A stretch of DNA of 64,000 nt from Sphaerochaeta sp. Lineage in GTDB: Bacteria > Spirochaetota > Spirochaetia > Sphaerochaetales > Sphaerochaetaceae. Numbering within the stretch: the stretch's first letter is position 1; each line of letters starts with the position of its first letter. Positions 1 to 64,000 of the stretch are shown one piece after another. The stretch lies in NCBI GenBank assembly GCA_048264225.1, contig JBLXDK010000002.1, positions 9,848 to 73,847 of the forward strand, read 5' to 3'. Both the position numbers and the translations under genes were made by a program. The notes below the pieces were generated by a model, which made no database searches, had not been told where the DNA came from, and worked only from the letters and a program-made list of their open reading frames with translations.

Positions 1-611
1 TCACTCTTCATCTTGCCCAGTTCACTGGACATGGCACTGCGGTCCACACAGAGGTAGTCGGCAAGCTGCTGACGGTCAAAGGGTATGGAGAACTCCTGTT
101 GCCCCCTATCCAGGGCCTGTTCGGAGAGGAAGGAGAGCAATTTCTCGCGGGTGCTCCGTTTTGTGATGTGGCTCATCTTCTGCATCAGGGTAAGGTTTTT
201 GTGTGCCAGTAACCTGACCATGTTTTCAATGATGGATTGGTGGAATACACAGGCAGATGGGCAGGATGTAATGATTTTCTGCACCGCAAGAAAGAGAACC
301 ACTGTCTTCTCCTCTGTAATGACAGAGGCAACACTTTTTTCTGCTGTGCATGCAACGGTTTCCGCGAAGATATCACCTGCACCCAGTTTTGCTACCAATG
401 TCCGGTTCCCCCAAAAGTCGTGACGGACAACGGTGACCGAGCCAGAAACTATCACAGCAAGCTCATCTAGGAGGTCTCCCTCCTCGATGATGGTGTAGTC
501 TTTTGGGTATGTTACCTCCTTGGGCTGTAGGCACCTGAGCAGGTGAGGAAGGTCGGAAAGGCTTACTCCTTGGAAGAGGAGGCTCTGGGCAAGAACTGGC
601 AAGATATCCAT
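1..611 (-). CDS. Crp/Fnr-family transcriptional regulator (C-terminus runs off the window edge)
   Basis: My own translation of the minus strand from the ATG at 611..609 gives MDILPVLAQSLLFQGVSLSDLPHLL...IIEEGDLLDELAVIVSGSV (cNMP-binding-like fold). It continues ...RSTREKLLSFLSEQA...FDRQQLADYLCVDRSAMSSELGKMK (Crp-type HTH). It is missing from the ORF track only because no stop codon lies inside the window. Confidence 0.85.
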   Translation of the reverse strand, partial: MDILPVLAQSLLFQGVSLSDLPHLLRCLQPKEVTYPKDYTIIEEGDLLDELAVIVSGSVTVVRHDFWGNRTLVAKLGAGDIFAETVACTAEKSVASVITEEKTVVLFLAVQKIITSCPSACVFHQSIIENMVRLLAHKNLTLMQKMSHITKRSTREKLLSFLSEQALDRGQQEFSIPFDRQQLADYLCVDRSAMSSELGKMKS

Positions 612-624
612 AAAACTATCCTTT

Positions 625-640
625 TGTTGTAAAAACAACA
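625..640. promoter_or_regulatory. 6-4-6 inverted repeat TGTTGT-AAAA-ACAACA, candidate Crp/Fnr-family operator
   Basis: The arms are perfect (625..630 and 635..640). The repeat sits in the 89-bp divergent region between the Crp/Fnr gene (start 611) and the 4Fe-4S gene (start 701). The geometry resembles FNR/CRP-type boxes (two half-sites around a 4-6 nt spacer). Confidence 0.35.
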
Positions 641-700
641 TAACTAACGTGATTCGCATAGTATCATGCAAAAGAAATTTGGACAATGGAGAATATATAG

Positions 701-1405
701 ATGATCAGACAGATGATAAAAATAGATGAAGCGTTGTGTAATGGCTGTGGCTTGTGTGCGAGTGCGTGCCTGGAAGGTGCCATAGGGATGGAAAACGGGA
801 AGGCAGTCTTGCTTCGTGAAGACTATTGTGATGGATTGGGCAACTGTCTGCCTGTTTGTCCCACCGGTGCGATAACCTTTGAAGAGCGCGAAGCCCCGGC
901 TTTCAACCATGAGGCGGTTGCCCATCTGATGGGGGAGGAGACTCCTGTCTTCAGTTGCCCAGGAACCCAGATGAAGGTCATGAAGCAGAGTGCAGAAGTA
1001 CAAACAGAAGAGACACCAATACAAGCGACAACAAAACCTGTCAGCCAGCTACGTCAATGGCCAGTGCAGATCAAGCTCGCCTCACCCAGTGCAGCCTTTT
1101 TCAAGAATTGTGACCTGCTCATTGCCGCTGACTGTTCTGCCTATGCCTATGCAGACTTCCACAATACCTTTATCAAGGGCAAAGTGACCCTCATAGGATG
1201 CCCCAAGCTTGATGAAGGCGACTATGCCCAGAAGCTTGCCGTCATCTTAGCAAACAACACCATCAGAAGCGTTACTGTCGTTAGGATGGAAGTGCCCTGT
1301 TGTGGTGGCCTCGATAGTGCTGTCAAGCGTGCCATTGCTGCATCGGGGAAGATCATACCGATAGCTGTGGTCACTCTCTCCTCAGAAGGGGAGATCCTCG
1401 CCTAG
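701..1405 (+). CDS. 4Fe-4S dicluster (ferredoxin-type) domain protein with a Cys-rich C-terminal domain
   Basis: ORF track, 234 aa. It has two ferredoxin-type cluster motifs (CNGCGLCASAC and CDGLGNCLPVCP) and a C-terminal region with ...GCPKLDEG...EVPCCGG. An alternative start is M5 at 713. Confidence 0.8.
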   Translation: MIRQMIKIDEALCNGCGLCASACLEGAIGMENGKAVLLREDYCDGLGNCLPVCPTGAITFEEREAPAFNHEAVAHLMGEETPVFSCPGTQMKVMKQSAEVQTEETPIQATTKPVSQLRQWPVQIKLASPSAAFFKNCDLLIAADCSAYAYADFHNTFIKGKVTLIGCPKLDEGDYAQKLAVILANNTIRSVTVVRMEVPCCGGLDSAVKRAIAASGKIIPIAVVTLSSEGEILA

Positions 1406-1476
1406 AGGATAGTACGAAAAGAGGGCAGAAAATAACATGCTATCGTGGATGCTACATAGGTAACCGATGCATGAAT

Positions 1477-1535
1477 ATGACTATGACTATGACTATGGAT
1501 AGAAATAGGGATAGGAATAGGAATAGGGATAGAGG
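1477..1535. repeat. Two adjacent hexanucleotide microsatellites, (ATGACT)x3 then (AGRRAT)x5
   Basis: Read directly from the sequence: atgact atgact atgact (1477..1494), then agaaat agggat aggaat aggaat agggat (1501..1530). They lie in the convergent intergenic gap between 1405 and 1568. They create the artefactual 'IPIPIPIPISIHSHSHSH' ORF at 1402..1602. Confidence 0.9.
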
Positions 1536-1567
1536 CCTCTGTCCGTGATGAAAGAAGAAGCAAAAGG

Positions 1568-2308
1568 TTACCTTTCCAACATCTTCTTAAGATACCCCAC
1601 ATTCAACAGATGCACCGTTTCAAACTTGCCTTGGTAGAATACTGCCCAGTTATTGAATACACAGGGCATCGCCTGTGCCTTTTGCTGGGTATCAACGGCA
1701 ACCAGATTGAGTGGAATCTCATGGGCCTTGCAGTAGGCTTGAACTTCCTTGATACAATTGGGTATGTAGGGGCATTGCAAGCCGTAATAGATGGTCAGAG
1801 CCTCATCCTCAATGGTCTGGAGTCTTGCTGTCAGAGTAAACTGGGGCTTGGAGCCATCGAAGGAGAGGGCCAACAGTTCATATTCACCTATACGGTCGAC
1901 TGTCTCAAATCCATGCTTGACCATGAAGGCCTTGTCGCTCAGAAAGGGTTTCTTCTTCCTTGCGCTGATCACACATACCCCCGATCGCCCCTGCCTTTTT
2001 GCCTCTGTGACACAGCGGGAGAGCAACTCAGTGGCATAGCCCTTGCCCTTGAAACTGCCTGAAACCCAGAGGCAGTGGATGTACAGGTAGTTCTCCCCTA
2101 CAACAGGGACCCATGCATGTTCTAGCGGGGTGTACTCTATGAAGGTCTTCCCCCTTGCATCAAGCTTGGTGAAGGTGTGCCCATCGGCAAACCTCTCCCT
2201 GAGCCAGGCTTTCTTTGCCACGACTCCACTCTGGTGCTTTTTGTCAGCTATTGCACAGCAGATATGCTCCTGCTGTATATTCTCAGCATTGAGGGTGATG
2301 AATTCCAT
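1568..2308 (-). CDS. GNAT-family N-acetyltransferase with a YoaP-like C-terminal domain
   Basis: ORF track, 246 aa. The acetyl-CoA-binding core reads ...LWVSGSFKGKGYATELLSRCVTEAKRQG... The C-terminal ...YYGLQCPYIPN...NNWAVFYQGKF... is typical of YoaP-like proteins. Confidence 0.75.
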   Translation of the reverse strand: MEFITLNAENIQQEHICCAIADKKHQSGVVAKKAWLRERFADGHTFTKLDARGKTFIEYTPLEHAWVPVVGENYLYIHCLWVSGSFKGKGYATELLSRCVTEAKRQGRSGVCVISARKKKPFLSDKAFMVKHGFETVDRIGEYELLALSFDGSKPQFTLTARLQTIEDEALTIYYGLQCPYIPNCIKEVQAYCKAHEIPLNLVAVDTQQKAQAMPCVFNNWAVFYQGKFETVHLLNVGYLKKMLER

Positions 2309-2395
2309 GGGTCTCTTCCTTGCTTTCTGTTTTGGTTTTTTGGTTGTTAATTGGTATGGTAATTCCGTGAAAACTGTAGCCCGTATGATAAACCC

Positions 2396-3658
2396 CTACT
2401 GATGGCGCAGACAAGTTGGAATATCCATCTTCAGCGATCGCCTGATAGGAAGCCATGCAACTATCATCGATAGGCTGATGCCAGAGGCAAAAGCAACGGC
2501 AAAGGACTTGAGGCTCCAAGAGCCTCGTACAATGCTTTGGACCCTATAGCCAATATCCATATCACGCATCATGAAGCCAAAGTCAATGCCGACATTGACC
2601 ATGTAGAGATTGCCTAAAGCACCCAAGGCAAGACCGATGACCGATCCGACAAATCCTATGCCCCCTGCTTCGAACAAGAAGGAGAGCATGATGTGGCTGT
2701 CCTTCATTCCAAGGGACCTCATCATCCCAAGCTCCCGGGTTCGTTCATACATGGACATGAGCATCGTATTGGAAATTCCCACCGCTGCTATGAGGAAGAC
2801 AAGAAACAGGATGACTGCAGTGCCTCCCCGTTCCGCCTGAATGGCAGCAAGGTAGTCCTTGGCCAGAACTCTCCAGCTTCGTGCCTCAAGGTCCTGCTCC
2901 GATACAGATATCAGCTGTTGTATTCTCTCTACTGCTTCATCCACATCGCTACGCAATGGCAGGCGAATATTTATTTCCGTTACAGAGCCTTCCATGCCCA
3001 ACAGCGTATCTGCACCCTTCTTGTTCATCATCAGAAGGGTTCTGTTCACATTGGGATTGGGGCAGTTGACGATTCCCACTATCTGTAGGTCAGTTGCACC
3101 AAAGAACCCACCTTTGCCACGGGTGACCAAGGTTATCCAGTAGCCAACCTTCGCCCCAATATCTTCTGCAAACCATGATCCCATGAGAGCCCCTTCTGTA
3201 TCATCTTGTGTGAGAAACCTGCCATCGATAAGGGTGTCTTCAAAATGGAATACGTCATTGTCAGTCTCTGGCTCGATCGCTGTCACCAGGACTCCCATAT
3301 TCCCATCTTCGCCAAAGTCATCGCTGTAGAGGATCATATCAGCGGTAAACATGGTTCTCCCTGTTGCTGTCCAACCGTTTTCCCTGAGAAGTTTGAGTAC
3401 TTGTTCAGGCTGCTCTATCCCCTGTTCCAAGGGATAGAGCTGACGGTCGCCCCAGTACTCCTTGGAATGTATCCTTACAGAAGAGGTCTCATACCAGAGC
3501 AGGTTGCGCACGGACTCTTCGTCCATTCCCAGAAGTAAGGAATCTACAATGAGGTACATGGAAAGCCCAAGGGCAATTGCTATGGCCGTAATGAAGGTAC
3601 GCCTCTTGTATCGGAAGAGGTTTTTCATTGCGAGAAGGAAGGCAAATTTCACAGGCAT
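2396..3658 (-). CDS. ABC transporter permease, FtsX/MacB-LolCE type (paralogue of 6786..8045)
   Basis: ORF track, 420 aa. It has an N-terminal TM helix, a large extracytoplasmic domain and a C-terminal FtsX module (...AAVGISNTMLMSMYERTRELGMMRSLGM...). It is the last gene of the minus-strand operon. Confidence 0.85.
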   Translation of the reverse strand: MPVKFAFLLAMKNLFRYKRRTFITAIAIALGLSMYLIVDSLLLGMDEESVRNLLWYETSSVRIHSKEYWGDRQLYPLEQGIEQPEQVLKLLRENGWTATGRTMFTADMILYSDDFGEDGNMGVLVTAIEPETDNDVFHFEDTLIDGRFLTQDDTEGALMGSWFAEDIGAKVGYWITLVTRGKGGFFGATDLQIVGIVNCPNPNVNRTLLMMNKKGADTLLGMEGSVTEINIRLPLRSDVDEAVERIQQLISVSEQDLEARSWRVLAKDYLAAIQAERGGTAVILFLVFLIAAVGISNTMLMSMYERTRELGMMRSLGMKDSHIMLSFLFEAGGIGFVGSVIGLALGALGNLYMVNVGIDFGFMMRDMDIGYRVQSIVRGSWSLKSFAVAFASGISLSMIVAWLPIRRSLKMDIPTCLRHQ

Positions 3659-3667
3659 ATCCCCATA

Positions 3668-4774
3668 CTAGAATACCCAGCTGCTGCCGATTGTGGCAGA
3701 GATAGAAGGGGGTTTGGTTGTATCTGTCGAGCTCCATGCAAACAAGTCCCCATCGTCACCAGTGGCGACAGAGACGCTCCCTATGAGGTTGAACGCATCA
3801 AAGATATTCCAACTCATGCCGATGGTGGTCATTGCCGATAGATCCAAGGGTGAGATGATCGAACGTAGGCTGAAGGATAGGGAAGGTGAGTAGGAGAGCC
3901 CCAACTCAGGATAGAGAAGCAGGGCTGCATCACTATCCTTGACTGGAGCGGGTTCCCACCTACCAAACGGCCTGGTAAGAAACTCCAGGCGGAGGGTGAG
4001 TGTCCTTTCCAGAGGGAGGGTAACCAGATGGAATATTCCTCCACTTATCATCCAGGACTCTCCTGTCTCTTTGGCAATGTCTCCAGCTTCAGGGATAGCC
4101 ACTGAGGAGGATACATACCAGTCAAATCCGAGGTTGCCCTGCAGGCTCAGGTAGGGTTTGTGCACACGCACTGTTGTTGCAGGATTTTTAGAGGCATAGC
4201 CCAGCTCGACCTTGATGTCCTTCACAGTGGTATAATACCTCGCTCCGAACAGCATATCGATAGGGACACCTGTCTCAGAAGGCATCACAACAGCTTCAGC
4301 AAACGAGAAGAACCCCAAGGGGTAGTTGACCGATGCAAGCCAGTTGGTGGTGCTCCGAAGCTCCGCCTGGGTCAGGGATACGGAGGTTGAATTGCTTCCG
4401 TACAGTACATCACCTGCATTGAAGAGCATGCCGTCCCCCCAGGAGAGGCGTGTCTTTCCGGCAGTCAGGCGGAAGGAGGGAAAGCGTGCCTTGAAGTAAG
4501 CCTTCTGCACAATGCTGTCAAAGCTTGGAGTCTTATCAAGGGAGTTCCCTTGCAGCACAACCTCTCCTCGGACGTTTCCCTCTCGCTTGGAAGAGAGGGA
4601 GACGGAGAGATTTGCATTCATGGCATCTATCCACGTGTCACCCTTTGCCATGTAGGCAACCGTTGGCAACAGATCCATGCTAATCACAGGATTCTCAGCT
4701 GCTAGGAGCGGACTGAGAAAGAGAGCTGCTGCCATGCAAGTGAGGATGATACGCTTCGATGTAGTTCTTACCAT
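3668..4774 (-). CDS. Secreted protein, probable outer-membrane beta-barrel (unknown family)
   Basis: ORF track, 368 aa. There is an N-terminal signal peptide (...AAALFLSPLLAAENP). The body shows alternating-polarity strands rich in G/S/Y/F, and the last residue is aromatic (...GSSWVF), as in BAM substrates. It overlaps the upstream LolA-like gene by 7 nt. Confidence 0.55.
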   Translation of the reverse strand: MVRTTSKRIILTCMAAALFLSPLLAAENPVISMDLLPTVAYMAKGDTWIDAMNANLSVSLSSKREGNVRGEVVLQGNSLDKTPSFDSIVQKAYFKARFPSFRLTAGKTRLSWGDGMLFNAGDVLYGSNSTSVSLTQAELRSTTNWLASVNYPLGFFSFAEAVVMPSETGVPIDMLFGARYYTTVKDIKVELGYASKNPATTVRVHKPYLSLQGNLGFDWYVSSSVAIPEAGDIAKETGESWMISGGIFHLVTLPLERTLTLRLEFLTRPFGRWEPAPVKDSDAALLLYPELGLSYSPSLSFSLRSIISPLDLSAMTTIGMSWNIFDAFNLIGSVSVATGDDGDLFAWSSTDTTKPPSISATIGSSWVF

Positions 4775-5547
4775 GTGAGGTTCTCCAAGGTGAAGATGCT
4801 CCGATCCAGTTTTGGGTTCGCCTCAAACGAATCAACAGTCATGAGGGTTGCAGAGTCCTTCTTCATCTTGTCTTCGATCTTGCTCTGTTTTGGGAGGACC
4901 CTGTCCCCTGATTTGAAGGTATCCAACACCTCCATTACCTTGAGCAGGCGTCCCTGAGCAGTGGAATACTCTGCATTCCAGACAAGGAAGGACTGTTTGT
5001 CGACCCAGATCTTCTGCCTCGGGTAGGCTACCGACCTTGTTTTGGCAGTAAGGGTCAGCACGTAACACTCATTTCCCTTGAAGGTCTCATCCTGTTCCAG
5101 TTTGGCCGTGTAGTTGTCCAGAGTGTTTTTCTCCTCGGTCATGTCCTCATAGGAGATGTCCGATCCCAGCATGGACTGCCTGAGGGCCGCTCCCTGCATC
5201 CTGATGAGCTGTTCGGCATCAGGATAGAAGAGGTAGAGGCTTCCTTCTGTACGGAGGATCTTCTGCCCTCGTTCTGCCTTGCTGGTGAACTCGATCAGGG
5301 AGTCCTTTTCTCCTTGGCTCCAAGATTTGAACAGACTGGTCTTGGTCCCGAATCGGTCAGTTGTCTGTATCGAGCCGGTGGAGTAGGTGGTCTCGAAGGT
5401 CGAGAGCCTATCCATCTCCTGGATGATCTCATCGGCACTCAGGGCGAAGAGCATTGCAGGGATGCCCAAGAGCAGTATTACCAGTAGTGCCAGCTTTTGT
5501 AGCCTTGGTATTCGTCTTCTTAGTAATTGGTTGGAATTCTTATACAT
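4768..5547 (-). CDS. Outer-membrane lipoprotein-sorting (LolA-like) family protein
   Basis: The ORF at 4768..5583 probably starts at the MYKNSNQ... methionine (5547), giving an 8-nt overlap with the upstream permease stop. It has a signal peptide (...LLLGIPAMLFALSADE). Hallmark LolA_like stretches are ...EGSLYLFYPDAEQLIRM...MLGSDISYEDM... Confidence 0.75.
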   Translation of the reverse strand: MYKNSNQLLRRRIPRLQKLALLVILLLGIPAMLFALSADEIIQEMDRLSTFETTYSTGSIQTTDRFGTKTSLFKSWSQGEKDSLIEFTSKAERGQKILRTEGSLYLFYPDAEQLIRMQGAALRQSMLGSDISYEDMTEEKNTLDNYTAKLEQDETFKGNECYVLTLTAKTRSVAYPRQKIWVDKQSFLVWNAEYSTAQGRLLKVMEVLDTFKSGDRVLPKQSKIEDKMKKDSATLMTVDSFEANPKLDRSIFTLENLTW

Positions 5548-6775
5548 AACGGAGAGCCTCCACAGGTTGGATTTTTGAAGCATGGCGAGAAGGGATGAAG
5601 GTGGACATAGTTGAGATCACCACCGCATATGCCCACACGACAATAGCGGTCAGGACGCTTGTCTGAGGATAGAGTATGGAGGAAATCTCCATATCCATGC
5701 CACTGAATGCCTCAGTGAAGTCAAGCCCGATCTTACCCATATAGTAGGTGCCTATATACCCGATTATAACCCCTACAGCCGATCCTATCATACTGATGAA
5801 GAATCCTTCCAGCAGGAAGAGACGGGTCAGCTCCGAGCCTTGCATGCCAAGGGCGGACAAGGTCCCGATCTCACGCATCCGCTCGAAGATTACCATCATC
5901 GTGGTATTGATGATGACCGTGCTTCCCAGGACAAAGAAGAACATGGCGATGAAATAATATGCGATCTTGGCAATCTTGATCATTCCGTATAATGCATTCA
6001 GCTCTGTCCAGGATCGGGTATCAGTTACAGTACCCAAGGTTCTTTCAATATCGGTTCCAATCTGCAGTGCAGCTTGTTTCTCGTTCACCCCATCCTCAAG
6101 CAATACCAAGATCTCCTGGGCTTGGCCATCCATCCCAAGAAACTTCTGGACCCGGTCTATCGGAGCCCACAGGGAGTTTGCATTCATTCCGGCAACAGGG
6201 AAGCCTGCAATTCCTACGATCATAAAGGTAAATGCATTGCTTCCACGAGTTGCCGTAGTGCTGAGCAGGGTCACCTTGTCACCAAGGGCCAAGTTCATGT
6301 CTCTTGCCAGGGCGAATCCCATTATGATCTCATTTTCTCCTGCCTGGGGAAGCTTGCCCTCCTTCAGTATGGACGGGAAGTCAACGAAAGCCTGTTCTGC
6401 GGTAAAATCTACGCCGACGCCCATTACCCCATGTTGTTTTTCTCCTAGGTACATGTTCGCTGGGAAGTTGATCCTAGCTGTGGCAGCTCGAACATCGCTG
6501 TTGTCAGAGAGAATAGGTTCGATGCTCCTCCAATCGACTCCAAGGTGCAGTGGATTGTATCGCTCGTACTTCTCAAAGTCGGCATGTTGGATGCGCACCT
6601 GTCCTGTATAGTAGGACTGCAGGTTGTTTGCCATATCAGCTTCCATCCCATTGAGCAGACCGAAGAGCATGACAATGCTCATAGCTGAGACTGCGATTGC
6701 AACCGCTGATAAAATAGAACGCCTGAGGTTCCTAAATATGTTTCTGAACGCTAGTTTCGGAAGTTTCTTTATCAT
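5540..6775 (-). CDS. ABC transporter permease, FtsX/LolCE type
   Basis: The ORF at 5540..6892 opens on a TTG. The likely start is the ATG at 6775 (MIKKLPKLAFRNIFRNLRRS...), just after the upstream gene's stop at 6786. The FtsX module reads ...TMMVIFERMREIGTLSALGMQG... Confidence 0.85.
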   Translation of the reverse strand: MIKKLPKLAFRNIFRNLRRSILSAVAIAVSAMSIVMLFGLLNGMEADMANNLQSYYTGQVRIQHADFEKYERYNPLHLGVDWRSIEPILSDNSDVRAATARINFPANMYLGEKQHGVMGVGVDFTAEQAFVDFPSILKEGKLPQAGENEIIMGFALARDMNLALGDKVTLLSTTATRGSNAFTFMIVGIAGFPVAGMNANSLWAPIDRVQKFLGMDGQAQEILVLLEDGVNEKQAALQIGTDIERTLGTVTDTRSWTELNALYGMIKIAKIAYYFIAMFFFVLGSTVIINTTMMVIFERMREIGTLSALGMQGSELTRLFLLEGFFISMIGSAVGVIIGYIGTYYMGKIGLDFTEAFSGMDMEISSILYPQTSVLTAIVVWAYAVVISTMSTFIPSRHASKIQPVEALRYV

Positions 6776-6785
6776 TATGGCTCTC

Positions 6786-8045
6786 CTATTGGTGCCTGAG
6801 GCAGGTTGGAATATCCATCTTAAGAGCTCGCCTGATGGGAAAGAGCGATACAAGCATGGCAAGGCCAATGCCCGATACGAAGGTGATGACAAAACTCTTG
6901 AGGTTCCACGTTCCCCGCATTATGTTCTGGACCCTGTAGCCAATGTCCATATCCCGAAAGATGGAACCATAGTTGATTCCCATTTCGACCAAAAAGATAT
7001 TTCCCAAAGCTCCCAGGGCGATACCCACCAAAGCTCCCAACAACCCTATTCCCCCAGCCTCAAAGATGAAGGCCAGTCGAATATGGTTGTCTTTCATTCC
7101 CAAAGCCCTCATCATGCCAAGCTCGCGAGTCCTCTCGTACATTGCCATGAGCATGGTGTTTGAGATACCCACAGCCGCTATGATGAATACCAAGAAGAGA
7201 ATTATTCCTGTTCCTCCACGCTTAGCCTCTGCTATAGCAAGATAATCCTTGGCCATCTCTCTCCAGCTTTTTGCCTCAAGGTCGCCCCGGCCGTTGCTCT
7301 CAAGTGTAGCCTGAATCTTTTGTACCTCAATATCGACATCAGCGCGGTTTGGTAGCAGGATATCAATTTCTGTCACTGCCCCATCCATTCCCAGTATGGA
7401 ACCAGCAACGCCTTTGTCCATCATGATGAGGGTGCGGTTCACATTGGGGTTGGGGCAGTTGACGATGCCTACGACCTGGACATCTATCGCTTCAAAAAAG
7501 CCCCCGTTTCCTCGTGTCACCAGGGTGACCCAGTATCCAATCTCAGCTCCGATGTCCTCTGCCAGCCAGGAACCCATGAGCATACCATTCTGCTCCCCTT
7601 TGTTGAGGAATCTTCCTTCAAGGAGGGTATCCTCAAAGTGGAAGACTTCATTGTCCTTTTCGGGGTCAATGCCTGTCACCAATACCGGCAAGTTGCCGTC
7701 TTCTCCAAAGTCATTGCTGTAGAGGATCATGTCAGCTTTGAACATGGTACGCTCTGTTGCCGTATAGCCGCTCTGGTTGAGGATATCAATGACCTTCTCT
7801 GGGGTCTCTATGCCATCTTCCAAGGGAAAGAGCAATCTATCAGGCCAATGTTCTTTTGTATGAATCCTTACCGAGGATGTTTCATACCAGATAAGGTTGC
7901 GTTCCGACTCTAGCTCAATACCCAGCAGCAGTGAGTCCACTATGATGAACATCATCAGGCCAAGGGCGATGGCTATGGCTGTGATGGCCGTGCGCCTTTT
8001 GTACCGAGAGAGGTTCTTCATTGCGAGTGTGAAGATGAATCTCAT
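6786..8045 (-). CDS. ABC transporter permease, FtsX/MacB-LolCE type (paralogue of 2396..3658)
   Basis: ORF track, 419 aa. It shares long identical runs with 2396..3658 (IVGIVNCPNPNVNRTL, AAVGISNTMLM, MYERTRELGMMR, KMDIPTCLRHQ). Confidence 0.85.
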   Translation of the reverse strand: MRFIFTLAMKNLSRYKRRTAITAIAIALGLMMFIIVDSLLLGIELESERNLIWYETSSVRIHTKEHWPDRLLFPLEDGIETPEKVIDILNQSGYTATERTMFKADMILYSNDFGEDGNLPVLVTGIDPEKDNEVFHFEDTLLEGRFLNKGEQNGMLMGSWLAEDIGAEIGYWVTLVTRGNGGFFEAIDVQVVGIVNCPNPNVNRTLIMMDKGVAGSILGMDGAVTEIDILLPNRADVDIEVQKIQATLESNGRGDLEAKSWREMAKDYLAIAEAKRGGTGIILFLVFIIAAVGISNTMLMAMYERTRELGMMRALGMKDNHIRLAFIFEAGGIGLLGALVGIALGALGNIFLVEMGINYGSIFRDMDIGYRVQNIMRGTWNLKSFVITFVSGIGLAMLVSLFPIRRALKMDIPTCLRHQ

Positions 8046-8725
8046 CCTTTCCTCCTCTCATCGCTGATGATGGTCCCATCATGCAACTGCACAAGGCGCG
8101 AAGCGTAGTCCATGACCATCTGGTCATGGGTTGAGAAGATGAACGTGGTCTTGTATTTCTCGTTCATCTTTTTCATGAGTTTTAGGATCTCTTCTCCTGT
8201 CTTGGAGTCAAGGTTTGCCGTCGGCTCATCCGCTAGGACAATCTGAGGGTTCTTTATCAGGGCACGGGCTATGGCGACGCGCTGCTGCTGGCCTCCGCTG
8301 AGTTTGCCTGGACGACGATTTTCCATTCCCTCAAGACCGACCTCCTTGAGCAGTTCCATGGTTCGGCTTGTGGTCTCCTCTTCGCTGATGTTCAGGATGG
8401 ATAGGACAAATGCGACGTTCTCATAGGCTGAGAGGACAGGGATGAGGTTGTAGGTCTGAAAGACGAAGCCGAGGTTGTTCCGGCGGAACTCTGTCATCCC
8501 TTTTTTGCCCATCTGGGTCACCTTTTCGCCGTTGATGGTTATCTCCCCCTCATCGAGGGCGTCAATACATCCAATGAGGTTGAGCAGCGTTGTCTTACCT
8601 GACCCCGAAGGCCCGGCTATCGAGAGAAACTCACCGTCCTGAATTTCCAAAGATACTTTTTTCAATGCTTTGACGACGGTCTCCCCTGTCTTGTAGTTGC
8701 GTGATACATCTGTAATCTTGATCAT
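8042..8725 (-). CDS. ABC transporter ATP-binding protein (LolD/MacB-type)
   Basis: ORF track, 227 aa. Walker A is GPSGSGKTT, the signature is [15 protein letters not shown], and Walker B is IVLADEPT. It overlaps the permease gene by 4 nt. Confidence 0.9.
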
Positions 8726-8728
8726 CTG

Positions 8729-9841
8729 TTACTCCTCGATGAGCTGGTCTGTGGATTTTGCCTTAGCTTGTGTTTTGTCAGTCTCTTGGGTCTTCTGGAT
8801 TGCAGCTGTTCCTAAAACCGCTCCAAGATCCATATGATCCAGGATGGAGGCAGGCAGGAGCATCATGGAATTGTTCTGCCGTATGCCTTCGTAGATCATA
8901 TTCATGGAACGTAGCTGCAGTGCGACAGGGTCGTTTGCATACTCCTTCGATGCTTCGGTGAACTTCTTGGCTATCTCCACCTCAGCAGCTCCCAGTATGA
9001 TCCTCGATTCCTTCTCTCTTTCTGCCTGAGCCTGTTTGCTCAAGGAGTTCTCAAGCTCCTTGGGGATGATGATCTCGGTGATCTCCACAGAGAGGATGGT
9101 GACCCCCCAGGGATTGGTCTTCGCATCAAGGTTCTGCTGAATCTCCTTGCCCAGTTCCTCACGTTCGGAGAGAAGGGATGAGAGCTTGTATTTTCCTATG
9201 GAGTCACGCAAGGCTGTCTGGGCAGATAGTATTACCGCCTCGGTATAGTTCTCCACCTCCAGGATTGCCCTCTTGGCATCCCAGATCATCCAGAAGGCGA
9301 GAGCATCGACATGCACCGGTACAGTGTCGCGTGTCAGAGTCTTCTCAGCACTGAAGTCAGTGGCTCGTATGCGCATGTCTATGAACTCGGCTATCCTGTC
9401 TACCAACGGGATAAGGAAGAGGAGCCCAGAGCCGTGGACTTTTTTGAATTTTCCCATCCGTAGGACAATGACCTTATCCCAGTGTTGTATCAGCTGGACT
9501 CCGCTTGCAAGGAGCAACCCTACTGTCAAAAAGATTGCCAGAATATAGAGGTAGGGGGAGAGGTACCCTATGACGACTATCCACATGATGATGAGGATCG
9601 CCATTACCGTGAGCCACATAGGAAGGATCATGATAATGATGGACATCACCAAAACAAAGGTGGACAACAGTACAATTCCCTCTAGGGGGAATTGGGGAAA
9701 GAAGAGCAACTCCATCCATGCTCCTGCTACCATGAAGATGGTGAGGGTCACAAAGGATAGGGCTGTGAACCTAAAATCCTTCTTAAGGGTGAAGCCCTTG
9801 ATGTTCTTGATCTTGTCAAATGGTTTCTGATACTGGCTCAT
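8729..9841 (-). CDS. SPFH/band-7 (stomatin-like) protein with a polytopic N-terminal membrane domain
   Basis: ORF track, 370 aa. About four hydrophobic helices are followed by an SPFH core (...LLFLIPLVDRIAEFIDMRIRATDFSAEKTLTRDTVPVHVDALAFWMIWD...). It ends in a coiled-coil-like tail (...KQAQAEREKESRIILGAAEVEIAKKF...). Confidence 0.8.
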   Translation of the reverse strand: MSQYQKPFDKIKNIKGFTLKKDFRFTALSFVTLTIFMVAGAWMELLFFPQFPLEGIVLLSTFVLVMSIIIMILPMWLTVMAILIIMWIVVIGYLSPYLYILAIFLTVGLLLASGVQLIQHWDKVIVLRMGKFKKVHGSGLLFLIPLVDRIAEFIDMRIRATDFSAEKTLTRDTVPVHVDALAFWMIWDAKRAILEVENYTEAVILSAQTALRDSIGKYKLSSLLSEREELGKEIQQNLDAKTNPWGVTILSVEITEIIIPKELENSLSKQAQAEREKESRIILGAAEVEIAKKFTEASKEYANDPVALQLRSMNMIYEGIRQNNSMMLLPASILDHMDLGAVLGTAAIQKTQETDKTQAKAKSTDQLIEE

Positions 9842-10308
9842 GATGACTCCTCTCTCTGTTTCAGTTCTGCTCCCAGTTCATGGATGCTTATCAGCAGTTC
9901 ATCCAAGGAAAATCCGAAAGATGCTGCCTTTGTAAGGTAGACCTTGGTAATCTGGGAGAGTACCTGATCGCGCTCTATTGCATTGAGGTTGACTTTTTTT
10001 CCGCTGATGAAGGTCCCTGAACCCTGTTGGGTGACCACGATGTTTCGGATTTCCATTTCTGCATAGGCACGGGCCACGGTGTTTGGATTGATGCTCAAGT
10101 CTACAGCAAGACTTCTGACTGTGGGTAGCTGGGTGCCTTTCCCCAGTCTTCCATCAGCAATTGCCATCTCCACCTGGAAGATGATCTGCTTGTAGAAGGG
10201 GACGCCACTTTTCATGTCGAGACTGAATTCAAGTTTGCTCTCGTTTTCTGGGTTCACTTGGCCTCTCTCTTGTTTCTCATAAACTCTTGTACTATTGTAC
10301 GGGTTCAT
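9838..10308 (-). CDS. GntR-family transcriptional regulator, short YtrA-like subtype
   Basis: ORF track, 156 aa. The winged HTH reads LPTVRSLAVDLSINPNTVARAYAEMEIRNIVVTQQGSGTFI. There is no large effector domain. It overlaps the SPFH gene by 4 nt. The first 25-30 residues may be an over-extension. Confidence 0.8.
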   Translation of the reverse strand: MNPYNSTRVYEKQERGQVNPENESKLEFSLDMKSGVPFYKQIIFQVEMAIADGRLGKGTQLPTVRSLAVDLSINPNTVARAYAEMEIRNIVVTQQGSGTFISGKKVNLNAIERDQVLSQITKVYLTKAASFGFSLDELLISIHELGAELKQREESS

Positions 10309-10317
10309 TAGTACAAT
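10294..10317. promoter_or_regulatory. 7-bp inverted repeat ATTGTAC-N10-GTACAAT spanning the annotated gntR start, candidate autoregulatory operator
   Basis: The arms are perfect, at 10294..10300 and 10311..10317. GTAC-containing palindromes are typical of GntR/YtrA operators. Confidence 0.3.
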
Positions 10318-10507
10318 GTCAAGAAATTCATCTTTCAGATTACTACAATATGTTCATCTCCAGAATTGACTGCTTTGATCTTGATAGCCCATGAGGGTGT
10401 AGGTTGGGAAGGTCTTTTACGGGAGTTCAGACAAAAACGTTATTTTCAAACTCCAGTTTGTTTGATGAGTAACATATGTTATACTATGCAATAGGAGTGT
10501 GACTACT

Positions 10508-10720
10508 ATGGATTTTGCCGACGCTATACTGAATGTACGCACGTCTTTACGAATTTCTCAGCAGCAACTTGCAGCAGACCTAAAGGTCAGCTATGCAACG
10601 GTCAATCGGTGGGAAAACAGGAGGACGGTGCCTAATAAAATGACGCTTAACGTTATTAGGCAGTACTGTCATAGTAATCATTTGAAATTCGATTATGAGC
10701 AGGATAGCAATGCGCAATAA
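10508..10720 (+). CDS. XRE-family helix-turn-helix transcriptional regulator
   Basis: The ORF track starts at a GTG at 10499. The ATG at 10508 is better placed, 10 nt after AGGAG (10493..10497). The HTH reads ...LRISQQQLAADLKVSYATVNRWENRRTVP... Confidence 0.8.
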   Translation: MDFADAILNVRTSLRISQQQLAADLKVSYATVNRWENRRTVPNKMTLNVIRQYCHSNHLKFDYEQDSNAQ

Positions 10721-10750
10721 GCGTATTTCTGACTGGCGAAGGATAAAAAT

Positions 10751-12175
10751 ATGCTTCTACCAGAGAATTTACTGGCTTTAATCCGACAAGGAGAAGGTTT
10801 GACCGTAGAGTTCAAGAAATCTACTACGGAAATAACTTCAGACGTCTATGATACTGTTTGCTCGTTTTCCAATAGAGAAGGAGGTCACATCTTTCTTGGT
10901 GTGAAGGACAACGGAGAGATTATTGGTGTGTAAAAAGACCGAGTGGATGAGATGAAGAAATACTTTGTGACAGCAATAAACAATAAGAACAAGATATATC
11001 CACCACTTTATATCAAACCAATTGAGTATGAATTAGAAGGGAAGTCAATCATCTATATACAAGTTCCGAGCTCCCAGAGTGTTTGCCGTTGCAAAGCCAA
11101 GATTTTTGATTGAAATTATGATTCTGACATAGATATCACTGATAATGAAGGCCTCGTTTATCAACTTTATGCTAGGAAGCAAGATACCTATTATGTAAAT
11201 AAAGTTTTTTCTGTCTTCTCTGTATCAGATTTGCGTCATGACCTGATCGACCGAGCTCGCAAGATGTCCAGAGTGAGAACTCTGAACCATCCATGGCAGC
11301 AACTGACCGATGTGGAATTGCTTAGAAGTGCTGGTCTCATTCTTACTGACACTTCAACAGGAAGAGAGGGTATCACCCTTGCAGCCATTCTCTTGTTTGG
11401 ACCGGATAATCTGATAGTATCAGCTCTGGCCCATCACAAGACCGATGCTATCTTCCGTGTGTTCAATATGGATCGTTATGATGATAGAGACGTAATTATT
11501 ACGAACTTGCTTGAAAGCCATGACAGGTTGATTGCCTTTGGCAAAAAGCACTTAAATGACCTTTTTGTTATAGAAGGAATGCAGAGCATCAGCGCCAGAG
11601 ATAAAATTCTCCGAGAAATTGTTTCTAATTCACTCGCACATAGGGATTATGCAAATGCTTACGTAGCAAAGCTAGTTATCGAGAAAGATCGTATCTTTAC
11701 AGAAAATAGTAATCGTTCACACGGATTTGGTGATCTGGATCCTTCATCTTTTGAGCCATTTCCCAAAAATCCACCGATTTCAAAAGTATTCCGTGAAATC
11801 GGCTTGGCTGATGAATTAGGTTCAGGGATGCGCAATACATATAAGTATTCGAAGCTGTATAGCGGTGCTGAACCGACTTTCAGGGAAGGCGATATTTTTA
11901 GAATCATTGTGCCTTTGAATGAAGCCTCTACCGCTACAGTGGGACCTCCTAAAGTTCCAAAGTCTCATGATGAGACTTTGGATGAGACTTTGGAGCTTGC
12001 TATACTGGCACAGATACGCATGAATCCTAGTATAACACAGCGAGAGCTTTCTAAGCAGCTTGCTGTTTCTCTTACAACAATTAAACGTGCAATGGCCCTT
12101 ATGGTGAAAAAGCAAGTGCTCCAACGTACAGGTGGAAAGAGGTTTGGGTATTGGGAAATTCAAGGAGGAGAATGA
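10751..12175 (+). pseudogene. AlbA_2 (Schlafen-type) / RecG-C-terminal-like ATPase / wHTH regulator gene, inactivated by two in-frame stop codons
   Basis: A single reading frame carries the whole gene. It begins with the AlbA_2 N-domain (...GEGLTVEFKKS...SFSNREGGHIFLGVKDNGEIIGV) and hits a TAA at 10931..10933. It then continues KDRVDEMKKYF...CKAKIFD and hits a TGA at 11111..11113. After that it runs NYDSDIDITDNEGLVYQLYARK... into the HATPase_c_4-like part (...SNSLAHRDYANAY...DELGSGMRNTYKY...) and a C-terminal wHTH (...ITQRELSKQLAVSLTTIKRAM...). The track's 11231 'start' is an internal TTG. Confidence 0.8.
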
Positions 12176-12386
12176 TGACCTAGGCAATTCCAAACTGAGT
12201 TGGATGATCCCGGAGTCATAGGTGTGCTACTTTGGACCAAGCTTCTTCCCCATTGTGCTCGTGAGTCCTATTATCCCTTGCACTATGTTTCCAATGTGTG
12301 TACGTTCTGCTAAAACCCTCCTATACCCTGGCTGTAGTTCCTAGAACCAAACTGTTTCTTCCAAAGTACGTACCAACCCTTATCCC

Positions 12387-12422
12387 AAAAGAAATATTCC
12401 AACCTGAAGTGCAGGCTGGAAT
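12387..12422 (-). terminator. Rho-independent terminator downstream of the pirin gene
   Basis: An 11-bp stem (12396..12406 pairs with 12412..12422, with one U-G pair on the minus-strand RNA) is followed on the minus strand by AUUUCUUUU. Confidence 0.6.
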
Positions 12423-12485
12423 ATGGGTTGTGAAAATTTCTATAGGGATGGATACAAGAAGGGAGTGAGGTAGTAGGGTGCTATG

Positions 12486-13331
12486 CTACACCTTGTGCTT
12501 GATGAACGTACCCTCTCGCAACTCCTTGGAAGCCAACTTGAGTTCATCCTGGGTGTTCATTACTATAGGACCTCTCCATGCTATGGGTTCACCCAACGGC
12601 ATACCTACAAAGAGAAAGAAGCGAATGCCCTCTTCTGTGGCAGTGATGTCGATCGTATCACCTTCTCCAAACAGGACTCCCAAGCCGCTTTCGATCGTTT
12701 GCTGGGATTCGCTTACCAGAGCTGAGCCCTCCACCATATAGCAGAATACAGTCTTTCTGGGATCGACATCAAAGGACCATACGGTGTTGGGATCAAGCTT
12801 CACATCGAGGAAGATGGTCTTCACAAAGTCACCCTGCTCAGGACCATTGGTCCCGTTATAGGTGCCGCTGATGACGCGCACAGAGACTCCCTCTTCGGTG
12901 ACGGTGGGGATTTGTTCGGCTCTGATATCCCTGTAGACAGGATCGGTCATCTTGTCCTTCTGAGGCAGGTTGATCCACAATTGGCTGCCAAGCATCCGCT
13001 TGGCCTCCTTGGGCATCTCCTGGTGGATGATGCCACTTCCGGAAGTCATCCACTGACAGCATCCGTCATTGATGGTTCCTTCGTTGCCCAGGCTATCCCC
13101 GTGCTCGATGGTGCCGCTTATCAGGTAGGTGACGGTCTCGATACCCCGGTGTGGATGCCAGGGGAAGCCTTTGACGTAATCGGTGGGGTCGGTGGAATCA
13201 AATGCATCAAGCATCAGGAAGGGGTCGAAGTCGTAGATATCCTGATTTCCGATTACCCTGACAAGCTTGACTCCAGCTCCGTCATACTGTACCGATCCGC
13301 CTGTAGTCTTCTTGATAGCTTTGCTTTGCAT
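12486..13331 (-). CDS. Pirin-family protein (bicupin)
   Basis: The ORF is 12486..13523. The realistic start is the ATG at 13331 (MQSKAIKKTTGGSVQYDGAGVKLVRVIG...), because the upstream part crosses the ferritin terminator. The cupin metal motif reads ...GFPWHPHRGIETVTYLISGTIEHGDS... Confidence 0.85.
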   Translation of the reverse strand: MQSKAIKKTTGGSVQYDGAGVKLVRVIGNQDIYDFDPFLMLDAFDSTDPTDYVKGFPWHPHRGIETVTYLISGTIEHGDSLGNEGTINDGCCQWMTSGSGIIHQEMPKEAKRMLGSQLWINLPQKDKMTDPVYRDIRAEQIPTVTEEGVSVRVISGTYNGTNGPEQGDFVKTIFLDVKLDPNTVWSFDVDPRKTVFCYMVEGSALVSESQQTIESGLGVLFGEGDTIDITATEEGIRFFLFVGMPLGEPIAWRGPIVMNTQDELKLASKELREGTFIKHKV

Positions 13332-13356
13332 TGTAACTCCTTTTTTTGGAATGCCT

Positions 13357-13393
13357 TGAAAAACAACACCCGCTTTCACTGAAAGCGGGTGTT
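13357..13393 (-). terminator. Rho-independent terminator downstream of the ferritin gene
   Basis: A perfect 13-bp stem (aacacccgctttc, 13365..13377, pairs with gaaagcgggtgtt, 13381..13393) has a 3-nt loop. It is followed on the minus strand by GUUUUUC. Confidence 0.8.
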
Positions 13394-13407
13394 GGTAATG
13401 ATTTGTT

Positions 13408-13920
13408 CTAGAGTACCAGGGATGGGGCAGTGAATACTCTTGCTGACAACTCCTTGTCCAGCAAGTAGAGGCCCTTGGGATCAGAACCGAAGAGTTCATA
13501 CTTCTGGATATTCTCCTCTGCATTCATCTCCTCCTCTCCCTGTTCCTTGACAAACCAATCCAGGAACTGGATTGTCCTGTAGTCCTTGAGAAGGGAAGCC
13601 TGCTCATAGATGGTGTTGATGGAGGCCGTCACATACTGCTCATGCTTCAACGCCTCAAGCAGGGGAGCTTTGTTGTCCTCATACTTCTTGGTGGGATCGC
13701 CAATGGCAGGGGATTCGACGGCATAGCCATTGTTGATCAGGTACTGCCTGAAGAGCATGGCATGTGCCATTTCCTCCTGAGCCTGGACCTTGAACCAGTT
13801 CTCATAGCCTACGAGGCCCTTGTGGGCGTAGAAGTTCGCCATATCCAGGTAGAGATAGGCAGAGAAGAACTCTTTGTTGATCTGTTCGTTGATCAGTGTC
13901 ACTATTTTCTTGTCAATCAT
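13408..13920 (-). CDS. ftn: Ferritin (non-haem, Ftn-type)
   Basis: The ORF is 13408..14016. The likely start is the ATG at 13920 (MIDKKIVTLINEQINKEFFSAYLYLDMANFY...). Ferroxidase-centre residues appear in ...QAQEEMAHAMLF... The length is about 170 aa. Confidence 0.85.
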   Translation of the reverse strand: MIDKKIVTLINEQINKEFFSAYLYLDMANFYAHKGLVGYENWFKVQAQEEMAHAMLFRQYLINNGYAVESPAIGDPTKKYEDNKAPLLEALKHEQYVTASINTIYEQASLLKDYRTIQFLDWFVKEQGEEEMNAEENIQKYELFGSDPKGLYLLDKELSARVFTAPSLVL

Positions 13921-14036
13921 GTCTTTCCTCACTTTGTCTGGAGTAACTCCAGTCATGCTCCAATATATCATCAAATGTGCATATCGGCAAATGAAGGAGG
14001 GCTTATCGCCCAACATATTGTGTTAGATTTGCACTG

Positions 14037-15356
14037 ATGGTAGACTCAAGTTCAACTATGAGTGCAATCAAACGCAAGGCATTGTTGCCTAACCAATATC
14101 TGTTGCTGGGATTTTTGCTTATCATCGGAGTAGGTTCGATTCTCCTCTCCCTTCCCTTTTCCCAGAACAAGGGAGTGGACCTTAGCTATATTGATGCCCT
14201 CTTTACCTCAGCAAGCGCCGTCTGTGTGACAGGGTTGGTCACCGTCGATGTCGCGGCCACCTTCTCCCTGTTTGGCAGAATCGTCATTGCCCTGCTTATC
14301 CTGCTTGGGGGGTTGGGCTTTGCTTCGGCTGTCATGGTCTTTATTTTGATGTTCAGTGGCTCTGTCGCCATCGGCAAGTACAGTGTGATCAAGGAAGCGT
14401 ACAACCTCGGAACTGTGAAAGGAACGATGCAGGTGGTGAAGACTGTCGGTCTTGCCGCTTTGATCTTTCAGGTTTTGGGTACCTTCATTGAGTTCTTCAT
14501 ATTCAAAAATACCCATGCACCGCTTCAGGCTTTGGGTCATGCGGCCTTTAACACCATCTCTGCATTCAACAATGCCGGCTTTGATATCCAAGGTGGTTAC
14601 CGGAGCCTGACTGCCTACAAGAACAGTTTGTCCATGAACCTAGTGACTGCTTCCCTGATCATCATCGGCGGTACAGGGTTTTTCGTGCTGGCAGACCTTG
14701 CTCGCGCGCGTAGTTGGAAACGTTTGTCCCTGCACAGCAAGATAGTACTGCTCATGAACACCTCCCTGCTCCTATTGGGGACTCTTGCTTTCTTTCTCAT
14801 TGAAAAAACCTCATTGCTGAGCGCCTTCTTCCAGAGCACCAGTGCAAGGACTGCAGGCTTCAACACCATAGACATTGGCTCTATGGCAGAGGCTGGACAG
14901 TTTCTGATGATGATCCTGATGTTTATAGGGGCATCACCAGGCTCTACCGGTGGTGGGATAAAGACCACCACGGCCTTTGCGCTTCTGTTGAGCCTCGGAT
15001 CCATGATCAGGCGAAGGGAACCTTCGGCTTTCAACAGGAAGATTGATGAGGTGAGTATCCTCAAGGCATTCCAAGTGTTGTTGTTGGCATTTCTGGTGCT
15101 AGGTTTTGGTATAACAGGCTTGCTGTTGATAGAGAAGGACAGCTTCAGCTTTTTGCAGGTTGCCTTTGAAAGCGTATCTGCCTTTGCAACGGTAGGCCTT
15201 TCAACAGGAATTACCCCACACCTGCATACCGCTTCGAAGTTTGTCCTTATGGTGGTCATGTTCATCGGTAGGGTGGGGCCCATCACCATAGCAACCAGCA
15301 TCAGGGGCAAACAATCGGTTCTGAAGTATGTTGAGGAGAAGGTGTTCATCGGATGA
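14037..15356 (+). CDS. ktrB: TrkH/KtrB-family potassium uptake membrane subunit
   Basis: ORF track, 439 aa. It is a polytopic protein with repeated selectivity-filter-like loops (...SAVCVTGL..., ...NNAGFDI..., ...ARTAGFNT..., ...ATVGLSTG...). Confidence 0.85.
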   Translation: MVDSSSTMSAIKRKALLPNQYLLLGFLLIIGVGSILLSLPFSQNKGVDLSYIDALFTSASAVCVTGLVTVDVAATFSLFGRIVIALLILLGGLGFASAVMVFILMFSGSVAIGKYSVIKEAYNLGTVKGTMQVVKTVGLAALIFQVLGTFIEFFIFKNTHAPLQALGHAAFNTISAFNNAGFDIQGGYRSLTAYKNSLSMNLVTASLIIIGGTGFFVLADLARARSWKRLSLHSKIVLLMNTSLLLLGTLAFFLIEKTSLLSAFFQSTSARTAGFNTIDIGSMAEAGQFLMMILMFIGASPGSTGGGIKTTTAFALLLSLGSMIRRREPSAFNRKIDEVSILKAFQVLLLAFLVLGFGITGLLLIEKDSFSFLQVAFESVSAFATVGLSTGITPHLHTASKFVLMVVMFIGRVGPITIATSIRGKQSVLKYVEEKVFIG

Positions 15357-15372
15357 GTAAGGAGAGTATTGC

Positions 15373-16044
15373 ATGAAAAGTGAATTTGATTTGGATGCCT
15401 ATGGTATCATTGGCTTGGGTAAATTCGGTCTCTCCCTCGCCTTGGAACTGACCAAGGCCGGCAAGGACGTCATCGTGCTGGAGATCGAGGAAGAGAAGCT
15501 TGATGCGGTCAAAGACCAGCTGGTAAATATTTATCCCGTAACGGGCATCACCCAGGATGTATTGAAAGAGTCAGGGGTTGCTCACTGTGGGACTGTTATC
15601 GTATGCATAGGAAAGGACTTGGAGTCAAACATACTTGCAACAATGAATGCCCTGGAGCTGAAGATACCACGGGTCATAGCAAAAGCCAGCAGTGTTGACC
15701 ATGGAAGGGTCCTGGAGAAGATAGGGGCAGAGGCAGTCTATCCCGAAGTTGATATGGGCGTCCGTCTTGCCCACTCGCTTGTTGCTACAGGCACCCTCGA
15801 TTTCCTTGAGCTGTGCGATGATTTCTCCATAGCCAACATCACCATTTCAGAGAGCTTTGTCGACCAGACGATTGAGGAGTTGAATATCCGCAAGAAATAC
15901 CATCTGAACATCATCGTGGTGCTCCGTGACGATAAGGCCATCAGCGAGATAACACCTGACCTTGTTCTCAAGACAGAGGATATCCTGGTGGTCGGGGGAA
16001 CCAACGAAGCCATCAAGAAGTTTGAGAAGGCGAACGAGGTCTAG
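15373..16044 (+). CDS. ktrA: TrkA/KtrA-family potassium uptake regulatory subunit (RCK domains)
   Basis: ORF track, 223 aa. The N-terminal Rossmann motif is IIGLGKFGLSLA, followed by a C-terminal TrkA_C-like region. It lies directly downstream of ktrB. Confidence 0.85.
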   Translation: MKSEFDLDAYGIIGLGKFGLSLALELTKAGKDVIVLEIEEEKLDAVKDQLVNIYPVTGITQDVLKESGVAHCGTVIVCIGKDLESNILATMNALELKIPRVIAKASSVDHGRVLEKIGAEAVYPEVDMGVRLAHSLVATGTLDFLELCDDFSIANITISESFVDQTIEELNIRKKYHLNIIVVLRDDKAISEITPDLVLKTEDILVVGGTNEAIKKFEKANEV

Positions 16045-16553
16045 GAAAGAGAGGAAGCATACTCTGTGGCAGCCTCAGCATAGTGCTTGGCATTCTCTCT
16101 CATCCCTTCCAATTCCTCCTCTGTCAGGGCTCGAATGAACTTGGCAGGGGAGCCCATGACCAGACTCCTTGGGGGATAGGTCTTGCCCGGAGGGATCAAG
16201 GAAGCCGCACCGACTAATGTTTCTTCCGCTAGGACTGCTTCATCAAGTATGGTCGATCCCATACCTATGAGACATCCGTCCCCTATTGTACAGGAGTGGA
16301 GTATCACAGCATGACCTATAGTCACATTATCTCCAATTGACAGTGGCAAGCCGATGGTACAATGGACCACCGTATTGTCCTGGATGTTGCTGCCCTCACC
16401 TATATGGATGGGGGCGACATCACCTCTGAGGGTGGTGTTGAACCATACTGAGGAGGCTTTGCCTATCTCAATCTCCCCGATGACATCGGCAGAAGGTGCG
16501 ATAAAGCAAGTGGGGTCTATATGGGGGTGTTTGTCTCTGAAGTTCACGATCAT
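16041..16553 (-). CDS. Gamma-carbonic-anhydrase-like / hexapeptide-repeat (LbH) protein
   Basis: The ORF is 16041..16640. The likely start is the ATG at 16553 (MIVNFRDKHPHIDPTCFIAPSADVIGEIEIG...). Left-handed beta-helix hexapeptide repeats run throughout. Its 3' end overlaps the convergent ktrA stop by 4 nt. Confidence 0.8.
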   Translation of the reverse strand: MIVNFRDKHPHIDPTCFIAPSADVIGEIEIGKASSVWFNTTLRGDVAPIHIGEGSNIQDNTVVHCTIGLPLSIGDNVTIGHAVILHSCTIGDGCLIGMGSTILDEAVLAEETLVGAASLIPPGKTYPPRSLVMGSPAKFIRALTEEELEGMRENAKHYAEAATEYASSLS

Positions 16554-16625
16554 GGTAGGGTTCCTCTCTTGGTTCCAAGCATACTGTGAAAGAGAGGGTT
16601 CTGGGTAGTATCCAATAGTGCTGGT

Positions 16626-16660
16626 GCAAGTCATTTGCATTATGTTTGCAAATGACTTGC
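16626..16660. promoter_or_regulatory. 14-bp perfect inverted repeat GCAAGTCATTTGCA-N7-TGCAAATGACTTGC upstream of znuA, candidate Zur operator
   Basis: The arms are at 16626..16639 and 16647..16660, about 50 bp upstream of the znuA start (16710). They overlap a plausible -35 TTGCAA. A Fur/Zur-family gene closes the operon. Confidence 0.4.
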
Positions 16661-16709
16661 AAATTTTCCTCTCTCTCAGTATTCTTTCCTTACCCCCTAA
16701 GGAGGGAGT

Positions 16710-17624
16710 ATGAGAAAAACCAAACGAATGTATGGCATAGCCATCATAATGATAGTTACCTCTGGACTTCTGTTTGCACTAGGCAATGCTGAAAAGAAAG
16801 ATCTTGACCTCAAACCCACTATTGCCCTGAGCATCCTTCCCCAGGAGTACTTTGTCCAGCGTATAGCAGGGGACCTGCTTGGCAGTGTGGTACTCGTAGG
16901 AGAGGGGCAGAGCCCCCACTCCTACGAGCCTACCCCTTCGCAGATGGCCTCCCTTGCCAACGCAAAGGTGTGGATACTCAGCGGCACTGACTTTGAAGAG
17001 ATCCTTGAAGAGAAGGTATCCTCACTCTATCCGAACCTTCTGGTAGTCGACGGAACAGAGGGGGTAACCTTCCGATCACTGGAGGCGCATGACGATCACG
17101 AAGACCATAGTATGGATAAGGATAGCCTTGAACGGGACCGGCACACCTGGCTTGGATGGGAAAGTGCGAAGATCCTGGCTTCCCATGTCCTGAAAACAGC
17201 GGTCATGCTGCTTCCTGAGCAGAAGGCAGTGTTGGAATCCAATTACCAACAGCTTATCTCCGACATTGATGAAACCTTCCTGAGCCTTAAGGAGAAACTC
17301 GCTCCCTTATCTGGACGCAAGGTATTTGTCTATCACCCTTCCTTCGGATATTTTTTTGATGAGTTCGGCCTGATCCAGGAAGCGGTGGAGATCGGGGGGA
17401 AAGAGCCTACAGCCAAAGACCTCTCGGCCCTTATCCAGAGGGCTAAGAGCGAACAGGCCGTAGCCCTCTTTGTGCAAAAGCAGTTCCCTCTTGCTTCGGC
17501 TGAGACAGTGGCTAAGGCCGCAGGGGCCAAAGTCCTTGCCCTCGACCCTCTTGCCCGAGATTGGATGGCTAACATCCAACAGATGGGTGATGCCCTTCTG
17601 GGTTCACTAGGAGGAAGGCAATGA
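16710..17624 (+). CDS. znuA: Zinc ABC transporter substrate-binding protein (ZnuA/TroA cluster 9)
   Basis: ORF track, 304 aa. It has a signal peptide. The acidic, His-rich loop EAHDDHEDHSMDKDSLERDRH is characteristic of Zn-specific ZnuA. Confidence 0.8.
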   Translation: MRKTKRMYGIAIIMIVTSGLLFALGNAEKKDLDLKPTIALSILPQEYFVQRIAGDLLGSVVLVGEGQSPHSYEPTPSQMASLANAKVWILSGTDFEEILEEKVSSLYPNLLVVDGTEGVTFRSLEAHDDHEDHSMDKDSLERDRHTWLGWESAKILASHVLKTAVMLLPEQKAVLESNYQQLISDIDETFLSLKEKLAPLSGRKVFVYHPSFGYFFDEFGLIQEAVEIGGKEPTAKDLSALIQRAKSEQAVALFVQKQFPLASAETVAKAAGAKVLALDPLARDWMANIQQMGDALLGSLGGRQ

Positions 17625-18409
17625 GCGCCGTCCCTATAGCTTTGCGATTCTCCGGCGTTGCATTCTCCTATGATATGTTGCCCGTCCTGGAGGAGGTGAA
17701 CTTCCATATCCATGAAGGGGAGTTCAGTGCTCTGGTCGGTCCCAACGGCTCGGGCAAGACAACGCTTCTCAAGCTTATCCTTGGCCTTGAGCAGAGCCAG
17801 AAAGGGGAGGTTCTTCTTTTTGGAGACCAACCCAAGAAGAACAGGTCGATGATAGGCTACGTTCCCCAGCATATGACCTACGATCCTACGTTTCCCATCT
17901 CCGTATTGGAGGTCGTAAGGATGGGGGGGGTGCTCTCCACTTCAAGAAAGAGCAAGGATGCCAGAAACAGTGCTGCGCTCGAAGCCCTCAGGCAAGTTGA
18001 GATGGAAGAGCTTGCCCACCGATCCTATAGTGAGCTATCGGGAGGGCAGAGACGGCGAGTCCTTGTAGCACGCGCCCTTGTGGCAGAACCCAAGATGCTC
18101 ATCTTGGACGAGCCTACGGCAAATATGGATGCAGAGAGTGAGAAGCGCCTCTTCGATACGCTTCGCAAGTTCAAAGGCAAGACAACCATCCTCATAGTCA
18201 CCCATGATATGGGAACCGTCTCCTCCCTAACCGACAGGGTATTCTGCATCGGGGCCCAAAAGCCTGGGCAGAAGGGGCGTACTGTGGTCCAGCATACCCT
18301 GGAACCCACCCCCTCTGAACTCTATGGGGGAGAGGCTTTGCGTGTGCTGCATAATGTTGAGCTCCCGCCCGACTACTGCACCTTTGACGGAGGCATGGTC
18401 AATGGATAA
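17621..18409 (+). CDS. znuC: Metal (zinc) ABC transporter ATP-binding protein
   Basis: ORF track, 262 aa. Walker A is GPNGSGKTT, the signature is LSGGQRRRVLVARAL, and Walker B is LILDEPT. It overlaps znuA by 4 nt. Confidence 0.85.
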   Translation: MSAVPIALRFSGVAFSYDMLPVLEEVNFHIHEGEFSALVGPNGSGKTTLLKLILGLEQSQKGEVLLFGDQPKKNRSMIGYVPQHMTYDPTFPISVLEVVRMGGVLSTSRKSKDARNSAALEALRQVEMEELAHRSYSELSGGQRRRVLVARALVAEPKMLILDEPTANMDAESEKRLFDTLRKFKGKTTILIVTHDMGTVSSLTDRVFCIGAQKPGQKGRTVVQHTLEPTPSELYGGEALRVLHNVELPPDYCTFDGGMVNG

Positions 18410-19286
18410 TCTCTTTAGTTTTTTCAGTGCACTTGCAAATCCTGACTTCCCCTTTGTCCGTAATGCTTTGGTTGCAGGACTGCTCTCCTCCATCCTCTTT
18501 GGAGTCATTGGGGCGGTGGTCACCGTCAAGAGGATAGCGGGGCTTGCCGGAGCCATATCACATGCAGTGTTGGGTGGTATCGGGATAGCTTTGTATCTGA
18601 GTGCAACCGGAAAAGTGCCCGGAATCACGCCCATGATGGGTGCAATTGTATTTGCCATCCTTGCAGCGGCCATCATCGGGGTTGTTTCCCTGAAGGCAAA
18701 GCAACGTGAGGATACGGTCATCCAGGCCATCTGGGCCATTGGAATGAGCATCGGTGTCCTCTTTATGGCAAAGACCCCCGGCTATACCGATCCTGCTTCC
18801 TATCTGTTTGGAAACATCCTGCTCATTTCAAATCAGGATCTGATACTGTTGTTTGCCCTTGATGTGATAGTAATCCTGCTTGCCTGGCGCTTCTATCCCC
18901 AGATCGAAGCGACCTCCTTTGACGAGGAATTTGCCCAGGTGAGAGGTATCCCTACCCAGCAGGTATTCCTCCTGATGCTCACTATCACAGCGGTTGCTGT
19001 GGTTCTGCTACAGACCTTTGTCGGTATTGTCATGGTCATAGCGATGCTGACCCTGCCAGCAGGGACAGCAGGATACTGGGCGAAGAACCTGGGGGCCATG
19101 ATGGGTTTGGGTACGCTGTTTTCAGCATTGTTTTCATTCGGGGGCTTGGCAGCCGGTTGGGCCCTTGATGTCCCTGTCGGAGCCATGGTGGTAGTCATTG
19201 CGGGGGGAGTGTTCCTTGGAACTGCCGCTACGAAGATGCTGGTGACCTACAGCAGGAGGAGGGCTTTGCATCATGACAAAAGCTAG
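18402..19286 (+). CDS. znuB: Metal (zinc) ABC transporter permease
   Basis: The ORF is 18324..19286. The likely start is the ATG at 18402 (MDNLFSFFSAL...), overlapping the znuC stop (ATGGATAA). It is polytopic and ABC-3 family-like. Confidence 0.85.
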   Translation: MDNLFSFFSALANPDFPFVRNALVAGLLSSILFGVIGAVVTVKRIAGLAGAISHAVLGGIGIALYLSATGKVPGITPMMGAIVFAILAAAIIGVVSLKAKQREDTVIQAIWAIGMSIGVLFMAKTPGYTDPASYLFGNILLISNQDLILLFALDVIVILLAWRFYPQIEATSFDEEFAQVRGIPTQQVFLLMLTITAVAVVLLQTFVGIVMVIAMLTLPAGTAGYWAKNLGAMMGLGTLFSALFSFGGLAAGWALDVPVGAMVVVIAGGVFLGTAATKMLVTYSRRRALHHDKS

Positions 19287-19668
19287 GAAAGCTATTCTCG
19301 AGGCTTTAAAACATGCCAAGGAACCTGTCTCCGTCTCTGAAATGGCAAAGCAACTGGGGGCCTTGTGTGACCCAGCAACCGTCTATCGGAACTTGCACTA
19401 TCTGGAGAAGAACAATCTGGCAACCTCATTTATCCTGCACTGCAGTGAACATGGGACCGAACGATACTACTCAGCCAAGGATGGTAAGGATCATCATCAC
19501 TGGTTTCACTGTGAGAAGTGCCATCGCTTTATCGATCTGGGTGGGTGCTTTTATGTAGAACAGGTGCGCCAATTTGAAACAGAGCATGGCTTCACGGTCA
19601 ATGACCATACCTTCTACCTAACGGGCATCTGCCAAGAGTGTAAACAGGACCTAGAATCAGGGGTTTGA
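19273..19668 (+). CDS. zur: Fur-family metalloregulator, probably Zur
   Basis: ORF track, 131 aa. The wHTH reads ...SVSEMAKQLGALCDPATVYRNLHYLEKNNL..., and there are two Cys pairs, HCEKCHRF and CQEC. It is the last gene of the znu operon. Confidence 0.75.
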   Translation: MTKARKAILEALKHAKEPVSVSEMAKQLGALCDPATVYRNLHYLEKNNLATSFILHCSEHGTERYYSAKDGKDHHHWFHCEKCHRFIDLGGCFYVEQVRQFETEHGFTVNDHTFYLTGICQECKQDLESGV

Positions 19669-20598
19669 CTTCTTCTGCAACAAGGAGAAGAGCAGCACCC
19701 TGTTTTTAACCCCGAGCTTTGTATAGATATTCTTGATATGAGTCTTTACCGTATTGGGTGAGATGAAGAGCTTTTCTGCTATCTCCCGGTTGCTCAGGCC
19801 TTTCACCAACAACTCTATGATCTCCTGTTCCCTTGCCGATACATCATGCTCTTGCAGAAACTCTGTTTTCTGGATTACTGATGATTCGGTCACCACTTCG
19901 TAGGTAAGGAAATATCTACGGCTGATGAAATAGTAGAGGTAGACTGCGAACGCTGAAAAACTGAGATAGGTGAACTTGAAGGCATGATTCCAGAAGAAGA
20001 TCATATCAAGGGGAAAGAGCACCAGCAAAGGAATGAAGGTCGAGCAGATACCGGTCAGAAGCCTCTCCTGTTCCCACCCCTGTGCCCTTTTTCGATAGAA
20101 GAGCGCGGTGAAGCCATGGATGACCAAAAACACGCTGCCACTGAAGATGTGATAGGAGAAGGTGATATTCATCGCATAAATCCAGTCGCCTTCGCTCTTG
20201 CCGATGATGATAAGCAGGCTGATGATAAGGAAAGCAAGGATGAGGAACCCCAGGATGGTTTTCCCCAGGCTCTTTTCCTTATCCGTCGCAGGCAGAAGTG
20301 CGATAAGGTAGCGGCTCATGGTAAACAGCATCAGTGTTGTAAGGAATATCGACACCAGTGTAGCAGAGAGGCAGAAATACCTATAGATATCGCCTGTAAG
20401 CTGCTCAGGGGCGTAGACCCGGGGTATGTATGCATAGAGCATGGTCAGGAACATCTGAAGGTTCAGAGGGATCAGAAAAGCCAAGAATCCACGTGTATAG
20501 CTATCCTTTGCATGGACATGCAATAGGATACAGAGACACGTAATGGAAAAGACGAGTGCGGTAGTCAGAAAAAGCAGAATGTCTCCAATGATGAACAC
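19657..20598 (-). CDS. Membrane-embedded LuxR-family transcriptional regulator (multi-TM N-domain plus C-terminal HTH)
   Basis: ORF track, 313 aa. About seven hydrophobic segments are followed by SAREQEIIELLVKGLSNREIAEKLFISPNTVKTHIKNIYTKLGV (LuxR/GerE HTH). It sits 55 nt downstream of the beta-barrel gene on the same strand. Confidence 0.8.
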   Translation of the reverse strand: MFIIGDILLFLTTALVFSITCLCILLHVHAKDSYTRGFLAFLIPLNLQMFLTMLYAYIPRVYAPEQLTGDIYRYFCLSATLVSIFLTTLMLFTMSRYLIALLPATDKEKSLGKTILGFLILAFLIISLLIIIGKSEGDWIYAMNITFSYHIFSGSVFLVIHGFTALFYRKRAQGWEQERLLTGICSTFIPLLVLFPLDMIFFWNHAFKFTYLSFSAFAVYLYYFISRRYFLTYEVVTESSVIQKTEFLQEHDVSAREQEIIELLVKGLSNREIAEKLFISPNTVKTHIKNIYTKLGVKNRVLLFSLLQKKSNP

Positions 20599-20653
20599 AA
20601 TCAGAATCCTCCATGGGAGGATTCTACCACACTCGCCCTTTCTAGGGTAGGAC

Positions 20654-21964
20654 TTAGAAGAAGTGAGTTATGCCAATTGTAAGATAATCGTTGTCATCCC
20701 ACGTCTTGAAAAGGCTATCTTTCGAACCTATTGAACCATAGACAACAGCCTTACACTCAAGACGAAGATCATCACTGACTTGCCATCCGATGGAAGGCAG
20801 AAGGGCATAGCCCTCTGTCTCGATCTGATAGGTGGCACCGAGGCGTACATTCACCCTCTCACGGAACAGGGGCATCTCCATTGCCAGGGTGAGGGTGTTG
20901 CCATAGGCCTTGTTGTCGAAGGCCTGGCCCTGATCTACATCAAACCCAATGAATGGATTGGCAACATTACTCTTCACAGAATCATAATCAACAATACAGT
21001 GTCCGTTGTACATAAGAGCTAGATACAGCTGGCTGGAAGGTTCCAGATAGCTTATCCCACCAAAATAGACCCATTTGCTGTTGTAGAGAGTCGGGTCAGT
21101 TCCCTTGGTATCCTTGCTGAGCATGTATCCACCCTCTGCCATGAGGGTGAACTGGCCAACGACATAGGTTGCTTCACCTCCGAAGAGCTGGTATGGGGTG
21201 AAGACGGTATCTATATATGTTGGGGGTGCAGCAGCTTCTGGTTTGTACCCAGGCTGAGCCATATGCCCCTTATAGTAGAGCAGCCCCAGGTCGGCGCCGC
21301 CGATGCTGGTTCTTGCCCTAGACCCGAACTGTACATATTCCAAAGAATCTGTTTTGGGAGGATCATGGATGGTCAATGTGGAAAAATTGGCAGGCAGCAA
21401 TGACCATCTGTCGTCCTTGTCCATAGATGCCAGCCCTGGCGTAAAGGTCGGCTTCATGTAGAGCTGCAAGGAACTCTGATCCTTGTAGATGGTGGAAGTG
21501 AGCATGAATTCTGCCCTCTTCATGCTGAAAATGTCATCTGAGAGACCCTTGGAGTAGTCAAAGGCATTGAGCACGTCCACAACATGCACGCCGTCTCCTG
21601 AACCCCACTCCTCCTTGAGCAGGCCTGCCTTGATGATGCCCCAGTCGAAGAATGAGGTAATTGCAATGGTGTTTGCCGTAAGTTCTCTCTTTTGTGCATC
21701 AAAGGAGAGAGCAGCTTCTGATTTGAAGGAGGGACTGTCAGCAAGGAGATTTACATTCAGAAGCTGCTCAGAAAATACCTGGTCATCGAAATAAACTCCA
21801 ATTTGTGCTTCTACCGAACCTGAGAGCGAGAGGCTCAGCTTAGGGGTTTTTTCTTCTTCTCCATTTTCTATTTCTGCTGCGAATATGTCATCAAAGCCTG
21901 CAAAGGCAAAAAGGTTGCCCAGCAGCAAGCTGATAGTGAGCAATACAAGTACAATACGTTTCAT
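20654..21964 (-). CDS. Secreted protein, probable outer-membrane beta-barrel (DUF1302-like impression)
   Basis: ORF track, 436 aa. It has a signal peptide (MKRIVLVLLTISLLLGNLFAFA). The body is rich in alternating strands, and the C-terminal residue is aromatic (...GITHFF). It abuts the LolA-like gene, with stop and start sharing nucleotide 21964. Confidence 0.5.
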   Translation of the reverse strand: MKRIVLVLLTISLLLGNLFAFAGFDDIFAAEIENGEEEKTPKLSLSLSGSVEAQIGVYFDDQVFSEQLLNVNLLADSPSFKSEAALSFDAQKRELTANTIAITSFFDWGIIKAGLLKEEWGSGDGVHVVDVLNAFDYSKGLSDDIFSMKRAEFMLTSTIYKDQSSLQLYMKPTFTPGLASMDKDDRWSLLPANFSTLTIHDPPKTDSLEYVQFGSRARTSIGGADLGLLYYKGHMAQPGYKPEAAAPPTYIDTVFTPYQLFGGEATYVVGQFTLMAEGGYMLSKDTKGTDPTLYNSKWVYFGGISYLEPSSQLYLALMYNGHCIVDYDSVKSNVANPFIGFDVDQGQAFDNKAYGNTLTLAMEMPLFRERVNVRLGATYQIETEGYALLPSIGWQVSDDLRLECKAVVYGSIGSKDSLFKTWDDNDYLTIGITHFF

Positions 21965-22728
21965 TAGGGCCTCCCTGTTTCAAGGAATCTGGTGGTGAAA
22001 TAGTTGCTGTTCATGGCGATGTCATACTGGGCCTGGAGGATCTCAATCTTGGTGCTATGCCCACTAGCGATGGTAGTCATGATGATGACCTTGGGTATCC
22101 ATTTGCCATTCATCTGCTCTATCTGTTGTGTTACCAGCTGTTTTTCCAAGGTTGTTCCATCTTTGGCATAGAAGTCCACCTGCAAGGGTAGGTAGGTATC
22201 CTTGTCGACGGTGGTCTCTGTCTTTCCATAGGTCGTCGTGTCGAAAGGAACCGACCTTACAACATAGGCTGTCGCACTCTCCTCCAGGAGGGTGTGTGTC
22301 GCCTCATCAGCGTCATAGGTGGTCGAGGCCATGTCAGAGTAGGAGAAGTCACTTCCCATGAAGGATCCCCCTTCCTCATTTGCTGCAATACGCTTTACAC
22401 GCTTGAGGGCTGGGAGGTAAATCCACTGGTCTGTCTTTCCCTGCTCGTTCTCCACTGAGAGAAAGCGGGTGTTTTTTACGCTGGAGGGTGAGAGGAATAC
22501 GGTAATGGAAGAGGTCCTGCCATTCTCTGTGAGGGAGAGCGTCTGCAGTCTCCTTGTACGTTCCTGTCCTCCTGCATCTATGAGGGTAAGCTCCAGGTCT
22601 AGGGCCGAGCTGTTACTGCTCTGTACCTCCATGACCTTGTCCATGATCACTTGCGGTTGTGGCGCCGCTGTGATGGGAAACAGGAAAGTCAGTGCTAAGG
22701 CAAGTATGAAGGGAATGGTTTTATTCAT
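21964..22728 (-). CDS. Outer-membrane lipoprotein-sorting (LolA-like) family protein
   Basis: ORF track, 254 aa. It has a signal peptide. Hallmark stretches are ...QWIYLPALKRVKRIAANEEGGSFMGSDFSYSDM..., matching the same stretch in 4768..5547. Confidence 0.75.
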   Translation of the reverse strand: MNKTIPFILALALTFLFPITAAPQPQVIMDKVMEVQSSNSSALDLELTLIDAGGQERTRRLQTLSLTENGRTSSITVFLSPSSVKNTRFLSVENEQGKTDQWIYLPALKRVKRIAANEEGGSFMGSDFSYSDMASTTYDADEATHTLLEESATAYVVRSVPFDTTTYGKTETTVDKDTYLPLQVDFYAKDGTTLEKQLVTQQIEQMNGKWIPKVIIMTTIASGHSTKIEILQAQYDIAMNSNYFTTRFLETGRP

Positions 22729-25190
22729 TATGAGATTCTCCTTGATTCTTTTGTTTCAGAGATGAGCATGGTGTTCTTTGGTTTGATGCGACGAAGCAGG
22801 GCAGGCATGATGGTGAGGCTGCTCAACGAAGCGAACACCATCGCGATACAGAACAGAAGGCCCATGCGCGATATGGGAGTGAATCGGCTGAACAGCAAGC
22901 CCATAAAGCCCAACGTCACAGAAGCGGCGTTGATGAGGATGGCCTTACCTGTTGTCTTCATTACCTCGGTGAATACCTCACTGTGCGAAACTATTGATCC
23001 GAGTCTCACATAGGCTGCTATAAGGTGAATTGCATAGTCCACCCCGATGCCAATGGCAAGGGCTGCAAGCAGGCTGGTGATGATATCAAGTTCGATATCA
23101 AGGATTGCCATGGAGGCGAATATTCCCATGAGGGCGAACACACAGGGTATGAGGGCGAGTGTTGCCAGCTTGAACGAACGGAAAAGAAGGAGCACCAAGA
23201 TCCAGACAATGATGAGGGCACCGAAGAGCGAATAGAGCTGGGATTTGGTTACCAGCTCGGTAAGGGCGAGACTTATCGCTTCCCCCCCGCCGATCTCCAT
23301 CGTCCAGCCAGGAGGAAGGGTTGCCTTGAAGTGCTCCTCTATGGTGTTAGTGATGTTTCTCAAGGTCGGGGTGTCTGTCTTGAGGAGGCTTATGGTCATA
23401 AGAAGAGAGTCTGGCTCGATCGGATCATTGATGAACTTGCCCAGATTTCCACTGTACAGTAGGAGATATTGGGTTATGAGCTGGCTAAGCTCCTCTTCTG
23501 TTTCCAGGCCATACTTAGCTGGGTCAGAGGGTATCTCGTAGTAGCTGCCGTCCTGGGCGATGACGGGGTTCCCCTCAGCTATGGTTTCTAAGGGTTGTTC
23601 CTCCTCCACAGCGCCGAATGATCCTCCAAAGAAGTCAAAGTCAGGCATAGCCTCATCTGTCTGGAGGGTATCCCCCTGCTGAGGGCCCATGATCTGGTTC
23701 ATCCGCTTGATGAAGGGAAGGATGGTCTGCACGCCGCCTACATCATCCCTGTGTTCCATGCTTTGGGAGAACTCGTCCAATGAGGTAAGGAATGACGGCT
23801 GGAGGATGGTTGCCTTGCTGTCCCTCTTTATCATTACGGTGAGGATGCCACTACCTTGCATCTTGCTGTTGTAGAGCTTGGTATCCTGTACAAGCTGAGA
23901 TGAGGGTTTGAAGAAGGCAAGCATGTTGGTCCCGGTACGGATACGGGGTATGAGCAGCAGTGTTGCAACAATAAATATGATAGACAGGACTGTGAGTAGT
24001 TTGCCCTGTTTTGAGGCTATGTAGATAAAGATGTGGGATGGGTCGAACTTTGCACGGGTCTTCCTGTTTTTCTTCTCTACTGGTGTGTTTGCATAGAAGA
24101 TTCGAAGCAGGGCAGGAAGGAGATAGAGAGCCGAGAGTTGTGAAAGGACGACTCCGATAGCACAGAGAAGGCCAAAGGTTCTGAAGGGGGCCAAAGGACT
24201 GGTCAGCTGGGCCAGGAATCCTGCCGCTGTGGTGGCTCCTGCCATGATCAGGGGATTGCGGTTCCTTTTCACTACTGTGGTGATAATCCGCTCCCTCCCT
24301 TCCTGGGTCTTCCCCTCCACAGAGTTTGAAGCCTCTTCATAGAAGTGGCTGAGGATGTGGATGGTATAGGCGCTTCCTACTATCAACAGTAGAACCGGTA
24401 CGAGCATGGTAGCCATGGTAAAGGTAAGCTTCAGCACAGCCATAAGGCCAAGCATGAGGCTGGCAGTGACCGCCAGGCAGAATAAGGAGAGAATGACAGA
24501 ACGGAACCTGCCAAATGAGAGCAATAGGATGATGATTATCAGAAGGCCGACAATGGGTGCAAGGATTGCCATGTCAGTGAGCAGGCTCTGCTCGATGGCG
24601 TCGGTGACTACAGGAAGTCCTATCATCGATACCTGAAGAGGCCCAAGATCTATCTTGGCAACCTCAGCCTTGATCTGAACGAGCAGGTCTGACATGTCAG
24701 CACCTACTACCGCCTCAACAATAATCGAAGCCATAGTCCTGTCCCTTGATATGAGGTTGCCTTCATAGAGGTCCCCCCACTGCCCAAGACGTGTCTTCAG
24801 GTTCCCCAGTGCATCTGCCTCAGTCGGGTCGTAGAGCTTTTGCACCAGCAGCCCTTCATCTGAACTGCCCAGATGGTCGGTATTGGTAAGCGACGTTACA
24901 GAGAAACTGAGAGGCAGAGGCTCTATTGCACTGGTGATCTTGTCCAGGACAGTCAGAGAGGAAGCATCAAGCATTGAGGAATCCTTGTTGTAGAGATTGA
25001 CCACAATGAGATCCAGGGATCCGAAGGCCTCTTCGATCGTTTCATTTGTCTGCACTACTGGGGCTTTCTGGGGAATGAATGCATTGGTAGAGCTGTCGAT
25101 GTGGAGTCTCCCGATCTGCATCAGAGAGAGTATGCTGAGCAACAATATTGCTGTAACAAGCAGCAGGTCTTTGGTTTTTCTTCCGTTCAT
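22728..25190 (-). CDS. MMPL/RND-superfamily transporter (12-TM, two large periplasmic loops)
   Basis: ORF track, 820 aa. Two repeated halves each contain a TM bundle (...LAILAPIVGLLIIIILLLSF..., ...ITSLLAALAIGIGVDYAIHL...) with large soluble loops between them. It has the size and architecture of MMPL/HpnN-like exporters. Confidence 0.8.
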   Translation of the reverse strand: MNGRKTKDLLLVTAILLLSILSLMQIGRLHIDSSTNAFIPQKAPVVQTNETIEEAFGSLDLIVVNLYNKDSSMLDASSLTVLDKITSAIEPLPLSFSVTSLTNTDHLGSSDEGLLVQKLYDPTEADALGNLKTRLGQWGDLYEGNLISRDRTMASIIVEAVVGADMSDLLVQIKAEVAKIDLGPLQVSMIGLPVVTDAIEQSLLTDMAILAPIVGLLIIIILLLSFGRFRSVILSLFCLAVTASLMLGLMAVLKLTFTMATMLVPVLLLIVGSAYTIHILSHFYEEASNSVEGKTQEGRERIITTVVKRNRNPLIMAGATTAAGFLAQLTSPLAPFRTFGLLCAIGVVLSQLSALYLLPALLRIFYANTPVEKKNRKTRAKFDPSHIFIYIASKQGKLLTVLSIIFIVATLLLIPRIRTGTNMLAFFKPSSQLVQDTKLYNSKMQGSGILTVMIKRDSKATILQPSFLTSLDEFSQSMEHRDDVGGVQTILPFIKRMNQIMGPQQGDTLQTDEAMPDFDFFGGSFGAVEEEQPLETIAEGNPVIAQDGSYYEIPSDPAKYGLETEEELSQLITQYLLLYSGNLGKFINDPIEPDSLLMTISLLKTDTPTLRNITNTIEEHFKATLPPGWTMEIGGGEAISLALTELVTKSQLYSLFGALIIVWILVLLLFRSFKLATLALIPCVFALMGIFASMAILDIELDIITSLLAALAIGIGVDYAIHLIAAYVRLGSIVSHSEVFTEVMKTTGKAILINAASVTLGFMGLLFSRFTPISRMGLLFCIAMVFASLSSLTIMPALLRRIKPKNTMLISETKESRRIS

Positions 25191-25512
25191 GCTCTCATGA
25201 TAAACCTTGGATCCCCTGCCATATATCGCCTTTGAAGAGGATTTGTCTACCTAGAGGGGATTATTTCAACCTCACCCGTTGGGGTGATTAGCAAAAAACC
25301 TCATTATTTAGCGAAAACAAAGCCTGAAAATGGGCAGATGGTGGCGTACGTGCAGTGTCCCAGCTAGTAATCCCCTTGCAAGGGGGCTCCCCAACCAGAA
25401 CTTACATAGGCACTGTCAGTGCATGATACATTTGGGGTGTTTTGTCTTATGCATAGAGAAAACTTTACAAAAAGACGGTTATACAGGATGATAGAAGGAT
25501 AAGGGGGCTACC

Positions 25513-26967
25513 ATGCTCATACAGGGAACCTATACCAAGATCGTTGCGACTATCGGCCCGGCATCAGAATCGACTGAAGTCATCATGTCCATCATAAAGG
25601 GTGGGGCACGGGTCCTCAGACTGAACTTCAGCCATGGGGATGCATCTGAGCAGCAGGTTCGCTATGACAGGGCCCGCGCTGCTTCTGAAAAGCTTGGGAT
25701 CCCCATAGCCATCTTTATGGATCTGCAAGGTCCTAAGATTCGGGTGGGACAGCTTGCAGAGCCCTCCCTATCCTTTGAAAAAGGTGATAGCTTGATCATA
25801 TCCACCAAGCCCTGTCTTGGCACAAGGCAGCGCATCAGCATCGACTATCCCTATCTGCATCAGGAAATCATTGCAGGAAGCCAGATCCTCATCAACGACG
25901 GGCTGGTCTCCTTGGTCGTTGAAAGTATTGAGGATACTGACATCCATTGTACCTTTGTGGAGGATGGGGTCATACTCCCCAGAAAAGGGGTGAACCTTCC
26001 CAAAGTCCCTCTGATGCATCTCAGTTCCTTTACCGAGAAGGATGAGAAGGACCTCTCGTTTGCGTTTGAGAACAACCTGGATTATGTGGCACTGTCGTTT
26101 GTACGCAGTGCAGAAGATGTCAAGGCGCTGAAGACCTTCATGCAGAAGAAGTTTGGCCGTACCATACCCATCATTGCAAAGATCGAGAAACCCGAGGCTG
26201 TAACAGCCTTGGATTCGATAATCGAACAGTCCAGTGTCATCATGATAGCCCGAGGGGATCTTGGGGTGGAGGTACCTGCAGAAGAGGTTCCCCTTATCCA
26301 GAAATCCATCATACGCAGCTGTATTGCAAGCGGGGTGCCTGTCATCACAGCCACACAGATGCTTGAGTCCATGATGCATAACCCACGCCCAACGAGGGCT
26401 GAGACCAACGACGTGGCAAATGCCGTCCTCGATGGTACCAGTGCGGTAATGCTCTCAGGAGAGACCGCAGCAGGGGAGTATCCCCTGCAGGCAGTGCTTA
26501 CGATGAGTCGGATTGTCCTTCTTACTGAGCGCAGCAATGATTTCCAGCGATTGGTATTTAACCAGCTCTATTCTAGGGATAGTGCGTTGATCAGGAAGAA
26601 ACAGACCCGGACTGAGGCAGTCGGTTTTGCTACGAGGGAGTTGGCCCTTTCTGTCCAGGCATCCTTTATCGCCTGCTTTACGCAGTCAGGCAGCACCGCA
26701 CGCCTCATTTCGAAGTTCCGTCCCAGTGTGCCCATACTCGCTTTCAGTCCTGATAAGACGGTGGTACAGAGACTTGCTCTCTCTTGGGGAATAACCCCGA
26801 TCCTTATTGATGAGCAGAAGAGCGTGGACTCGCTTCTCGCCTACGCCCCGTATTTTCTTGAGGAGCATGAGTATGTAAAGAAAGGCGATTCTGTGGTGAT
26901 AACCGCAGGGGTTCCTGTAGGCAGTGCAGGAAAGACAAATATGATCAAGGTGTTTGAGTTTGAATGA
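25513..26967 (+). CDS. pyk: Pyruvate kinase
   Basis: ORF track, 484 aa. Diagnostic stretches are TKIVATIGPAS, RLNFSHG, MIARGDLGVEVP, ATQMLESM and SGETAAGEYP. Confidence 0.95.
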   Translation: MLIQGTYTKIVATIGPASESTEVIMSIIKGGARVLRLNFSHGDASEQQVRYDRARAASEKLGIPIAIFMDLQGPKIRVGQLAEPSLSFEKGDSLIISTKPCLGTRQRISIDYPYLHQEIIAGSQILINDGLVSLVVESIEDTDIHCTFVEDGVILPRKGVNLPKVPLMHLSSFTEKDEKDLSFAFENNLDYVALSFVRSAEDVKALKTFMQKKFGRTIPIIAKIEKPEAVTALDSIIEQSSVIMIARGDLGVEVPAEEVPLIQKSIIRSCIASGVPVITATQMLESMMHNPRPTRAETNDVANAVLDGTSAVMLSGETAAGEYPLQAVLTMSRIVLLTERSNDFQRLVFNQLYSRDSALIRKKQTRTEAVGFATRELALSVQASFIACFTQSGSTARLISKFRPSVPILAFSPDKTVVQRLALSWGITPILIDEQKSVDSLLAYAPYFLEEHEYVKKGDSVVITAGVPVGSAGKTNMIKVFEFE

Positions 26968-27067
26968 TCGTAGAGACAAAAAATAGACACTGGCTACCAC
27001 AATAGATCATGGATTGATGCCAGTAGATGAATCAGCAGACAGTACAACCTCCTATACAAGAAGAGGA

Positions 27068-27102
27068 AAAGAAGGCCTTTGCACATTGCAAAAGCCTTCT
27101 TT
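27068..27102. terminator. Bidirectional stem-loop terminator between convergent pyk and the outer-membrane protein gene
   Basis: A 16-bp stem with one mismatch (aaagaaggcctttgca / tgcaaaagccttcttt) has a 3-nt loop. T-rich sequence flanks it on both strands. Confidence 0.6.
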
Positions 27103-27139
27103 TGGGTGTGCTCTCACCTAAGTGAGCCCTTTGTCCCTT

Positions 27140-27901
27140 TTATTCAGGTTTGAAGGATAGGCTGACGCCAAGGCTCAAGGCCCGTCCTGTGTGGTCGAAC
27201 AGGTCAAGTGCTCTGATATCAGCTGTAAGATAGACAGAGTTGAGGACTTTTACAGGGAGCAGACGCAACCCTACATTTACCAAGCCTCTGTCGCTGGCAT
27301 TACCTGCTGACGGGCTGACGCTATAGGATACGTTGCCGAAGTCTAGGAGAAATGCCATCTTTTCCTTGAATGTTGTGGGAAAGAAGGGAGTCTCGAAGGC
27401 AACGCCAAAGTCAATATTGGTGTTGAGATTCTTGTGGAAGGTATAGCCCAACAACACTGTTGTCTTTGAGGGGAAGTCCATGATTGAACTTGTGAAGGTG
27501 GAGGCAAAATAGAGTTGTGCTGCAAGATCTTTCGCATCTGCAACATCGATAAGCTGTCCTACTACTCCTACTGCGATGGATGTCTCATTACGATGGGAGA
27601 AACGCCACTTCGCATTGAGCAAGAGATCGGTCACTGTCTGTGGGTCTATGTCGACGGCAAGACTGACCTCTGCCATATCCGAAAATCCCAGCTGGATGAA
27701 GGGGATATTGGCATAACCTCCTGTGGAAAGGATGCCTGAGTATCCTGTGGTGATGCTTGTACTTTTCCCACTCGGTGCCGGTTCGGCACTAGGTATTACC
27801 AGATATCCGTTTACCCCAGAGAGGGTGGTGTTGCCTGCAAGGGCAACAAGAGGTGAGAGCAACAGGCCAAGGGCCAAAGCGAGAAGAATGGATCGTTTCA
27901 T
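27140..27901 (-). CDS. Secreted protein, possible small outer-membrane beta-barrel (YjbH-like impression)
   Basis: ORF track, 253 aa. It has a signal peptide (MKRSILLALALGLLLSPLVALA), then ...LSGVNGYLVIPSAEP... and alternating beta-strand-like segments. The family assignment is weak. Confidence 0.4.
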   Translation of the reverse strand: MKRSILLALALGLLLSPLVALAGNTTLSGVNGYLVIPSAEPAPSGKSTSITTGYSGILSTGGYANIPFIQLGFSDMAEVSLAVDIDPQTVTDLLLNAKWRFSHRNETSIAVGVVGQLIDVADAKDLAAQLYFASTFTSSIMDFPSKTTVLLGYTFHKNLNTNIDFGVAFETPFFPTTFKEKMAFLLDFGNVSYSVSPSAGNASDRGLVNVGLRLLPVKVLNSVYLTADIRALDLFDHTGRALSLGVSLSFKPE

Positions 27902-27939
27902 AGGATCCTCCTATTGACTGAAGGGTGGCGCAAAAGAGT

Positions 27940-29625
27940 TCAAGAGTCAAGATTGCGGGCCTTCTCATGTTTCATGGTTGTTTTGCATAGGTACATGGCG
28001 CTATCGGCACGATTGATGATGTTGATGAACTTCTCTTTCTTCTTGGGGATGAAAAGATCCCAGCCTACTGCCACAGTATAGATTGTTTTCCTGGCTTTGA
28101 AGAACTTGGTAATGCTCGTGGAGAGCTTTTCCAGTTGGTCATCCCTGATAGAGGGGATAAAGGCGACAAATTCATCACCACCGATTCGAAAAAGCTCAGA
28201 ATTTTCCGGCAAAATCTTTCTGATACAAGAGGTGAAGTCTTGCAAAGCCATATCCCCTGCCTTATGCCCCTTCGTATCATTGATGACCTTCAGGTCATTG
28301 ATGTCCATCATCAGGACTCCGAGCACTTCTGCTTTACTGGAGCCTGAACTGATCTCATCGATGCGTTTGTCGTAGGCAGAACGGTTGTTCAACCCTGTCA
28401 GGGAGTCAGTATAGGCCATCGATAGGAGTACCTGCTCCTTGAGGATGCTTCGTGTCTTCTCGTTGAGTTTCTTCGCGCTGTGCCAGATGAGTATCGCACC
28501 GCTTACGCTCATGCCTAAATGGAGCAGGATAGGGCTGTCCAGCTTGATGTTGAAAATGAGCAGTATCTCTTCAACCAGGATGGTGGTAAGCAGGATCCCC
28601 ATTGCAATGAGAAAGGAGGTGAGGTTTGCCTTCTTTTTTAGGTGAGAGGACAGAAGAAGAGCCAGCAAAATCACGAGGAACAGGCCCAAGCAGAGTCCGG
28701 AGATGACAAGAAGGTCGGTGTATTGAAGTATCCCAGACAGTTGCAACATCCCACCCACGATGTAGGCAAAGGGGAAGACTAGGGATATCTTTCGCATCAG
28801 TTTGACAGATTTTCCCACTGTATAGGAGTTGCAGACATAGTTGACCAGGAAAAATGGGAGAAGATAGAGTGCTATGAAGCTGAGGTTCATGGGAAGGGCA
28901 GGGTTGCGGATGGTAAGCAATTTGCTGGTGCTCTGTGAGAAAACCCAGGCACCTAAAGAGGCTTGCAGCCATCCGAAGTAGATGAAGCTGTCACGTTCTC
29001 TTCCCCTATGCATTCCCAATGGTATGATGATACAGATAAATCCTACAAAAAGAAGGGTATAGCCAAATACCATGGAAGGCCACTGATCGTGTTTGAGCAG
29101 TATAAGTGAGGCTTTGCTTCCCATAACAGGTGCCTTTACACTTCCGGAAAAGGGAGTATTGGATGTATAGCGATAGGAGATGGTGAGCTCTTTGCCCTTT
29201 GCCTCATTGGGCAGCCTGATGAAGTTTGCAAAATTCCCCCCGAAGACAGGTCTTGCCCACCCTTTGCCAGGACCTTCGAGTGAGTATATTTTCTCACCAT
29301 CGAGGAATACATCCAAGGCAGCCATGCTGCTTTCCACATTGATGCAGGTATTGTCGTTAGGAAAGAGTGTAGGAAGGATGGTTGTTATAGTGCAGGTTTT
29401 CCCTATCAGAGGCTTGGGGAATGCATAGGGGAGGGAGATGTCTTTTGCAAGCGGCTCACCGTCAAGATAGACATCCCAGCCATTGTCCAGGGCTACTGTA
29501 TACTCATTATTCAGGGGTTCCACTTCGAGGAATGAGTCCATATAGAGAGCAAAGACAAACATGAGAGCGACAAGGAAGAGCACGATATATTGTATCTGTT
29601 TGAAGGGGTTCTGTTTGCTATGCAT
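27940..29625 (-). CDS. Sensor diguanylate cyclase (extracytoplasmic domain, 7-TM module, GGDEF)
   Basis: ORF track, 561 aa. An N-terminal TM helix is followed by an extracytoplasmic domain of about 160 aa, about seven TM helices and a GGDEF domain (...LTGLNNRSAYD...MMDINDLKVINDTKGHKAGD...FRIGGDEFVAF...). I see no RxxD I-site just upstream of GGDEF. Confidence 0.85.
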   Translation of the reverse strand: MHSKQNPFKQIQYIVLFLVALMFVFALYMDSFLEVEPLNNEYTVALDNGWDVYLDGEPLAKDISLPYAFPKPLIGKTCTITTILPTLFPNDNTCINVESSMAALDVFLDGEKIYSLEGPGKGWARPVFGGNFANFIRLPNEAKGKELTISYRYTSNTPFSGSVKAPVMGSKASLILLKHDQWPSMVFGYTLLFVGFICIIIPLGMHRGRERDSFIYFGWLQASLGAWVFSQSTSKLLTIRNPALPMNLSFIALYLLPFFLVNYVCNSYTVGKSVKLMRKISLVFPFAYIVGGMLQLSGILQYTDLLVISGLCLGLFLVILLALLLSSHLKKKANLTSFLIAMGILLTTILVEEILLIFNIKLDSPILLHLGMSVSGAILIWHSAKKLNEKTRSILKEQVLLSMAYTDSLTGLNNRSAYDKRIDEISSGSSKAEVLGVLMMDINDLKVINDTKGHKAGDMALQDFTSCIRKILPENSELFRIGGDEFVAFIPSIRDDQLEKLSTSITKFFKARKTIYTVAVGWDLFIPKKKEKFINIINRADSAMYLCKTTMKHEKARNLDS

Positions 29626-29643
29626 AGAGAGGTACCTGTGTTC

Positions 29644-30444
29644 CTATTGTTTGGTGATCGGTTTGACTTCAGGGTGTCCCTTGTCGTTGAGTTTCCTCTC
29701 TATCAATTTGTCTTTTTCCATCTTGAGAATGAGGTTTCCTATTGTTTTGTAGCTGCTTCGTTCAATGGTGCGGCTTTTGTCCATTTGATGGAACTTGATG
29801 CCTATCAGGCTAACCAGAAGCCAGGTGTCTGGATCTAGGGAGTCAATTACCTTTTTCATGATCGATTCCACTGTCTTGTCATTACGTTTGGTGTTGTTGG
29901 GCTCTGGCTTCTCTTTGTCCTTATCCTTGTCCTTTCCTTTTGTTGTGCTGGGTTTTGTCTCTTCCGGTTTTGGTCGTATCTGAAAGGACTCCATGATGAG
30001 GATCTCATCGCAGCTGTTGTTGAAGATAGGCTTGTCACTGACCGACTCCTTTGTGACGAGAAACACCTCTTTTCCGTACTTTCTCAGTGTTTCCATGATG
30101 ACGGTAAAGTCAGAGTCAGAGGTAATGAATACATAGCGGTCAATGATGGGATTCTGTATTATCAGGGTTTCCATAGCTTCAAGGGAGATGATCAGGTCTG
30201 CCCTGTTCTTATAGTTTGAGGTGATGGAAGGGGTGTCTCGTGTGTAGAAGTTATACTCGGCAAGTGATTTTGACAGCTTCTTGATGGAGGCTGCATTGCC
30301 ACAAGCAAACTTGATGACAAAGAAGTTCTCCTCATCCGGGTTGGTATTGTGCTTGAGCGTCAGTTCATCGAAGAGGCTTTTCAAATCCAAGCCAGTTGGA
30401 ATATTCTCCAAATCAATATAGATGGCATTGTTCTTTCGCTTCAT
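29644..30444 (-). CDS. NYN-domain (LabA-like) protein with a KD-rich linker and an OST-HTH/LOTUS-like C-terminal domain
   Basis: ORF track, 266 aa. The NYN core reads ...AIYIDLENIP...ADLIISLEAM...RYVFITSDSDFTVIMETLRKYGKEVFLV... A low-complexity stretch KGKDKDKDKEKPEP follows. The C-terminal ...DTWLLVSLIGIKFHQMD...YKTIGNLILKM... resembles LOTUS domains. Confidence 0.7.
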   Translation of the reverse strand: MKRKNNAIYIDLENIPTGLDLKSLFDELTLKHNTNPDEENFFVIKFACGNAASIKKLSKSLAEYNFYTRDTPSITSNYKNRADLIISLEAMETLIIQNPIIDRYVFITSDSDFTVIMETLRKYGKEVFLVTKESVSDKPIFNNSCDEILIMESFQIRPKPEETKPSTTKGKDKDKDKEKPEPNNTKRNDKTVESIMKKVIDSLDPDTWLLVSLIGIKFHQMDKSRTIERSSYKTIGNLILKMEKDKLIERKLNDKGHPEVKPITKQ

Positions 30445-30680
30445 CGTCCCCCCTCATTTGCTGCTTTTTTTACTATACTACACTTTATTGCTGGGTGAAA
30501 GGTGAAAACGCTAAGGTCTTTTCAGATAGGAAATACTACCTCCCCTTATGCATACCTTTTCAGGTAGTGGCTTGGTCCGGGTGGCAAAACAAGCGAGTTG
30601 CTGGAAAACGCAGCTAAGTATGCATCTTCAGGTTGCTTATCCTGGAGTTTTCTCTCTTGTTTCAGAACTCCTTATTTCTG

Positions 30681-31982
30681 CTAGAAGGGAGCAGGGGAGG
30701 TAAAGGAAAGGGCTTCTTTGGTGTAAGGATGGCTAAAGGATAGGTAGGAGGCGTGCAGGCAGAGCCTGTCGCCCTCTTTGCCTGTTCCGTAGAGACGGTC
30801 GCCGACAATAGCATGGCCTATGCCTTTGGGATGGGAACTGTGCAGTCTCAGTTGGTGTGTCCTTCCTGTTAGTGGGGTGAAGTGCACCCGAGTGACCAAG
30901 CCCGAAGGTGAGGATTCAACACGGATCTTTTTCCATAAGGTGGTTCCCCATTTCCCCTGTTGTTCATCATATGTTTGGTAGGGTCTATGCTCCACATCGA
31001 GTCGGAAGGGCAGCTTTACCTCTCCTTCTGGCTTTCTGATGACCCCTTCCAGGAGTGCTACATACTCCTTTTTTACCTCTTGTCGCATGAACTGGAGTGA
31101 GAGAAGCTTATGGGTTTCCTTATCCAAGGCAAGGAGCAGCAAGCCCGAGGTGTCCATGTCCAGGCGATGGACAGCACACTGCTTTGGAGCAGAGGTGAAC
31201 AGGCGTCTGACCCGGCTTTCCACACAGTCCTGCTTGTCTTCTCCTCTTCCTGGGACCGAGAGAAGCCCCCCCTCCTTGTTTACCACAAGCAGGGTGGCAT
31301 CACAGTAGACGATATCCAAGGCCAGCATATGCTTGAGAAGTGGTAGGCACTTGTCATCACAAGGGCCGTAGAAGGCCTTGTGCTCTCTACTCAGTGATCT
31401 GTTAGGCTTGCCATAATAGAACTCAAAGATGCTGATAGGGTGTAGGGTATGGGTAAAGGCCCAGTGTAAGAGTTTTGGTGCGCAGCAGTCTCCAGTGCCT
31501 GTAGGGGGTAGCTTTGTCCCAAAGATGTCAGCGAATGTCTTGGTAGTCCCGTCGATGCAGCGAAACTGGTAGAGACTGTAGAGTTGTTGCAACACGACTT
31601 GGGAGAGCTCTTTCCTCTTCTGTACAAGCGAGGGGCGATCAACAGCGTCCCCACCGTTGATCAGATCAGTCATTTCATGCAGTTGAGCATCATGGTTCTT
31701 GACGATCTGCTCATAGGCCCCTGGGTCGGCTACAGGGCCTACCCAACCTGGGATGATCCACGCCCCATCATACTGGCCTGAAAATGCCTTGAGGATAACC
31801 TCGTTACCCGCTTTGTCCTCACAGACAAGGACGCCGAACATCTGACCCCTAGCAGGGCCGAAGAGGTAGTCGGTGGATATGAGCTTCTCCCCTTCAAAGT
31901 CGAGGGCTTTGTGGAAGTCCAGTGCTTCAAGCAGAAGAAATGCGGCCTCTTTGGCCTTGTGGGTAGGTAGCGGTGGATTCAT
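30681..31982 (-). CDS. RluA-family pseudouridine synthase with an N-terminal Cys-containing extra domain of about 230 aa
   Basis: The ORF is 30681..32051. The likely start is the ATG at 31982 (MNPPLPTHKAKE...). The C-terminal catalytic core reads ...LLVVNKEGGLLSVPG...CAVHRLDMDTSGLLLLA...GRTHQLRLH... The N-terminal part carries ...TGTGDCCAPKLL... and ...YGPCDDKCLPLL... Confidence 0.8.
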   Translation of the reverse strand: MNPPLPTHKAKEAAFLLLEALDFHKALDFEGEKLISTDYLFGPARGQMFGVLVCEDKAGNEVILKAFSGQYDGAWIIPGWVGPVADPGAYEQIVKNHDAQLHEMTDLINGGDAVDRPSLVQKRKELSQVVLQQLYSLYQFRCIDGTTKTFADIFGTKLPPTGTGDCCAPKLLHWAFTHTLHPISIFEFYYGKPNRSLSREHKAFYGPCDDKCLPLLKHMLALDIVYCDATLLVVNKEGGLLSVPGRGEDKQDCVESRVRRLFTSAPKQCAVHRLDMDTSGLLLLALDKETHKLLSLQFMRQEVKKEYVALLEGVIRKPEGEVKLPFRLDVEHRPYQTYDEQQGKWGTTLWKKIRVESSPSGLVTRVHFTPLTGRTHQLRLHSSHPKGIGHAIVGDRLYGTGKEGDRLCLHASYLSFSHPYTKEALSFTSPAPF

Positions 31983-32210
31983 AGCTAGTCCAGTATGGGG
32001 TAGATGTATGAGAACTGGGAAGGGTGTTATGCAAAAAGAGGGTAGAAACATTAAGAACCGCCTATTTCCTGAGAGATTTGCTTGTACTTACGGTTTTTAA
32101 TTCAGAGAACTATTTCTTGTAATTCTGGGGAAGAGGTGTATAGTATAGACACTATTAGCGTTATTTTTAGTTTTAGCTTTGTGATCGATAAGTATGGTGC
32201 ATAGGTCGCT

Positions 32211-32361
32211 GTCTTCCCCACGCCAGTGGGGGTGTTTCCATCTTCACCGCATCCATAGCCAGGCTGACAGCGTCTTCCCTATGCTATTGAGAGTGTTTCT
32301 TCCTTGGTATGCGAAATGGAGGAAACGGCTTTTTCTTACCTACTGTAGAGAGGTTTTCAAT
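32211..32361 (+). CRISPR. Vestigial type I-E-like CRISPR array: one intact 29-nt repeat, a 32-nt spacer and two progressively degenerate repeats at 61-nt periodicity
   Basis: R1 (32211..32239) is GTCTTCCCCACGCCAGTGGGGGTGTTTCC. It has the same length, the same GCCA loop and the same 6-bp stem position as the E. coli I-E repeat GAGTTCCCCGCGCCAGCGGGGATAAACCG, with compensatory stem changes (CCCCAC/GTGGGG). The spacer is 32240..32271 (32 nt). R2 (32272..32300) matches R1 at 22 of 29 positions. A third unit (32333..32361) matches at 15 of 29 and shares derived bases with R2. AT-rich leader-like sequence lies upstream. No cas gene is present in the window. Confidence 0.6.
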
Positions 32362-32530
32362 TCTTTTCTTACTTGGAAGGAATTTCTCATATATACCAAA
32401 ATAATCTTCAAAATTCTCATACTTTACTGCAGACGTTTTTACTACTTGATGATACACTTTAGCTAGAAAATGACTAGAGGATCATAATGGTTTTTTGCTT
32501 GAATGAATCACTCTGGTCGAAGAGGTTCCT

Positions 32531-33811
32531 ATGGAACATTTTACTACAAATCAACAAATTACAGTCGAAGATGGTGACCCTCCGCTCATACGCAAAGGCA
32601 TGCAGGCTTGCATGTCACAGAGTGTCCCTGAAACAAGCGACCCCAAACGGTCCAGAGCTAGCTCTGGAAACTCCCGTTGGGGTCGAATCACTAAGTTCAG
32701 AAAGACCCATTTTCCGGACGCGACCAAAGAGATGTGGAACGATTGGCACTGGCAAGTCTCACATCGAATTACCACCCTCGCCCAGATCTCCCGCTTCCTC
32801 ACCCTTACCACTGAAGAGAGCCAAGCTCTCGAACACGCCGAAGAGAGTTTCCCCTTCTCCGTAACCCCCTACTACCTCAGCCTTATCGATCCCTCTGACC
32901 AGACCAGCGCCCTTCGCAAGAGTGTGGTTCCCTCCATCCTTGAGTCCTTCACTTCTCCAGGAGAGAGTGAAGATCCCTTGCATGAAGAAAATACCAGCCC
33001 TGTTCCAGGCATCGTCCATCGATATCCTGACCGTGCACTGTTCCTAACGACCAGCTTCTGCTCAGTCTATTGCAGATACTGCACCCGCTCCCGCCTTGTG
33101 GGAGGTCACACTGAGCCTTTGGAGACTCATTGGAAGAAAGCCATTGAATACATCAGAAACACGCCAGTCATCAGGGATGTAGTCATCTCTGGAGGAGATC
33201 CCTTGACCCTCTCTGATGAGAAGATTGAATGGTTGCTCAAGGAGATAACCTCCATCAAGCATGTGGAGATGGTCAGGATAGGAACCAAAGTCCCTATGGT
33301 GCTTCCCCAGCGGATCACCCCAAATCTTCTCCGAATCCTCAAACGCTACAAACCTATCTACTTGAGTGTGCACTGCACCCACCCTGATGAGATTACAGAA
33401 GAGTCCTCCAAGGCTTGCAACAGCTTAGCTGATGCGGGAGTTGTCATGGGTAGCCAGACTGTGCTTCTGAAGGGGATAAACGATTCGGTTGAGACCCTTA
33501 TGGAGCTGTATCACCGTCTCTTGAAGGTGAGGATCAAACCCTACTACCTCTTTCAGTGTGACCCCATCACAGGCTCTGAACACTTCCGCACAACCGTCGA
33601 CAAGGGTAAGGAGCTCATCAGAGGCCTACGGGGTTTCACCAGTGGGTATGCCGTTCCCCAGTATGTCATAGACACCCCTGGAGGTGGAGGCAAAGTCCCC
33701 ATCCTTCCTGACTATGAAGTGGGACATGATGAGAAGAACCTCTATCTTCGCAACTACGAAGGGAAGGTCTTTGCCTATCCCGACCGTGCCAAAGACGGCA
33801 CAGAGGACTGA
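32531..33811 (+). CDS. kamA: KamA-family radical SAM aminomutase, lysine 2,3-aminomutase-like
   Basis: ORF track, 426 aa. It is strongly KamA-like (...WNDWHWQV...TPYYLSLIDP...DPLHEENTSPVPGIVHRYPDR...). The radical-SAM triad is CSVYCRYC, and the sequence continues ...SGGDPL...LFQCDPITGSEHFRT...YVIDTPGGGGK. The N-terminal 25-50 residues may be over-extended. The Cys-rich C-terminal tail of clostridial KamA is absent. Confidence 0.85.
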   Translation: MEHFTTNQQITVEDGDPPLIRKGMQACMSQSVPETSDPKRSRASSGNSRWGRITKFRKTHFPDATKEMWNDWHWQVSHRITTLAQISRFLTLTTEESQALEHAEESFPFSVTPYYLSLIDPSDQTSALRKSVVPSILESFTSPGESEDPLHEENTSPVPGIVHRYPDRALFLTTSFCSVYCRYCTRSRLVGGHTEPLETHWKKAIEYIRNTPVIRDVVISGGDPLTLSDEKIEWLLKEITSIKHVEMVRIGTKVPMVLPQRITPNLLRILKRYKPIYLSVHCTHPDEITEESSKACNSLADAGVVMGSQTVLLKGINDSVETLMELYHRLLKVRIKPYYLFQCDPITGSEHFRTTVDKGKELIRGLRGFTSGYAVPQYVIDTPGGGGKVPILPDYEVGHDEKNLYLRNYEGKVFAYPDRAKDGTED

Positions 33812-33812
33812 C

Positions 33813-34811
33813 ATGCTTATTGGAATGACCTATGACCTCAAAGACGACTACCTCGCGGCGGGATACCCCCCCGAGGCAGTCGCTGAGTTTGACAGTTTGA
33901 TAACTATCAATGCCATTGATGACTCTCTCAGGCTGCTTGGCTATGAGACGCTCCGTATTGGGAACATCAAGGCCCTGGTAGCCTATCTTGCCCAGGGCAA
34001 TCGATGCGACCTGGTGTTCAACATAGCAGAAGGCTTGCATGGCCTCTGTCGTGAAGCACAGATCCCCGCCCTGCTCGACGCCTATGAGATTCCCTATGTG
34101 TTCTCTGATTCCCACATCCTTGCCCTCACCCTGCACAAGGGGATGACCAAGGCTGTGGTCAGGGAGCAAGGGGTGCCTACTCCTGACTATTATGTGATCC
34201 ATGACGAGCAAGATATTGGGGGGGGCGCACTGCCGTATCCCTTGTTTCTCAAACCCATAGGGGGTGGGACAGGAATGGGTATCAGTGCCAACTCAATTGT
34301 CAGGGACGAGCTTGCCCTTTCCCATGTTGCTAAAATCCTTCTTGCTGAGTTCAAGCAACCAGTTTTGGTGGAGACCTACCTTGAAGGACGGGAGTTTACT
34401 GTCGGGATAACTGGAACCAGAGATCTTGCAAGGACAACAGCTGTAATGGAGATTGTCGTAGATCCTTCCTGTGATCTGGGCGTCTACTCCTACAAGACCA
34501 AGCAGGAGTACCTGGAGTTTGCAAAGTATCATCTTGTTGAGGGTGAGGTGGCCACTGAGTGTGAAAAAGTAGCACTTGCAGCCTGGAATGCCCTCGGTTG
34601 TCGTGACGGCGGACGCATCGATGTGAAGATGGATGGTCAGGGTAGGGTGAACTTTTTGGAAGTGAATCCCCTTGCCGGCTTGAATCCTGTTGATTCAGAC
34701 CTCCCCATCCTCTGTCGGAAGGCAGGGATAGGCTATCACGAACTGATAACCCGGATAATGGATTCTGCCATCCTACGCATCGGGAAGGCTTCGATCAAAT
34801 GCATATCCTGA
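33813..34811 (+). CDS. ATP-grasp ligase, D-alanine--D-alanine ligase (Ddl)-like family (ligase 1)
   Basis: The ORF is 33684..34811. The realistic start is the ATG at 33813, 1 nt after the kamA stop (MLIGMTYDLKDDYLAAGY...). ATP-grasp motifs are ...LFLKPIGGGTGMGI... and ...RIDVKMDGQGRVNFLEVNPLAGL (E-x-N). Confidence 0.8.
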   Translation: MLIGMTYDLKDDYLAAGYPPEAVAEFDSLITINAIDDSLRLLGYETLRIGNIKALVAYLAQGNRCDLVFNIAEGLHGLCREAQIPALLDAYEIPYVFSDSHILALTLHKGMTKAVVREQGVPTPDYYVIHDEQDIGGGALPYPLFLKPIGGGTGMGISANSIVRDELALSHVAKILLAEFKQPVLVETYLEGREFTVGITGTRDLARTTAVMEIVVDPSCDLGVYSYKTKQEYLEFAKYHLVEGEVATECEKVALAAWNALGCRDGGRIDVKMDGQGRVNFLEVNPLAGLNPVDSDLPILCRKAGIGYHELITRIMDSAILRIGKASIKCIS

Positions 34812-35752
34812 TCGTAACGGACAAGCTTTCCAAAAATTCGACGAAAGACGAACTGGATACAGCTCTTGAAGTAAGACAGGTAGCCAAGGCCCTCAAAGCC
34901 CTTGGCCATGACGTATCACGACTGGACTTCTCCTTGAACCTGGAGAGGGTCAAGGAGAAGATCCTCTCTCTCGCCCCTGATAGTATCTTCAACCTTGTGG
35001 AGACCCTGGAAGGTTGCCGCCTTCTCCATCTCGCCCCTGTCCTGTTCGAAACGATGGGGTTCCGATATACAGGGGGAAACAGCCATGGGATGATGAGCTC
35101 TTCGGACAAGCTGTTTTCCAAACGCCTAATGCACAAGGAAGGGCTTCCTACACCCCCTTGGCTTGAAGAGTGTTCCAGTGCCCTTCTCTCTCGATTTTTA
35201 GGCATTCCCCTTATCATCAAGCCAGTGGCTGAGGAGGCATCAGTAGGGATTACCGATGCCTCAGTGCAGACTTTTCATGATGAATCCTCCCTCAAGGAAG
35301 CCCTTGCAGGAAAGTCTCTCTTTGCGGAGATCTTCATACAGGGGCGTGAATTCAGTGTTTCCCTTCTCTCTGTTGATGGGGAGACGATGACCTTTGACCC
35401 TGCTGAGATGCTCTTTATCGATTACCCCAGTGATAAGCCGGCTATCGTTGGGTATGAGGCGAAGTGGGAGGAGTCCTCCTTCGAGTATATTCATACCCAA
35501 CGAACGTTCTCCTTTTCTCCCTCTGATGAGCCCTTGCTTATGACGCTGAAAGAACTGAGCCGCAAAGCATTCCTTCTCTTCGGAGGAAGGGGCTATGCCA
35601 GGGTTGATTTTCGTGTTGACCAGTGGGGTGATCCCTTCATCCTTGAAGTGAACCTCAACCCCTGTATCGCCCAGGATAGCGGCTTTGTCGCAGCGGCCGA
35701 GCGCTCTGGCCTTACCTATGAGCAGATGATCGCCATGATCGTCAAAGGCTGA
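34799..35752 (+). CDS. ATP-grasp ligase, Ddl-like family (ligase 2)
   Basis: ORF track, 317 aa. It overlaps ligase 1 by 13 nt. Motifs are ...LIIKPVAEEASVGI..., ...FIQGREFSV... and ...YARVDFRVDQWGDPFILEVNLNPCI. It is a paralogue of 36708..37685. Confidence 0.8.
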   Translation: MHILIVTDKLSKNSTKDELDTALEVRQVAKALKALGHDVSRLDFSLNLERVKEKILSLAPDSIFNLVETLEGCRLLHLAPVLFETMGFRYTGGNSHGMMSSSDKLFSKRLMHKEGLPTPPWLEECSSALLSRFLGIPLIIKPVAEEASVGITDASVQTFHDESSLKEALAGKSLFAEIFIQGREFSVSLLSVDGETMTFDPAEMLFIDYPSDKPAIVGYEAKWEESSFEYIHTQRTFSFSPSDEPLLMTLKELSRKAFLLFGGRGYARVDFRVDQWGDPFILEVNLNPCIAQDSGFVAAAERSGLTYEQMIAMIVKG

Positions 35753-35756
35753 CCCT

Positions 35757-36239
35757 ATGGAAACCTATACCTTCAGAGAAAAACCTCTCCAGACCGATAT
35801 CCAGAGCATAGCTACAATACTCAATACATCCGGCTTCTTCAACAAAGAGGAGCAGGATGTGGGGGTATCGCTTGTCCGCGAACGCCTTGAGCAAGGGGAA
35901 AGTTGCGAATACTTCTTCCAATTTGCCGAGGTTGAACGATCAGTGCGAGGGTATACCTGCTTCGGCCCCATCCCTGGAACCAAGAGCAGCTTTGACCTCT
36001 ATTGGATAGCGGTCGACACCACCTACCGAGGTCAGGGGCTTGGAACCTTGCTGCTGAGGCAGACTGAACAGGAGATAGAGAGACGTGGAGGGACCAGAAT
36101 CTATATCGAGACCTCATCAAGTGACCTCTATGTGCCTACACGATCTTTTTACGAACGCAACAACTATCATCTGGAGGCAGAACTGAAGGATTACTATGCC
36201 CCCAACGACAACAAGCTCATCTATGTGAAGGCTTGGTAG
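35757..36239 (+). CDS. GNAT-family N-acetyltransferase (GNAT-1)
   Basis: ORF track, 160 aa. The acetyl-CoA site reads ...IAVDTTYRGQGLGTLLLRQTEQEIERRG... It starts 4 nt after ligase 2. Confidence 0.8.
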   Translation: METYTFREKPLQTDIQSIATILNTSGFFNKEEQDVGVSLVRERLEQGESCEYFFQFAEVERSVRGYTCFGPIPGTKSSFDLYWIAVDTTYRGQGLGTLLLRQTEQEIERRGGTRIYIETSSSDLYVPTRSFYERNNYHLEAELKDYYAPNDNKLIYVKAW

Positions 36240-36248
36240 GAAGAGAGC

Positions 36249-36707
36249 ATGTCCACTATTGTTGCTTATCAGCATGACGAGAAAATCTTGGATTTCGAGG
36301 GAGTGACAACCTTAGTCCAAAAACAGATGGCCTTCATAGGCTATAGCCAAAGCAGGGACGAGGTTAGTGCAGAAATTCGAAACTCCATGAAAGATGATAG
36401 CCGGTCAGTCCTGTTTGTCGCCTATGAGGAGGATGGGTCTGCCATGGGGTTTGCCTATGGGAACATCTGCTGTGGCTTGGAGACACGTGGGGACTATTTC
36501 TGGTTGAACGAGCTCTATGTCTCGAAGGAGTGTCGGAAACAGGGGCTTGGTTCAGAGCTGTTGGAGTATGTCCAGACTTGGTCCAAAGCGCAGGGCTGTC
36601 TCTATGTTGCGATGGTCACCCATCCTACAAATGCGAAAGCCCAAGATCTCTATAGGGATATGGACTTTGAGTTGGAATCGTTGGTCTGGGTTGACAAATA
36701 CCTCTGA
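36249..36707 (+). CDS. GNAT-family N-acetyltransferase (GNAT-2)
   Basis: ORF track, 152 aa. The core reads ...LYVSKECRKQGLGSELLEYVQTWSKAQG... It starts 9 nt after GNAT-1. Its stop codon directly abuts the stop of the convergent ligase 3. Confidence 0.8.
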   Translation: MSTIVAYQHDEKILDFEGVTTLVQKQMAFIGYSQSRDEVSAEIRNSMKDDSRSVLFVAYEEDGSAMGFAYGNICCGLETRGDYFWLNELYVSKECRKQGLGSELLEYVQTWSKAQGCLYVAMVTHPTNAKAQDLYRDMDFELESLVWVDKYL

Positions 36708-37685
36708 CTAGCACCCTTGTTCGACAATATCTTGTACCAGATCATCAAAGGAGAAGCCTCCTTCGAGGGCCAGATGATAGAAGCCATAGAAACTGGGGTT
36801 GCAATTCACCTCCAACACCCAGGGCTTTCCCGTCTCGTCAAGTCGGAAGTCTACCCTGGCATATCCGGTAAGAGAGAAGGCGCTCCAACACTTTAGGGCA
36901 ATCTCGGATAGCTTCTCCAGGAGAGGGAGATCTGAAGCATCGGCATGGTACTTTGCCACTATATGTTCATATCCAAATGAGTTTTCAGTCCATTTTGCAT
37001 CATAGGTGATGATCTTCTCCTTCTGATGTTCCTCATACCCTTGGAATACCCATTCATAAGGAGTGAGGACAGTACAGCTCTCACGTGTTCCATACATGCA
37101 GGCGGTAAACTCCCTGCCTTCAATGAAGGCCTCTGCGAAGCAGGGTGTGTGTAAAGCCTCTTCCTTGGCTTCCAATTTCTCAACAACTGTTTCTGAGCTG
37201 ACTATGGAGCTTTCATCAAGGCCTATGGAGGCATCCTCTGATGTGGGTTTGATTATATAGCGCGTGATGGACGTATCTTTTAGGGCATCTGTCTCGTTTT
37301 TGCAGACCCACGGCGGGGTGGCAATCCCAGCTGAGCTGAGAACTCGCTTTGCCAGCATCTTGTTGGTAGTCACAAACAGGTTTTGCAGGGTGCACCCCGT
37401 ATAGGGGAGCCCCAGATGTTCAAGCAAGCCTGGTACCAGATAGGCTAGGTTCTCCTCTCCTGGGGCCGAGTCTACCAGGTTGAATACCAGTTTGGGATTG
37501 TCTTCTTTCGCTGTTGCAATGGCCGAGAGGGCATCAAGGGAAAAGGGAACCAAAAGGGTTTTGTATCCCTTTTCGTGCAGAATTTCCGCAATCCATTTGG
37601 CTTGTCTCTCTATATCGAGGACATCCTCAGGACTGGAGGGAATGATCTGGTTGTGTAGTACGATGATAGTGTGCTTTGTATGCAT
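36708..37685 (-). CDS. ATP-grasp ligase, Ddl-like family (ligase 3)
   Basis: ORF track, 325 aa. Motifs are ...YIIKPTSEDASIGL..., ...FIEGREFTA... and ...YARVDFRLDETGKPWVLEVNCNPSF. It is colinear with ligase 2 by eye. Confidence 0.8.
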   Translation of the reverse strand: MHTKHTIIVLHNQIIPSSPEDVLDIERQAKWIAEILHEKGYKTLLVPFSLDALSAIATAKEDNPKLVFNLVDSAPGEENLAYLVPGLLEHLGLPYTGCTLQNLFVTTNKMLAKRVLSSAGIATPPWVCKNETDALKDTSITRYIIKPTSEDASIGLDESSIVSSETVVEKLEAKEEALHTPCFAEAFIEGREFTACMYGTRESCTVLTPYEWVFQGYEEHQKEKIITYDAKWTENSFGYEHIVAKYHADASDLPLLEKLSEIALKCWSAFSLTGYARVDFRLDETGKPWVLEVNCNPSFYGFYHLALEGGFSFDDLVQDIVEQGC

Positions 37686-37833
37686 GATAACCTTATAGGA
37701 AGGGTGTCTGGATAGCTACATAGTTCGCTTCTAGGGCTGTTTTGTCAACTGGAGCAGAAGGGAAACCAAGAAAGAATAGGTACTTGGTCCAGCTACTCTT
37801 CCTAGTGAGGAGTCTTTTGCCGTATTGGTCTTA

Positions 37834-38895
37834 TCACCGAAGGCTGGAAAGAGATTTCCCCAGATATTCCATGTCATGTTTCCCATAGCGCTGGTCTATC
37901 TGGACACTGGCAATGTGGTCATAGATCCACGCAGCATGAGGCATCTGTTCAGGATGTCTCAGCATAGGGGGCTGTGGCCAATAGACTGTACTTCTGATTC
38001 CCATTGTTTCGAGTTGCTTCTGTACCTGTTCCCTATCATTGCTGTAAAAACAGAAATGACTTGGACAGCTAGCATCATCGAGCGATGGAAAAACGGCCCT
38101 ACACCGATCTGATTGAAGGAGATTGTCCAGTACGGTCTGATAGTTGCTTCTTCTTCTTTCAAACAAGGATTTGGAATTGTAGTGTGTGATGATATCCTCT
38201 GACCTTGCATCACCTTGGAAGACATCAAACATCTTTCGTAGGCTCATCTCTGTCTTCCAGAACACTTCAGATGCTTGTCTGTCATAAGCGTTGTCGCCAG
38301 TATCCAGAGCATCCTGCCTGTACTGCATGGCAATGTAGCGCCCCTTGAGGTGAGCCTCCTCGGATGGGAGCATGGGGAAGGTGAAGGAGCCCTCCCTGCG
38401 GATGGCGATACCTCCTGAGGCTATTCCCATCCACTTGCGTACACTACCCGCATAATAGTCGGCATCGGCAGAGTGTCCATCGAGAGAGAATATGCTGTGC
38501 GTAGTGTCTTGTAGGACTGTCACTCCCTGTTCTTTTGCATAGCGTACAAACCCTTTGTCATAGGAACTGAATCCAAAATAGCCACATAAGCCTAGCACCG
38601 ATACGCCTTGCAGATCATTTTCCTTGAATAGGGGAGTCAGGCCCACCCTGTCCACATCATAGAAGCAGATGTCATACCCAGCCTTCTCATAGCTTGAGAG
38701 GACGGTCTCACAGGTATATGCCGGCACATAGGCTTTGTGCCCTGTATTGGTGGCACGTATCTCCTTGAGGCAAGCATAGAGGGCACAACGGCCGGACATA
38801 TAGTGTCTGGTATCGGTCCCAATGCCTTGGAGAAAGTGTGTTTCCCCTATTGTCTGCGGCTCAAGGGTGAACATGCCACCGATCCTATAGGTCAT
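37834..38895 (-). CDS. DegT/DnrJ/EryC1/StrS-like PLP-dependent enzyme (aminotransferase-fold)
   Basis: ORF track, 353 aa. It has an N-terminal ...SGRCALYACL..., and ...YAGSVRKWMGIASGGIAI resembles the S-x-x-K-x-x-G-x-x-GG Schiff-base lysine motif of the DegT family. This assignment is by motif only. Confidence 0.5.
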   Translation of the reverse strand: MTYRIGGMFTLEPQTIGETHFLQGIGTDTRHYMSGRCALYACLKEIRATNTGHKAYVPAYTCETVLSSYEKAGYDICFYDVDRVGLTPLFKENDLQGVSVLGLCGYFGFSSYDKGFVRYAKEQGVTVLQDTTHSIFSLDGHSADADYYAGSVRKWMGIASGGIAIRREGSFTFPMLPSEEAHLKGRYIAMQYRQDALDTGDNAYDRQASEVFWKTEMSLRKMFDVFQGDARSEDIITHYNSKSLFERRRSNYQTVLDNLLQSDRCRAVFPSLDDASCPSHFCFYSNDREQVQKQLETMGIRSTVYWPQPPMLRHPEQMPHAAWIYDHIASVQIDQRYGKHDMEYLGKSLSSLR

Positions 38896-38896
38896 G

Positions 38897-39973
38897 TCAG
38901 AAACTCCTGATCACCGTTTCATTCAAACTTTGAATGATTTCAACGGCGAGCTTTACACTATTTTGGACATCACTGTAGGAACAAATTCCATAATGGGTAT
39001 GCACATAGCGTACAGGGACTCCAATGACAATTGCAGGAATGCCAGCATTGGAGAGGTGAATAGGTGCCCCATTGGTCGCTCCAGCGCTTCTGACTGCCTC
39101 CTGTACGGGAATACCATGCTTTGTTGCGAGATCCAGGGCGAAGCGTTGGAATCGGGGGTTTGTGATCATCCTGGCATCGATATGCCTAAGCATAGGGCCC
39201 TTCTTTATGCAAGTCTGGGCTTGGTAGGCTGGTACTACCGTGTCATCAGCAGGACAACCCTCAAAGACAATGGCTATATCAGCCTTAATGGTATTGGCGC
39301 TGACAATAGAGCCTCTGGTTCCTACCTCTTCCTGGCTGGAGAAGTCCCCAACAAGGTTGACATCCAAGGGTTTCCCTCTCAGTTCTTCCAAGGTAGCAAG
39401 GACTGATGCACATCCGATTCTACAGTCAAAAGCCTTGCCTATCAGGATGTCATGCTTTTCATCATAGGTACAGTTGACATCAGGTACTACCGGGGCGGCG
39501 ATTCCTACTTTGTAGTGAGTAATAACCTCATCAGCGTCGCTTGCCCCGATGTCGATGACCAGACTGGAAATCTCCAGAGAAGCTTTCTTTTCAGCTTCAC
39601 TCATGAAGTGAGGAGGTTTGCTGGCGACCACGCCGGTAATATACTCGCCCTCCTGGTTCCTGACTCTGACCAGATGGGCCGGGACGTTTGTAGGGATCCA
39701 GCCTCCGATGGTGATGAACTCGAGCATCCCGTCAGGACGGATTGCCTTTACCATGAATCCGACTTCATCTGTATGGGCATTGAGTTGGACGGTACACCGG
39801 CCATCCTTGTTCCCTTCCCGATAGAGATAGAGGTTCCGTATGCTGTCCTCAGCAAACTTGCCCAAACCCTTGCCCTCGTCACGCAAGACTGTGAGAACAT
39901 CGTCCTCAAAGCCACTGATGCCGTTGGCATCACTGATCCTCTTGATATATCCGATTGTACGTTGTGTATTCAT
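38897..39973 (-). CDS. M42-family metallo-aminopeptidase (FrvX/YpdE/PepA-like)
   Basis: ORF track, 358 aa. Motifs are ...LNAHTDEVGFMVKAI..., ...GKAFDCRIGCA... and ...SSQEEVGTRGS... Confidence 0.85.
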   Translation of the reverse strand: MNTQRTIGYIKRISDANGISGFEDDVLTVLRDEGKGLGKFAEDSIRNLYLYREGNKDGRCTVQLNAHTDEVGFMVKAIRPDGMLEFITIGGWIPTNVPAHLVRVRNQEGEYITGVVASKPPHFMSEAEKKASLEISSLVIDIGASDADEVITHYKVGIAAPVVPDVNCTYDEKHDILIGKAFDCRIGCASVLATLEELRGKPLDVNLVGDFSSQEEVGTRGSIVSANTIKADIAIVFEGCPADDTVVPAYQAQTCIKKGPMLRHIDARMITNPRFQRFALDLATKHGIPVQEAVRSAGATNGAPIHLSNAGIPAIVIGVPVRYVHTHYGICSYSDVQNSVKLAVEIIQSLNETVIRSF

Positions 39974-40246
39974 CTACAGCTCTACCTTTTCAAATTCTTC
40001 TATACAAGCGACTACATAAGCCGCCATAGCATTCAGCATCTCAGTTCCCCACTCAACTGTGGTGTATTTGGGATGGTCGGATCCGACTCACCCATTGTCA
40101 GTGACATGGTTGGTCAGTCTGGGTATGGTGATCTCTTTGGGCTTCACGGTATTGAAACCGGATGCTTTGAAGGCTTCACTCACATCTTTCAATTTCGGGG
40201 TGTGGTCAATCTCATTCCTATCGATGAGCTTTGGGTCTAGGGCCAT
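39974..40246 (-). other. 90-codon ORF interrupted by one in-frame TGA (40088..40090): either a nonsense pseudogene or a candidate Sec-recoded gene
   Basis: My own translation from the ATG at 40246 gives MALDPKLIDRNEIDHTPKLKDVSEAFKASGFNTVKPKEITIPRLTNHVTDNG. A TGA follows. The same frame continues VGSDHPKYTTVEWGTEMLNAMAAYVVACIEEFEKVEL and ends in a TAG abutting the M42 ATG (ctgTAGATG). It is not in the ORF track because each half is under 60 aa. Confidence 0.4.
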
Positions 40247-40279
40247 GACAGCAAACTCTCATCCGAACCACTAGGGATT

Positions 40280-40309
40280 GCAAAGAGCCGGAAATTTCCA
40301 GCTCTTTGC
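40280..40309 (-). terminator. Stem-loop downstream of the peptide-binding protein gene (possible partial terminator or RNA-stability element)
   Basis: The 9-bp arms are gcaaagagc / gctctttgc, and inner pairs extend the stem to about 13 bp. It lies 30 nt after the stop at 40339. No clear U-tract follows on the minus strand. Confidence 0.35.
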
Positions 40310-40338
40310 CTGTTTAGCTCTTATGCTAGATAGAAGCC

Positions 40339-41868
40339 TTACTTGGCTACTGTAACCCCTTCAAGCCTATGGTACCCAATAGGATCCAACACAAAGTTCT
40401 TCACCTTATTGCTGGCACCTGCGGTGATGGCTGTATAGATGATGGGAGCGTTGTTGGCTACTTCCTTCAGCTTGATAGCCAAATCCTTGTATGCAGCATC
40501 ACGGACCTTGGTGTCTGCACTGGTACGTCCAAGCATGACAAGACGGTCTACTTCAGGATCAGCAATGAAAGACCTGTTCCCTGGGGCCCCCTGCTGTGAG
40601 CTGTGCTCGAGGGAGTAGTAGGTGTAGTCAGCGTCTTTGGTTGAGGTTACCCAGCCAAAGTATCCCATGTCGTGTTCACCAGCTGTTGAACGGCTGATGA
40701 AGGTACCGAACTCCATGACCTCTACCTTACAGGTGATACCGATTTCTCTGAGCATCTCCTGGATAGCCTGACACATCTCAACCCTGCTCTGGTTGTTGTT
40801 TACCCACAAGGAGCAAGAGAAGCCATTGGGATAGCCTGCTTCAGCAAGAAGTGCCTTGGCTTTTTCTGGGTTGTACTCCCACACACCGGTAGAGTAGTAA
40901 CCATATACTGCGGGGGCGATGATCTCATCGGCAGCAGCACCTGTGCCACTGTTGACAGTGTCGACAAGCAACTGGCGGTCAATAGCCATGTTGATGGCCT
41001 GGCGCACTTTCTGGTTGTCAAAAGGAGCCTTGCGCATGTTGAAGGAGATATAGAAGCAGGTCAAGGAAGGAGCTTCAAAAAGCGTGAGGGCCTTGTTTGC
41101 TGTTACACGCTTCAGATCCGATACCAGGATATCATAGGAGATGTCCAGTTCGCCTGTTTCCAGTGCAATAGTACGTTGGGCCGCCTCAGGAATTACTTTC
41201 ATCACCAGGTATTTTGTCTTTGGAGCACCCTGGAAATAGGCATCGAACGCTTCGAGCTTCACGTTGTCGCTTTGTGCCCAGGATACAAACTTGTAAGGGC
41301 CGCTTCCCACTGGCTTGGTCTTCAAGGCATCAGGATTGGCGCTTACATAGTCTTTCGGGACGATTGCGGCAAAGGGAACTGCAAGGTTACGTAGCGTCGG
41401 ACCATAAGGAGCTTTTGTTGTGACGACTACTGTGTAATCATCCTCAATCTTTACCTCTTTGATGAAGTCGACAATGTACGAGACAGAGGCACTTGCTATG
41501 GAGCGGTCAAGAGAGAACTTGACATCGTCAGCCTTGAGCTCCTCACCGTTATGGAATGTTATGCCTTTGCGAATGAAGAACCTGTAGGAAACGGGGGATA
41601 GCTGTTCCCATCTTTCCGCAATCTGGGGGATGATCTCACCAGTTTTGGGATCAGTGTCCACCAACGTATCGAAAATATGGTTGGTAACAGCTACCGCCGG
41701 GGTCTCTTTTCCCACATGCGGGTCGAAGGAAGTGACATCGGCACCCTGACCAAAGACGATAGTGTCCTTGAAGCCTGTCTCTGCTTGGGATGAGCTTTCC
41801 TTGGCCCCTCCAGCAAACATGATCGTGGTGCAGAGCAATGCGAGAAGTACAGTCAGAACTCTTTTCAT
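40339..41868 (-). CDS. Peptide/nickel ABC transporter substrate-binding protein (family 5, DppA/OppA-like)
   Basis: ORF track, 509 aa. It has a signal peptide with a possible lipobox (...LLALLCTT...) and typical SBP_bac_5 composition (...GQGADVTSFDPH...). Confidence 0.85.
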   Translation of the reverse strand: MKRVLTVLLALLCTTIMFAGGAKESSSQAETGFKDTIVFGQGADVTSFDPHVGKETPAVAVTNHIFDTLVDTDPKTGEIIPQIAERWEQLSPVSYRFFIRKGITFHNGEELKADDVKFSLDRSIASASVSYIVDFIKEVKIEDDYTVVVTTKAPYGPTLRNLAVPFAAIVPKDYVSANPDALKTKPVGSGPYKFVSWAQSDNVKLEAFDAYFQGAPKTKYLVMKVIPEAAQRTIALETGELDISYDILVSDLKRVTANKALTLFEAPSLTCFYISFNMRKAPFDNQKVRQAINMAIDRQLLVDTVNSGTGAAADEIIAPAVYGYYSTGVWEYNPEKAKALLAEAGYPNGFSCSLWVNNNQSRVEMCQAIQEMLREIGITCKVEVMEFGTFISRSTAGEHDMGYFGWVTSTKDADYTYYSLEHSSQQGAPGNRSFIADPEVDRLVMLGRTSADTKVRDAAYKDLAIKLKEVANNAPIIYTAITAGASNKVKNFVLDPIGYHRLEGVTVAK

Positions 41869-41912
41869 TTCTTTCTCCTATTTTCGAAGTCCCTACGGGC
41901 GGGAACAAACGA

Positions 41913-42878
41913 TTACACAAGTGTACAGGCTACAAAATGCCCTTTATTTACTTCCTTGAGAGGGATGTCGCCAGCGAGGCAGGCTTCACTGACGTAAGGA
42001 CAGCGCTTGGCAAAACGACAGCCCGGAAGTGGATCGATTGGGCTGGTCAGTTCGCCTTGCAAGAGTAGGCGGTCAGTTTTGTAGTCGGGATCAGGGACGG
42101 GAATGGCTGATAGCAGGGCTTGGGTGTAGGGATGAAGCGGGTTTGTGAAAAGCTCCTTGGAGGGGGCCTTTTCCACCATCTGCCCAAGGTACATCACCAG
42201 GATGTCGTCTGAAAGGTGCTTGACGACAGAGAGGTCATGGGTGATGAAGAGGTAGGTAAACCCAAACTCATCCTGGAGATCTTGCATCAGGTTGAGGATC
42301 TGTGCTTGGATGGATACATCCAGGGCTGATACCGGCTCGTCACACACCACAAACTTGGGATCGAGGGCGAGAACGCGGGCAATGCCGATGCGCTGTCTCC
42401 TTCCTCCATCAAGTTCATGGGGGTAGCTGTTAATAAGGCGAGGGGAGAGACCCACCAGATCCATCAGCTCAGAAATTCTAGCAAGTAGAGCTGTCTCTTC
42501 CCCGCGCCTGAATATCTTTTGTATCAGCAGACTCTCTCCTATCGTCTCAGCAACAGTCATGCGCGGGTTCAGTGAGGCGAACGGATCCTGAAAAATGATC
42601 TGCATTTCCCGCCTCAAATCTTTCATCTGTTTTTTCCCAAGGTTGGTGATCTCATTGTTTTCAAAGAAAATCTTTCCTTCCGTTGGTTCATGAAGGCGCA
42701 GTATCGTCCTTCCCAAGGTCGATTTCCCACATCCCGATTCACCTACAACACCAAGGGTCTCCCCTTTTCTTATGACAAAGGAGACATCGTCTACGGCATG
42801 CAGGGTGCCTTTGGGGGTGTGGAAGTATTTTTTCAGGTTCTCAACCCTGAGCAATTCCTGTCTCGTGTTTTCAGCCAT
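41913..42878 (-). CDS. Oligo/dipeptide ABC transporter ATP-binding protein (DppF/OppF-like)
   Basis: The ORF is 41913..42926. The likely start is the ATG at 42878 ([19 protein letters not shown]), an 8-nt overlap with the upstream ATPase. Walker A is GESGCGKST, and there is a C-terminal oligopeptide-type extension. Confidence 0.85.
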   Translation of the reverse strand: MAENTRQELLRVENLKKYFHTPKGTLHAVDDVSFVIRKGETLGVVGESGCGKSTLGRTILRLHEPTEGKIFFENNEITNLGKKQMKDLRREMQIIFQDPFASLNPRMTVAETIGESLLIQKIFRRGEETALLARISELMDLVGLSPRLINSYPHELDGGRRQRIGIARVLALDPKFVVCDEPVSALDVSIQAQILNLMQDLQDEFGFTYLFITHDLSVVKHLSDDILVMYLGQMVEKAPSKELFTNPLHPYTQALLSAIPVPDPDYKTDRLLLQGELTSPIDPLPGCRFAKRCPYVSEACLAGDIPLKEVNKGHFVACTLV

Positions 42879-43860
42879 GGGAAACCTCGTCTTTGCAAAG
42901 GATACAGCGGGCAGAGTGTCCATCACTCACCTGGTAGAGAGGAGGTATGGCTAGGGTGCACGCCTCAGTGACATACTTGCAACGGGGTGCGAATTTGCAT
43001 CCGGGAGGCAAGTCTGTGGGGTCTGGCATCAGGCCTTTGATGGGACTGAGCCTTTTTACATCCTTGGTCAGGGAGGGGATCGAACCAAGGAGACCTTGTG
43101 TATAGGGGTGTTTGCTCGCTTTGAAGATATGGTTCAGACTCCCCAATTCAATGATCTCTCCAGCATAGATGATGGCCACCCTGTCACAGTTCTGGGCAAC
43201 TACACCCAGGTCGTGGGTGATGAGCAGCATTGCAGTATTGAGTTTCAGTTTCAAAGCGTTGATCATATCGAGCACTTGAGCTTGGATGGTGACATCCAAG
43301 GCTGTGGTCGGTTCATCTGCGATGAGGAGGGCAGGGTTACATGCCAAGGCTATGGCGATGATGACCCGCTGTTTCATCCCCCCTGAAAATTGATGGGGGA
43401 ACTCATGTGCCCTGTCAGAGGATATTCCAACCATTTCAAGCATGGAACAAGCCTGAGCAAAGGATTCCTTCTTGCTTAGGCCTTTGGCATGGGCTTCTAT
43501 GACCTCCATGATTTGTTCTCCTACAGTCATCACTGGATTGAGGCTGGTCATTGGATCTTGGAAGATCATGGAGATTGCAGAGCCACGTATGTTGCGCATT
43601 TCGCTTTCAGGGATGTGCAGGAGGTCGGAATCCTGGAAAAGGATGCTTCCTGCCTTAATTACTCCGGGAGGTGAGGGTACGAGACCTAAGATCCCTCTGG
43701 CAAGGGTGGTTTTTCCTGCACCTGTCTCACCTACCAAACCGAGAGTTTCTCCCTCAATCATGGAAAGAGATACATCGTTGAGAGCTTTGACAATACCATC
43801 ATCGGTTTCGTAGTGGACGGTAAGGCCTTGTATGTCGATCAAGGGTATGTTGGTATCCAT
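42871..43860 (-). CDS. Oligo/dipeptide ABC transporter ATP-binding protein (DppD/OppD-like)
   Basis: ORF track, 329 aa. Walker A is GETGAGKTT, the signature is [15 protein letters not shown], and Walker B is LIADEPT. Confidence 0.9.
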
Positions 43861-43869
43861 TGCGGTCTC

Positions 43870-44763
43870 CTAATTTTTCAGTCTTGGATCAAGGGCGTCA
43901 CGCAGACCGTCACCCATGACGTTGAGGGCAAGGATGGTGATCATGATCCCCAGCCCTGGGATGACGGTGATATGCCACCCTTCGCGGATGTATGACCGTG
44001 CCGATGAGAGCATGGAGCCCCACTCAGGTGTCGGTGGCTGGATTCCTAGCCCTAGGAAAGAAAGTCCTGCTATTGAGAGTATCGCCCCTGCGACACCCAG
44101 GGTTGCTTGGACAATGAGCGGCGCCATGGAGTTGGGAAGGATGTACTTGAAGATGATGCGTGAATCACTTGCACCCATGGCCTTTGCCGCTTCGATGAAC
44201 TCCTGGTCCTTGAGAGTGAGCACAGAAGCCCTTACTGTCCGTGCGAATGTAGGCACATAGCTGATGGCTATGGCGATGAGCACATTGGTAAGGCTTGTTC
44301 CGAGGGCAGCGACAATGGCGGTTGCCAAGAGCATCGAGGGGATGGCAAGCAGAACATCCATAAAGCGCATGATGATGTTATCTGTTGCCTTTCCATAGTA
44401 GCCTGCAAGGGAACCCAGAAGGACGCCCAAGACAGTCGAAAGGGCGATGGCAACGGTTCCCATGAACAGTGAGTATCTTACCGCCCATATCATACGCAGG
44501 AATATGTCCCGGCCAAACTCATCAAGGCCGAATATATGCTCTGGGCTTGGGCCCTGAAGGCGGAGGCGGAGGTTTTGCTTGATGACATGGTCATTATAGA
44601 AGGCATTGCTTGTCGCAAGGTCTATGATTATGGTTGTGATAGCTATGGTTACCAAAGACGCAAGGACGATCATACCGACCAACGCTAGCCTGTTTTTCTT
44701 AAAACGTCTCCATGTCTCGGTAGCTAGTGTCCGTTGTTTTTTTGTATCAGCTAGCGCTCTCAT
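43870..44763 (-). CDS. Peptide ABC transporter permease (DppC/OppC-like)
   Basis: ORF track, 297 aa. The BPD_transp_1 EAA-type loop reads ...EFIEAAKAMGASDSRIIFKYILPN... Confidence 0.9.
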   Translation of the reverse strand: MRALADTKKQRTLATETWRRFKKNRLALVGMIVLASLVTIAITTIIIDLATSNAFYNDHVIKQNLRLRLQGPSPEHIFGLDEFGRDIFLRMIWAVRYSLFMGTVAIALSTVLGVLLGSLAGYYGKATDNIIMRFMDVLLAIPSMLLATAIVAALGTSLTNVLIAIAISYVPTFARTVRASVLTLKDQEFIEAAKAMGASDSRIIFKYILPNSMAPLIVQATLGVAGAILSIAGLSFLGLGIQPPTPEWGSMLSSARSYIREGWHITVIPGLGIMITILALNVMGDGLRDALDPRLKN

Positions 44764-45743
44764 GCTACCACTCCCTTTCTTTTGAAAAAAATCTTGCTCT
44801 TGCTGCCATATTGGGATCTGATCCGTGGATCAAGAAACGCATACAGGATATCCACAAAGAGGTTCACAAAGGAGAACATGGTAGCCATAAAGATCACTGC
44901 ACCGAGAACCATGGGAATATCCTTGCTGGTGATGGAATCGACCATCAGTCTGCCCAACCCAGGCCAGGAAAAGATGGTCTCAGTGAGCATCGCCCCTCCT
45001 AATAGATGTCCGAACTGCAGGCCGACAGCCGTTACAATGGGTATGAGGGCATTTTTTAGCATATGTTTGTTGGTGACCTGTTTCTCTGTAATTCCTTTTG
45101 CACGGGCTGTGCTGATGTAGTCTTGCCTGATCACTTCAAGCATCGAGGATCGTGTCATCCTCACTACCGTAGCCGCAGCCCCTGTCCCCAAGGTAAGGGC
45201 TGGCAACACAAGTGATCGCATCAGAGGGATGAAGCCGCTGCCCATTCCTTGGGATGGGAGCCAGCCTAGCTTCAGGGCGAACAGCAGAGAGAGCAGTAGC
45301 CCCAGCCAGAAGTTGGGCATGGATACTCCGATAAGGGAAAATACCATTGAGGAGGTGTCCATGAATGTGTACTGTTTCTTTGCCGAGAGGATTCCTATGG
45401 GAATTCCGATGACCAGGGCCACTAGGATTCCTGCAATTGCAAGGAGAGCCGTATTGGGAAACTTGTCCCACACTTGTTGGGCGACGCTGATTTGGTTTTT
45501 GTAAGAGGTTCCCAAATCACCTTTCAGCAGGTTTCCCATGTAGGTCGCATACCTGACGAGCAAGGGGTCATTCAGCCCGAGTTCTACCCGCTTCAGAGCA
45601 AGTGCTTCTGAACTTGCCTGATCGCCCAATATGATGGCAGCAGGATCACCTGGGGTGAGAGACATGATAAAGAAGACAATGAAGGTAACTCCCACCAATA
45701 CTGGAATCATCATTACCAAACGACGTACTATATATTTCCCCAT
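44760..45743 (-). CDS. Peptide ABC transporter permease (DppB/OppB-like)
   Basis: ORF track, 327 aa. It begins MGKYIVRRLVMMIPVLVGVTFIVFFIM..., and the EAA loop reads ...DYISTARAKGITEKQVTNKHMLKNAL... Confidence 0.9.
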   Translation of the reverse strand: MGKYIVRRLVMMIPVLVGVTFIVFFIMSLTPGDPAAIILGDQASSEALALKRVELGLNDPLLVRYATYMGNLLKGDLGTSYKNQISVAQQVWDKFPNTALLAIAGILVALVIGIPIGILSAKKQYTFMDTSSMVFSLIGVSMPNFWLGLLLSLLFALKLGWLPSQGMGSGFIPLMRSLVLPALTLGTGAAATVVRMTRSSMLEVIRQDYISTARAKGITEKQVTNKHMLKNALIPIVTAVGLQFGHLLGGAMLTETIFSWPGLGRLMVDSITSKDIPMVLGAVIFMATMFSFVNLFVDILYAFLDPRIRSQYGSKSKIFFKRKGVVA

Positions 45744-45796
45744 ACATACTCCCTAGCTACAAGTTGAGAATAGAGCCCGAGCAGAGCTCTCTCTGT

Positions 45797-46645
45797 TCAG
45801 GTATATTGTGCGAATCGGCCACCGAGCATAGCGATAGTAAGTATCATGTGGAAGATGTCGTCATAATTATTGGAGTGATATGAGACAGTCCTTCCACTGA
45901 GGCGCCTGATGCCTGGGACGATTGCAACCGCATCAGCGACAACTGTTGAGGTGAGGTCAACCTCAAGTTCGACAGGTACTTGGATATGCTTCACTTCCAA
46001 TATCCCGAGGCTATCGATGAACTTGCCTATCTGTGTTTCGAATGATTGCTTGAGAAGCTCTGGGGCATACATTTTCCCGGCATAACGCCCAAGGCCCTCT
46101 TTGGTCCGGACATAGGGCACGGTGAAGTACTCCTTCAGTTGTTTTTCAAGGATATCATCACCTGAGACAAAGCCGACAGGAACTCCAAGAAGACCTGCGT
46201 AGTAGGCATTTATCTCCACTTCACCGACAGGTTTTCCGTTGAGGCGGACAGAGTAGATGCAAGATGAGGAGTACGAATGATCCATCATTCCCGCCTGACT
46301 CCCAATCATGGCGTGATACCCAAGTAGGAACAGTGCATCAAAGGAGGAGTCCAGACCTTCCAACATATAGGAGTGGCGAGGATACCCCTTGATATGGGTT
46401 ATGCGTGGATCTCCAAAGGATCCGTAGGCAAGGTTTTCACCTCTGGCGTGCGAGTCACAGATGCAGATTTCTTCGATCCTGAGTTTCTCATCGTCCTCTG
46501 TCAGGCGGATGAGCTCATCGATGACCCAGGTCAGTTCCTGCTTGAGGGCGGCATTGCACCCGCCTCTCTGGCTAGGTTCGGTCATCTCGTTCCAGGAGGA
46601 GATCCCTCCTATGCCTTCCATGTCGGTAGAAATGAATATTTTCAT
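45797..46645 (-). CDS. M55-family D-aminopeptidase (Bacillus DppA-like)
   Basis: ORF track, 282 aa. The N-terminal MKIFISTDMEGIGGISSWNEM is the signature of peptidase M55. ...CDSHARGENL... lies further on. Confidence 0.8.
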   Translation of the reverse strand: MKIFISTDMEGIGGISSWNEMTEPSQRGGCNAALKQELTWVIDELIRLTEDDEKLRIEEICICDSHARGENLAYGSFGDPRITHIKGYPRHSYMLEGLDSSFDALFLLGYHAMIGSQAGMMDHSYSSSCIYSVRLNGKPVGEVEINAYYAGLLGVPVGFVSGDDILEKQLKEYFTVPYVRTKEGLGRYAGKMYAPELLKQSFETQIGKFIDSLGILEVKHIQVPVELEVDLTSTVVADAVAIVPGIRRLSGRTVSYHSNNYDDIFHMILTIAMLGGRFAQYT

Positions 46646-47511
46646 TGTAGTATGTCCTTTTGTGCTTGAATGAATTGGTAGCCACGTTTCTCATCTTCCA
46701 TGACAGATTTCATGGTGGGTAGGATTTCCGTATTTCCACTGAGTAGCAACATGTTGATAAGTACCTGAATTATTGCAACCATGCCCACGTATGAGTTGGT
46801 AAGGAGCAAGGAGTTGTTTTCACAACGGACCACCTCATTTGCCAATGGGTAGAGAGGGCATGCAGGTGAGTCTGTGAAAAGAAAGACATCTGCTCCCACC
46901 TTCTTTGCATAGGTGCCGACATGGATGGCCTCCGGAGAGTAAGGGGGAAGGGTCATGACAAAGAGGGCATCACCCTTTTTCATGGAAAAGAGGCGGGGAT
47001 TATAGTCGGAGATTGAGCCGGTAATACTGATGATCTCCTTGCACTGCATGCTTACCAGTGCATACTCGAAGATCTGCATAATGTTGCGGCTTACCCCAAA
47101 TCCACTTACAAAGATGCGCCTTGATGCAAAAACACTTCGAACCATCTGGCTAAGGGTCTGCACGTTGATGTCCTTCAATGTTTTGCTGAGGTTGCGCACT
47201 TCGTTGTCTGCCAGTTTTTGTAGCTGTTTCTTGGCCGGAAGCACGTCAAGTTCGTTCAATGCTACCTGGGAATCCTTGTTCAATTTTGATTTGACTTCTG
47301 TCTGGATCGTTTCCCGGAACTCCTTGTATCCTGAAAAGCCCAAGAACTGAGTGAATCTAACCAGCGAGGCATTGCTTACCCCAATGGTTTTGCTCAAGTC
47401 GTGTACTGAAGCGAAGCCAATCTCATCGTAATGATCCAGAAGATAGACCGCTATTGAGTGAAAAGAGGGAGACATGGCCGATAATGTTTCTTGTATGATG
47501 TCTCGAACCAT
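46642..47511 (-). CDS. MurR/RpiR-family transcriptional regulator (HTH_6 plus SIS domain)
   Basis: The ORF is 46642..47610. The likely start is the ATG at 47511 (MVRDIIQETLSAMSPSFHSIAVYLLDHYDEIGF...SNASLVRFTQFLGFSGYKEF). A C-terminal SIS-like domain follows (...RIFVSGFGVS...). It overlaps the M55 gene by 4 nt. Confidence 0.8.
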   Translation of the reverse strand: MVRDIIQETLSAMSPSFHSIAVYLLDHYDEIGFASVHDLSKTIGVSNASLVRFTQFLGFSGYKEFRETIQTEVKSKLNKDSQVALNELDVLPAKKQLQKLADNEVRNLSKTLKDINVQTLSQMVRSVFASRRIFVSGFGVSRNIMQIFEYALVSMQCKEIISITGSISDYNPRLFSMKKGDALFVMTLPPYSPEAIHVGTYAKKVGADVFLFTDSPACPLYPLANEVVRCENNSLLLTNSYVGMVAIIQVLINMLLLSGNTEILPTMKSVMEDEKRGYQFIQAQKDILQ

Positions 47512-47723
47512 GCGCTCCTCCCAGGTGGTAACAATTTGTTCTAGTTGAGCAAAAGTTGTAATAATTGTTACTACTACGAGCAGGATAGCAAACTTTTCAC
47601 AAGATTGCACTAAAAAAATGAATTAATTTTGTATATTTATGTAGCTTTGACCAGAATATGCAGATAGGCATTCATTTCATGCAAGCATATGTTCGTCATA
47701 GAGGAGATCTCATAATCCCATAG

Positions 47724-49070
47724 TTAGGCAGAAAGCTTCTGATGCATCCAATCTGCTTTGAAATAGTAGAGAGTGAAAACTATGGCACTGAGCATCCATG
47801 TGATGGGATGTGCCCAATAGACAACTCTGATGTCCATCAGGAACAGAAGCCCTATCTTGATGTAGAGTACTCTGAAGATACACCAGAAAGCCAGCATGAC
47901 AGCCATGGGCACTATGGACTTGCCGGCTCCCCGGAAGAGGCCGCTCATGACGTGGGAAAGGGCAAGGGCAAACAGGAATAGGGATGATATCTGTGATTTC
48001 TGCACCCCGTAGATAATGATGGAGGGGTCGCGATTGAACAGGGCCACCAGAACATCTGCATAGAAAAAGAGCAACACGCCAATTCCTTCTGACAGGATCA
48101 TTGCGAATACAATGCCAAAGCGGACTCCTTTTTTTACCCTGTCATACTCCCTAGCCCCTATGTTCTGACCGGTGAAGGTAGTCATGGCGAGGGCGAAGCT
48201 GGTGATGGGAATCATAGCGAAGCCCTGGATTCTCATAAACGAACCCGTCCCAGCCATAGCAGCCGCTCCAAAGAGGTTTACACTAGACTGGACTACGACA
48301 TTGGCAAAGGAGGTCACTGAGTTCTGGATCCCCGAAGGTATACCAAGCCTGAGGATCTTAGGCAGCATCCCTTTCTTGAACCCTATCTTTCGTATTTCAA
48401 CCTTAAAGATGTCATCGCTGGTCAGCAGGAGACGGAATGATAACAATACGCTCACTGATTGGCTGATGATGGTTGCATAGGCTGTCCCTTCAATCCCTGT
48501 CTTGAAGTATCCGACAAACAGTACGTCCAGTATGATATTCAGTATGGCAGCCAGTATCAGAAAGTAGAGGGGATGCTTGCTGTCACCTACAGCTTGGAGG
48601 ATACCTGCTGCTGTATTGTAGAGCACCAGGGCACTGATTCCCAGGAAAAAGACTTGGATATAGGTCTTGGCATCGTCGAAGACATTGGGAGGGGTGCCCA
48701 TCCACCTGAGAATTACCGGGGCAAAGAAATAGCCGAAGATGGTGAGCAGTACACTGCTGCAGAGGCTTACGGCTATGGTTGTGTGGATTGCCTTCCTTAC
48801 TGAATTGATGTCGCCTGCTCCGTAGTAGGTCGATATGACCACTCCGGCTCCTACAAATATGCCTTGGACCAAGCCGACAAGCAGGAATATGAGCGAGCCG
48901 CAGGAGGTTATGGCAGCTAGGGCTTCCTTACCGAGGAAATTACCCACAACGACAGAATCCGCTGTGTTGTAGAGTTGTTGAAAGAGGTTGCCTAGGAATA
49001 TGGGGATGGCAAAACGGATGATATGCCCTTGGATGGATCCGCTTGTCATTAGTTTTGCCTGTCTGCTCAT
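47724..49070 (-). CDS. MATE-family efflux transporter
   Basis: ORF track, 448 aa. The 12-TM pattern has the typical N-terminus ...GSIQGHIIRFAIPIFLGNLFQQLYNTADSVVVGNFLG... Confidence 0.9.
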   Translation of the reverse strand: MSRQAKLMTSGSIQGHIIRFAIPIFLGNLFQQLYNTADSVVVGNFLGKEALAAITSCGSLIFLLVGLVQGIFVGAGVVISTYYGAGDINSVRKAIHTTIAVSLCSSVLLTIFGYFFAPVILRWMGTPPNVFDDAKTYIQVFFLGISALVLYNTAAGILQAVGDSKHPLYFLILAAILNIILDVLFVGYFKTGIEGTAYATIISQSVSVLLSFRLLLTSDDIFKVEIRKIGFKKGMLPKILRLGIPSGIQNSVTSFANVVVQSSVNLFGAAAMAGTGSFMRIQGFAMIPITSFALAMTTFTGQNIGAREYDRVKKGVRFGIVFAMILSEGIGVLLFFYADVLVALFNRDPSIIIYGVQKSQISSLFLFALALSHVMSGLFRGAGKSIVPMAVMLAFWCIFRVLYIKIGLLFLMDIRVVYWAHPITWMLSAIVFTLYYFKADWMHQKLSA

Positions 49071-49234
49071 AATACAGAGTACTGTAGTTCAATTGCAGTG
49101 GGTGTGCAAGCGCGGATTCTTTGGTTGTCCACATCAGCAACATGCAGGACAAACGGGCACATCCCTGGCATTGAGGTTTCCCATTATGTATGCAGCATTC
49201 CTGTGCTATACTTACAGGACAAGGAGCACCACAT

Positions 49235-49999
49235 ATGCAAGGAGACAGTACGTATCAGAAAGCCCTTCACCTTTGGAAAAGCGTTGCCATGCAAAATATT
49301 GCTTCCCTCACCCAGTATTTTGACAACTTTCGCATCCTTTTTGCCTATCATTCCGGGAAGATCGAGAATGATGCCGTTACCTACAAAGACACCTATGAGA
49401 TCTTTCTCCATGACAAGGTATGCTCTTTTACTGGCAATCCCCGAACACTATTCGAACAGCAAAACCAGAAGTTGTGCAATGAGTTCCTTTTGCCAAAGAT
49501 CTTGGAAAAAAGTCCCATTACCATTGAATTCGTAAAAGAGGTCCATGCAATTCTCACTGCTGGAACATATGACGGGCGGCGATACATTGAAAAGGGGGAA
49601 CGTCCAGGGGAGTTCAAGAAGCACTACTATGTCACGGGCTTGCTTGAGGTGGGCTCTTCTCCTGAAGAAGTTTCACTGGATATGGTAACACTCCTTTCAG
49701 AGATAGGGGTGGCAACAATGGGTGGACCAATTACCCCTGAGGCCCTGCTCAAGACTGCTGCCTACTTTCACGCTAAGTTTGAGTATATCCATCCATTTGC
49801 AGATGGCAGCGGCAGGGTAGGGAGAACACTGCTCAACTACTTTCTCATGATCAACAACCATCCTCCCCTGATCATCCATGAGGAGGATCGGGAGCAGTAC
49901 TTTAAGAGCCTGCAGGCCTATGACAGGCATGGGGACACTGAGCCAATGTTCGATTTTCTTCTCTTTTCCCTAGAAAAGACATGGGAGAAGAGGCTTTAA
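49235..49999 (+). CDS. Fic-family protein (class II-like, with an N-terminal inhibitory motif)
   Basis: The ORF is 49190..49999. The ATG at 49235 is preceded by AAGGAG (49221..49226). The Fic active-site loop is HPFADGSGRVGR, a variant of HxFx(D/E)GNGRxxR with Ser in place of Asn. The upstream SGKIEN fits the (S/T)xxxE(G/N) auto-inhibition motif. Confidence 0.8.
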   Translation: MQGDSTYQKALHLWKSVAMQNIASLTQYFDNFRILFAYHSGKIENDAVTYKDTYEIFLHDKVCSFTGNPRTLFEQQNQKLCNEFLLPKILEKSPITIEFVKEVHAILTAGTYDGRRYIEKGERPGEFKKHYYVTGLLEVGSSPEEVSLDMVTLLSEIGVATMGGPITPEALLKTAAYFHAKFEYIHPFADGSGRVGRTLLNYFLMINNHPPLIIHEEDREQYFKSLQAYDRHGDTEPMFDFLLFSLEKTWEKRL

Positions 50000-50091
50000 G
50001 GAAAAATTGGTGATAAGAAGGATGTGAGATCAGGGTTGAAGGATTTGCGGTCTTGTTTTCCTTGAGGCTATGATCTAATCCTGTTGGGCTA

Positions 50092-50967
50092 TCATCCCCT
50101 TATGTTTTTGTACAACCTAATAGTAAACATTAGGGAAATCAATGCTAGAACTATAAATATACTTACTTTCGTTACTAATACAGGAATAGGTAATACTATT
50201 CCCTCCATATATTGAAATAGTGTTCCAGCTGATACACTCGCACCTACGATACTGCATGTCATCAGTATAATTCCGAGAAGAGACAACCCTATTCCCTTTT
50301 TGTTGAATAAAGAATATATGCAGATAAATATTGCAGGACTTATTAATCCCATATCTAACACATACGTTATCTGGGTTGTATATACTTCGATTAATTGAAG
50401 TGACTGTCTATGTAGTAATGATGTTGCAATATCAGGTAGCCATGCGACAAATATTGATATCCCCGATACAAAAAGGAAAATATATAGTCCTTTAGTAACA
50501 AATGATCCATCGATTTTTTCTATTAATATATCTTCATCTAAACTACGAAAACATACAATCAAGCCAAAGATACTTAATGAAAATATAGCTATATAGAGTA
50601 AATGAAGAATATTGTAGGTGATCCCGAAACAAATACTTGTCGCATAATATGCAAATATTGAAATTGCCGATAATAGACGCAACCTACTTCTATAACTTTC
50701 CTTTTTTACATCAAGGATCAATGAAATTATCAATAACGGTACACCGATAAAGAGAAACGCAAAATCAGTACCTTTTGCTATTGGTGCCATAAAATATGAG
50801 TCATTCTTATACAATCCTGACCCATATATTCTCACTACGTCGCCATATTGATTAACAACTTCATACGGGGTTCCGGGTGTCTTAAAGAATAAACCCATAG
50901 CTGTAGTTACTAGCGAACATATGATGAGAAGTATTGATATGATATGAATGCTTCTGCTGTTCTTCAT
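50092..50967 (-). CDS. Polytopic membrane protein of unknown function in a strongly AT-rich segment
   Basis: ORF track, 291 aa. About 8 hydrophobic helices are separated by short polar loops, and I recognise no motif. Nucleotide composition is visibly far more AT-rich than the flanks. Confidence 0.6.
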   Translation of the reverse strand: MKNSRSIHIISILLIICSLVTTAMGLFFKTPGTPYEVVNQYGDVVRIYGSGLYKNDSYFMAPIAKGTDFAFLFIGVPLLIISLILDVKKESYRSRLRLLSAISIFAYYATSICFGITYNILHLLYIAIFSLSIFGLIVCFRSLDEDILIEKIDGSFVTKGLYIFLFVSGISIFVAWLPDIATSLLHRQSLQLIEVYTTQITYVLDMGLISPAIFICIYSLFNKKGIGLSLLGIILMTCSIVGASVSAGTLFQYMEGIVLPIPVLVTKVSIFIVLALISLMFTIRLYKNIRG

Positions 50968-51146
50968 ATTTCCACCTTTCTAGGATTATGTGCTAAAAAA
51001 ATACCATATGCTTCAGTTAATCACAAGTCTGATGAGTTTGCCCCCTGCATCGTCCAACCAATATTTCATTGATAGATGCAAGTATCACTACAACAGTTCC
51101 CCAGCTTATAACCGGTAAAAGTATAGGGTTTTCATGTACAAAAAAA

Positions 51147-51271
51147 CAAAGGGGTATATCCTGAATGTCTGGTGATTGTCCGTGAATGTGGGAATCCTGC
51201 TTATGGCTTATGAAGCCCTTATTTCAGATTTCAGCTTCATGTGGTTTTGCATAGCCTCTATTGGTACAACT
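51147..51271 (+). pseudogene. Decayed duplicate of the nfeD ribosome-binding region and 5' coding end
   Basis: By-eye alignment of 51147..51271 with 51743..51867 is colinear over about 125 nt, with roughly three quarters of positions identical. Copy A reads caaaggggtatatcCTGaatgtctggtg... and copy B reads caaaggggtgtatcATGaatgtctggtg... The start ATG is CTG in this copy. Confidence 0.7.
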
Positions 51272-51543
51272 GAAGACTCCATTTTACCTGTAGAAAAAGC
51301 ATGGGAGACATACCATCATGAGATAGCAATTCTTGGTGGTAGTGATGTCAATTATATGATTATGGAGTCTCCAGAGCAAATTATAACAGGGCTCTTGCTC
51401 TCTTGGAAAAGACAGCAAAAGCAGGCTTTTTCGCCTTAGGAACCGGCAATTCTGTTCCCGACTATCTTCCCAATGATACATACTTTGCTATGATGCAGGC
51501 GGCATGGGATCTTCGTGGGATTCAGGTGGATAGGAGACAATAG
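51272..51543 (+). pseudogene. C-terminal remnant of a uroporphyrinogen-decarboxylase (URO-D/MtaA-like) family gene, frameshifted
   Basis: One frame gives ...AILGGSDVNYMIMESPEQIITG... A shifted frame continues ...KAGFFALGTGNSVPDYLPNDTYFAMMQAAWDLRGIQVDRRQ* (stop at 51541..51543). This matches the usual C-terminal end of URO-D-family enzymes. No N-terminal part is present. Confidence 0.45.
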
Positions 51544-51756
51544 GAAAGGGGGTGTGGCAGGATTGGGTGCTGGTCTCACTACTATTTTCCTCAGGTGTTG
51601 TTTAGCCCTCATTATGTGGAGAGTCTCGTTTGTACCTCTCTACCTTTCAACCCCGAACAACAAAACATTGACAGATGATAGTTTCAATACTAATGTTTAG
51701 TAGCTTGTTGCCAGTAAACTGAGCGGGTTTTCCCATACAAATCAAAGGGGTGTATC

Positions 51757-52188
51757 ATGAATGTCTGGTGGTTGTTTGTGACTGTAGGAATTCTTCTTAT
51801 GGCTTTAGAGGCTCTGACTCCAGGCTTTATCATCATGTGGTTTGGCATAGCCTTTATTGTTGCGGCCATTCCTGTTTACCTGAACGCCTCCACCCAAGTT
51901 GTCCTCATCACCTTTTCCATTACATTGCTCCTGCTTACCGTGTTTGTGAGGAGGATCTTCTTAGGTGCCCGCTCCAAGCACAAAGGCTCCAAGACGAATG
52001 CCCTCAGCCTTGTAGGTGAGAAAGGCGTGGTCATTGAGGAGATCAATTCCGTCAGGGCGACGGGTCTGGTGAGAATCCATAAGGAAGTGTGGACAGCAAT
52101 TTCGAACGGTAGTGATGTGATTGCCGTAGACGAGGTCATAGTCGTCCAGAAAATTGAAGGGGTCAAGCTTATCGTAGAAAAGGAGTGA
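51757..52188 (+). CDS. NfeD-family membrane protein
   Basis: ORF track, 143 aa. Two or three N-terminal TM helices are followed by a C-terminal OB-fold-like soluble domain (...GEKGVVIEEINSVRATGLVRIHKEVWTAIS...). It lies directly upstream of an SPFH gene, the canonical pairing. Confidence 0.8.
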   Translation: MNVWWLFVTVGILLMALEALTPGFIIMWFGIAFIVAAIPVYLNASTQVVLITFSITLLLLTVFVRRIFLGARSKHKGSKTNALSLVGEKGVVIEEINSVRATGLVRIHKEVWTAISNGSDVIAVDEVIVVQKIEGVKLIVEKE

Positions 52189-52192
52189 GCAT

Positions 52193-53224
52193 ATGGAATC
52201 TTTCTATGTGATCGGGGCGGTCACCCTGTTCGTCATCATTATTGTACTTACCGGAATCAAGCAGGTACCACAAGGGCAGGCCATACTTATTGAACGGCTT
52301 GGAAAGTATGTGAAGACCCTCGATTCTGGGATCAACTTCATCATTCCCTTCCTTGACAAGAAACGGTATGTGAAGCCGTTGAATTACAAACCTGAGAAGA
52401 TCTCTGATTACAATGTGGACCTCCGTGAGCAGGTCTATGACATACCCTCCCAGTCTGTCATCACGCGTGACAACATCAGCCTTACGGTAGATACCCTCAT
52501 CTTCTATCAGATTGTGGAACCCCATAAGGCTTGCTATGAGATTAGTGACCTGATCATGGGCATAAGGGAGCTTTCCAAGACTACCATGCGCAATATCTTC
52601 GGTGAGATGGACCTTGATTCAAGCCTTTCATCGCGTGATTCCACCAACCAGAAACTGCGGGGCATCCTTGATGAAGCGACTGACAAGTGGGGGGTGAAGA
52701 TCCTTCGGGTGGAGATTCAGGACATCATACCGCCAACTGACCTCAAAGAGGATATGGAACGGCAGATGAAGGCTGAACGGACCCGCCGGCAAGAGGTTAC
52801 CATAGCCGAAGGCAAGAAACAGGCAGCGATACTGGAGGCAGAAGGCATTAAGCAAAGCCTCATCCTGAATGCTGAGGGTGAGGCCCAGTCACGCATCATG
52901 AAGGCCGACGCCCTCAAACAGGAGAAGATTCTCCTTGCTGAAGGAGAGTCTGAGTCGATTCGTCTGGTGCAACTCGCCAAGGCTGTAGGGTTGGATGCAG
53001 TTAGAAAGGTATATTCTGAGGATAAGGGTTCAGAAAACCTCCTGATGATGGAAGTGCTGCGCTCACAAAATGAGATAGCCAAGGACCTTTCCAATGGGTC
53101 TAGCAATAAGATCTTCCTTCCTACAGAAGTTGCAGGTCTGTTTGGTTCCATTGGAGGTATCCAGGAGCTCCTTGCGACACGTGAAGGGTTCAAAAAGACA
53201 GGGTTGCCTGAATCAAAAGGCTAA
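52193..53224 (+). CDS. SPFH/band-7 (stomatin/QmcA-like) protein
   Basis: ORF track, 343 aa. An N-terminal TM helix is followed by ...VPQGQAILIERLGKY...INFIIPFLD...DIPSQSVITRDNISLTVDTLIFYQI... and a coiled-coil tail. Confidence 0.9.
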   Translation: MESFYVIGAVTLFVIIIVLTGIKQVPQGQAILIERLGKYVKTLDSGINFIIPFLDKKRYVKPLNYKPEKISDYNVDLREQVYDIPSQSVITRDNISLTVDTLIFYQIVEPHKACYEISDLIMGIRELSKTTMRNIFGEMDLDSSLSSRDSTNQKLRGILDEATDKWGVKILRVEIQDIIPPTDLKEDMERQMKAERTRRQEVTIAEGKKQAAILEAEGIKQSLILNAEGEAQSRIMKADALKQEKILLAEGESESIRLVQLAKAVGLDAVRKVYSEDKGSENLLMMEVLRSQNEIAKDLSNGSSNKIFLPTEVAGLFGSIGGIQELLATREGFKKTGLPESKG

Positions 53225-54060
53225 CCATCGAACAGAGTTGAAAGGATACATGGACGGGGATGGGCCTCTATCTTGAACCGATTTGCCTTTCCTTCCTTGA
53301 AGAAGATTCTACTTACAAGGGAACAGGCAACATGGGCGACTCCATCATGAACGGAGAAGTCATATTTCTCTGATTCGCTGGTGGCGAAGAATGATCCTTT
53401 TCCCCGTGAGACGGGTATTGCTTCAGAGCTTCTGTTTTCTGCCTTGACCATTACCCAGCCACCGAAGCTGTCACTCTCAACATGATCAAATGGCCAACCA
53501 GAAGATGTTGCACACTCATTATGGTTGTCATCGGTAGCTACGCCCCTCCAGCGTTTGCCCTCCATCAGGGCAGCCCCCCAGAAGTGGGAGCTCTCCCCAA
53601 CGCGATCTTGCCACTCGCTTTCATAGGTGAATACTGCCATGCCTAAGAAGCAATCCATCGCCCCGACATCACGGTACTGCAGCACAGACCAGTCGGGGTG
53701 GCTGAGCATGATCAGATAGTCATCCCGTGCCTGTTTGAGGAACGCCATGGTCTGCTCATGTGTCTCGACTGGGAACTTCTGCGTTCATACAGGCTTCTGT
53801 TTCCTTCTGCAGCAAATTGAGATGCACCTTCATGTCCTGGATAAAGCAGATCAGCTCAAAGACTGGAATGAGAATGAGGTCTTCGCACTCATACTTTGTA
53901 TAGATGTTGTGGTAGGTGAGCGAGAAGAAGTCATAATCCCGCTTCAGGTACTCTGCAAAAACCTTCTTGGTGGCAGATCTCCGTCAGAGACGGTGGAATG
54001 GCAGTGCAGATTCTCTTTTAGCCAGAGGCCCTCATTCTCAGTCAACATATTCTGCTCCAT
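53221..54060 (-). pseudogene. PHP-domain metallophosphoesterase gene disrupted by at least two frameshifts
   Basis: My own translation from the ATG at 54060 gives MEQNMLTENEGLWLKENLHCHSTVSDGDLPP and then a stop. A second frame continues KKVFAEYLKRDYDFFSLTYHNIYTKYECEDLILIPVFEL...HLNLLQKE... and stops. A third frame is the tracked ORF at 53221..53748 (...MAFLKQARDDYLIMLSHPDW...). The expected TDHN metal motif reads TYHN. Confidence 0.7.
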
Positions 54061-54159
54061 TGTGGTCACTGAGGCTCCTGTCTTCTGCTAACGGTACCAT
54101 ACAATGCTTCAGATTCCATAAGGAAATAGTTGGATGACCGGGCAAAAAGCCCGATTTTC

Positions 54160-55521
54160 CTATCTGAAGGCAAACACCAGAGGGAATATGACCACCACAA
54201 CAGCTGCCCAGATCCCATACAGAGGTAAGAGGCGCATCTGCAGCTCCACAATCCTGTGGAAAGGCTGCCTTTTTGTCACATACCTGCTGTATCCGATACC
54301 AAGGAGGACAAGATTGCTCAGCAGCAGGAGGTTTTCACCCAAGGCTGCAGTCCTGTTTGCTGAGAAGCCAAAGGTCTGCAAGCGAGCAAGGATGCCCCAC
54401 AGGGCTATGAAGTCTACCAGTACTGCACAGACGATGAGGGCGAGCGTCAGGAAGTCCCAGAAGGGGAACCTGGCAGTATCATCCTTGTGCTCCGATGCAC
54501 TCATTGAATAGAGAGCCAGGGCGAGGACGAATGCAAGGATCACATCAAACCAGATCAGCATTGACCTATTCTCAGAGGCTTGGTTTGGGGAGGCTAGAAA
54601 GGCAACGATCAGGCTGATAAGCACCAGGACAAAGAGGGGCGTGAAAATTCTGGCCAGGACAGGGGCGATACCTCCCATGAGGGAGCTCTTCTGGTTGACC
54701 AGGTAGGCGGCAACGGTGAACAGTCCGAAGAGGCCGAAGGGTCCCATCCAATACAAGACAAAAGGTGTGGCATCGATGCTGATGAGGTCAAATGTCCCTA
54801 TGGTCAGGAAGATGAGGACCATGCCTCCCAGCGCTATCAGGACGGTATGGATGAAAGCCTCTCCGATGAAACGGATAAAATTGAGTCTGGTATCGGGTGT
54901 TTTCCAGCTGGAGCCTCCATAGAGGGGTAGCAGGGCAAGAAGGGAGAGGATCGGCAGGTGAATGATGCCCAGTATGGCTGTATGGTATGGCTCCTGATAG
55001 GGATAGAGGTTTACCAGTAGGGCTGCGAGGGGAAAGTATGCCAAAACCATGGTGGTTTTCCTAAGGGGCAAGGCTTGTTTGTACAGAAGATATAGGGCCA
55101 CAGGGGTAAGGGCGAACAGGGATGCATTTTTCAGATACAGTATGTCATGGGTCCCAAAGTCCCCATAGCCGAAGAGAGCGGGTATCTTGCCCAACAACCC
55201 TCCAAGCAGGGCTAGGGCTATGATTACGAAGAGCTCCTTACTTTGTATCTTCTGTGAAATAGGGGTTAGTATGGGGGTGAAGAGGGGGAGCCAGAGCTCT
55301 TCAGTCGTGAGTCTTTCAAACTCAGTCTCGATTGACCCAAGGCTTCCAATCCGACGTATTGCGACCAGGAAAGCTTCCTCTTCGCTGATCACCTGCCCTG
55401 TTAGGTCTGTGATGATTGACCTCAGGTGTGTCTCCATACCCTCGATGTCGTTGTTGCTGATCGCCCTTGTTGCAGTGAGATGTGCTTTCCAGCTATGGAT
55501 TTGTCCTTCAAGGTCAAACAT
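54160..55521 (-). CDS. Polytopic membrane protein of unknown function with a soluble helical N-terminal segment
   Basis: ORF track, 453 aa. About 70 soluble residues (MFDLEGQIHSWKAHLTATRAISNNDIEGMETHL...) are followed by at least 10 hydrophobic helices. I recognise no catalytic motif. Confidence 0.6.
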   Translation of the reverse strand: MFDLEGQIHSWKAHLTATRAISNNDIEGMETHLRSIITDLTGQVISEEEAFLVAIRRIGSLGSIETEFERLTTEELWLPLFTPILTPISQKIQSKELFVIIALALLGGLLGKIPALFGYGDFGTHDILYLKNASLFALTPVALYLLYKQALPLRKTTMVLAYFPLAALLVNLYPYQEPYHTAILGIIHLPILSLLALLPLYGGSSWKTPDTRLNFIRFIGEAFIHTVLIALGGMVLIFLTIGTFDLISIDATPFVLYWMGPFGLFGLFTVAAYLVNQKSSLMGGIAPVLARIFTPLFVLVLISLIVAFLASPNQASENRSMLIWFDVILAFVLALALYSMSASEHKDDTARFPFWDFLTLALIVCAVLVDFIALWGILARLQTFGFSANRTAALGENLLLLSNLVLLGIGYSRYVTKRQPFHRIVELQMRLLPLYGIWAAVVVVIFPLVFAFR

Positions 55522-55812
55522 GGGGATCTCCTTCCTGCTACTCCGACTTAGTATGCATGGTACCGCTTTCTATTTCAGAGGACAAGTGATGAGCTCCCCT
55601 ACCATGTGTTCAAGCAAGACAAGGGTAGGCAGGATCTTGCAGGCATTAACCTTTGAGGCAACCATGCGAGGTTCATACAGTTTTCTGGCAATAGTATTTC
55701 TTCATCTCAGGATTTTGAGCCTGAACATTTCTCCTTCACCAGATATTCAGAGGTCTATGTCCTCTGATCACCTCCTAGTTTTCATACCCTCAGGTAAGAT
55801 TCTTACACTGCT

Positions 55813-55848
55813 GAATATGAATTGAACATATGTTCACAATTCATATTC
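55813..55848. promoter_or_regulatory. Nested palindrome: 12-bp arms GAATATGAATTG/CAATTCATATTC enclosing TGAACA-TA-TGTTCA, candidate operator
   Basis: The arms are at 55813..55824 and 55837..55848. The inner 14-bp palindrome is at 55823..55836. It lies just upstream of the predicted promoter of the carbohydrate operon. Confidence 0.45.
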
Positions 55849-55868
55849 TATATGAACAAAGATTCTGG

Positions 55869-55898
55869 TTGACAGGTCTGAAAATGCAATACTATCAT
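55869..55898 (+). promoter_or_regulatory. Sigma-70-type promoter candidate, TTGACA-N18-TATCAT
   Basis: The consensus -35 TTGACA is at 55869..55874 and the near-consensus -10 TATCAT is at 55893..55898. The promoter sits about 50 nt upstream of the aldolase start and is flanked by the two TGAACA-N2-TGTTCA palindromes. Confidence 0.45.
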
Positions 55899-55917
55899 AA
55901 GTATGGGTAATGAGTTA

Positions 55918-55931
55918 TGAACATTTGTTCA
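55918..55931. promoter_or_regulatory. Second TGAACA-TT-TGTTCA palindrome, candidate operator
   Basis: It has the same half-sites as 55823..55836. It lies between the predicted -10 and the RBS and start (GGAG, then the ATG at 55946). Confidence 0.45.
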
Positions 55932-55945
55932 GGAGGTACTGGAGA

Positions 55946-56680
55946 ATGAACGGACTAGAAAGAAATATATCAACACTGCTCAACCATGGGGGAAAACTCT
56001 TTCTTGCGGCCTTTGACCACCCTCAGATCTACGGGGTGCTCCCAGGCTTGGAGCAACCCCTTGGCGCCATCAGGAGAACGCTCGATACTGACATAGATGG
56101 CTACATCCTCAATCCTGGGATTTTCCCGCTTATCGATGCCTCACTGGTACAAAACAAGAAGATGGTACTTCGTGCTTCCCTAGGCGGGACTCTGATGGGA
56201 ACCACCTTTTCTGACCATCACAGCATCATTGTATCACCCCAGCAGGCCTTGGCCCTAGGTTGTGACGCCGTGCTGGTCATGCTCGTCTTGGGTGGCGAGC
56301 ATGACAAGGAATCGATGACAGACGTCGCACGTGCCATCGATTCGTTCCACCAGCACTCTATCCCTGTCATAGTTGAGGTGCTGCACGCAGATTTCACCAA
56401 GAACAACGACAGTAAGTTCATCAGCAATGGAGCACGGATTGCTGCAGAGATTGGAGCTGACATAGTCAAGGCCTTCTATTGTGAGGAGTTTTCCTTGGCA
56501 GTGGCCGGCAGCCCAGTTCCGATCGTGCTGGCAGGTGGACCGAAGGAGGCAAGTATCCTGGATATTGCCCGCATAGCTGTCGATGCCGGTGTGATGGGGT
56601 TCGCATTTGGGAGGAATATTTTTCAGAGCGAGGACCCACAAGCGACCATAAAGCTCTTGAGTGAGATACTTCGGGGGTAA
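55946..56680 (+). CDS. Class I aldolase of the DhnA/LsrF/DeoC-LacD family
   Basis: The ORF is 55910..56680. I prefer the ATG at 55946 (MNGLERNISTLLNHGGKLFLAAFDH...), which is preceded by AGGAGG...GGAG. The Schiff-base lysine context reads ...EIGADIVKAFY... and the sequence ends ...GFAFGRNIFQ... Confidence 0.75.
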   Translation: MNGLERNISTLLNHGGKLFLAAFDHPQIYGVLPGLEQPLGAIRRTLDTDIDGYILNPGIFPLIDASLVQNKKMVLRASLGGTLMGTTFSDHHSIIVSPQQALALGCDAVLVMLVLGGEHDKESMTDVARAIDSFHQHSIPVIVEVLHADFTKNNDSKFISNGARIAAEIGADIVKAFYCEEFSLAVAGSPVPIVLAGGPKEASILDIARIAVDAGVMGFAFGRNIFQSEDPQATIKLLSEILRG

Positions 56681-56682
56681 CC

Positions 56683-57672
56683 ATGCTTGATGACCGTGAA
56701 CTGCTCTATACCATTGCCTCACTCTACTACGAGAGTGGAAAGAACCAGCAGGAGATTTCAAATCACCTCAACATATCCCGACCGATGGTTTCACGTGGCC
56801 TGGCAAAGGCGCAACAACTTGGCATCGTACGCATTGAGGTCATTCCTCCAGCCGGTTGTTCCCCTAGTGAGGTCTCCTTGGCCAGGGCTTTAGGCATCAA
56901 GCGGGTGGTAATCGGTCAGACCTCTGCCGGCAATACCGGTGACCGTGACAACCGCACCAGGGCAATAGCCACCTCTGCAGGAGAGTTCCTTTCCCAGACG
57001 GTGACCAACGGCATGACAGTGGGTGTGGGATGGGGTGTTTCCGTCTATCGCTCCGTTCTTGCCTTACCCGACAGTCCTTCTTTGAGGGATGTTACTGTAG
57101 TGCCCATGGTGGGAAGCGCTGGTCGCACGGAGTCCCATTACCAGGTAAACGTCATTGCAGACCGCATGGCTGAGAAACTGCATGGCAATGCCCTGTTCTT
57201 TAACATTCCTGCCTTCGTCTCTGATATGAAGATTCGTGATTTCTTTTCCCGGGACCCACAGATGAAAGCCATTCAGGACCTGTGGAACCATATTGATATA
57301 GCCATTGTAGGGCTGGGGGCCTTTGGAGGGACTCCCAGCTTTCCGGTAGGGGAGTACCCCCTGGAGGCTCTGACTGATCTGCAAAACCAGAATGTGATCG
57401 GGGACATCCTGGGTCGGTTCTTCAATGCTGAGGGCTTCATCGGAGACATTCCCACAGGAGACAGCCTCATCTCCCGCCATGTCCCTGATGCAAATGGCAA
57501 GATTTATCTGGGTATCCCCGTGGATTCACTGCATCGGTCCAAGCAGATCGTCTGCCTGGCAGGAGGAACCTTGAAGATACCAGGAATTCGCACCGCTGCG
57601 AACCTGAAACTCTTTGATTGTTTGGTAACCGACTCCCAGACCGCACAGGAACTGGCAAAGTCACTGGAGTAA
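56683..57672 (+). CDS. SorC/DeoR(Bsu)-family sugar-binding transcriptional regulator
   Basis: ORF track, 329 aa. The N-terminal HTH reads ...YYESGKNQQEISNHLNISRPMVSRGLAKAQQLGIVRIEV... A sugar-phosphate-binding domain follows (...GVGWGVSVY...VPMVGS...IVGLGAFG...). Confidence 0.85.
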   Translation: MLDDRELLYTIASLYYESGKNQQEISNHLNISRPMVSRGLAKAQQLGIVRIEVIPPAGCSPSEVSLARALGIKRVVIGQTSAGNTGDRDNRTRAIATSAGEFLSQTVTNGMTVGVGWGVSVYRSVLALPDSPSLRDVTVVPMVGSAGRTESHYQVNVIADRMAEKLHGNALFFNIPAFVSDMKIRDFFSRDPQMKAIQDLWNHIDIAIVGLGAFGGTPSFPVGEYPLEALTDLQNQNVIGDILGRFFNAEGFIGDIPTGDSLISRHVPDANGKIYLGIPVDSLHRSKQIVCLAGGTLKIPGIRTAANLKLFDCLVTDSQTAQELAKSLE

Positions 57673-57675
57673 AGC

Positions 57676-58647
57676 ATGCAAGCCTTAATGTATACCGGTA
57701 TCGGTCAATTGGAAATGCAAGAGGTGGAAACACCCAAGGATGCCTATCTGGTACGAGTCCTAGGATGTGGTATCTGTGGAACTGACCTGAAGACCTTCTC
57801 CGTGGGTCATCACTTCTTCAAGCCCCCGACAATCCTGGGGCATGAGTTCATCGGAGAATTGGTACAAGTCCCAAAGGGGTCTACGTTCAAGGTGGGTGAG
57901 CATGTGGTAGTCGCACCCTATTTTGAGTGTGGCAGCTGCCTTAGCTGTACAAGAGAGCTTAAGCCGTTGTGCAGTGAGAAACGCTTTGTCAGCTCAGGTG
58001 CTTTCTGTGAGTATGTCGCCATTCCCGGTGATTACCAGATGGGAATGATTCGTCTCCCTTCTAGTACTGATGAGCAGGTATTCACCCTCGTCGAACCTTT
58101 GGCTTGCGTACTCAACGGCATCGAGCATCTGAGGGTGAAACCCTGGTCACGAGCCCTGGTGGTTGGAGGGGGCCCGATGGGCGTTCTCTTTGCCCTCTAC
58201 TTCCAGGACAAGGGAGTCCCTGTAACCGTAGTTGAGCCCAATCCCTACCGGAAGCAGACTATCAGAGGCTGGGGCATCGAATGCGTCGATCCCAATGAGA
58301 GCGATTACTGCCAGTACGACCAGATTGTCATCAGCGTCAACAAGGCCGCCCTCATTGCTGAGGCTGTGCATCAGGTGGCCAGCGGGGGCACAGTACTCGT
58401 CTTCAGCGGTCTTAGGAAGCAGGACACCTTTGAAGCAGATGCATATGCCATCCACTATCGTGAGGTATCGGTCACCGGCTGTAGTGGGTATGCTCTCTCT
58501 CATTTCCAAGAGGCTTTTGCAATGATCAAGGCAAACCCTGACCACTTTGCAAAGCTGATCACCCATAGGCTTGCTCTTTCTCAAGGACTTGAAGCATTCA
58601 CCTTGCTCAAGGAAGGTCAGGCTTTCAAGATAGTGCTCGAACCATAA
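57676..58647 (+). CDS. Zinc-dependent medium-chain alcohol/polyol dehydrogenase
   Basis: ORF track, 323 aa. Motifs are ...GCGICGTDLK...GHEFIGELV...CGSCLSC..., plus the Rossmann motif VVGGGPMG. Confidence 0.85.
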   Translation: MQALMYTGIGQLEMQEVETPKDAYLVRVLGCGICGTDLKTFSVGHHFFKPPTILGHEFIGELVQVPKGSTFKVGEHVVVAPYFECGSCLSCTRELKPLCSEKRFVSSGAFCEYVAIPGDYQMGMIRLPSSTDEQVFTLVEPLACVLNGIEHLRVKPWSRALVVGGGPMGVLFALYFQDKGVPVTVVEPNPYRKQTIRGWGIECVDPNESDYCQYDQIVISVNKAALIAEAVHQVASGGTVLVFSGLRKQDTFEADAYAIHYREVSVTGCSGYALSHFQEAFAMIKANPDHFAKLITHRLALSQGLEAFTLLKEGQAFKIVLEP

Positions 58648-58655
58648 GGGGTCAG

Positions 58656-59639
58656 ATGATGACAGTAGCGGTTGTCTTCAATGAACATTCTCATCTCAAG
58701 GCCGAGCAGCTTCAGGCTTTGGGCTCCCAAGTGTCGCGATTCTTTCTGGGTGCCACCTTCATAGCCTGCCAAGGGTATGGACATCAATATATAGAGGGAG
58801 CAACAGTGCTTACAGTTGAGGATGGCCTCGACTATAAGATGAGGCTTGCTATGATGGTGCGCACCCTTTTGTCCCATAAGCCTGACTATCTGGTCAGTGT
58901 CGGAGGCGATGGCCTTGCCTCGTACATCGCTTCGGCTGTGGTAGCCACTGCCAGCAAGGTTGCCTTACTTGGGATAGCGGCAGGGACAGCGAATGTCGGG
59001 CCTATCGTCTCCTTATCCGGTGAGCAACTTTCCCGCCTAAAGCTCTCTGATTTGGAATCTGTTCCCCTCGATGGTATTTTCGTATCAGATGACTCAGGGC
59101 CGCTTGGCGTAGGTTTCAATGATGTCATCTTTGGCAACTCCTTCCTTGGGACCGAGGACGGGGTGTGCTGCAATCTCTCTGTTGAGGAGCTTCTCATCCA
59201 TCAGAGGCGAGTGCCCATCGAGGTGGGGACGAGGATTGTCACCAAAGAGTTCAGCGTCCTAGTCGATGGCCAAAGCCAATCGTTTGTCATTTCGGCCCCC
59301 ATAGCCCAGATTGTTGTCACCCCATTGCAGTTTGACAGGCTGTATGGGAGGGCCATATTCGGAGGCTTGTGTTTGGGTAGGGAATCACAGTCTCTGGGCG
59401 CCCTCGGGCTCTGTACGCGCAATGTGGTGGACTCTAGTCCTGACGCTTGGACCTACAGAGGTTTTACGGCAATCCAGCATCTGGTGTTCCACCCTGGGTG
59501 TGAGCTCACACTCGTCCGTCTCGGATCCGATGCCCATATCATCATAGATGGCAATCCCTTTCTCAGGAGAGGGGATGTACATGTTTCTTTGCTCCAAGGA
59601 GCTGTCAGAGCCCTTAAACCGAAGGGAGGCAAGGCATGA
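58656..59639 (+). CDS. ATP-NAD kinase / AcoX-like (diacylglycerol-kinase fold) family protein
   Basis: ORF track, 327 aa. ...PDYLVSVGGDGLASYI... corresponds to the GGDG(T) motif of NAD kinases and AcoX. The second motif ...GIAAGTANVGPI... resembles AcoX-type rather than canonical NadK sequences. Confidence 0.55.
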   Translation: MMTVAVVFNEHSHLKAEQLQALGSQVSRFFLGATFIACQGYGHQYIEGATVLTVEDGLDYKMRLAMMVRTLLSHKPDYLVSVGGDGLASYIASAVVATASKVALLGIAAGTANVGPIVSLSGEQLSRLKLSDLESVPLDGIFVSDDSGPLGVGFNDVIFGNSFLGTEDGVCCNLSVEELLIHQRRVPIEVGTRIVTKEFSVLVDGQSQSFVISAPIAQIVVTPLQFDRLYGRAIFGGLCLGRESQSLGALGLCTRNVVDSSPDAWTYRGFTAIQHLVFHPGCELTLVRLGSDAHIIIDGNPFLRRGDVHVSLLQGAVRALKPKGGKA

Positions 59640-60571
59640 GAGATAAGAAGGATACTCCCCGCATCCATAGGACGGTAATCTTTGGCAAGAAGTACGAGAC
59701 CGAGCAGATACGTGCAGCCATCGTATTGCTGTTGCCTACGATGGTGGCTATTGTCCTTTTGTTCATCATCCCTGTGGTCCAGGTTGTTGCCTACAGCTTT
59801 ACCAACTACAACCTGACCACCGGCTTGAAGCCATTCAATGGGCTGGACAACTATGCATATTTGCTTGATGATGATCGGTTCTTCAAGGCAATTCGCAATA
59901 CGTTTGCTTTTGCATCCTTCAAGCTGGTCGTCGACACCTCCCTGGCATTGGGCATCGCCTTGATGCTTGATGCAAGAATTCCCCTGAAGAAGTATCTGCG
60001 TTCAGCCTTCTTTGCTCCGGTAGTCGTTCCTGTGGTAGCCTCAAGCCTTATTTGGATCTGGTTCTTCGATCCGGGCATCGGGCCCTTCAACCAGATACTC
60101 TCATTTCTGGGGCTCCCGACCTCCCAGTGGCTCTACCATGAAGACTCCGCTTTGCTATCCATTGTGATGTTCTCCATCTGGAAAGGTCTGGGGTACAACG
60201 TAGTGCTCTTCCTTGCAGGGTTACAGAACATCCCGAATTCGTATATTGAAGCGGCCCAGGTAGACGGTGCAAAAGCGCATCAGATCCTCTGGCGGATCAA
60301 GCTCCCTCTGCTTCGGCCCATCATTTCCTTCGTATTGATGATCGGTATCATCAACACCTTCAAGGTCTTTGCCGAAGTGAACGTGATGACTCCGAAGGGA
60401 GGCCCGCTCTACAGTACCGCCTTGATGGTGAACTACATCTATGACACGGCCTTTACCAGTGGACGCATGGGCCGTGCCTGCAGTGCTTCGATTATTCTGT
60501 TTGTCATTATCTTCACCCTGACGATGATCCAGTCAAAACTGGATGCACGAAAACACCTCTCCCTGGAGTAA
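59636..60571 (+). CDS. Carbohydrate ABC transporter permease (MalF/UgpA-like)
   Basis: ORF track, 311 aa. The EAA loop reads ...YIEAAQVDGAKAHQILWRIKLPLLRP... Confidence 0.9.
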   Translation: MRDKKDTPRIHRTVIFGKKYETEQIRAAIVLLLPTMVAIVLLFIIPVVQVVAYSFTNYNLTTGLKPFNGLDNYAYLLDDDRFFKAIRNTFAFASFKLVVDTSLALGIALMLDARIPLKKYLRSAFFAPVVVPVVASSLIWIWFFDPGIGPFNQILSFLGLPTSQWLYHEDSALLSIVMFSIWKGLGYNVVLFLAGLQNIPNSYIEAAQVDGAKAHQILWRIKLPLLRPIISFVLMIGIINTFKVFAEVNVMTPKGGPLYSTALMVNYIYDTAFTSGRMGRACSASIILFVIIFTLTMIQSKLDARKHLSLE

Positions 60572-60575
60572 CCTT

Positions 60576-61403
60576 ATGGCAAGAACACTAAAACGCATAA
60601 ATATACCTGCCTTGTTGATCTTATTGGTCGGTTCTGTTGCAATGATCTTTCCCTTCGTCTGGATGTTGCTCTCTGCTTTCAAGACAGTCCCCGATGTCTA
60701 TGCCTATCCTCCCAGATGGTTGCCCAGCAGCTGGAAATTCTCCAACTACCAGAAAGTCTTTGAGATGATTCCTTTTGGCAGGTACTACTTCAACAGCATT
60801 ATTACTTCTACGGTTCAGACTGCCCTTCAGCTTGGGCTTTCAGTCACCGCAGCATATGCTCTGGTAGCCTTGGACTTTCCAGGGAAGAAGTTCCTCTTCT
60901 CCTTGATTCGCAGCACCATGTTTGTTCCCATCATCGTCACTCTCATTCCCTTGTACCTGATGGTGAGCAAGGTCAGGTTGATCGACACCTATGCGGGAAT
61001 CATCCTTCCTCAGATATTTGCTGCCTTTACCATTTTCTTGCTGGTATCATTCTTCTCCTCGATTCCGCAGATTCTCTATGACTGCGCGAAACTCGATGGC
61101 TGTGGGTATTACCGCATCCTTTATGATGTAGTAATCCCCAATTCCAAGTCTTCCATAAGTACGGCAATGCTGTTCTCATTCCTCGGGCACTGGAAAAGCT
61201 ATACCTGGCCGCTGATCGTGACGAACAAGGCAACGTACCGAACTTTGCCTATCGGCATGAAGTATCTGGTACAGGAGTCCTCCTCAGAGTACCAGATAAT
61301 GATGGCGGCGTCGGTGATGGCAATTTTTCCTGTATTGGTCGTGTATTTGTTTTTTGAGAAGCAACTGGTCAAGTCGATAACACTTACCGGCTTGAAAGCA
61401 TGA
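60576..61403 (+). CDS. Carbohydrate ABC transporter permease (MalG/UgpE-like)
   Basis: The ORF is 60543..61403. The likely start is the ATG at 60576 (MARTLKRINIPALLI...). The EAA loop reads ...LYDCAKLDGCGYYRILYDVVIPN... Confidence 0.9.
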   Translation: MARTLKRINIPALLILLVGSVAMIFPFVWMLLSAFKTVPDVYAYPPRWLPSSWKFSNYQKVFEMIPFGRYYFNSIITSTVQTALQLGLSVTAAYALVALDFPGKKFLFSLIRSTMFVPIIVTLIPLYLMVSKVRLIDTYAGIILPQIFAAFTIFLLVSFFSSIPQILYDCAKLDGCGYYRILYDVVIPNSKSSISTAMLFSFLGHWKSYTWPLIVTNKATYRTLPIGMKYLVQESSSEYQIMMAASVMAIFPVLVVYLFFEKQLVKSITLTGLKA

Positions 61404-61419
61404 AAAAAAGAGAGGTGGT

Positions 61420-62691
61420 ATGATGAAAAAAGTAACGGTATTTGTATTGATGCTCGCACTTGTGACGGCACTTGGTTTTTCCCAGGCCGCCAAAGAAACC
61501 GCAATCAGGCCGGAAGTGGTCAAGCTACAGGTCTGGTACGCCATTGGAGGTGCTTCCGGAGAGCAATTTTTAGCTCTTGCAAAAGCCTTTGACGTTGCAC
61601 GGCCTGATATTGAACTGGAACTGACCTATTCAGGAAGCTATGCTGACACAGCAACCAAGGTCAGTGCCTCCTTGCTCTCAGGCAATGCCCCTGATGCTGC
61701 CCTTATGGCGGCTGGCCAACTGTATACGGGTGGCCGTGGTGATTACTCCATGGAAACCTTGGTAAAGGATCCAGCTTTCAAGCTAGATGACATCTTCAAG
61801 GGAATGCTCGAATACGGTATGTTCGAAGGGAGGATTGCAGCTGTACCGTATGGCATCTCAAGTCAGGTTCTCTACTACAACAAGGACATCACTGCCAAGG
61901 CAGGCCTGGATCTCGAGAAGAATCCCCCTGCTACCTGGGCAGAGTTCTTCCAGATTGCCAAGACTGCAATGCAAAAGGGAAACATCAACAACAGCTCCGA
62001 TTTCTATGGGTTCGATACCTCTGACGGTGTCTGGCTCTTCAAGTCGATGCTTGGACAGAATGGTAATGATGTAGTACAAAAGAGTGATGGCAAGGTGGTC
62101 CCTGCATTCCAAGAAACCAGTGGCGTGGAAGTGGCCACCTTCTGGAAATCCCTGATCGATGCAAACCTGATGCCTGCTGGTCAGCACAACAATGCAGAGA
62201 AGAAGTTCCTTGCCGGCAATCTTGCCTTCATCGCAGCTTCTTCCAACAGGGTCTCCCGTTGGCAAGGAAACACCAGCTTCAAGCTCGGTGCCATCATGAT
62301 GCCTGGTTTCAAGAACCGTTCCATCGCTCTGGGTGGAAACGTTGGTGTCATTCTCACTGACGATAGATTCAAGAGTGAAGCCTCCTGGGAGCTGTTGAAG
62401 TATTTGTTGGAGGAGAAGAACCACACCTCCTTTGCACTTTCTACTGGATATCTTCCAATACGTAAGTCTTCACTGGCCGCCCCGGTTGTAAAGCAAGCCC
62501 TTGCGGAGAATCCCTTGTATAAGGTTGCTTTCGACCAGTTGAACAACGCCTGGGCCTACTTCCACTTCTCGGAGATGGGTACCATGGATTCGTTCTTCTG
62601 GTATGCTCTTGATGAGATTGAGAAAAATGTGCTCACCCCAAAGGCCGCTCTAGAAAAGGCCGCTGCTTCCCTGGTTAAGGAGATTCAGTAG
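61420..62691 (+). CDS. Carbohydrate ABC transporter substrate-binding protein (family 1)
   Basis: ORF track, 423 aa. It has a signal peptide (MMKKVTVFVLMLALVTALGFSQA) and SBP_bac_1-like composition. No cognate ATPase gene is in the locus. Confidence 0.85.
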   Translation: MMKKVTVFVLMLALVTALGFSQAAKETAIRPEVVKLQVWYAIGGASGEQFLALAKAFDVARPDIELELTYSGSYADTATKVSASLLSGNAPDAALMAAGQLYTGGRGDYSMETLVKDPAFKLDDIFKGMLEYGMFEGRIAAVPYGISSQVLYYNKDITAKAGLDLEKNPPATWAEFFQIAKTAMQKGNINNSSDFYGFDTSDGVWLFKSMLGQNGNDVVQKSDGKVVPAFQETSGVEVATFWKSLIDANLMPAGQHNNAEKKFLAGNLAFIAASSNRVSRWQGNTSFKLGAIMMPGFKNRSIALGGNVGVILTDDRFKSEASWELLKYLLEEKNHTSFALSTGYLPIRKSSLAAPVVKQALAENPLYKVAFDQLNNAWAYFHFSEMGTMDSFFWYALDEIEKNVLTPKAALEKAAASLVKEIQ

Positions 62692-62756
62692 GCCGCATAT
62701 ATTCAGGGAGGAGAAGGTTCGCTTCTCCTCCCTGTACGCAATGTAAAGAGGTACCC

Positions 62757-63551
62757 ATGAAACACTACAAAAATAGATATGCATTCTCCACGGGAGCGCT
62801 TTTCCCGCTGGAGTCAGAGGATGCTTTGCACCTTATAGCTCAGGCTGGGTTTGCCCACGCCGAGTTGATGCCCCAGTGTTTTGCTGATGTCAATGAATCG
62901 GCAGCATCTCGCTTTGAACGGACGAAGGTTCATGTTTCTTCCATCCACTATCCTCTGGCTATGTTCTCCATGCTCTATTCAGCCCACCCGACCATGGCGG
63001 AGGAAGGGCGTGCGCTCTCTCGGGACATCGTGAAGCTTGGCAAGCGTCTGGGGACCGAGTTTTTGGTCATTCACCCTTTGAATGCCTATGAGGGAGAGAT
63101 GAAACAGATCATTGAACCGAAGATTATTGAGAATATCCGGTATCTGGGGGCTTTGTGTGCTGACAGTTCCATTACCCTAGCGATGGAGAACTATCCTGTT
63201 GGCGTAGGACAACATTCCGATACCCTTGAGCAATATGTGAAGGATTGGAACATGCCGGTGATGGGTCTCATGGTGGACACCACGGAGGTAAGGGAGGGAG
63301 GCGAGGATCCTCTAGCTTTCATCGGTGCCTTGGAAAAGGCTCCGTGTCATCTTCATCTTAGTGATTTTGGAAACCAGAAAAAGCATTTGCCCATCGGGAT
63401 GGGTGAGATCCCCTGGAGCGAGGTGTTTGCCCTGCTCAAGGCAAAGGGGTATACCGGCTATTACACCCTCGAACCTGCGTATCGTCACTATCTGAGTGAT
63501 ATTCCGGCTAAACTGCGCAGAGATTTTGCAGTGTTGCAGAGCCTCGTATGA
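62757..63551 (+). CDS. Sugar phosphate isomerase/epimerase (xylose-isomerase-like TIM barrel)
   Basis: ORF track, 264 aa. Matching stretches are ...FLVIHP..., ...LAMENYP..., ...HLHLSDF... and ...GYYTLE... Confidence 0.7.
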   Translation: MKHYKNRYAFSTGALFPLESEDALHLIAQAGFAHAELMPQCFADVNESAASRFERTKVHVSSIHYPLAMFSMLYSAHPTMAEEGRALSRDIVKLGKRLGTEFLVIHPLNAYEGEMKQIIEPKIIENIRYLGALCADSSITLAMENYPVGVGQHSDTLEQYVKDWNMPVMGLMVDTTEVREGGEDPLAFIGALEKAPCHLHLSDFGNQKKHLPIGMGEIPWSEVFALLKAKGYTGYYTLEPAYRHYLSDIPAKLRRDFAVLQSLV

Positions 63552-64000
63552 TTACCTCGAAGCAGATTGTAGCAATCCTGGAAGCGTTTGCTGTAGGGGA
63601 TGCCCTGGGAATGGGTACCGAGTTTATGACCCGGTCCGAGATCGTTTCCACCCTTGGGGATGTTACCGATTTGGTGGACAGTCGTTTGTCCGCCCACCAT
63701 TCGGACCTGGGAAAGGGGACGGTAACCGATGACACTGAACAGACCTTGGCTTTGCTGCAGCAGTACCTCAAGGAGGGGGTATCGGTTCACTCGACAGTGG
63801 AGGCTTTGCTGAATTGGATTGAAGAGTCGGATGCAGTTGCGAAACGGTACATCGGCCCCAGCTCGTTGAAGGCCTTGCGCTCTATAAGGGAGGGCTCAGA
63901 CCCCAAGGAAGCGGGGAAGGGAGGCACGACATGCGGTGGTCTGATGAGGACCCTTGCTCCTGTGCTCTATGCATCTGCCATAGGCTCTGATCAGAGGAAG
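63548..64000 (+). CDS. ADP-ribosylglycohydrolase-family protein (3' end runs off the window)
   Basis: My own translation from the ATG at 63548, which overlaps the upstream stop (ATGA), gives MITSKQIVAILEAFAVGDALGMGTEFM...GTVTDDTEQTLAL...GGTTCGGLMR... These are typical ARH-family metal-site motifs. It has no stop inside the window, so it is absent from the ORF track. Confidence 0.75.
   Translation, partial: MITSKQIVAILEAFAVGDALGMGTEFMTRSEIVSTLGDVTDLVDSRLSAHHSDLGKGTVTDDTEQTLALLQQYLKEGVSVHSTVEALLNWIEESDAVAKRYIGPSSLKALRSIREGSDPKEAGKGGTTCGGLMRTLAPVLYASAIGSDQRK

Follow-up and report, generated by a model that had tools for sequence, protein, structure and literature searches.

Beta-lysine is the dedicated precursor in the AblA/AblB system of methanogens and some bacteria, in which a lysine-type 2,3-aminomutase is encoded beside a GNAT and an N-acetylation step yields N-epsilon-acetyl-beta-lysine. 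In the osmolyte locus for N-acetylglutaminylglutamine amide (NAGGN; Ngg, AsnO, and an M42 peptidase), a GNAT function is joined to an ATP-grasp peptide-bond former, giving a small N-acetylated peptide. Related ATP-grasp chemistry is performed by Ddl and Van enzymes and by Ddl-like L-amino-acid ligases, which share a three-domain fold, and the acetylation and deacetylation of polyamines are performed by SpeG/SSAT-type GNATs and acetylpolyamine amidohydrolases (APAHs), respectively.

The locus described here lies in a 64,000-nt stretch of Sphaerochaeta DNA (the window). On balance, we favor the reading that positions 32531-37685 constitute a biosynthetic cassette, complete in itself, for a small, peptide-like amide metabolite containing beta-lysine.

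Organization of the locus

On the plus strand, kamA (32531-33811; Pfam LAM_C and Radical_SAM) was followed by lig1 (33813-34811; Dala_Dala_lig_C, E = 1.7e-25), lig2 (34799-35752; Dala_Dala_lig_C, E = 2e-21), GNAT1 (35757-36239; Acetyltransf_1), and GNAT2 (36249-36707; Acetyltransf_1, E = 3.7e-16), and the minus strand carried lig3 (36708-37685; Dala_Dala_lig_C) and a DegT-like gene (37834-38895; fold-level match to DegT/ArnB). In the raw sequence, the TGA of kamA ended at 33811 and the ATG of lig1 began at 33813, lig1 and lig2 overlapped by 13 nt, gaps of 4 nt and 9 nt separated lig2 from GNAT1 and GNAT1 from GNAT2, and the stop codons of GNAT2 (36705-36707) and lig3 (36708-36710) abutted. The coordinates and junctions given in the preliminary description were all exact when compared with the ORF list and the raw sequence. 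The ORF listing contained an upstream alternative start for lig1 (GTG at 33684); the start at 33813 was adopted because 332-aa orthologues spanned 100% of the query.

The 5' leader at 32400-32530 (plus strand) is a probable promoter region of the operon, with a conserved upstream patch reading ..AATCTTCAAAATTCT..ACGTTTT..TGATACACTT..AGAGGATCA.., followed by a GAAGAGG ribosome-binding site and the kamA ATG. Invariant columns fell at 32400-32492 in an upstream alignment of the window with loci L004, L005, and L001, and no Rfam family matched the region 32400-32530.

Conservation of the cassette

Of 80 species-level loci, drawn from at least nine phyla, approximately 90% had kamA-lig1-lig2-GNAT1 in colinear order, and the same arrangement was found in independent gene calls bearing Pfam labels. 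Among the informative loci of other species, 61 of 65 contained kamA, 59 of 65 contained lig1, and 57 of 62 contained GNAT1, counted where it lay downstream of lig2. Since lig1 or kamA was missing in 5 of 53 loci, the cassette is not a rigid unit. GNAT2 and lig3 were confined to Sphaerochaeta-type (spirochaete) loci, 5 of 62 in the synteny count, and GNAT2 was borne only by loci L001, L004, L005, L007, L008, and L009; lig3 lay directly convergent after GNAT2 in all six Sphaerochaeta-type loci, with an upstream neighbor that varied by genome. The gene set thus recurred across phyla, a check that the preliminary description had proposed, and its unit of "three ligases and two GNATs" gave way to a conserved unit of kamA-lig1-lig2-GNAT1.

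Gene fusions were also found: at least 13 representative clusters joined lig1 and lig2, and lig2 was joined to GNAT1 in at least 16, as well as in L088 (independently called genes). As judged from sequence, these Rosetta-stone fusions tie the steps of the cassette together.

Among the 124 nearest flanking genes, no Pfam family was represented by more than 3, and a search for a recurrent BLAST cluster in the flanks found none; the cassette therefore appears autonomous. No transporter, regulator, or resistance gene traveled consistently with the cassette among those 124 genes. Translation-related neighbors (S21, TGT, and a MiaB/RimO-like gene) were seen in occasional loci. According to record titles, the carriers were freshwater, groundwater, soil, and digester MAGs along with marine ones, and with habitats so mixed, an osmolyte role is without habitat support. 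No characterized member of the cassette was found in the published literature, in agreement with the preliminary description, and the best reading of a four-gene core present in at least nine bacterial phyla without a published function is that of an uncharacterized pathway.

KamA

KamA aligned with the lysine 2,3-aminomutase of C. subterminale (PDB 2A5H) at 446 bits, with Asp at D293 and D330 and the lysine of its GGGGK motif at K337, and it carried the motif CSVYCRYC. The equivalents of CxxxCxxC, R134, D293, D330, and K337, residues that serve the SAM cluster, the PLP lysine, the alpha-carboxylate, and the epsilon-ammonium group, were kept in 61 of 62 cassette KamAs. The protein passed the NCBIfam model of the KamA family (349.9 bits, cut-off 199.2) and failed those of AblA (460.6 bits, cut-off 525.4) and EpmB (270 bits, cut-off 369). 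The position of C268 was never Cys in cassette KamAs, the clostridial zinc-site cysteines were missing from the subfamily, and only a short tail followed the PLP lysine. KamA is thus a predicted radical-SAM, PLP-dependent lysine 2,3-aminomutase belonging to a subfamily specific to the cassette and short at the C-terminus. Because the lysine-binding and catalytic residues were all kept, beta-lysine is the likely precursor, as had been proposed from the two Asp positions. Neither fermentation genes nor epmA/efp lay nearby, also as described.

ATP-grasp ligases

The three ligases carried the motifs FLEVNPL, ILEVNLN, and VLEVNCN. Every Ddl NCBIfam cut-off was missed, the best model giving 140.5 bits for lig1 and 111.6 bits for lig2 against a cut-off of 243. 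Across 52 members of the lig1 family, the equivalents of K97, K144, E180, E187, K215, R255, D257, E270, and N272 were invariant, and the substrate positions differed from those of Ddl (E for H63, R for E68, E/Q/K for Y216, and D for L282). The catalytic residues of lig2 were likewise invariant; A, W, and C replaced S150, Y216, and G276, respectively, and R235, R272, and D293 were additional invariant residues, so that the nucleophile pocket gained an invariant acidic residue in each enzyme (L282 to D in lig1, D293 in lig2). The AF2 model of lig2 had a pLDDT of 88.5, and its closest solved fold was Ddl (TM ~0.75, 24% identity); at E <= 1e-30, its homologues fell into 870 clusters of 50% identity. 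Lig3 proved to be a paralogue of lig2, as suggested earlier (32% identity, E = 5e-55). Lig1 retained 56-60% identity between phyla. In public annotation, the ligases are named D-alanine--D-alanine ligase.

Lig1 and lig2 are therefore predicted to be the first and second members, respectively, of a conserved pair of Ddl-derived ATP-grasp amide ligases. With the ATP-grasp catalytic residues kept and the D-Ala specificity residues of Ddl replaced, the three ligases appear competent for catalysis, as the preliminary description had it, and are distinct from ordinary Ddl.

Acetyltransferases and the amidohydrolase fusion

GNAT1 matched PDB 2R7H over its full length (123 bits, E = 7e-35), followed by RimI and Naa30, and is predicted to be the conserved acyl-CoA N-acyltransferase of the cassette, with RimI-like proteins as its nearest characterized relatives; its acyl donor could be other than acetyl-CoA. 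GNAT2 matched the NCBIfam model for AAC(6') group E at E = 1e-12, under the cut-off, and its best PDB matches were the DpA polyamine acetyltransferase 8A9O (E = 7e-6), AAC(6'), SSAT2, and nourseothricin acetyltransferase; it appears to be a second acetyltransferase with a weak likeness to polyamine and aminoglycoside acetyltransferases. Neither GNAT matched AblB (15.8 bits, cut-off 205). Together with the AblA score and missing zinc-site cysteines of KamA, this result spoke against the "abl-type core" that had been postulated.

In approximately 30% of loci, a GNAT-APAH fusion took the place of GNAT2 and lig3, and GNAT-APAH-GNAT1 consisted of ORFs continuing in frame. The deacetylase domain was nearest to APAHs (248 bits for 9GKZ, 217 bits for 3Q9B) and reached approximately 110 bits against the AcuC and HDAH types; no APAH domain was present in the 64-kb window. 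The fusion suggests that an alkylamine is reversibly acetylated.

Proposed pathway

Beyond the enzyme classes, we infer the pathway chemistry throughout. KamA would convert L-lysine to beta-lysine, as its conserved residues suggest, and lig1 and lig2 would each form one amide bond through an acyl-phosphate, a chemistry indicated by their fold. They may join beta-lysine to one or two of the common amino acids, or to additional beta-lysine. GNAT1 would then N-acylate, and probably acetylate, an amino group left free on the product. In Sphaerochaeta-type genomes, a third amide bond may be formed by lig3 and a second acetyl group added by GNAT2; in the approximately 30% of other lineages with the GNAT-APAH fusion, that place would be taken by reversible alkylamine acetylation. 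The acetylated alkylamine would most simply be the epsilon-amino group of the beta-lysine unit, and its acetylation could act as a protecting group or charge switch.

The product is thus best read as a metabolite resembling an N-acetylated di- or tripeptide that contains beta-lysine. The lack of any accompanying transporter, regulator, or resistance gene makes it most likely that this metabolite stays inside the cell, as a compatible solute or as a cation buffer in the manner of polyamines.

Alternative explanations

The product might instead be a secreted cationic bioactive, for example a short oligomer of beta-lysine resembling the side chain of streptothricin, with acetylation for self-protection and the amidohydrolase unmasking the compound. 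The weak likeness of GNAT2 to aminoglycoside, streptothricin, and nourseothricin acetyltransferases is consistent with this, the pairing of acetyltransferase and deacetylase genes suits prodrug logic, and a MatE efflux gene adjoined the cassette in L005 and L006 (MatE, 3 of the 124 flanking genes). However, exporter, immunity, and regulator genes were not consistently linked, PADLOC gave no match, and identities of 55-60% across phyla for both lig1 and kamA point to a physiological function rather than a specialized antibiotic cluster, making a secreted bioactive unlikely.

In E. coli, EF-P modification uses beta-lysine, and the acceptor of the cassette ligases could be a protein instead of a small molecule: beta-lysine or a peptide of it would be placed on EF-P or on a ribosomal or carrier protein in the manner of RimK, LysX, or EpmA, and the same protein would be the substrate of the GNAT and deacetylase. 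We regard this as quite unlikely, as no efp, epmA, or carrier-protein gene occurred in any locus (a systematic search for ORFs of at least 90 aa), no neighbor exceeded 3 of 124 flanking genes, KamA scored lower on EpmB (270 bits) than on AblA (460 bits), the ligases were nearest to small-molecule Ddl by sequence and fold, and the deacetylase domain was of the small-molecule APAH type. Such a role would fit the RimI and Naa N-terminal protein acetyltransferases being the nearest characterized relatives of GNAT1, the weak matches of lig2 and lig3 to RimK, LysX, and TTL, and the occasional translation-related neighbors.

Ddl is the family nearest to the ligases by sequence and fold, the public annotation names them as such, and Sphaerochaeta reportedly has an atypical cell wall, so the ligases might be Ddl or a variant building an unusual peptidoglycan stem or cross-bridge with beta-lysine. 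This is very improbable given Ddl scores of 112-141 bits (cut-off 243), altered Ddl positions E15, S150, and Y216, a patchy phylum distribution, and ligase genes always linked to kamA and GNAT and never beside mur or fts genes; the cell walls of cassette-bearing phyla are not known to be other than conventional.

The DegT-like protein had no Pfam or NCBIfam match at E <= 0.01; its label in the preliminary description survived at the level of the DegT/ArnB fold, and its proposed place in the pathway did not. The gene started 1 nt after the stop of an M42 peptidase gene, to which it was translationally coupled, and was the last in an oppBCDF-SBP-(creatininase)-M42-X operon conserved in Sphaerochaetaceae genomes. 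Both genes were rejected as pathway members and assigned to this peptide-uptake operon. That the DegT-like gene completes a seven-gene unit, with the M42 peptidase active in the same pathway, is scarcely credible, although the gene ends 148 nt short of where lig3 starts, on the strand of lig3, and the NAGGN locus includes an M42 peptidase (TIGR03106). In S. pleomorpha, 2.4 Mb separated the opp operon from the cassette, in the Spiro_02 assembly the two lay on separate contigs, tblastn found no homologue of either protein in the other 83 cassette loci, and the M42 protein scored 26 bits on the NAGGN model (cut-off 398).

Comparison with known systems

The favored beta-lysine amide pathway resembles AblA/AblB in its lysine-type 2,3-aminomutase beside a GNAT, with beta-lysine as dedicated precursor and an N-acetylation step. 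It differs in that the GNATs are not AblB homologues, KamA scores under the cut-off for AblA and is truncated at its C-terminus, and two to three obligatory ATP-grasp ligases are present, whereas abl has none. With NAGGN, it shares a GNAT and an ATP-grasp peptide-bond former predicted to give a small N-acetylated peptide. However, Ngg is a single bifunctional protein of 547 aa (GNAT2 scored 19.7 bits, cut-off 569), the cassette is without an AsnO-type amidotransferase, and the M42 adjacent in the window is an opp-operon member not of NAGGN type.

The cassette ligases have the three-domain ATP-grasp fold of Ddl, Van, and the L-amino-acid ligases (TM ~0.75), and the phosphate, Mg2+, and transition-state residues of Ddl are all conserved. 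In contrast, identity is 24-28%, scores fall under every Ddl or Van cut-off, the positions that set Ddl specificity carry other residues (W, E, or Q at Y216; A or T at S150; D at L282; C at G276), and the partners are kamA and GNAT rather than mur genes. For GNAT1, the full-length homologue 2R7H is a structural-genomics entry offering a structure and a putative name alone ("putative D-alanine N-acetyltransferase of GNAT family"). The fusion of a GNAT to an APAH-type deacetylase and the weak likeness of GNAT2 to polyamine acetyltransferases recall SpeG/SSAT-type GNATs and APAH; unlike in the polyamine system, the pair is fused and lies inside a biosynthetic operon, and its substrate is presumably a beta-lysine-derived amine rather than putrescine or spermidine.

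Organization and conservation of the kamA cassette

On the plus strand, kamA (32531-33811) was followed by three further genes of the cassette core: lig1 (33813-34811), whose ATG lay one base past the kamA TGA; lig2 (34799-35752), which overlapped lig1 by 13 nt; and GNAT1 (35757-36239), after a 4-nt gap. GNAT2 (36249-36707) began 9 nt after GNAT1, and the third ligase gene, lig3 (36708-37685), was convergent, with its stop codon abutting that of GNAT2. The ORF list and raw junction sequences agreed throughout with the coordinates and junctions in the preliminary description, and Pfam and NCBIfam bore out its domain assignments for kamA, the Ddl-like ATP-grasp ligases and the GNATs. The best homologues pointed to a Sphaerochaeta species as the organism.

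An alignment of lig2 homologues was used to scan one genome per GTDB species, yielding at least 587 confirmed matches, and the best 80 of these loci were taken for comparison. They belonged to Spirochaetota, Planctomycetota, Desulfobacterota/Syntrophia, Bacteroidota, Fibrobacterota, Calditrichota, Marinimicrobia, Krumholzibacteriia and Myxococcota. When the window proteins were run against these loci by tblastn, kamA was found in 61 of the 65 loci having enough upstream DNA, lig1 lay directly upstream of lig2 in 59 of the 65, and GNAT1 was present in 57 of the 62 having enough downstream DNA. The same order was repeated in S. pleomorpha Grapes (CP003155, 0.99-1.01 Mb), a Lentisphaeria MAG and a Margulisiibacteriota MAG, according to independent gene calls and Pfam labels. 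Neighborhood conservation, which the preliminary description had proposed to check, thus held across phyla among the best 80 loci for kamA, the ligases and the GNAT. The larger multi-gene unit drawn there stood in part: its kamA/ligase/GNAT core recurs, but GNAT2 with convergent lig3 occurred in only six Sphaerochaeta-type loci among those compared, and a DegT-like gene falls outside the unit.

Neither all-against-all clustering of ORFs from 83 loci nor a tally of Pfam families over the 124 genes nearest the cassettes gave a recurrent neighbor; the nearest flanks differed throughout, and no BLAST cluster or Pfam family was present in more than 3 of the 124 genes. The synteny counts and the different flanks everywhere indicated that kamA-lig1-lig2-GNAT1 is a conserved, mobile unit, and its autonomy is strongly supported. 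The window carries a lineage-specific six-gene version of this unit. Minority architectures were also seen despite ample flanking DNA, with lig2-GNAT1 alone in three loci (L030, L034, L039) and kamA-lig2-GNAT1 without lig1 in two (L043, L080). Such loci suggested that the tightest pairing is that of lig2 with GNAT1 and that the cassette can undergo splitting or reduction.

A conserved non-coding patch was located 40-130 nt 5' of kamA (32400-32492; TGATACACTT ... AGAGGATCA) and was common to the cassette loci L004 and L005 and, in part, L001. It could be a promoter, operator or leader element; it had no Rfam match. A riboswitch or other RNA leader before kamA was rejected, as 31900-32700 gave only a chance-level Rfam match. 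Across the whole 64-kb window, Rfam at gathering scores returned no riboswitch, known small RNA, tRNA or rRNA. A promoter and terminator scan gave counts no better than those of shuffled sequence.

A lysine-type aminomutase

KamA aligned with the C. subterminale lysine 2,3-aminomutase (PDB 2A5H) at 446 bits, placing Asp residues on D293 and D330 and the lysine of GGGGK on K337. The CSVYCRYC motif and the two Asp residues noted in the preliminary description were present in this alignment, and the CxxxCxxC cysteines, R134, D293, D330 and K337 were kept in 61 of 62 cassette KamAs. In lysine 2,3-aminomutase, R134 binds the alpha-carboxylate, Asp293 and Asp330 bind the epsilon-ammonium group, and Lys337 binds PLP. 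Because these lysine-binding residues were conserved, conversion of lysine to beta-lysine is a well-supported first step, and the assignment of KamA as a lysine-type aminomutase is strongly supported.

The protein exceeded the cut-off of the KamA family model (TIGR00238; 349.9 vs 199.2 bits) and fell under the AblA-, glutamate-, arginine- and EpmB-specific NCBIfam cut-offs. The clostridial enzyme has an inter-subunit zinc site formed by Cys268 and a C-terminal Cys cluster. In no cassette KamA was the C268 position Cys (it was D, N or S); beyond the PLP lysine the tail had a median of 37 aa without a Cys motif, and Pfam LAM_C was matched only at positions 1-56 of 127. The missing Cys268 equivalent and Cys-rich tail explain the sub-threshold AblA score (460.6 vs 525.4 bits). 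The window KamA and its 61 orthologues also had an N-terminal extension of approximately 50-60 aa relative to 2A5H; together with the loss of Cys268 and the Cys tail, this indicated that oligomeric state and stereochemistry may differ from those of the clostridial enzyme.

ATP-grasp ligases distinct from Ddl

Lig2 and lig3 were paralogues (32% identity, E = 5e-55), as previously described, and lig1 was more distant (24-27% identity). The nearest relatives of the ligases by sequence and fold were Ddl, at only 24-28% identity and 60-77 bits, and no PDB structural relative of lig2 nearer than Ddl was found. All three were far under every Ddl and Van model cut-off in NCBIfam, the best Ddl model giving lig1, lig2 and lig3 140.5, 111.6 and 119 bits, respectively, against a cut-off of 243. 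Equivalents of K97, K144, E180, E187, K215, R255, D257, E270 and N272 were invariant in 52 lig1 and 56 lig2 members, the sole exception being Asp for E270 in one lig2 member, and lig3 of the window kept K215, R255, D257, E270 and N272. The E-x-N motifs were present in all three ligases, and these conserved ATP-grasp residues upheld their predicted catalytic competence.

The ligases failed the test for Ddl specificity residues (E15, S150, Y216, L282), with S150 replaced by T or A. At D-Ala-binding positions, lig1 carried E in place of H63, R in place of E68, E/Q/K in place of Y216 and D in place of L282; lig2 carried A for S150, W for Y216 and C for G276, along with new invariant R235, R272 and D293. 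With catalytic residues invariant and D-Ala positions replaced, the ligases are predicted to be active amide ligases with a specificity other than that of Ddl. That the cassette encodes two or three competent ATP-grasp amide ligases distinct from Ddl is strongly supported. By alignment, the acidic residues newly present close to the nucleophile site would be compatible with a diamino-acid substrate. Lig1 was 56-60% identical across phyla and, where sources gave it any name, was called D-alanine--D-alanine ligase or ATP-grasp domain protein.

Acetyltransferases and natural fusions

GNAT1 had a full-length PDB homologue of unknown function (2R7H, E = 7e-35) and otherwise resembled RimI/Naa-type N-terminal acetyltransferases, while GNAT2 was weakly like polyamine, aminoglycoside and nourseothricin acetyltransferases. 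The AblB model (TIGR03827) scored 15.8 bits on GNAT1 against a cut-off of 205, and AblB was not present among the 25 best NCBIfam hits of GNAT2. The presence of one or two acyl-CoA N-acyltransferases in the cassette is strongly supported.

In 19 of 62 loci (about 30%), a gene of approximately 600 aa joined an N-terminal GNAT to a C-terminal deacetylase (for example, L011 8990-10786 and L078 9072-10829, with 17 further loci), sitting between lig2 and GNAT1 in all carriers except L028. The deacetylase was nearest to acetylpolyamine amidohydrolases (APAH; 248 and 217 bits), with about double the scores of AcuC and HDAH types, and no NCBIfam model covered the GNAT-APAH fusion. As to whether GNAT2 is a remnant of the fusion's N-terminal GNAT, hhalign matched the two at E = 7e-9, but GNAT1 matched GNAT2 equally well (4e-9). 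In four loci (L046, L063, L076, L083), the GNAT-APAH ORF ran in frame into GNAT1.

Among 1.84 billion representative proteins searched (E <= 1e-30), lig2-type sequences formed 870 clusters at 50% identity. The best hits included natural fusions, at least 13 of lig1 with lig2 (~640-730 aa) and at least 16 of lig2 with GNAT1 (~480-545 aa), spanning library entries P0227-P0348. A further lig2-GNAT1 fusion, at L088 7670-9112, was confirmed by Pfam in independently called genes. Tight genetic and physical coupling of the cassette proteins is strongly supported. An exact-sequence database look-up returned no record for lig2 or for the library protein P0488.

Proposed pathway and alternatives

We infer an outline in which KamA supplies beta-lysine and lig1, lig2 and, in this genome, lig3 would form one amide bond each, joining beta-lysine with common amino acids or with more beta-lysine. 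GNAT1 would cap an amino group. Here GNAT2 may install a second, polyamine-type acetylation on an alkylamine, probably the epsilon-amino group; elsewhere the GNAT-APAH fusion would both install and remove that acetyl group. A reversible acetyl group could protect the amine while ligation proceeds, or could switch its charge. On balance we consider this biochemical outline probable as a whole, by a narrow judgment, and any specific physiological role of the product much less so.

The lack of a linked exporter, immunity gene or regulator, together with high conservation across phyla, favored an intracellular metabolite, and a compatible solute or polyamine-like compound is our favored product. 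Record titles placed the source habitats in fen, lake, groundwater and reactor as well as marine settings, a mixture that gave no specific support to the osmolyte idea. Tentatively, the cassette might make a beta-lysine oligoamide of a class not yet described, a polyamine surrogate or osmoprotectant of anaerobes in many phyla, with its charge toggled by dedicated acetylation. The charge switch would then be the GNAT-APAH fusion in most lineages and the two GNATs plus lig3 in Sphaerochaeta-type genomes.

A secreted cationic antibiotic, with acetylation as self-protection, is unlikely. A MatE efflux gene adjoined the cassette in two spirochaete loci (L005 11077-12573 and L006 6371-7813), and EamA and MscS genes flanked it in a few further loci. 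MatE, EamA, MscS, TGT and MiaB-like genes beside cassettes were sporadic, and the MatE, EamA and MscS neighbors were too sporadic to provide evidence for export. A PADLOC search for anti-phage defense returned nothing for any cassette protein or the GNAT-APAH fusion. Modification of proteins with beta-lysine, of the RimK, LysX or EpmA kind, is less probable still. KamA scored 270.2 bits on the EpmB model, below the cut-off of 369.3, and the flanks of the related loci held no recurrent neighbor of any kind, EpmA and efp genes included. The kinship of the ligases with Ddl points toward a cell-wall role and their replaced D-Ala positions point away from it; we hold such a role to be very improbable.

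The DegT-like gene and other features of the window

ORF 37834-38895 (minus strand) had been placed in the pathway as a DegT-like PLP enzyme. The label was right as a description of fold: an AF2 model (pLDDT 94.3) had a fold-type-I sugar-aminotransferase fold, with ArnB, Spr1654, AtmS13 and QdtB as top Foldseek hits (E ~1e-13, TM 0.6-0.67), and D130, H133, S151 and K154, to which PLP-binding roles may be assigned by analogy, were invariant in 33 homologues. As a family assignment it did not hold, since the ORF had no significant Pfam or NCBIfam hit, PF01041 giving 14 bits (E = 0.029) against a gathering cut-off of 19.8; some homologues carry a precomputed PF01041 match.

The gene belongs to a conserved peptide-uptake operon running on the minus strand from ~44.8 kb down to 37.8 kb (37834-44763). 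Besides the oppB/C permeases and two ATPases, this operon encodes a family-5 binding protein (40339-41868), the M42 peptidase (38897-39973) and, last, the uncharacterized DegT-fold protein. Its start lay one base past the M42 stop, and in S. pleomorpha and the Spiro_02 assembly it ended the arrangement oppBCDF-SBP-creatininase-M42-X. This operon and the kamA cassette were 2.4 Mb apart in S. pleomorpha and on separate contigs in Spiro_02, and tblastn found no homologue of the DegT-like protein or of M42 in any other cassette locus. The gene was therefore a bystander, and the seven-gene unit of the preliminary description is scarcely tenable, while its core idea stands for the unit redefined without this gene. 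Between the binding protein and M42, S. pleomorpha and Spiro_02 had a creatininase-family gene and the window a 365-nt gap (39974-40338). It is puzzling that an enzyme with a sugar-aminotransferase fold closes an operon of peptide-import and peptidase genes.

Besides the opp operon, the neighbors of the cassette in the window were an RluA-family gene, an NYN-domain gene and a GGDEF gene. The RluA-family pseudouridine synthase (30681-32051, minus strand) was divergent from kamA and matched Pfam at residues 254-407 only, with an N-terminal extension of ~240 aa that had no Pfam match. In the NYN-domain protein (29644-30444, minus strand) the linker was rich in Lys, Asp and Glu and the C-terminal domain was unassigned, and the translation of an adjacent multi-pass membrane protein (27940-29625, minus strand) ended in a GGDEF motif (RIGGDEF). 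Low-GC patches at 10001-12000 (41.6%) and 50001-52000 (38.6%), against ~50% elsewhere, are possibly acquired DNA. Translations beside the second patch read as a protein with a Fic-like motif, HPFADGSGRVGR (49190-49999), and a multi-pass membrane protein (50092-50967); apparent NfeD and stomatin-like genes were read at 51757-53224.

Implications and comparison with known systems

If the proposal is true, a small metabolite of wide occurrence has so far been overlooked, with the lig2 family by itself accounting for at least 587 matches and 870 clusters at 50% identity, and annotation systematically mislabels cassette genes as cell-wall D-Ala-D-Ala ligases. Should the oligoamide be the product, which is possible though doubtful, thousands of genes named D-Ala-D-Ala ligase would encode beta-lysine peptide synthetases. 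The identity of the product would add a third bacterial fate of beta-lysine, alongside its fermentation and its use for N-epsilon-acetyl-beta-lysine or EF-P modification, and would define new substrate specificities of Ddl-type ATP-grasp ligases, enzymes useful as biocatalysts for beta-amino-acid peptides. It would also explain the conserved GNAT-acetylpolyamine-amidohydrolase fusion and correct the annotation and metabolic models of many anaerobes of digesters, sediments and groundwater.

Lysine fermentation genes (kamDE, kdd, kce, kal), for a B12-dependent 5,6-aminomutase and the catabolic steps after it, were neither next to kamA nor among the flanking-gene Pfam counts, and the window neighbors and these counts agreed with the earlier statement that neither fermentation genes nor epmA/efp are nearby. 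The literature check suggested earlier, for a characterized member, found none: full-text searches, with little reach into subscription journals, turned up no account of a kamA-ATP-grasp cassette but only ordinary ablA/ablB or unrelated topics, so a published characterization may exist. The cassette is real, widespread and apparently uncharacterized, and it is built from known enzyme families.

Cassette KamA was without the Cys268-type zinc site and full LAM_C domain of clostridial lysine 2,3-aminomutase, and the ligases kept the ATP-grasp catalytic residues of Ddl but failed its score cut-off and D-Ala specificity residues. With the abl pathway, the cassette shared the logic of aminomutase and GNAT, yet it failed both the AblA test (460.6 < 525.4) and the AblB test, having no AblB-type GNAT. 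GNAT2 scored 19.7 bits against 569 on the model of the bifunctional NAGGN enzyme Ngg (TIGR03103), the window M42 scored 26 bits against 397.75 on the NAGGN M42 model (TIGR03106), and the locus in the window had no amidotransferase such as AsnO; what the cassette did share with NAGGN/NAAG synthesis was the logic by which a GNAT and an ATP-grasp enzyme together give an N-acetyl peptide.
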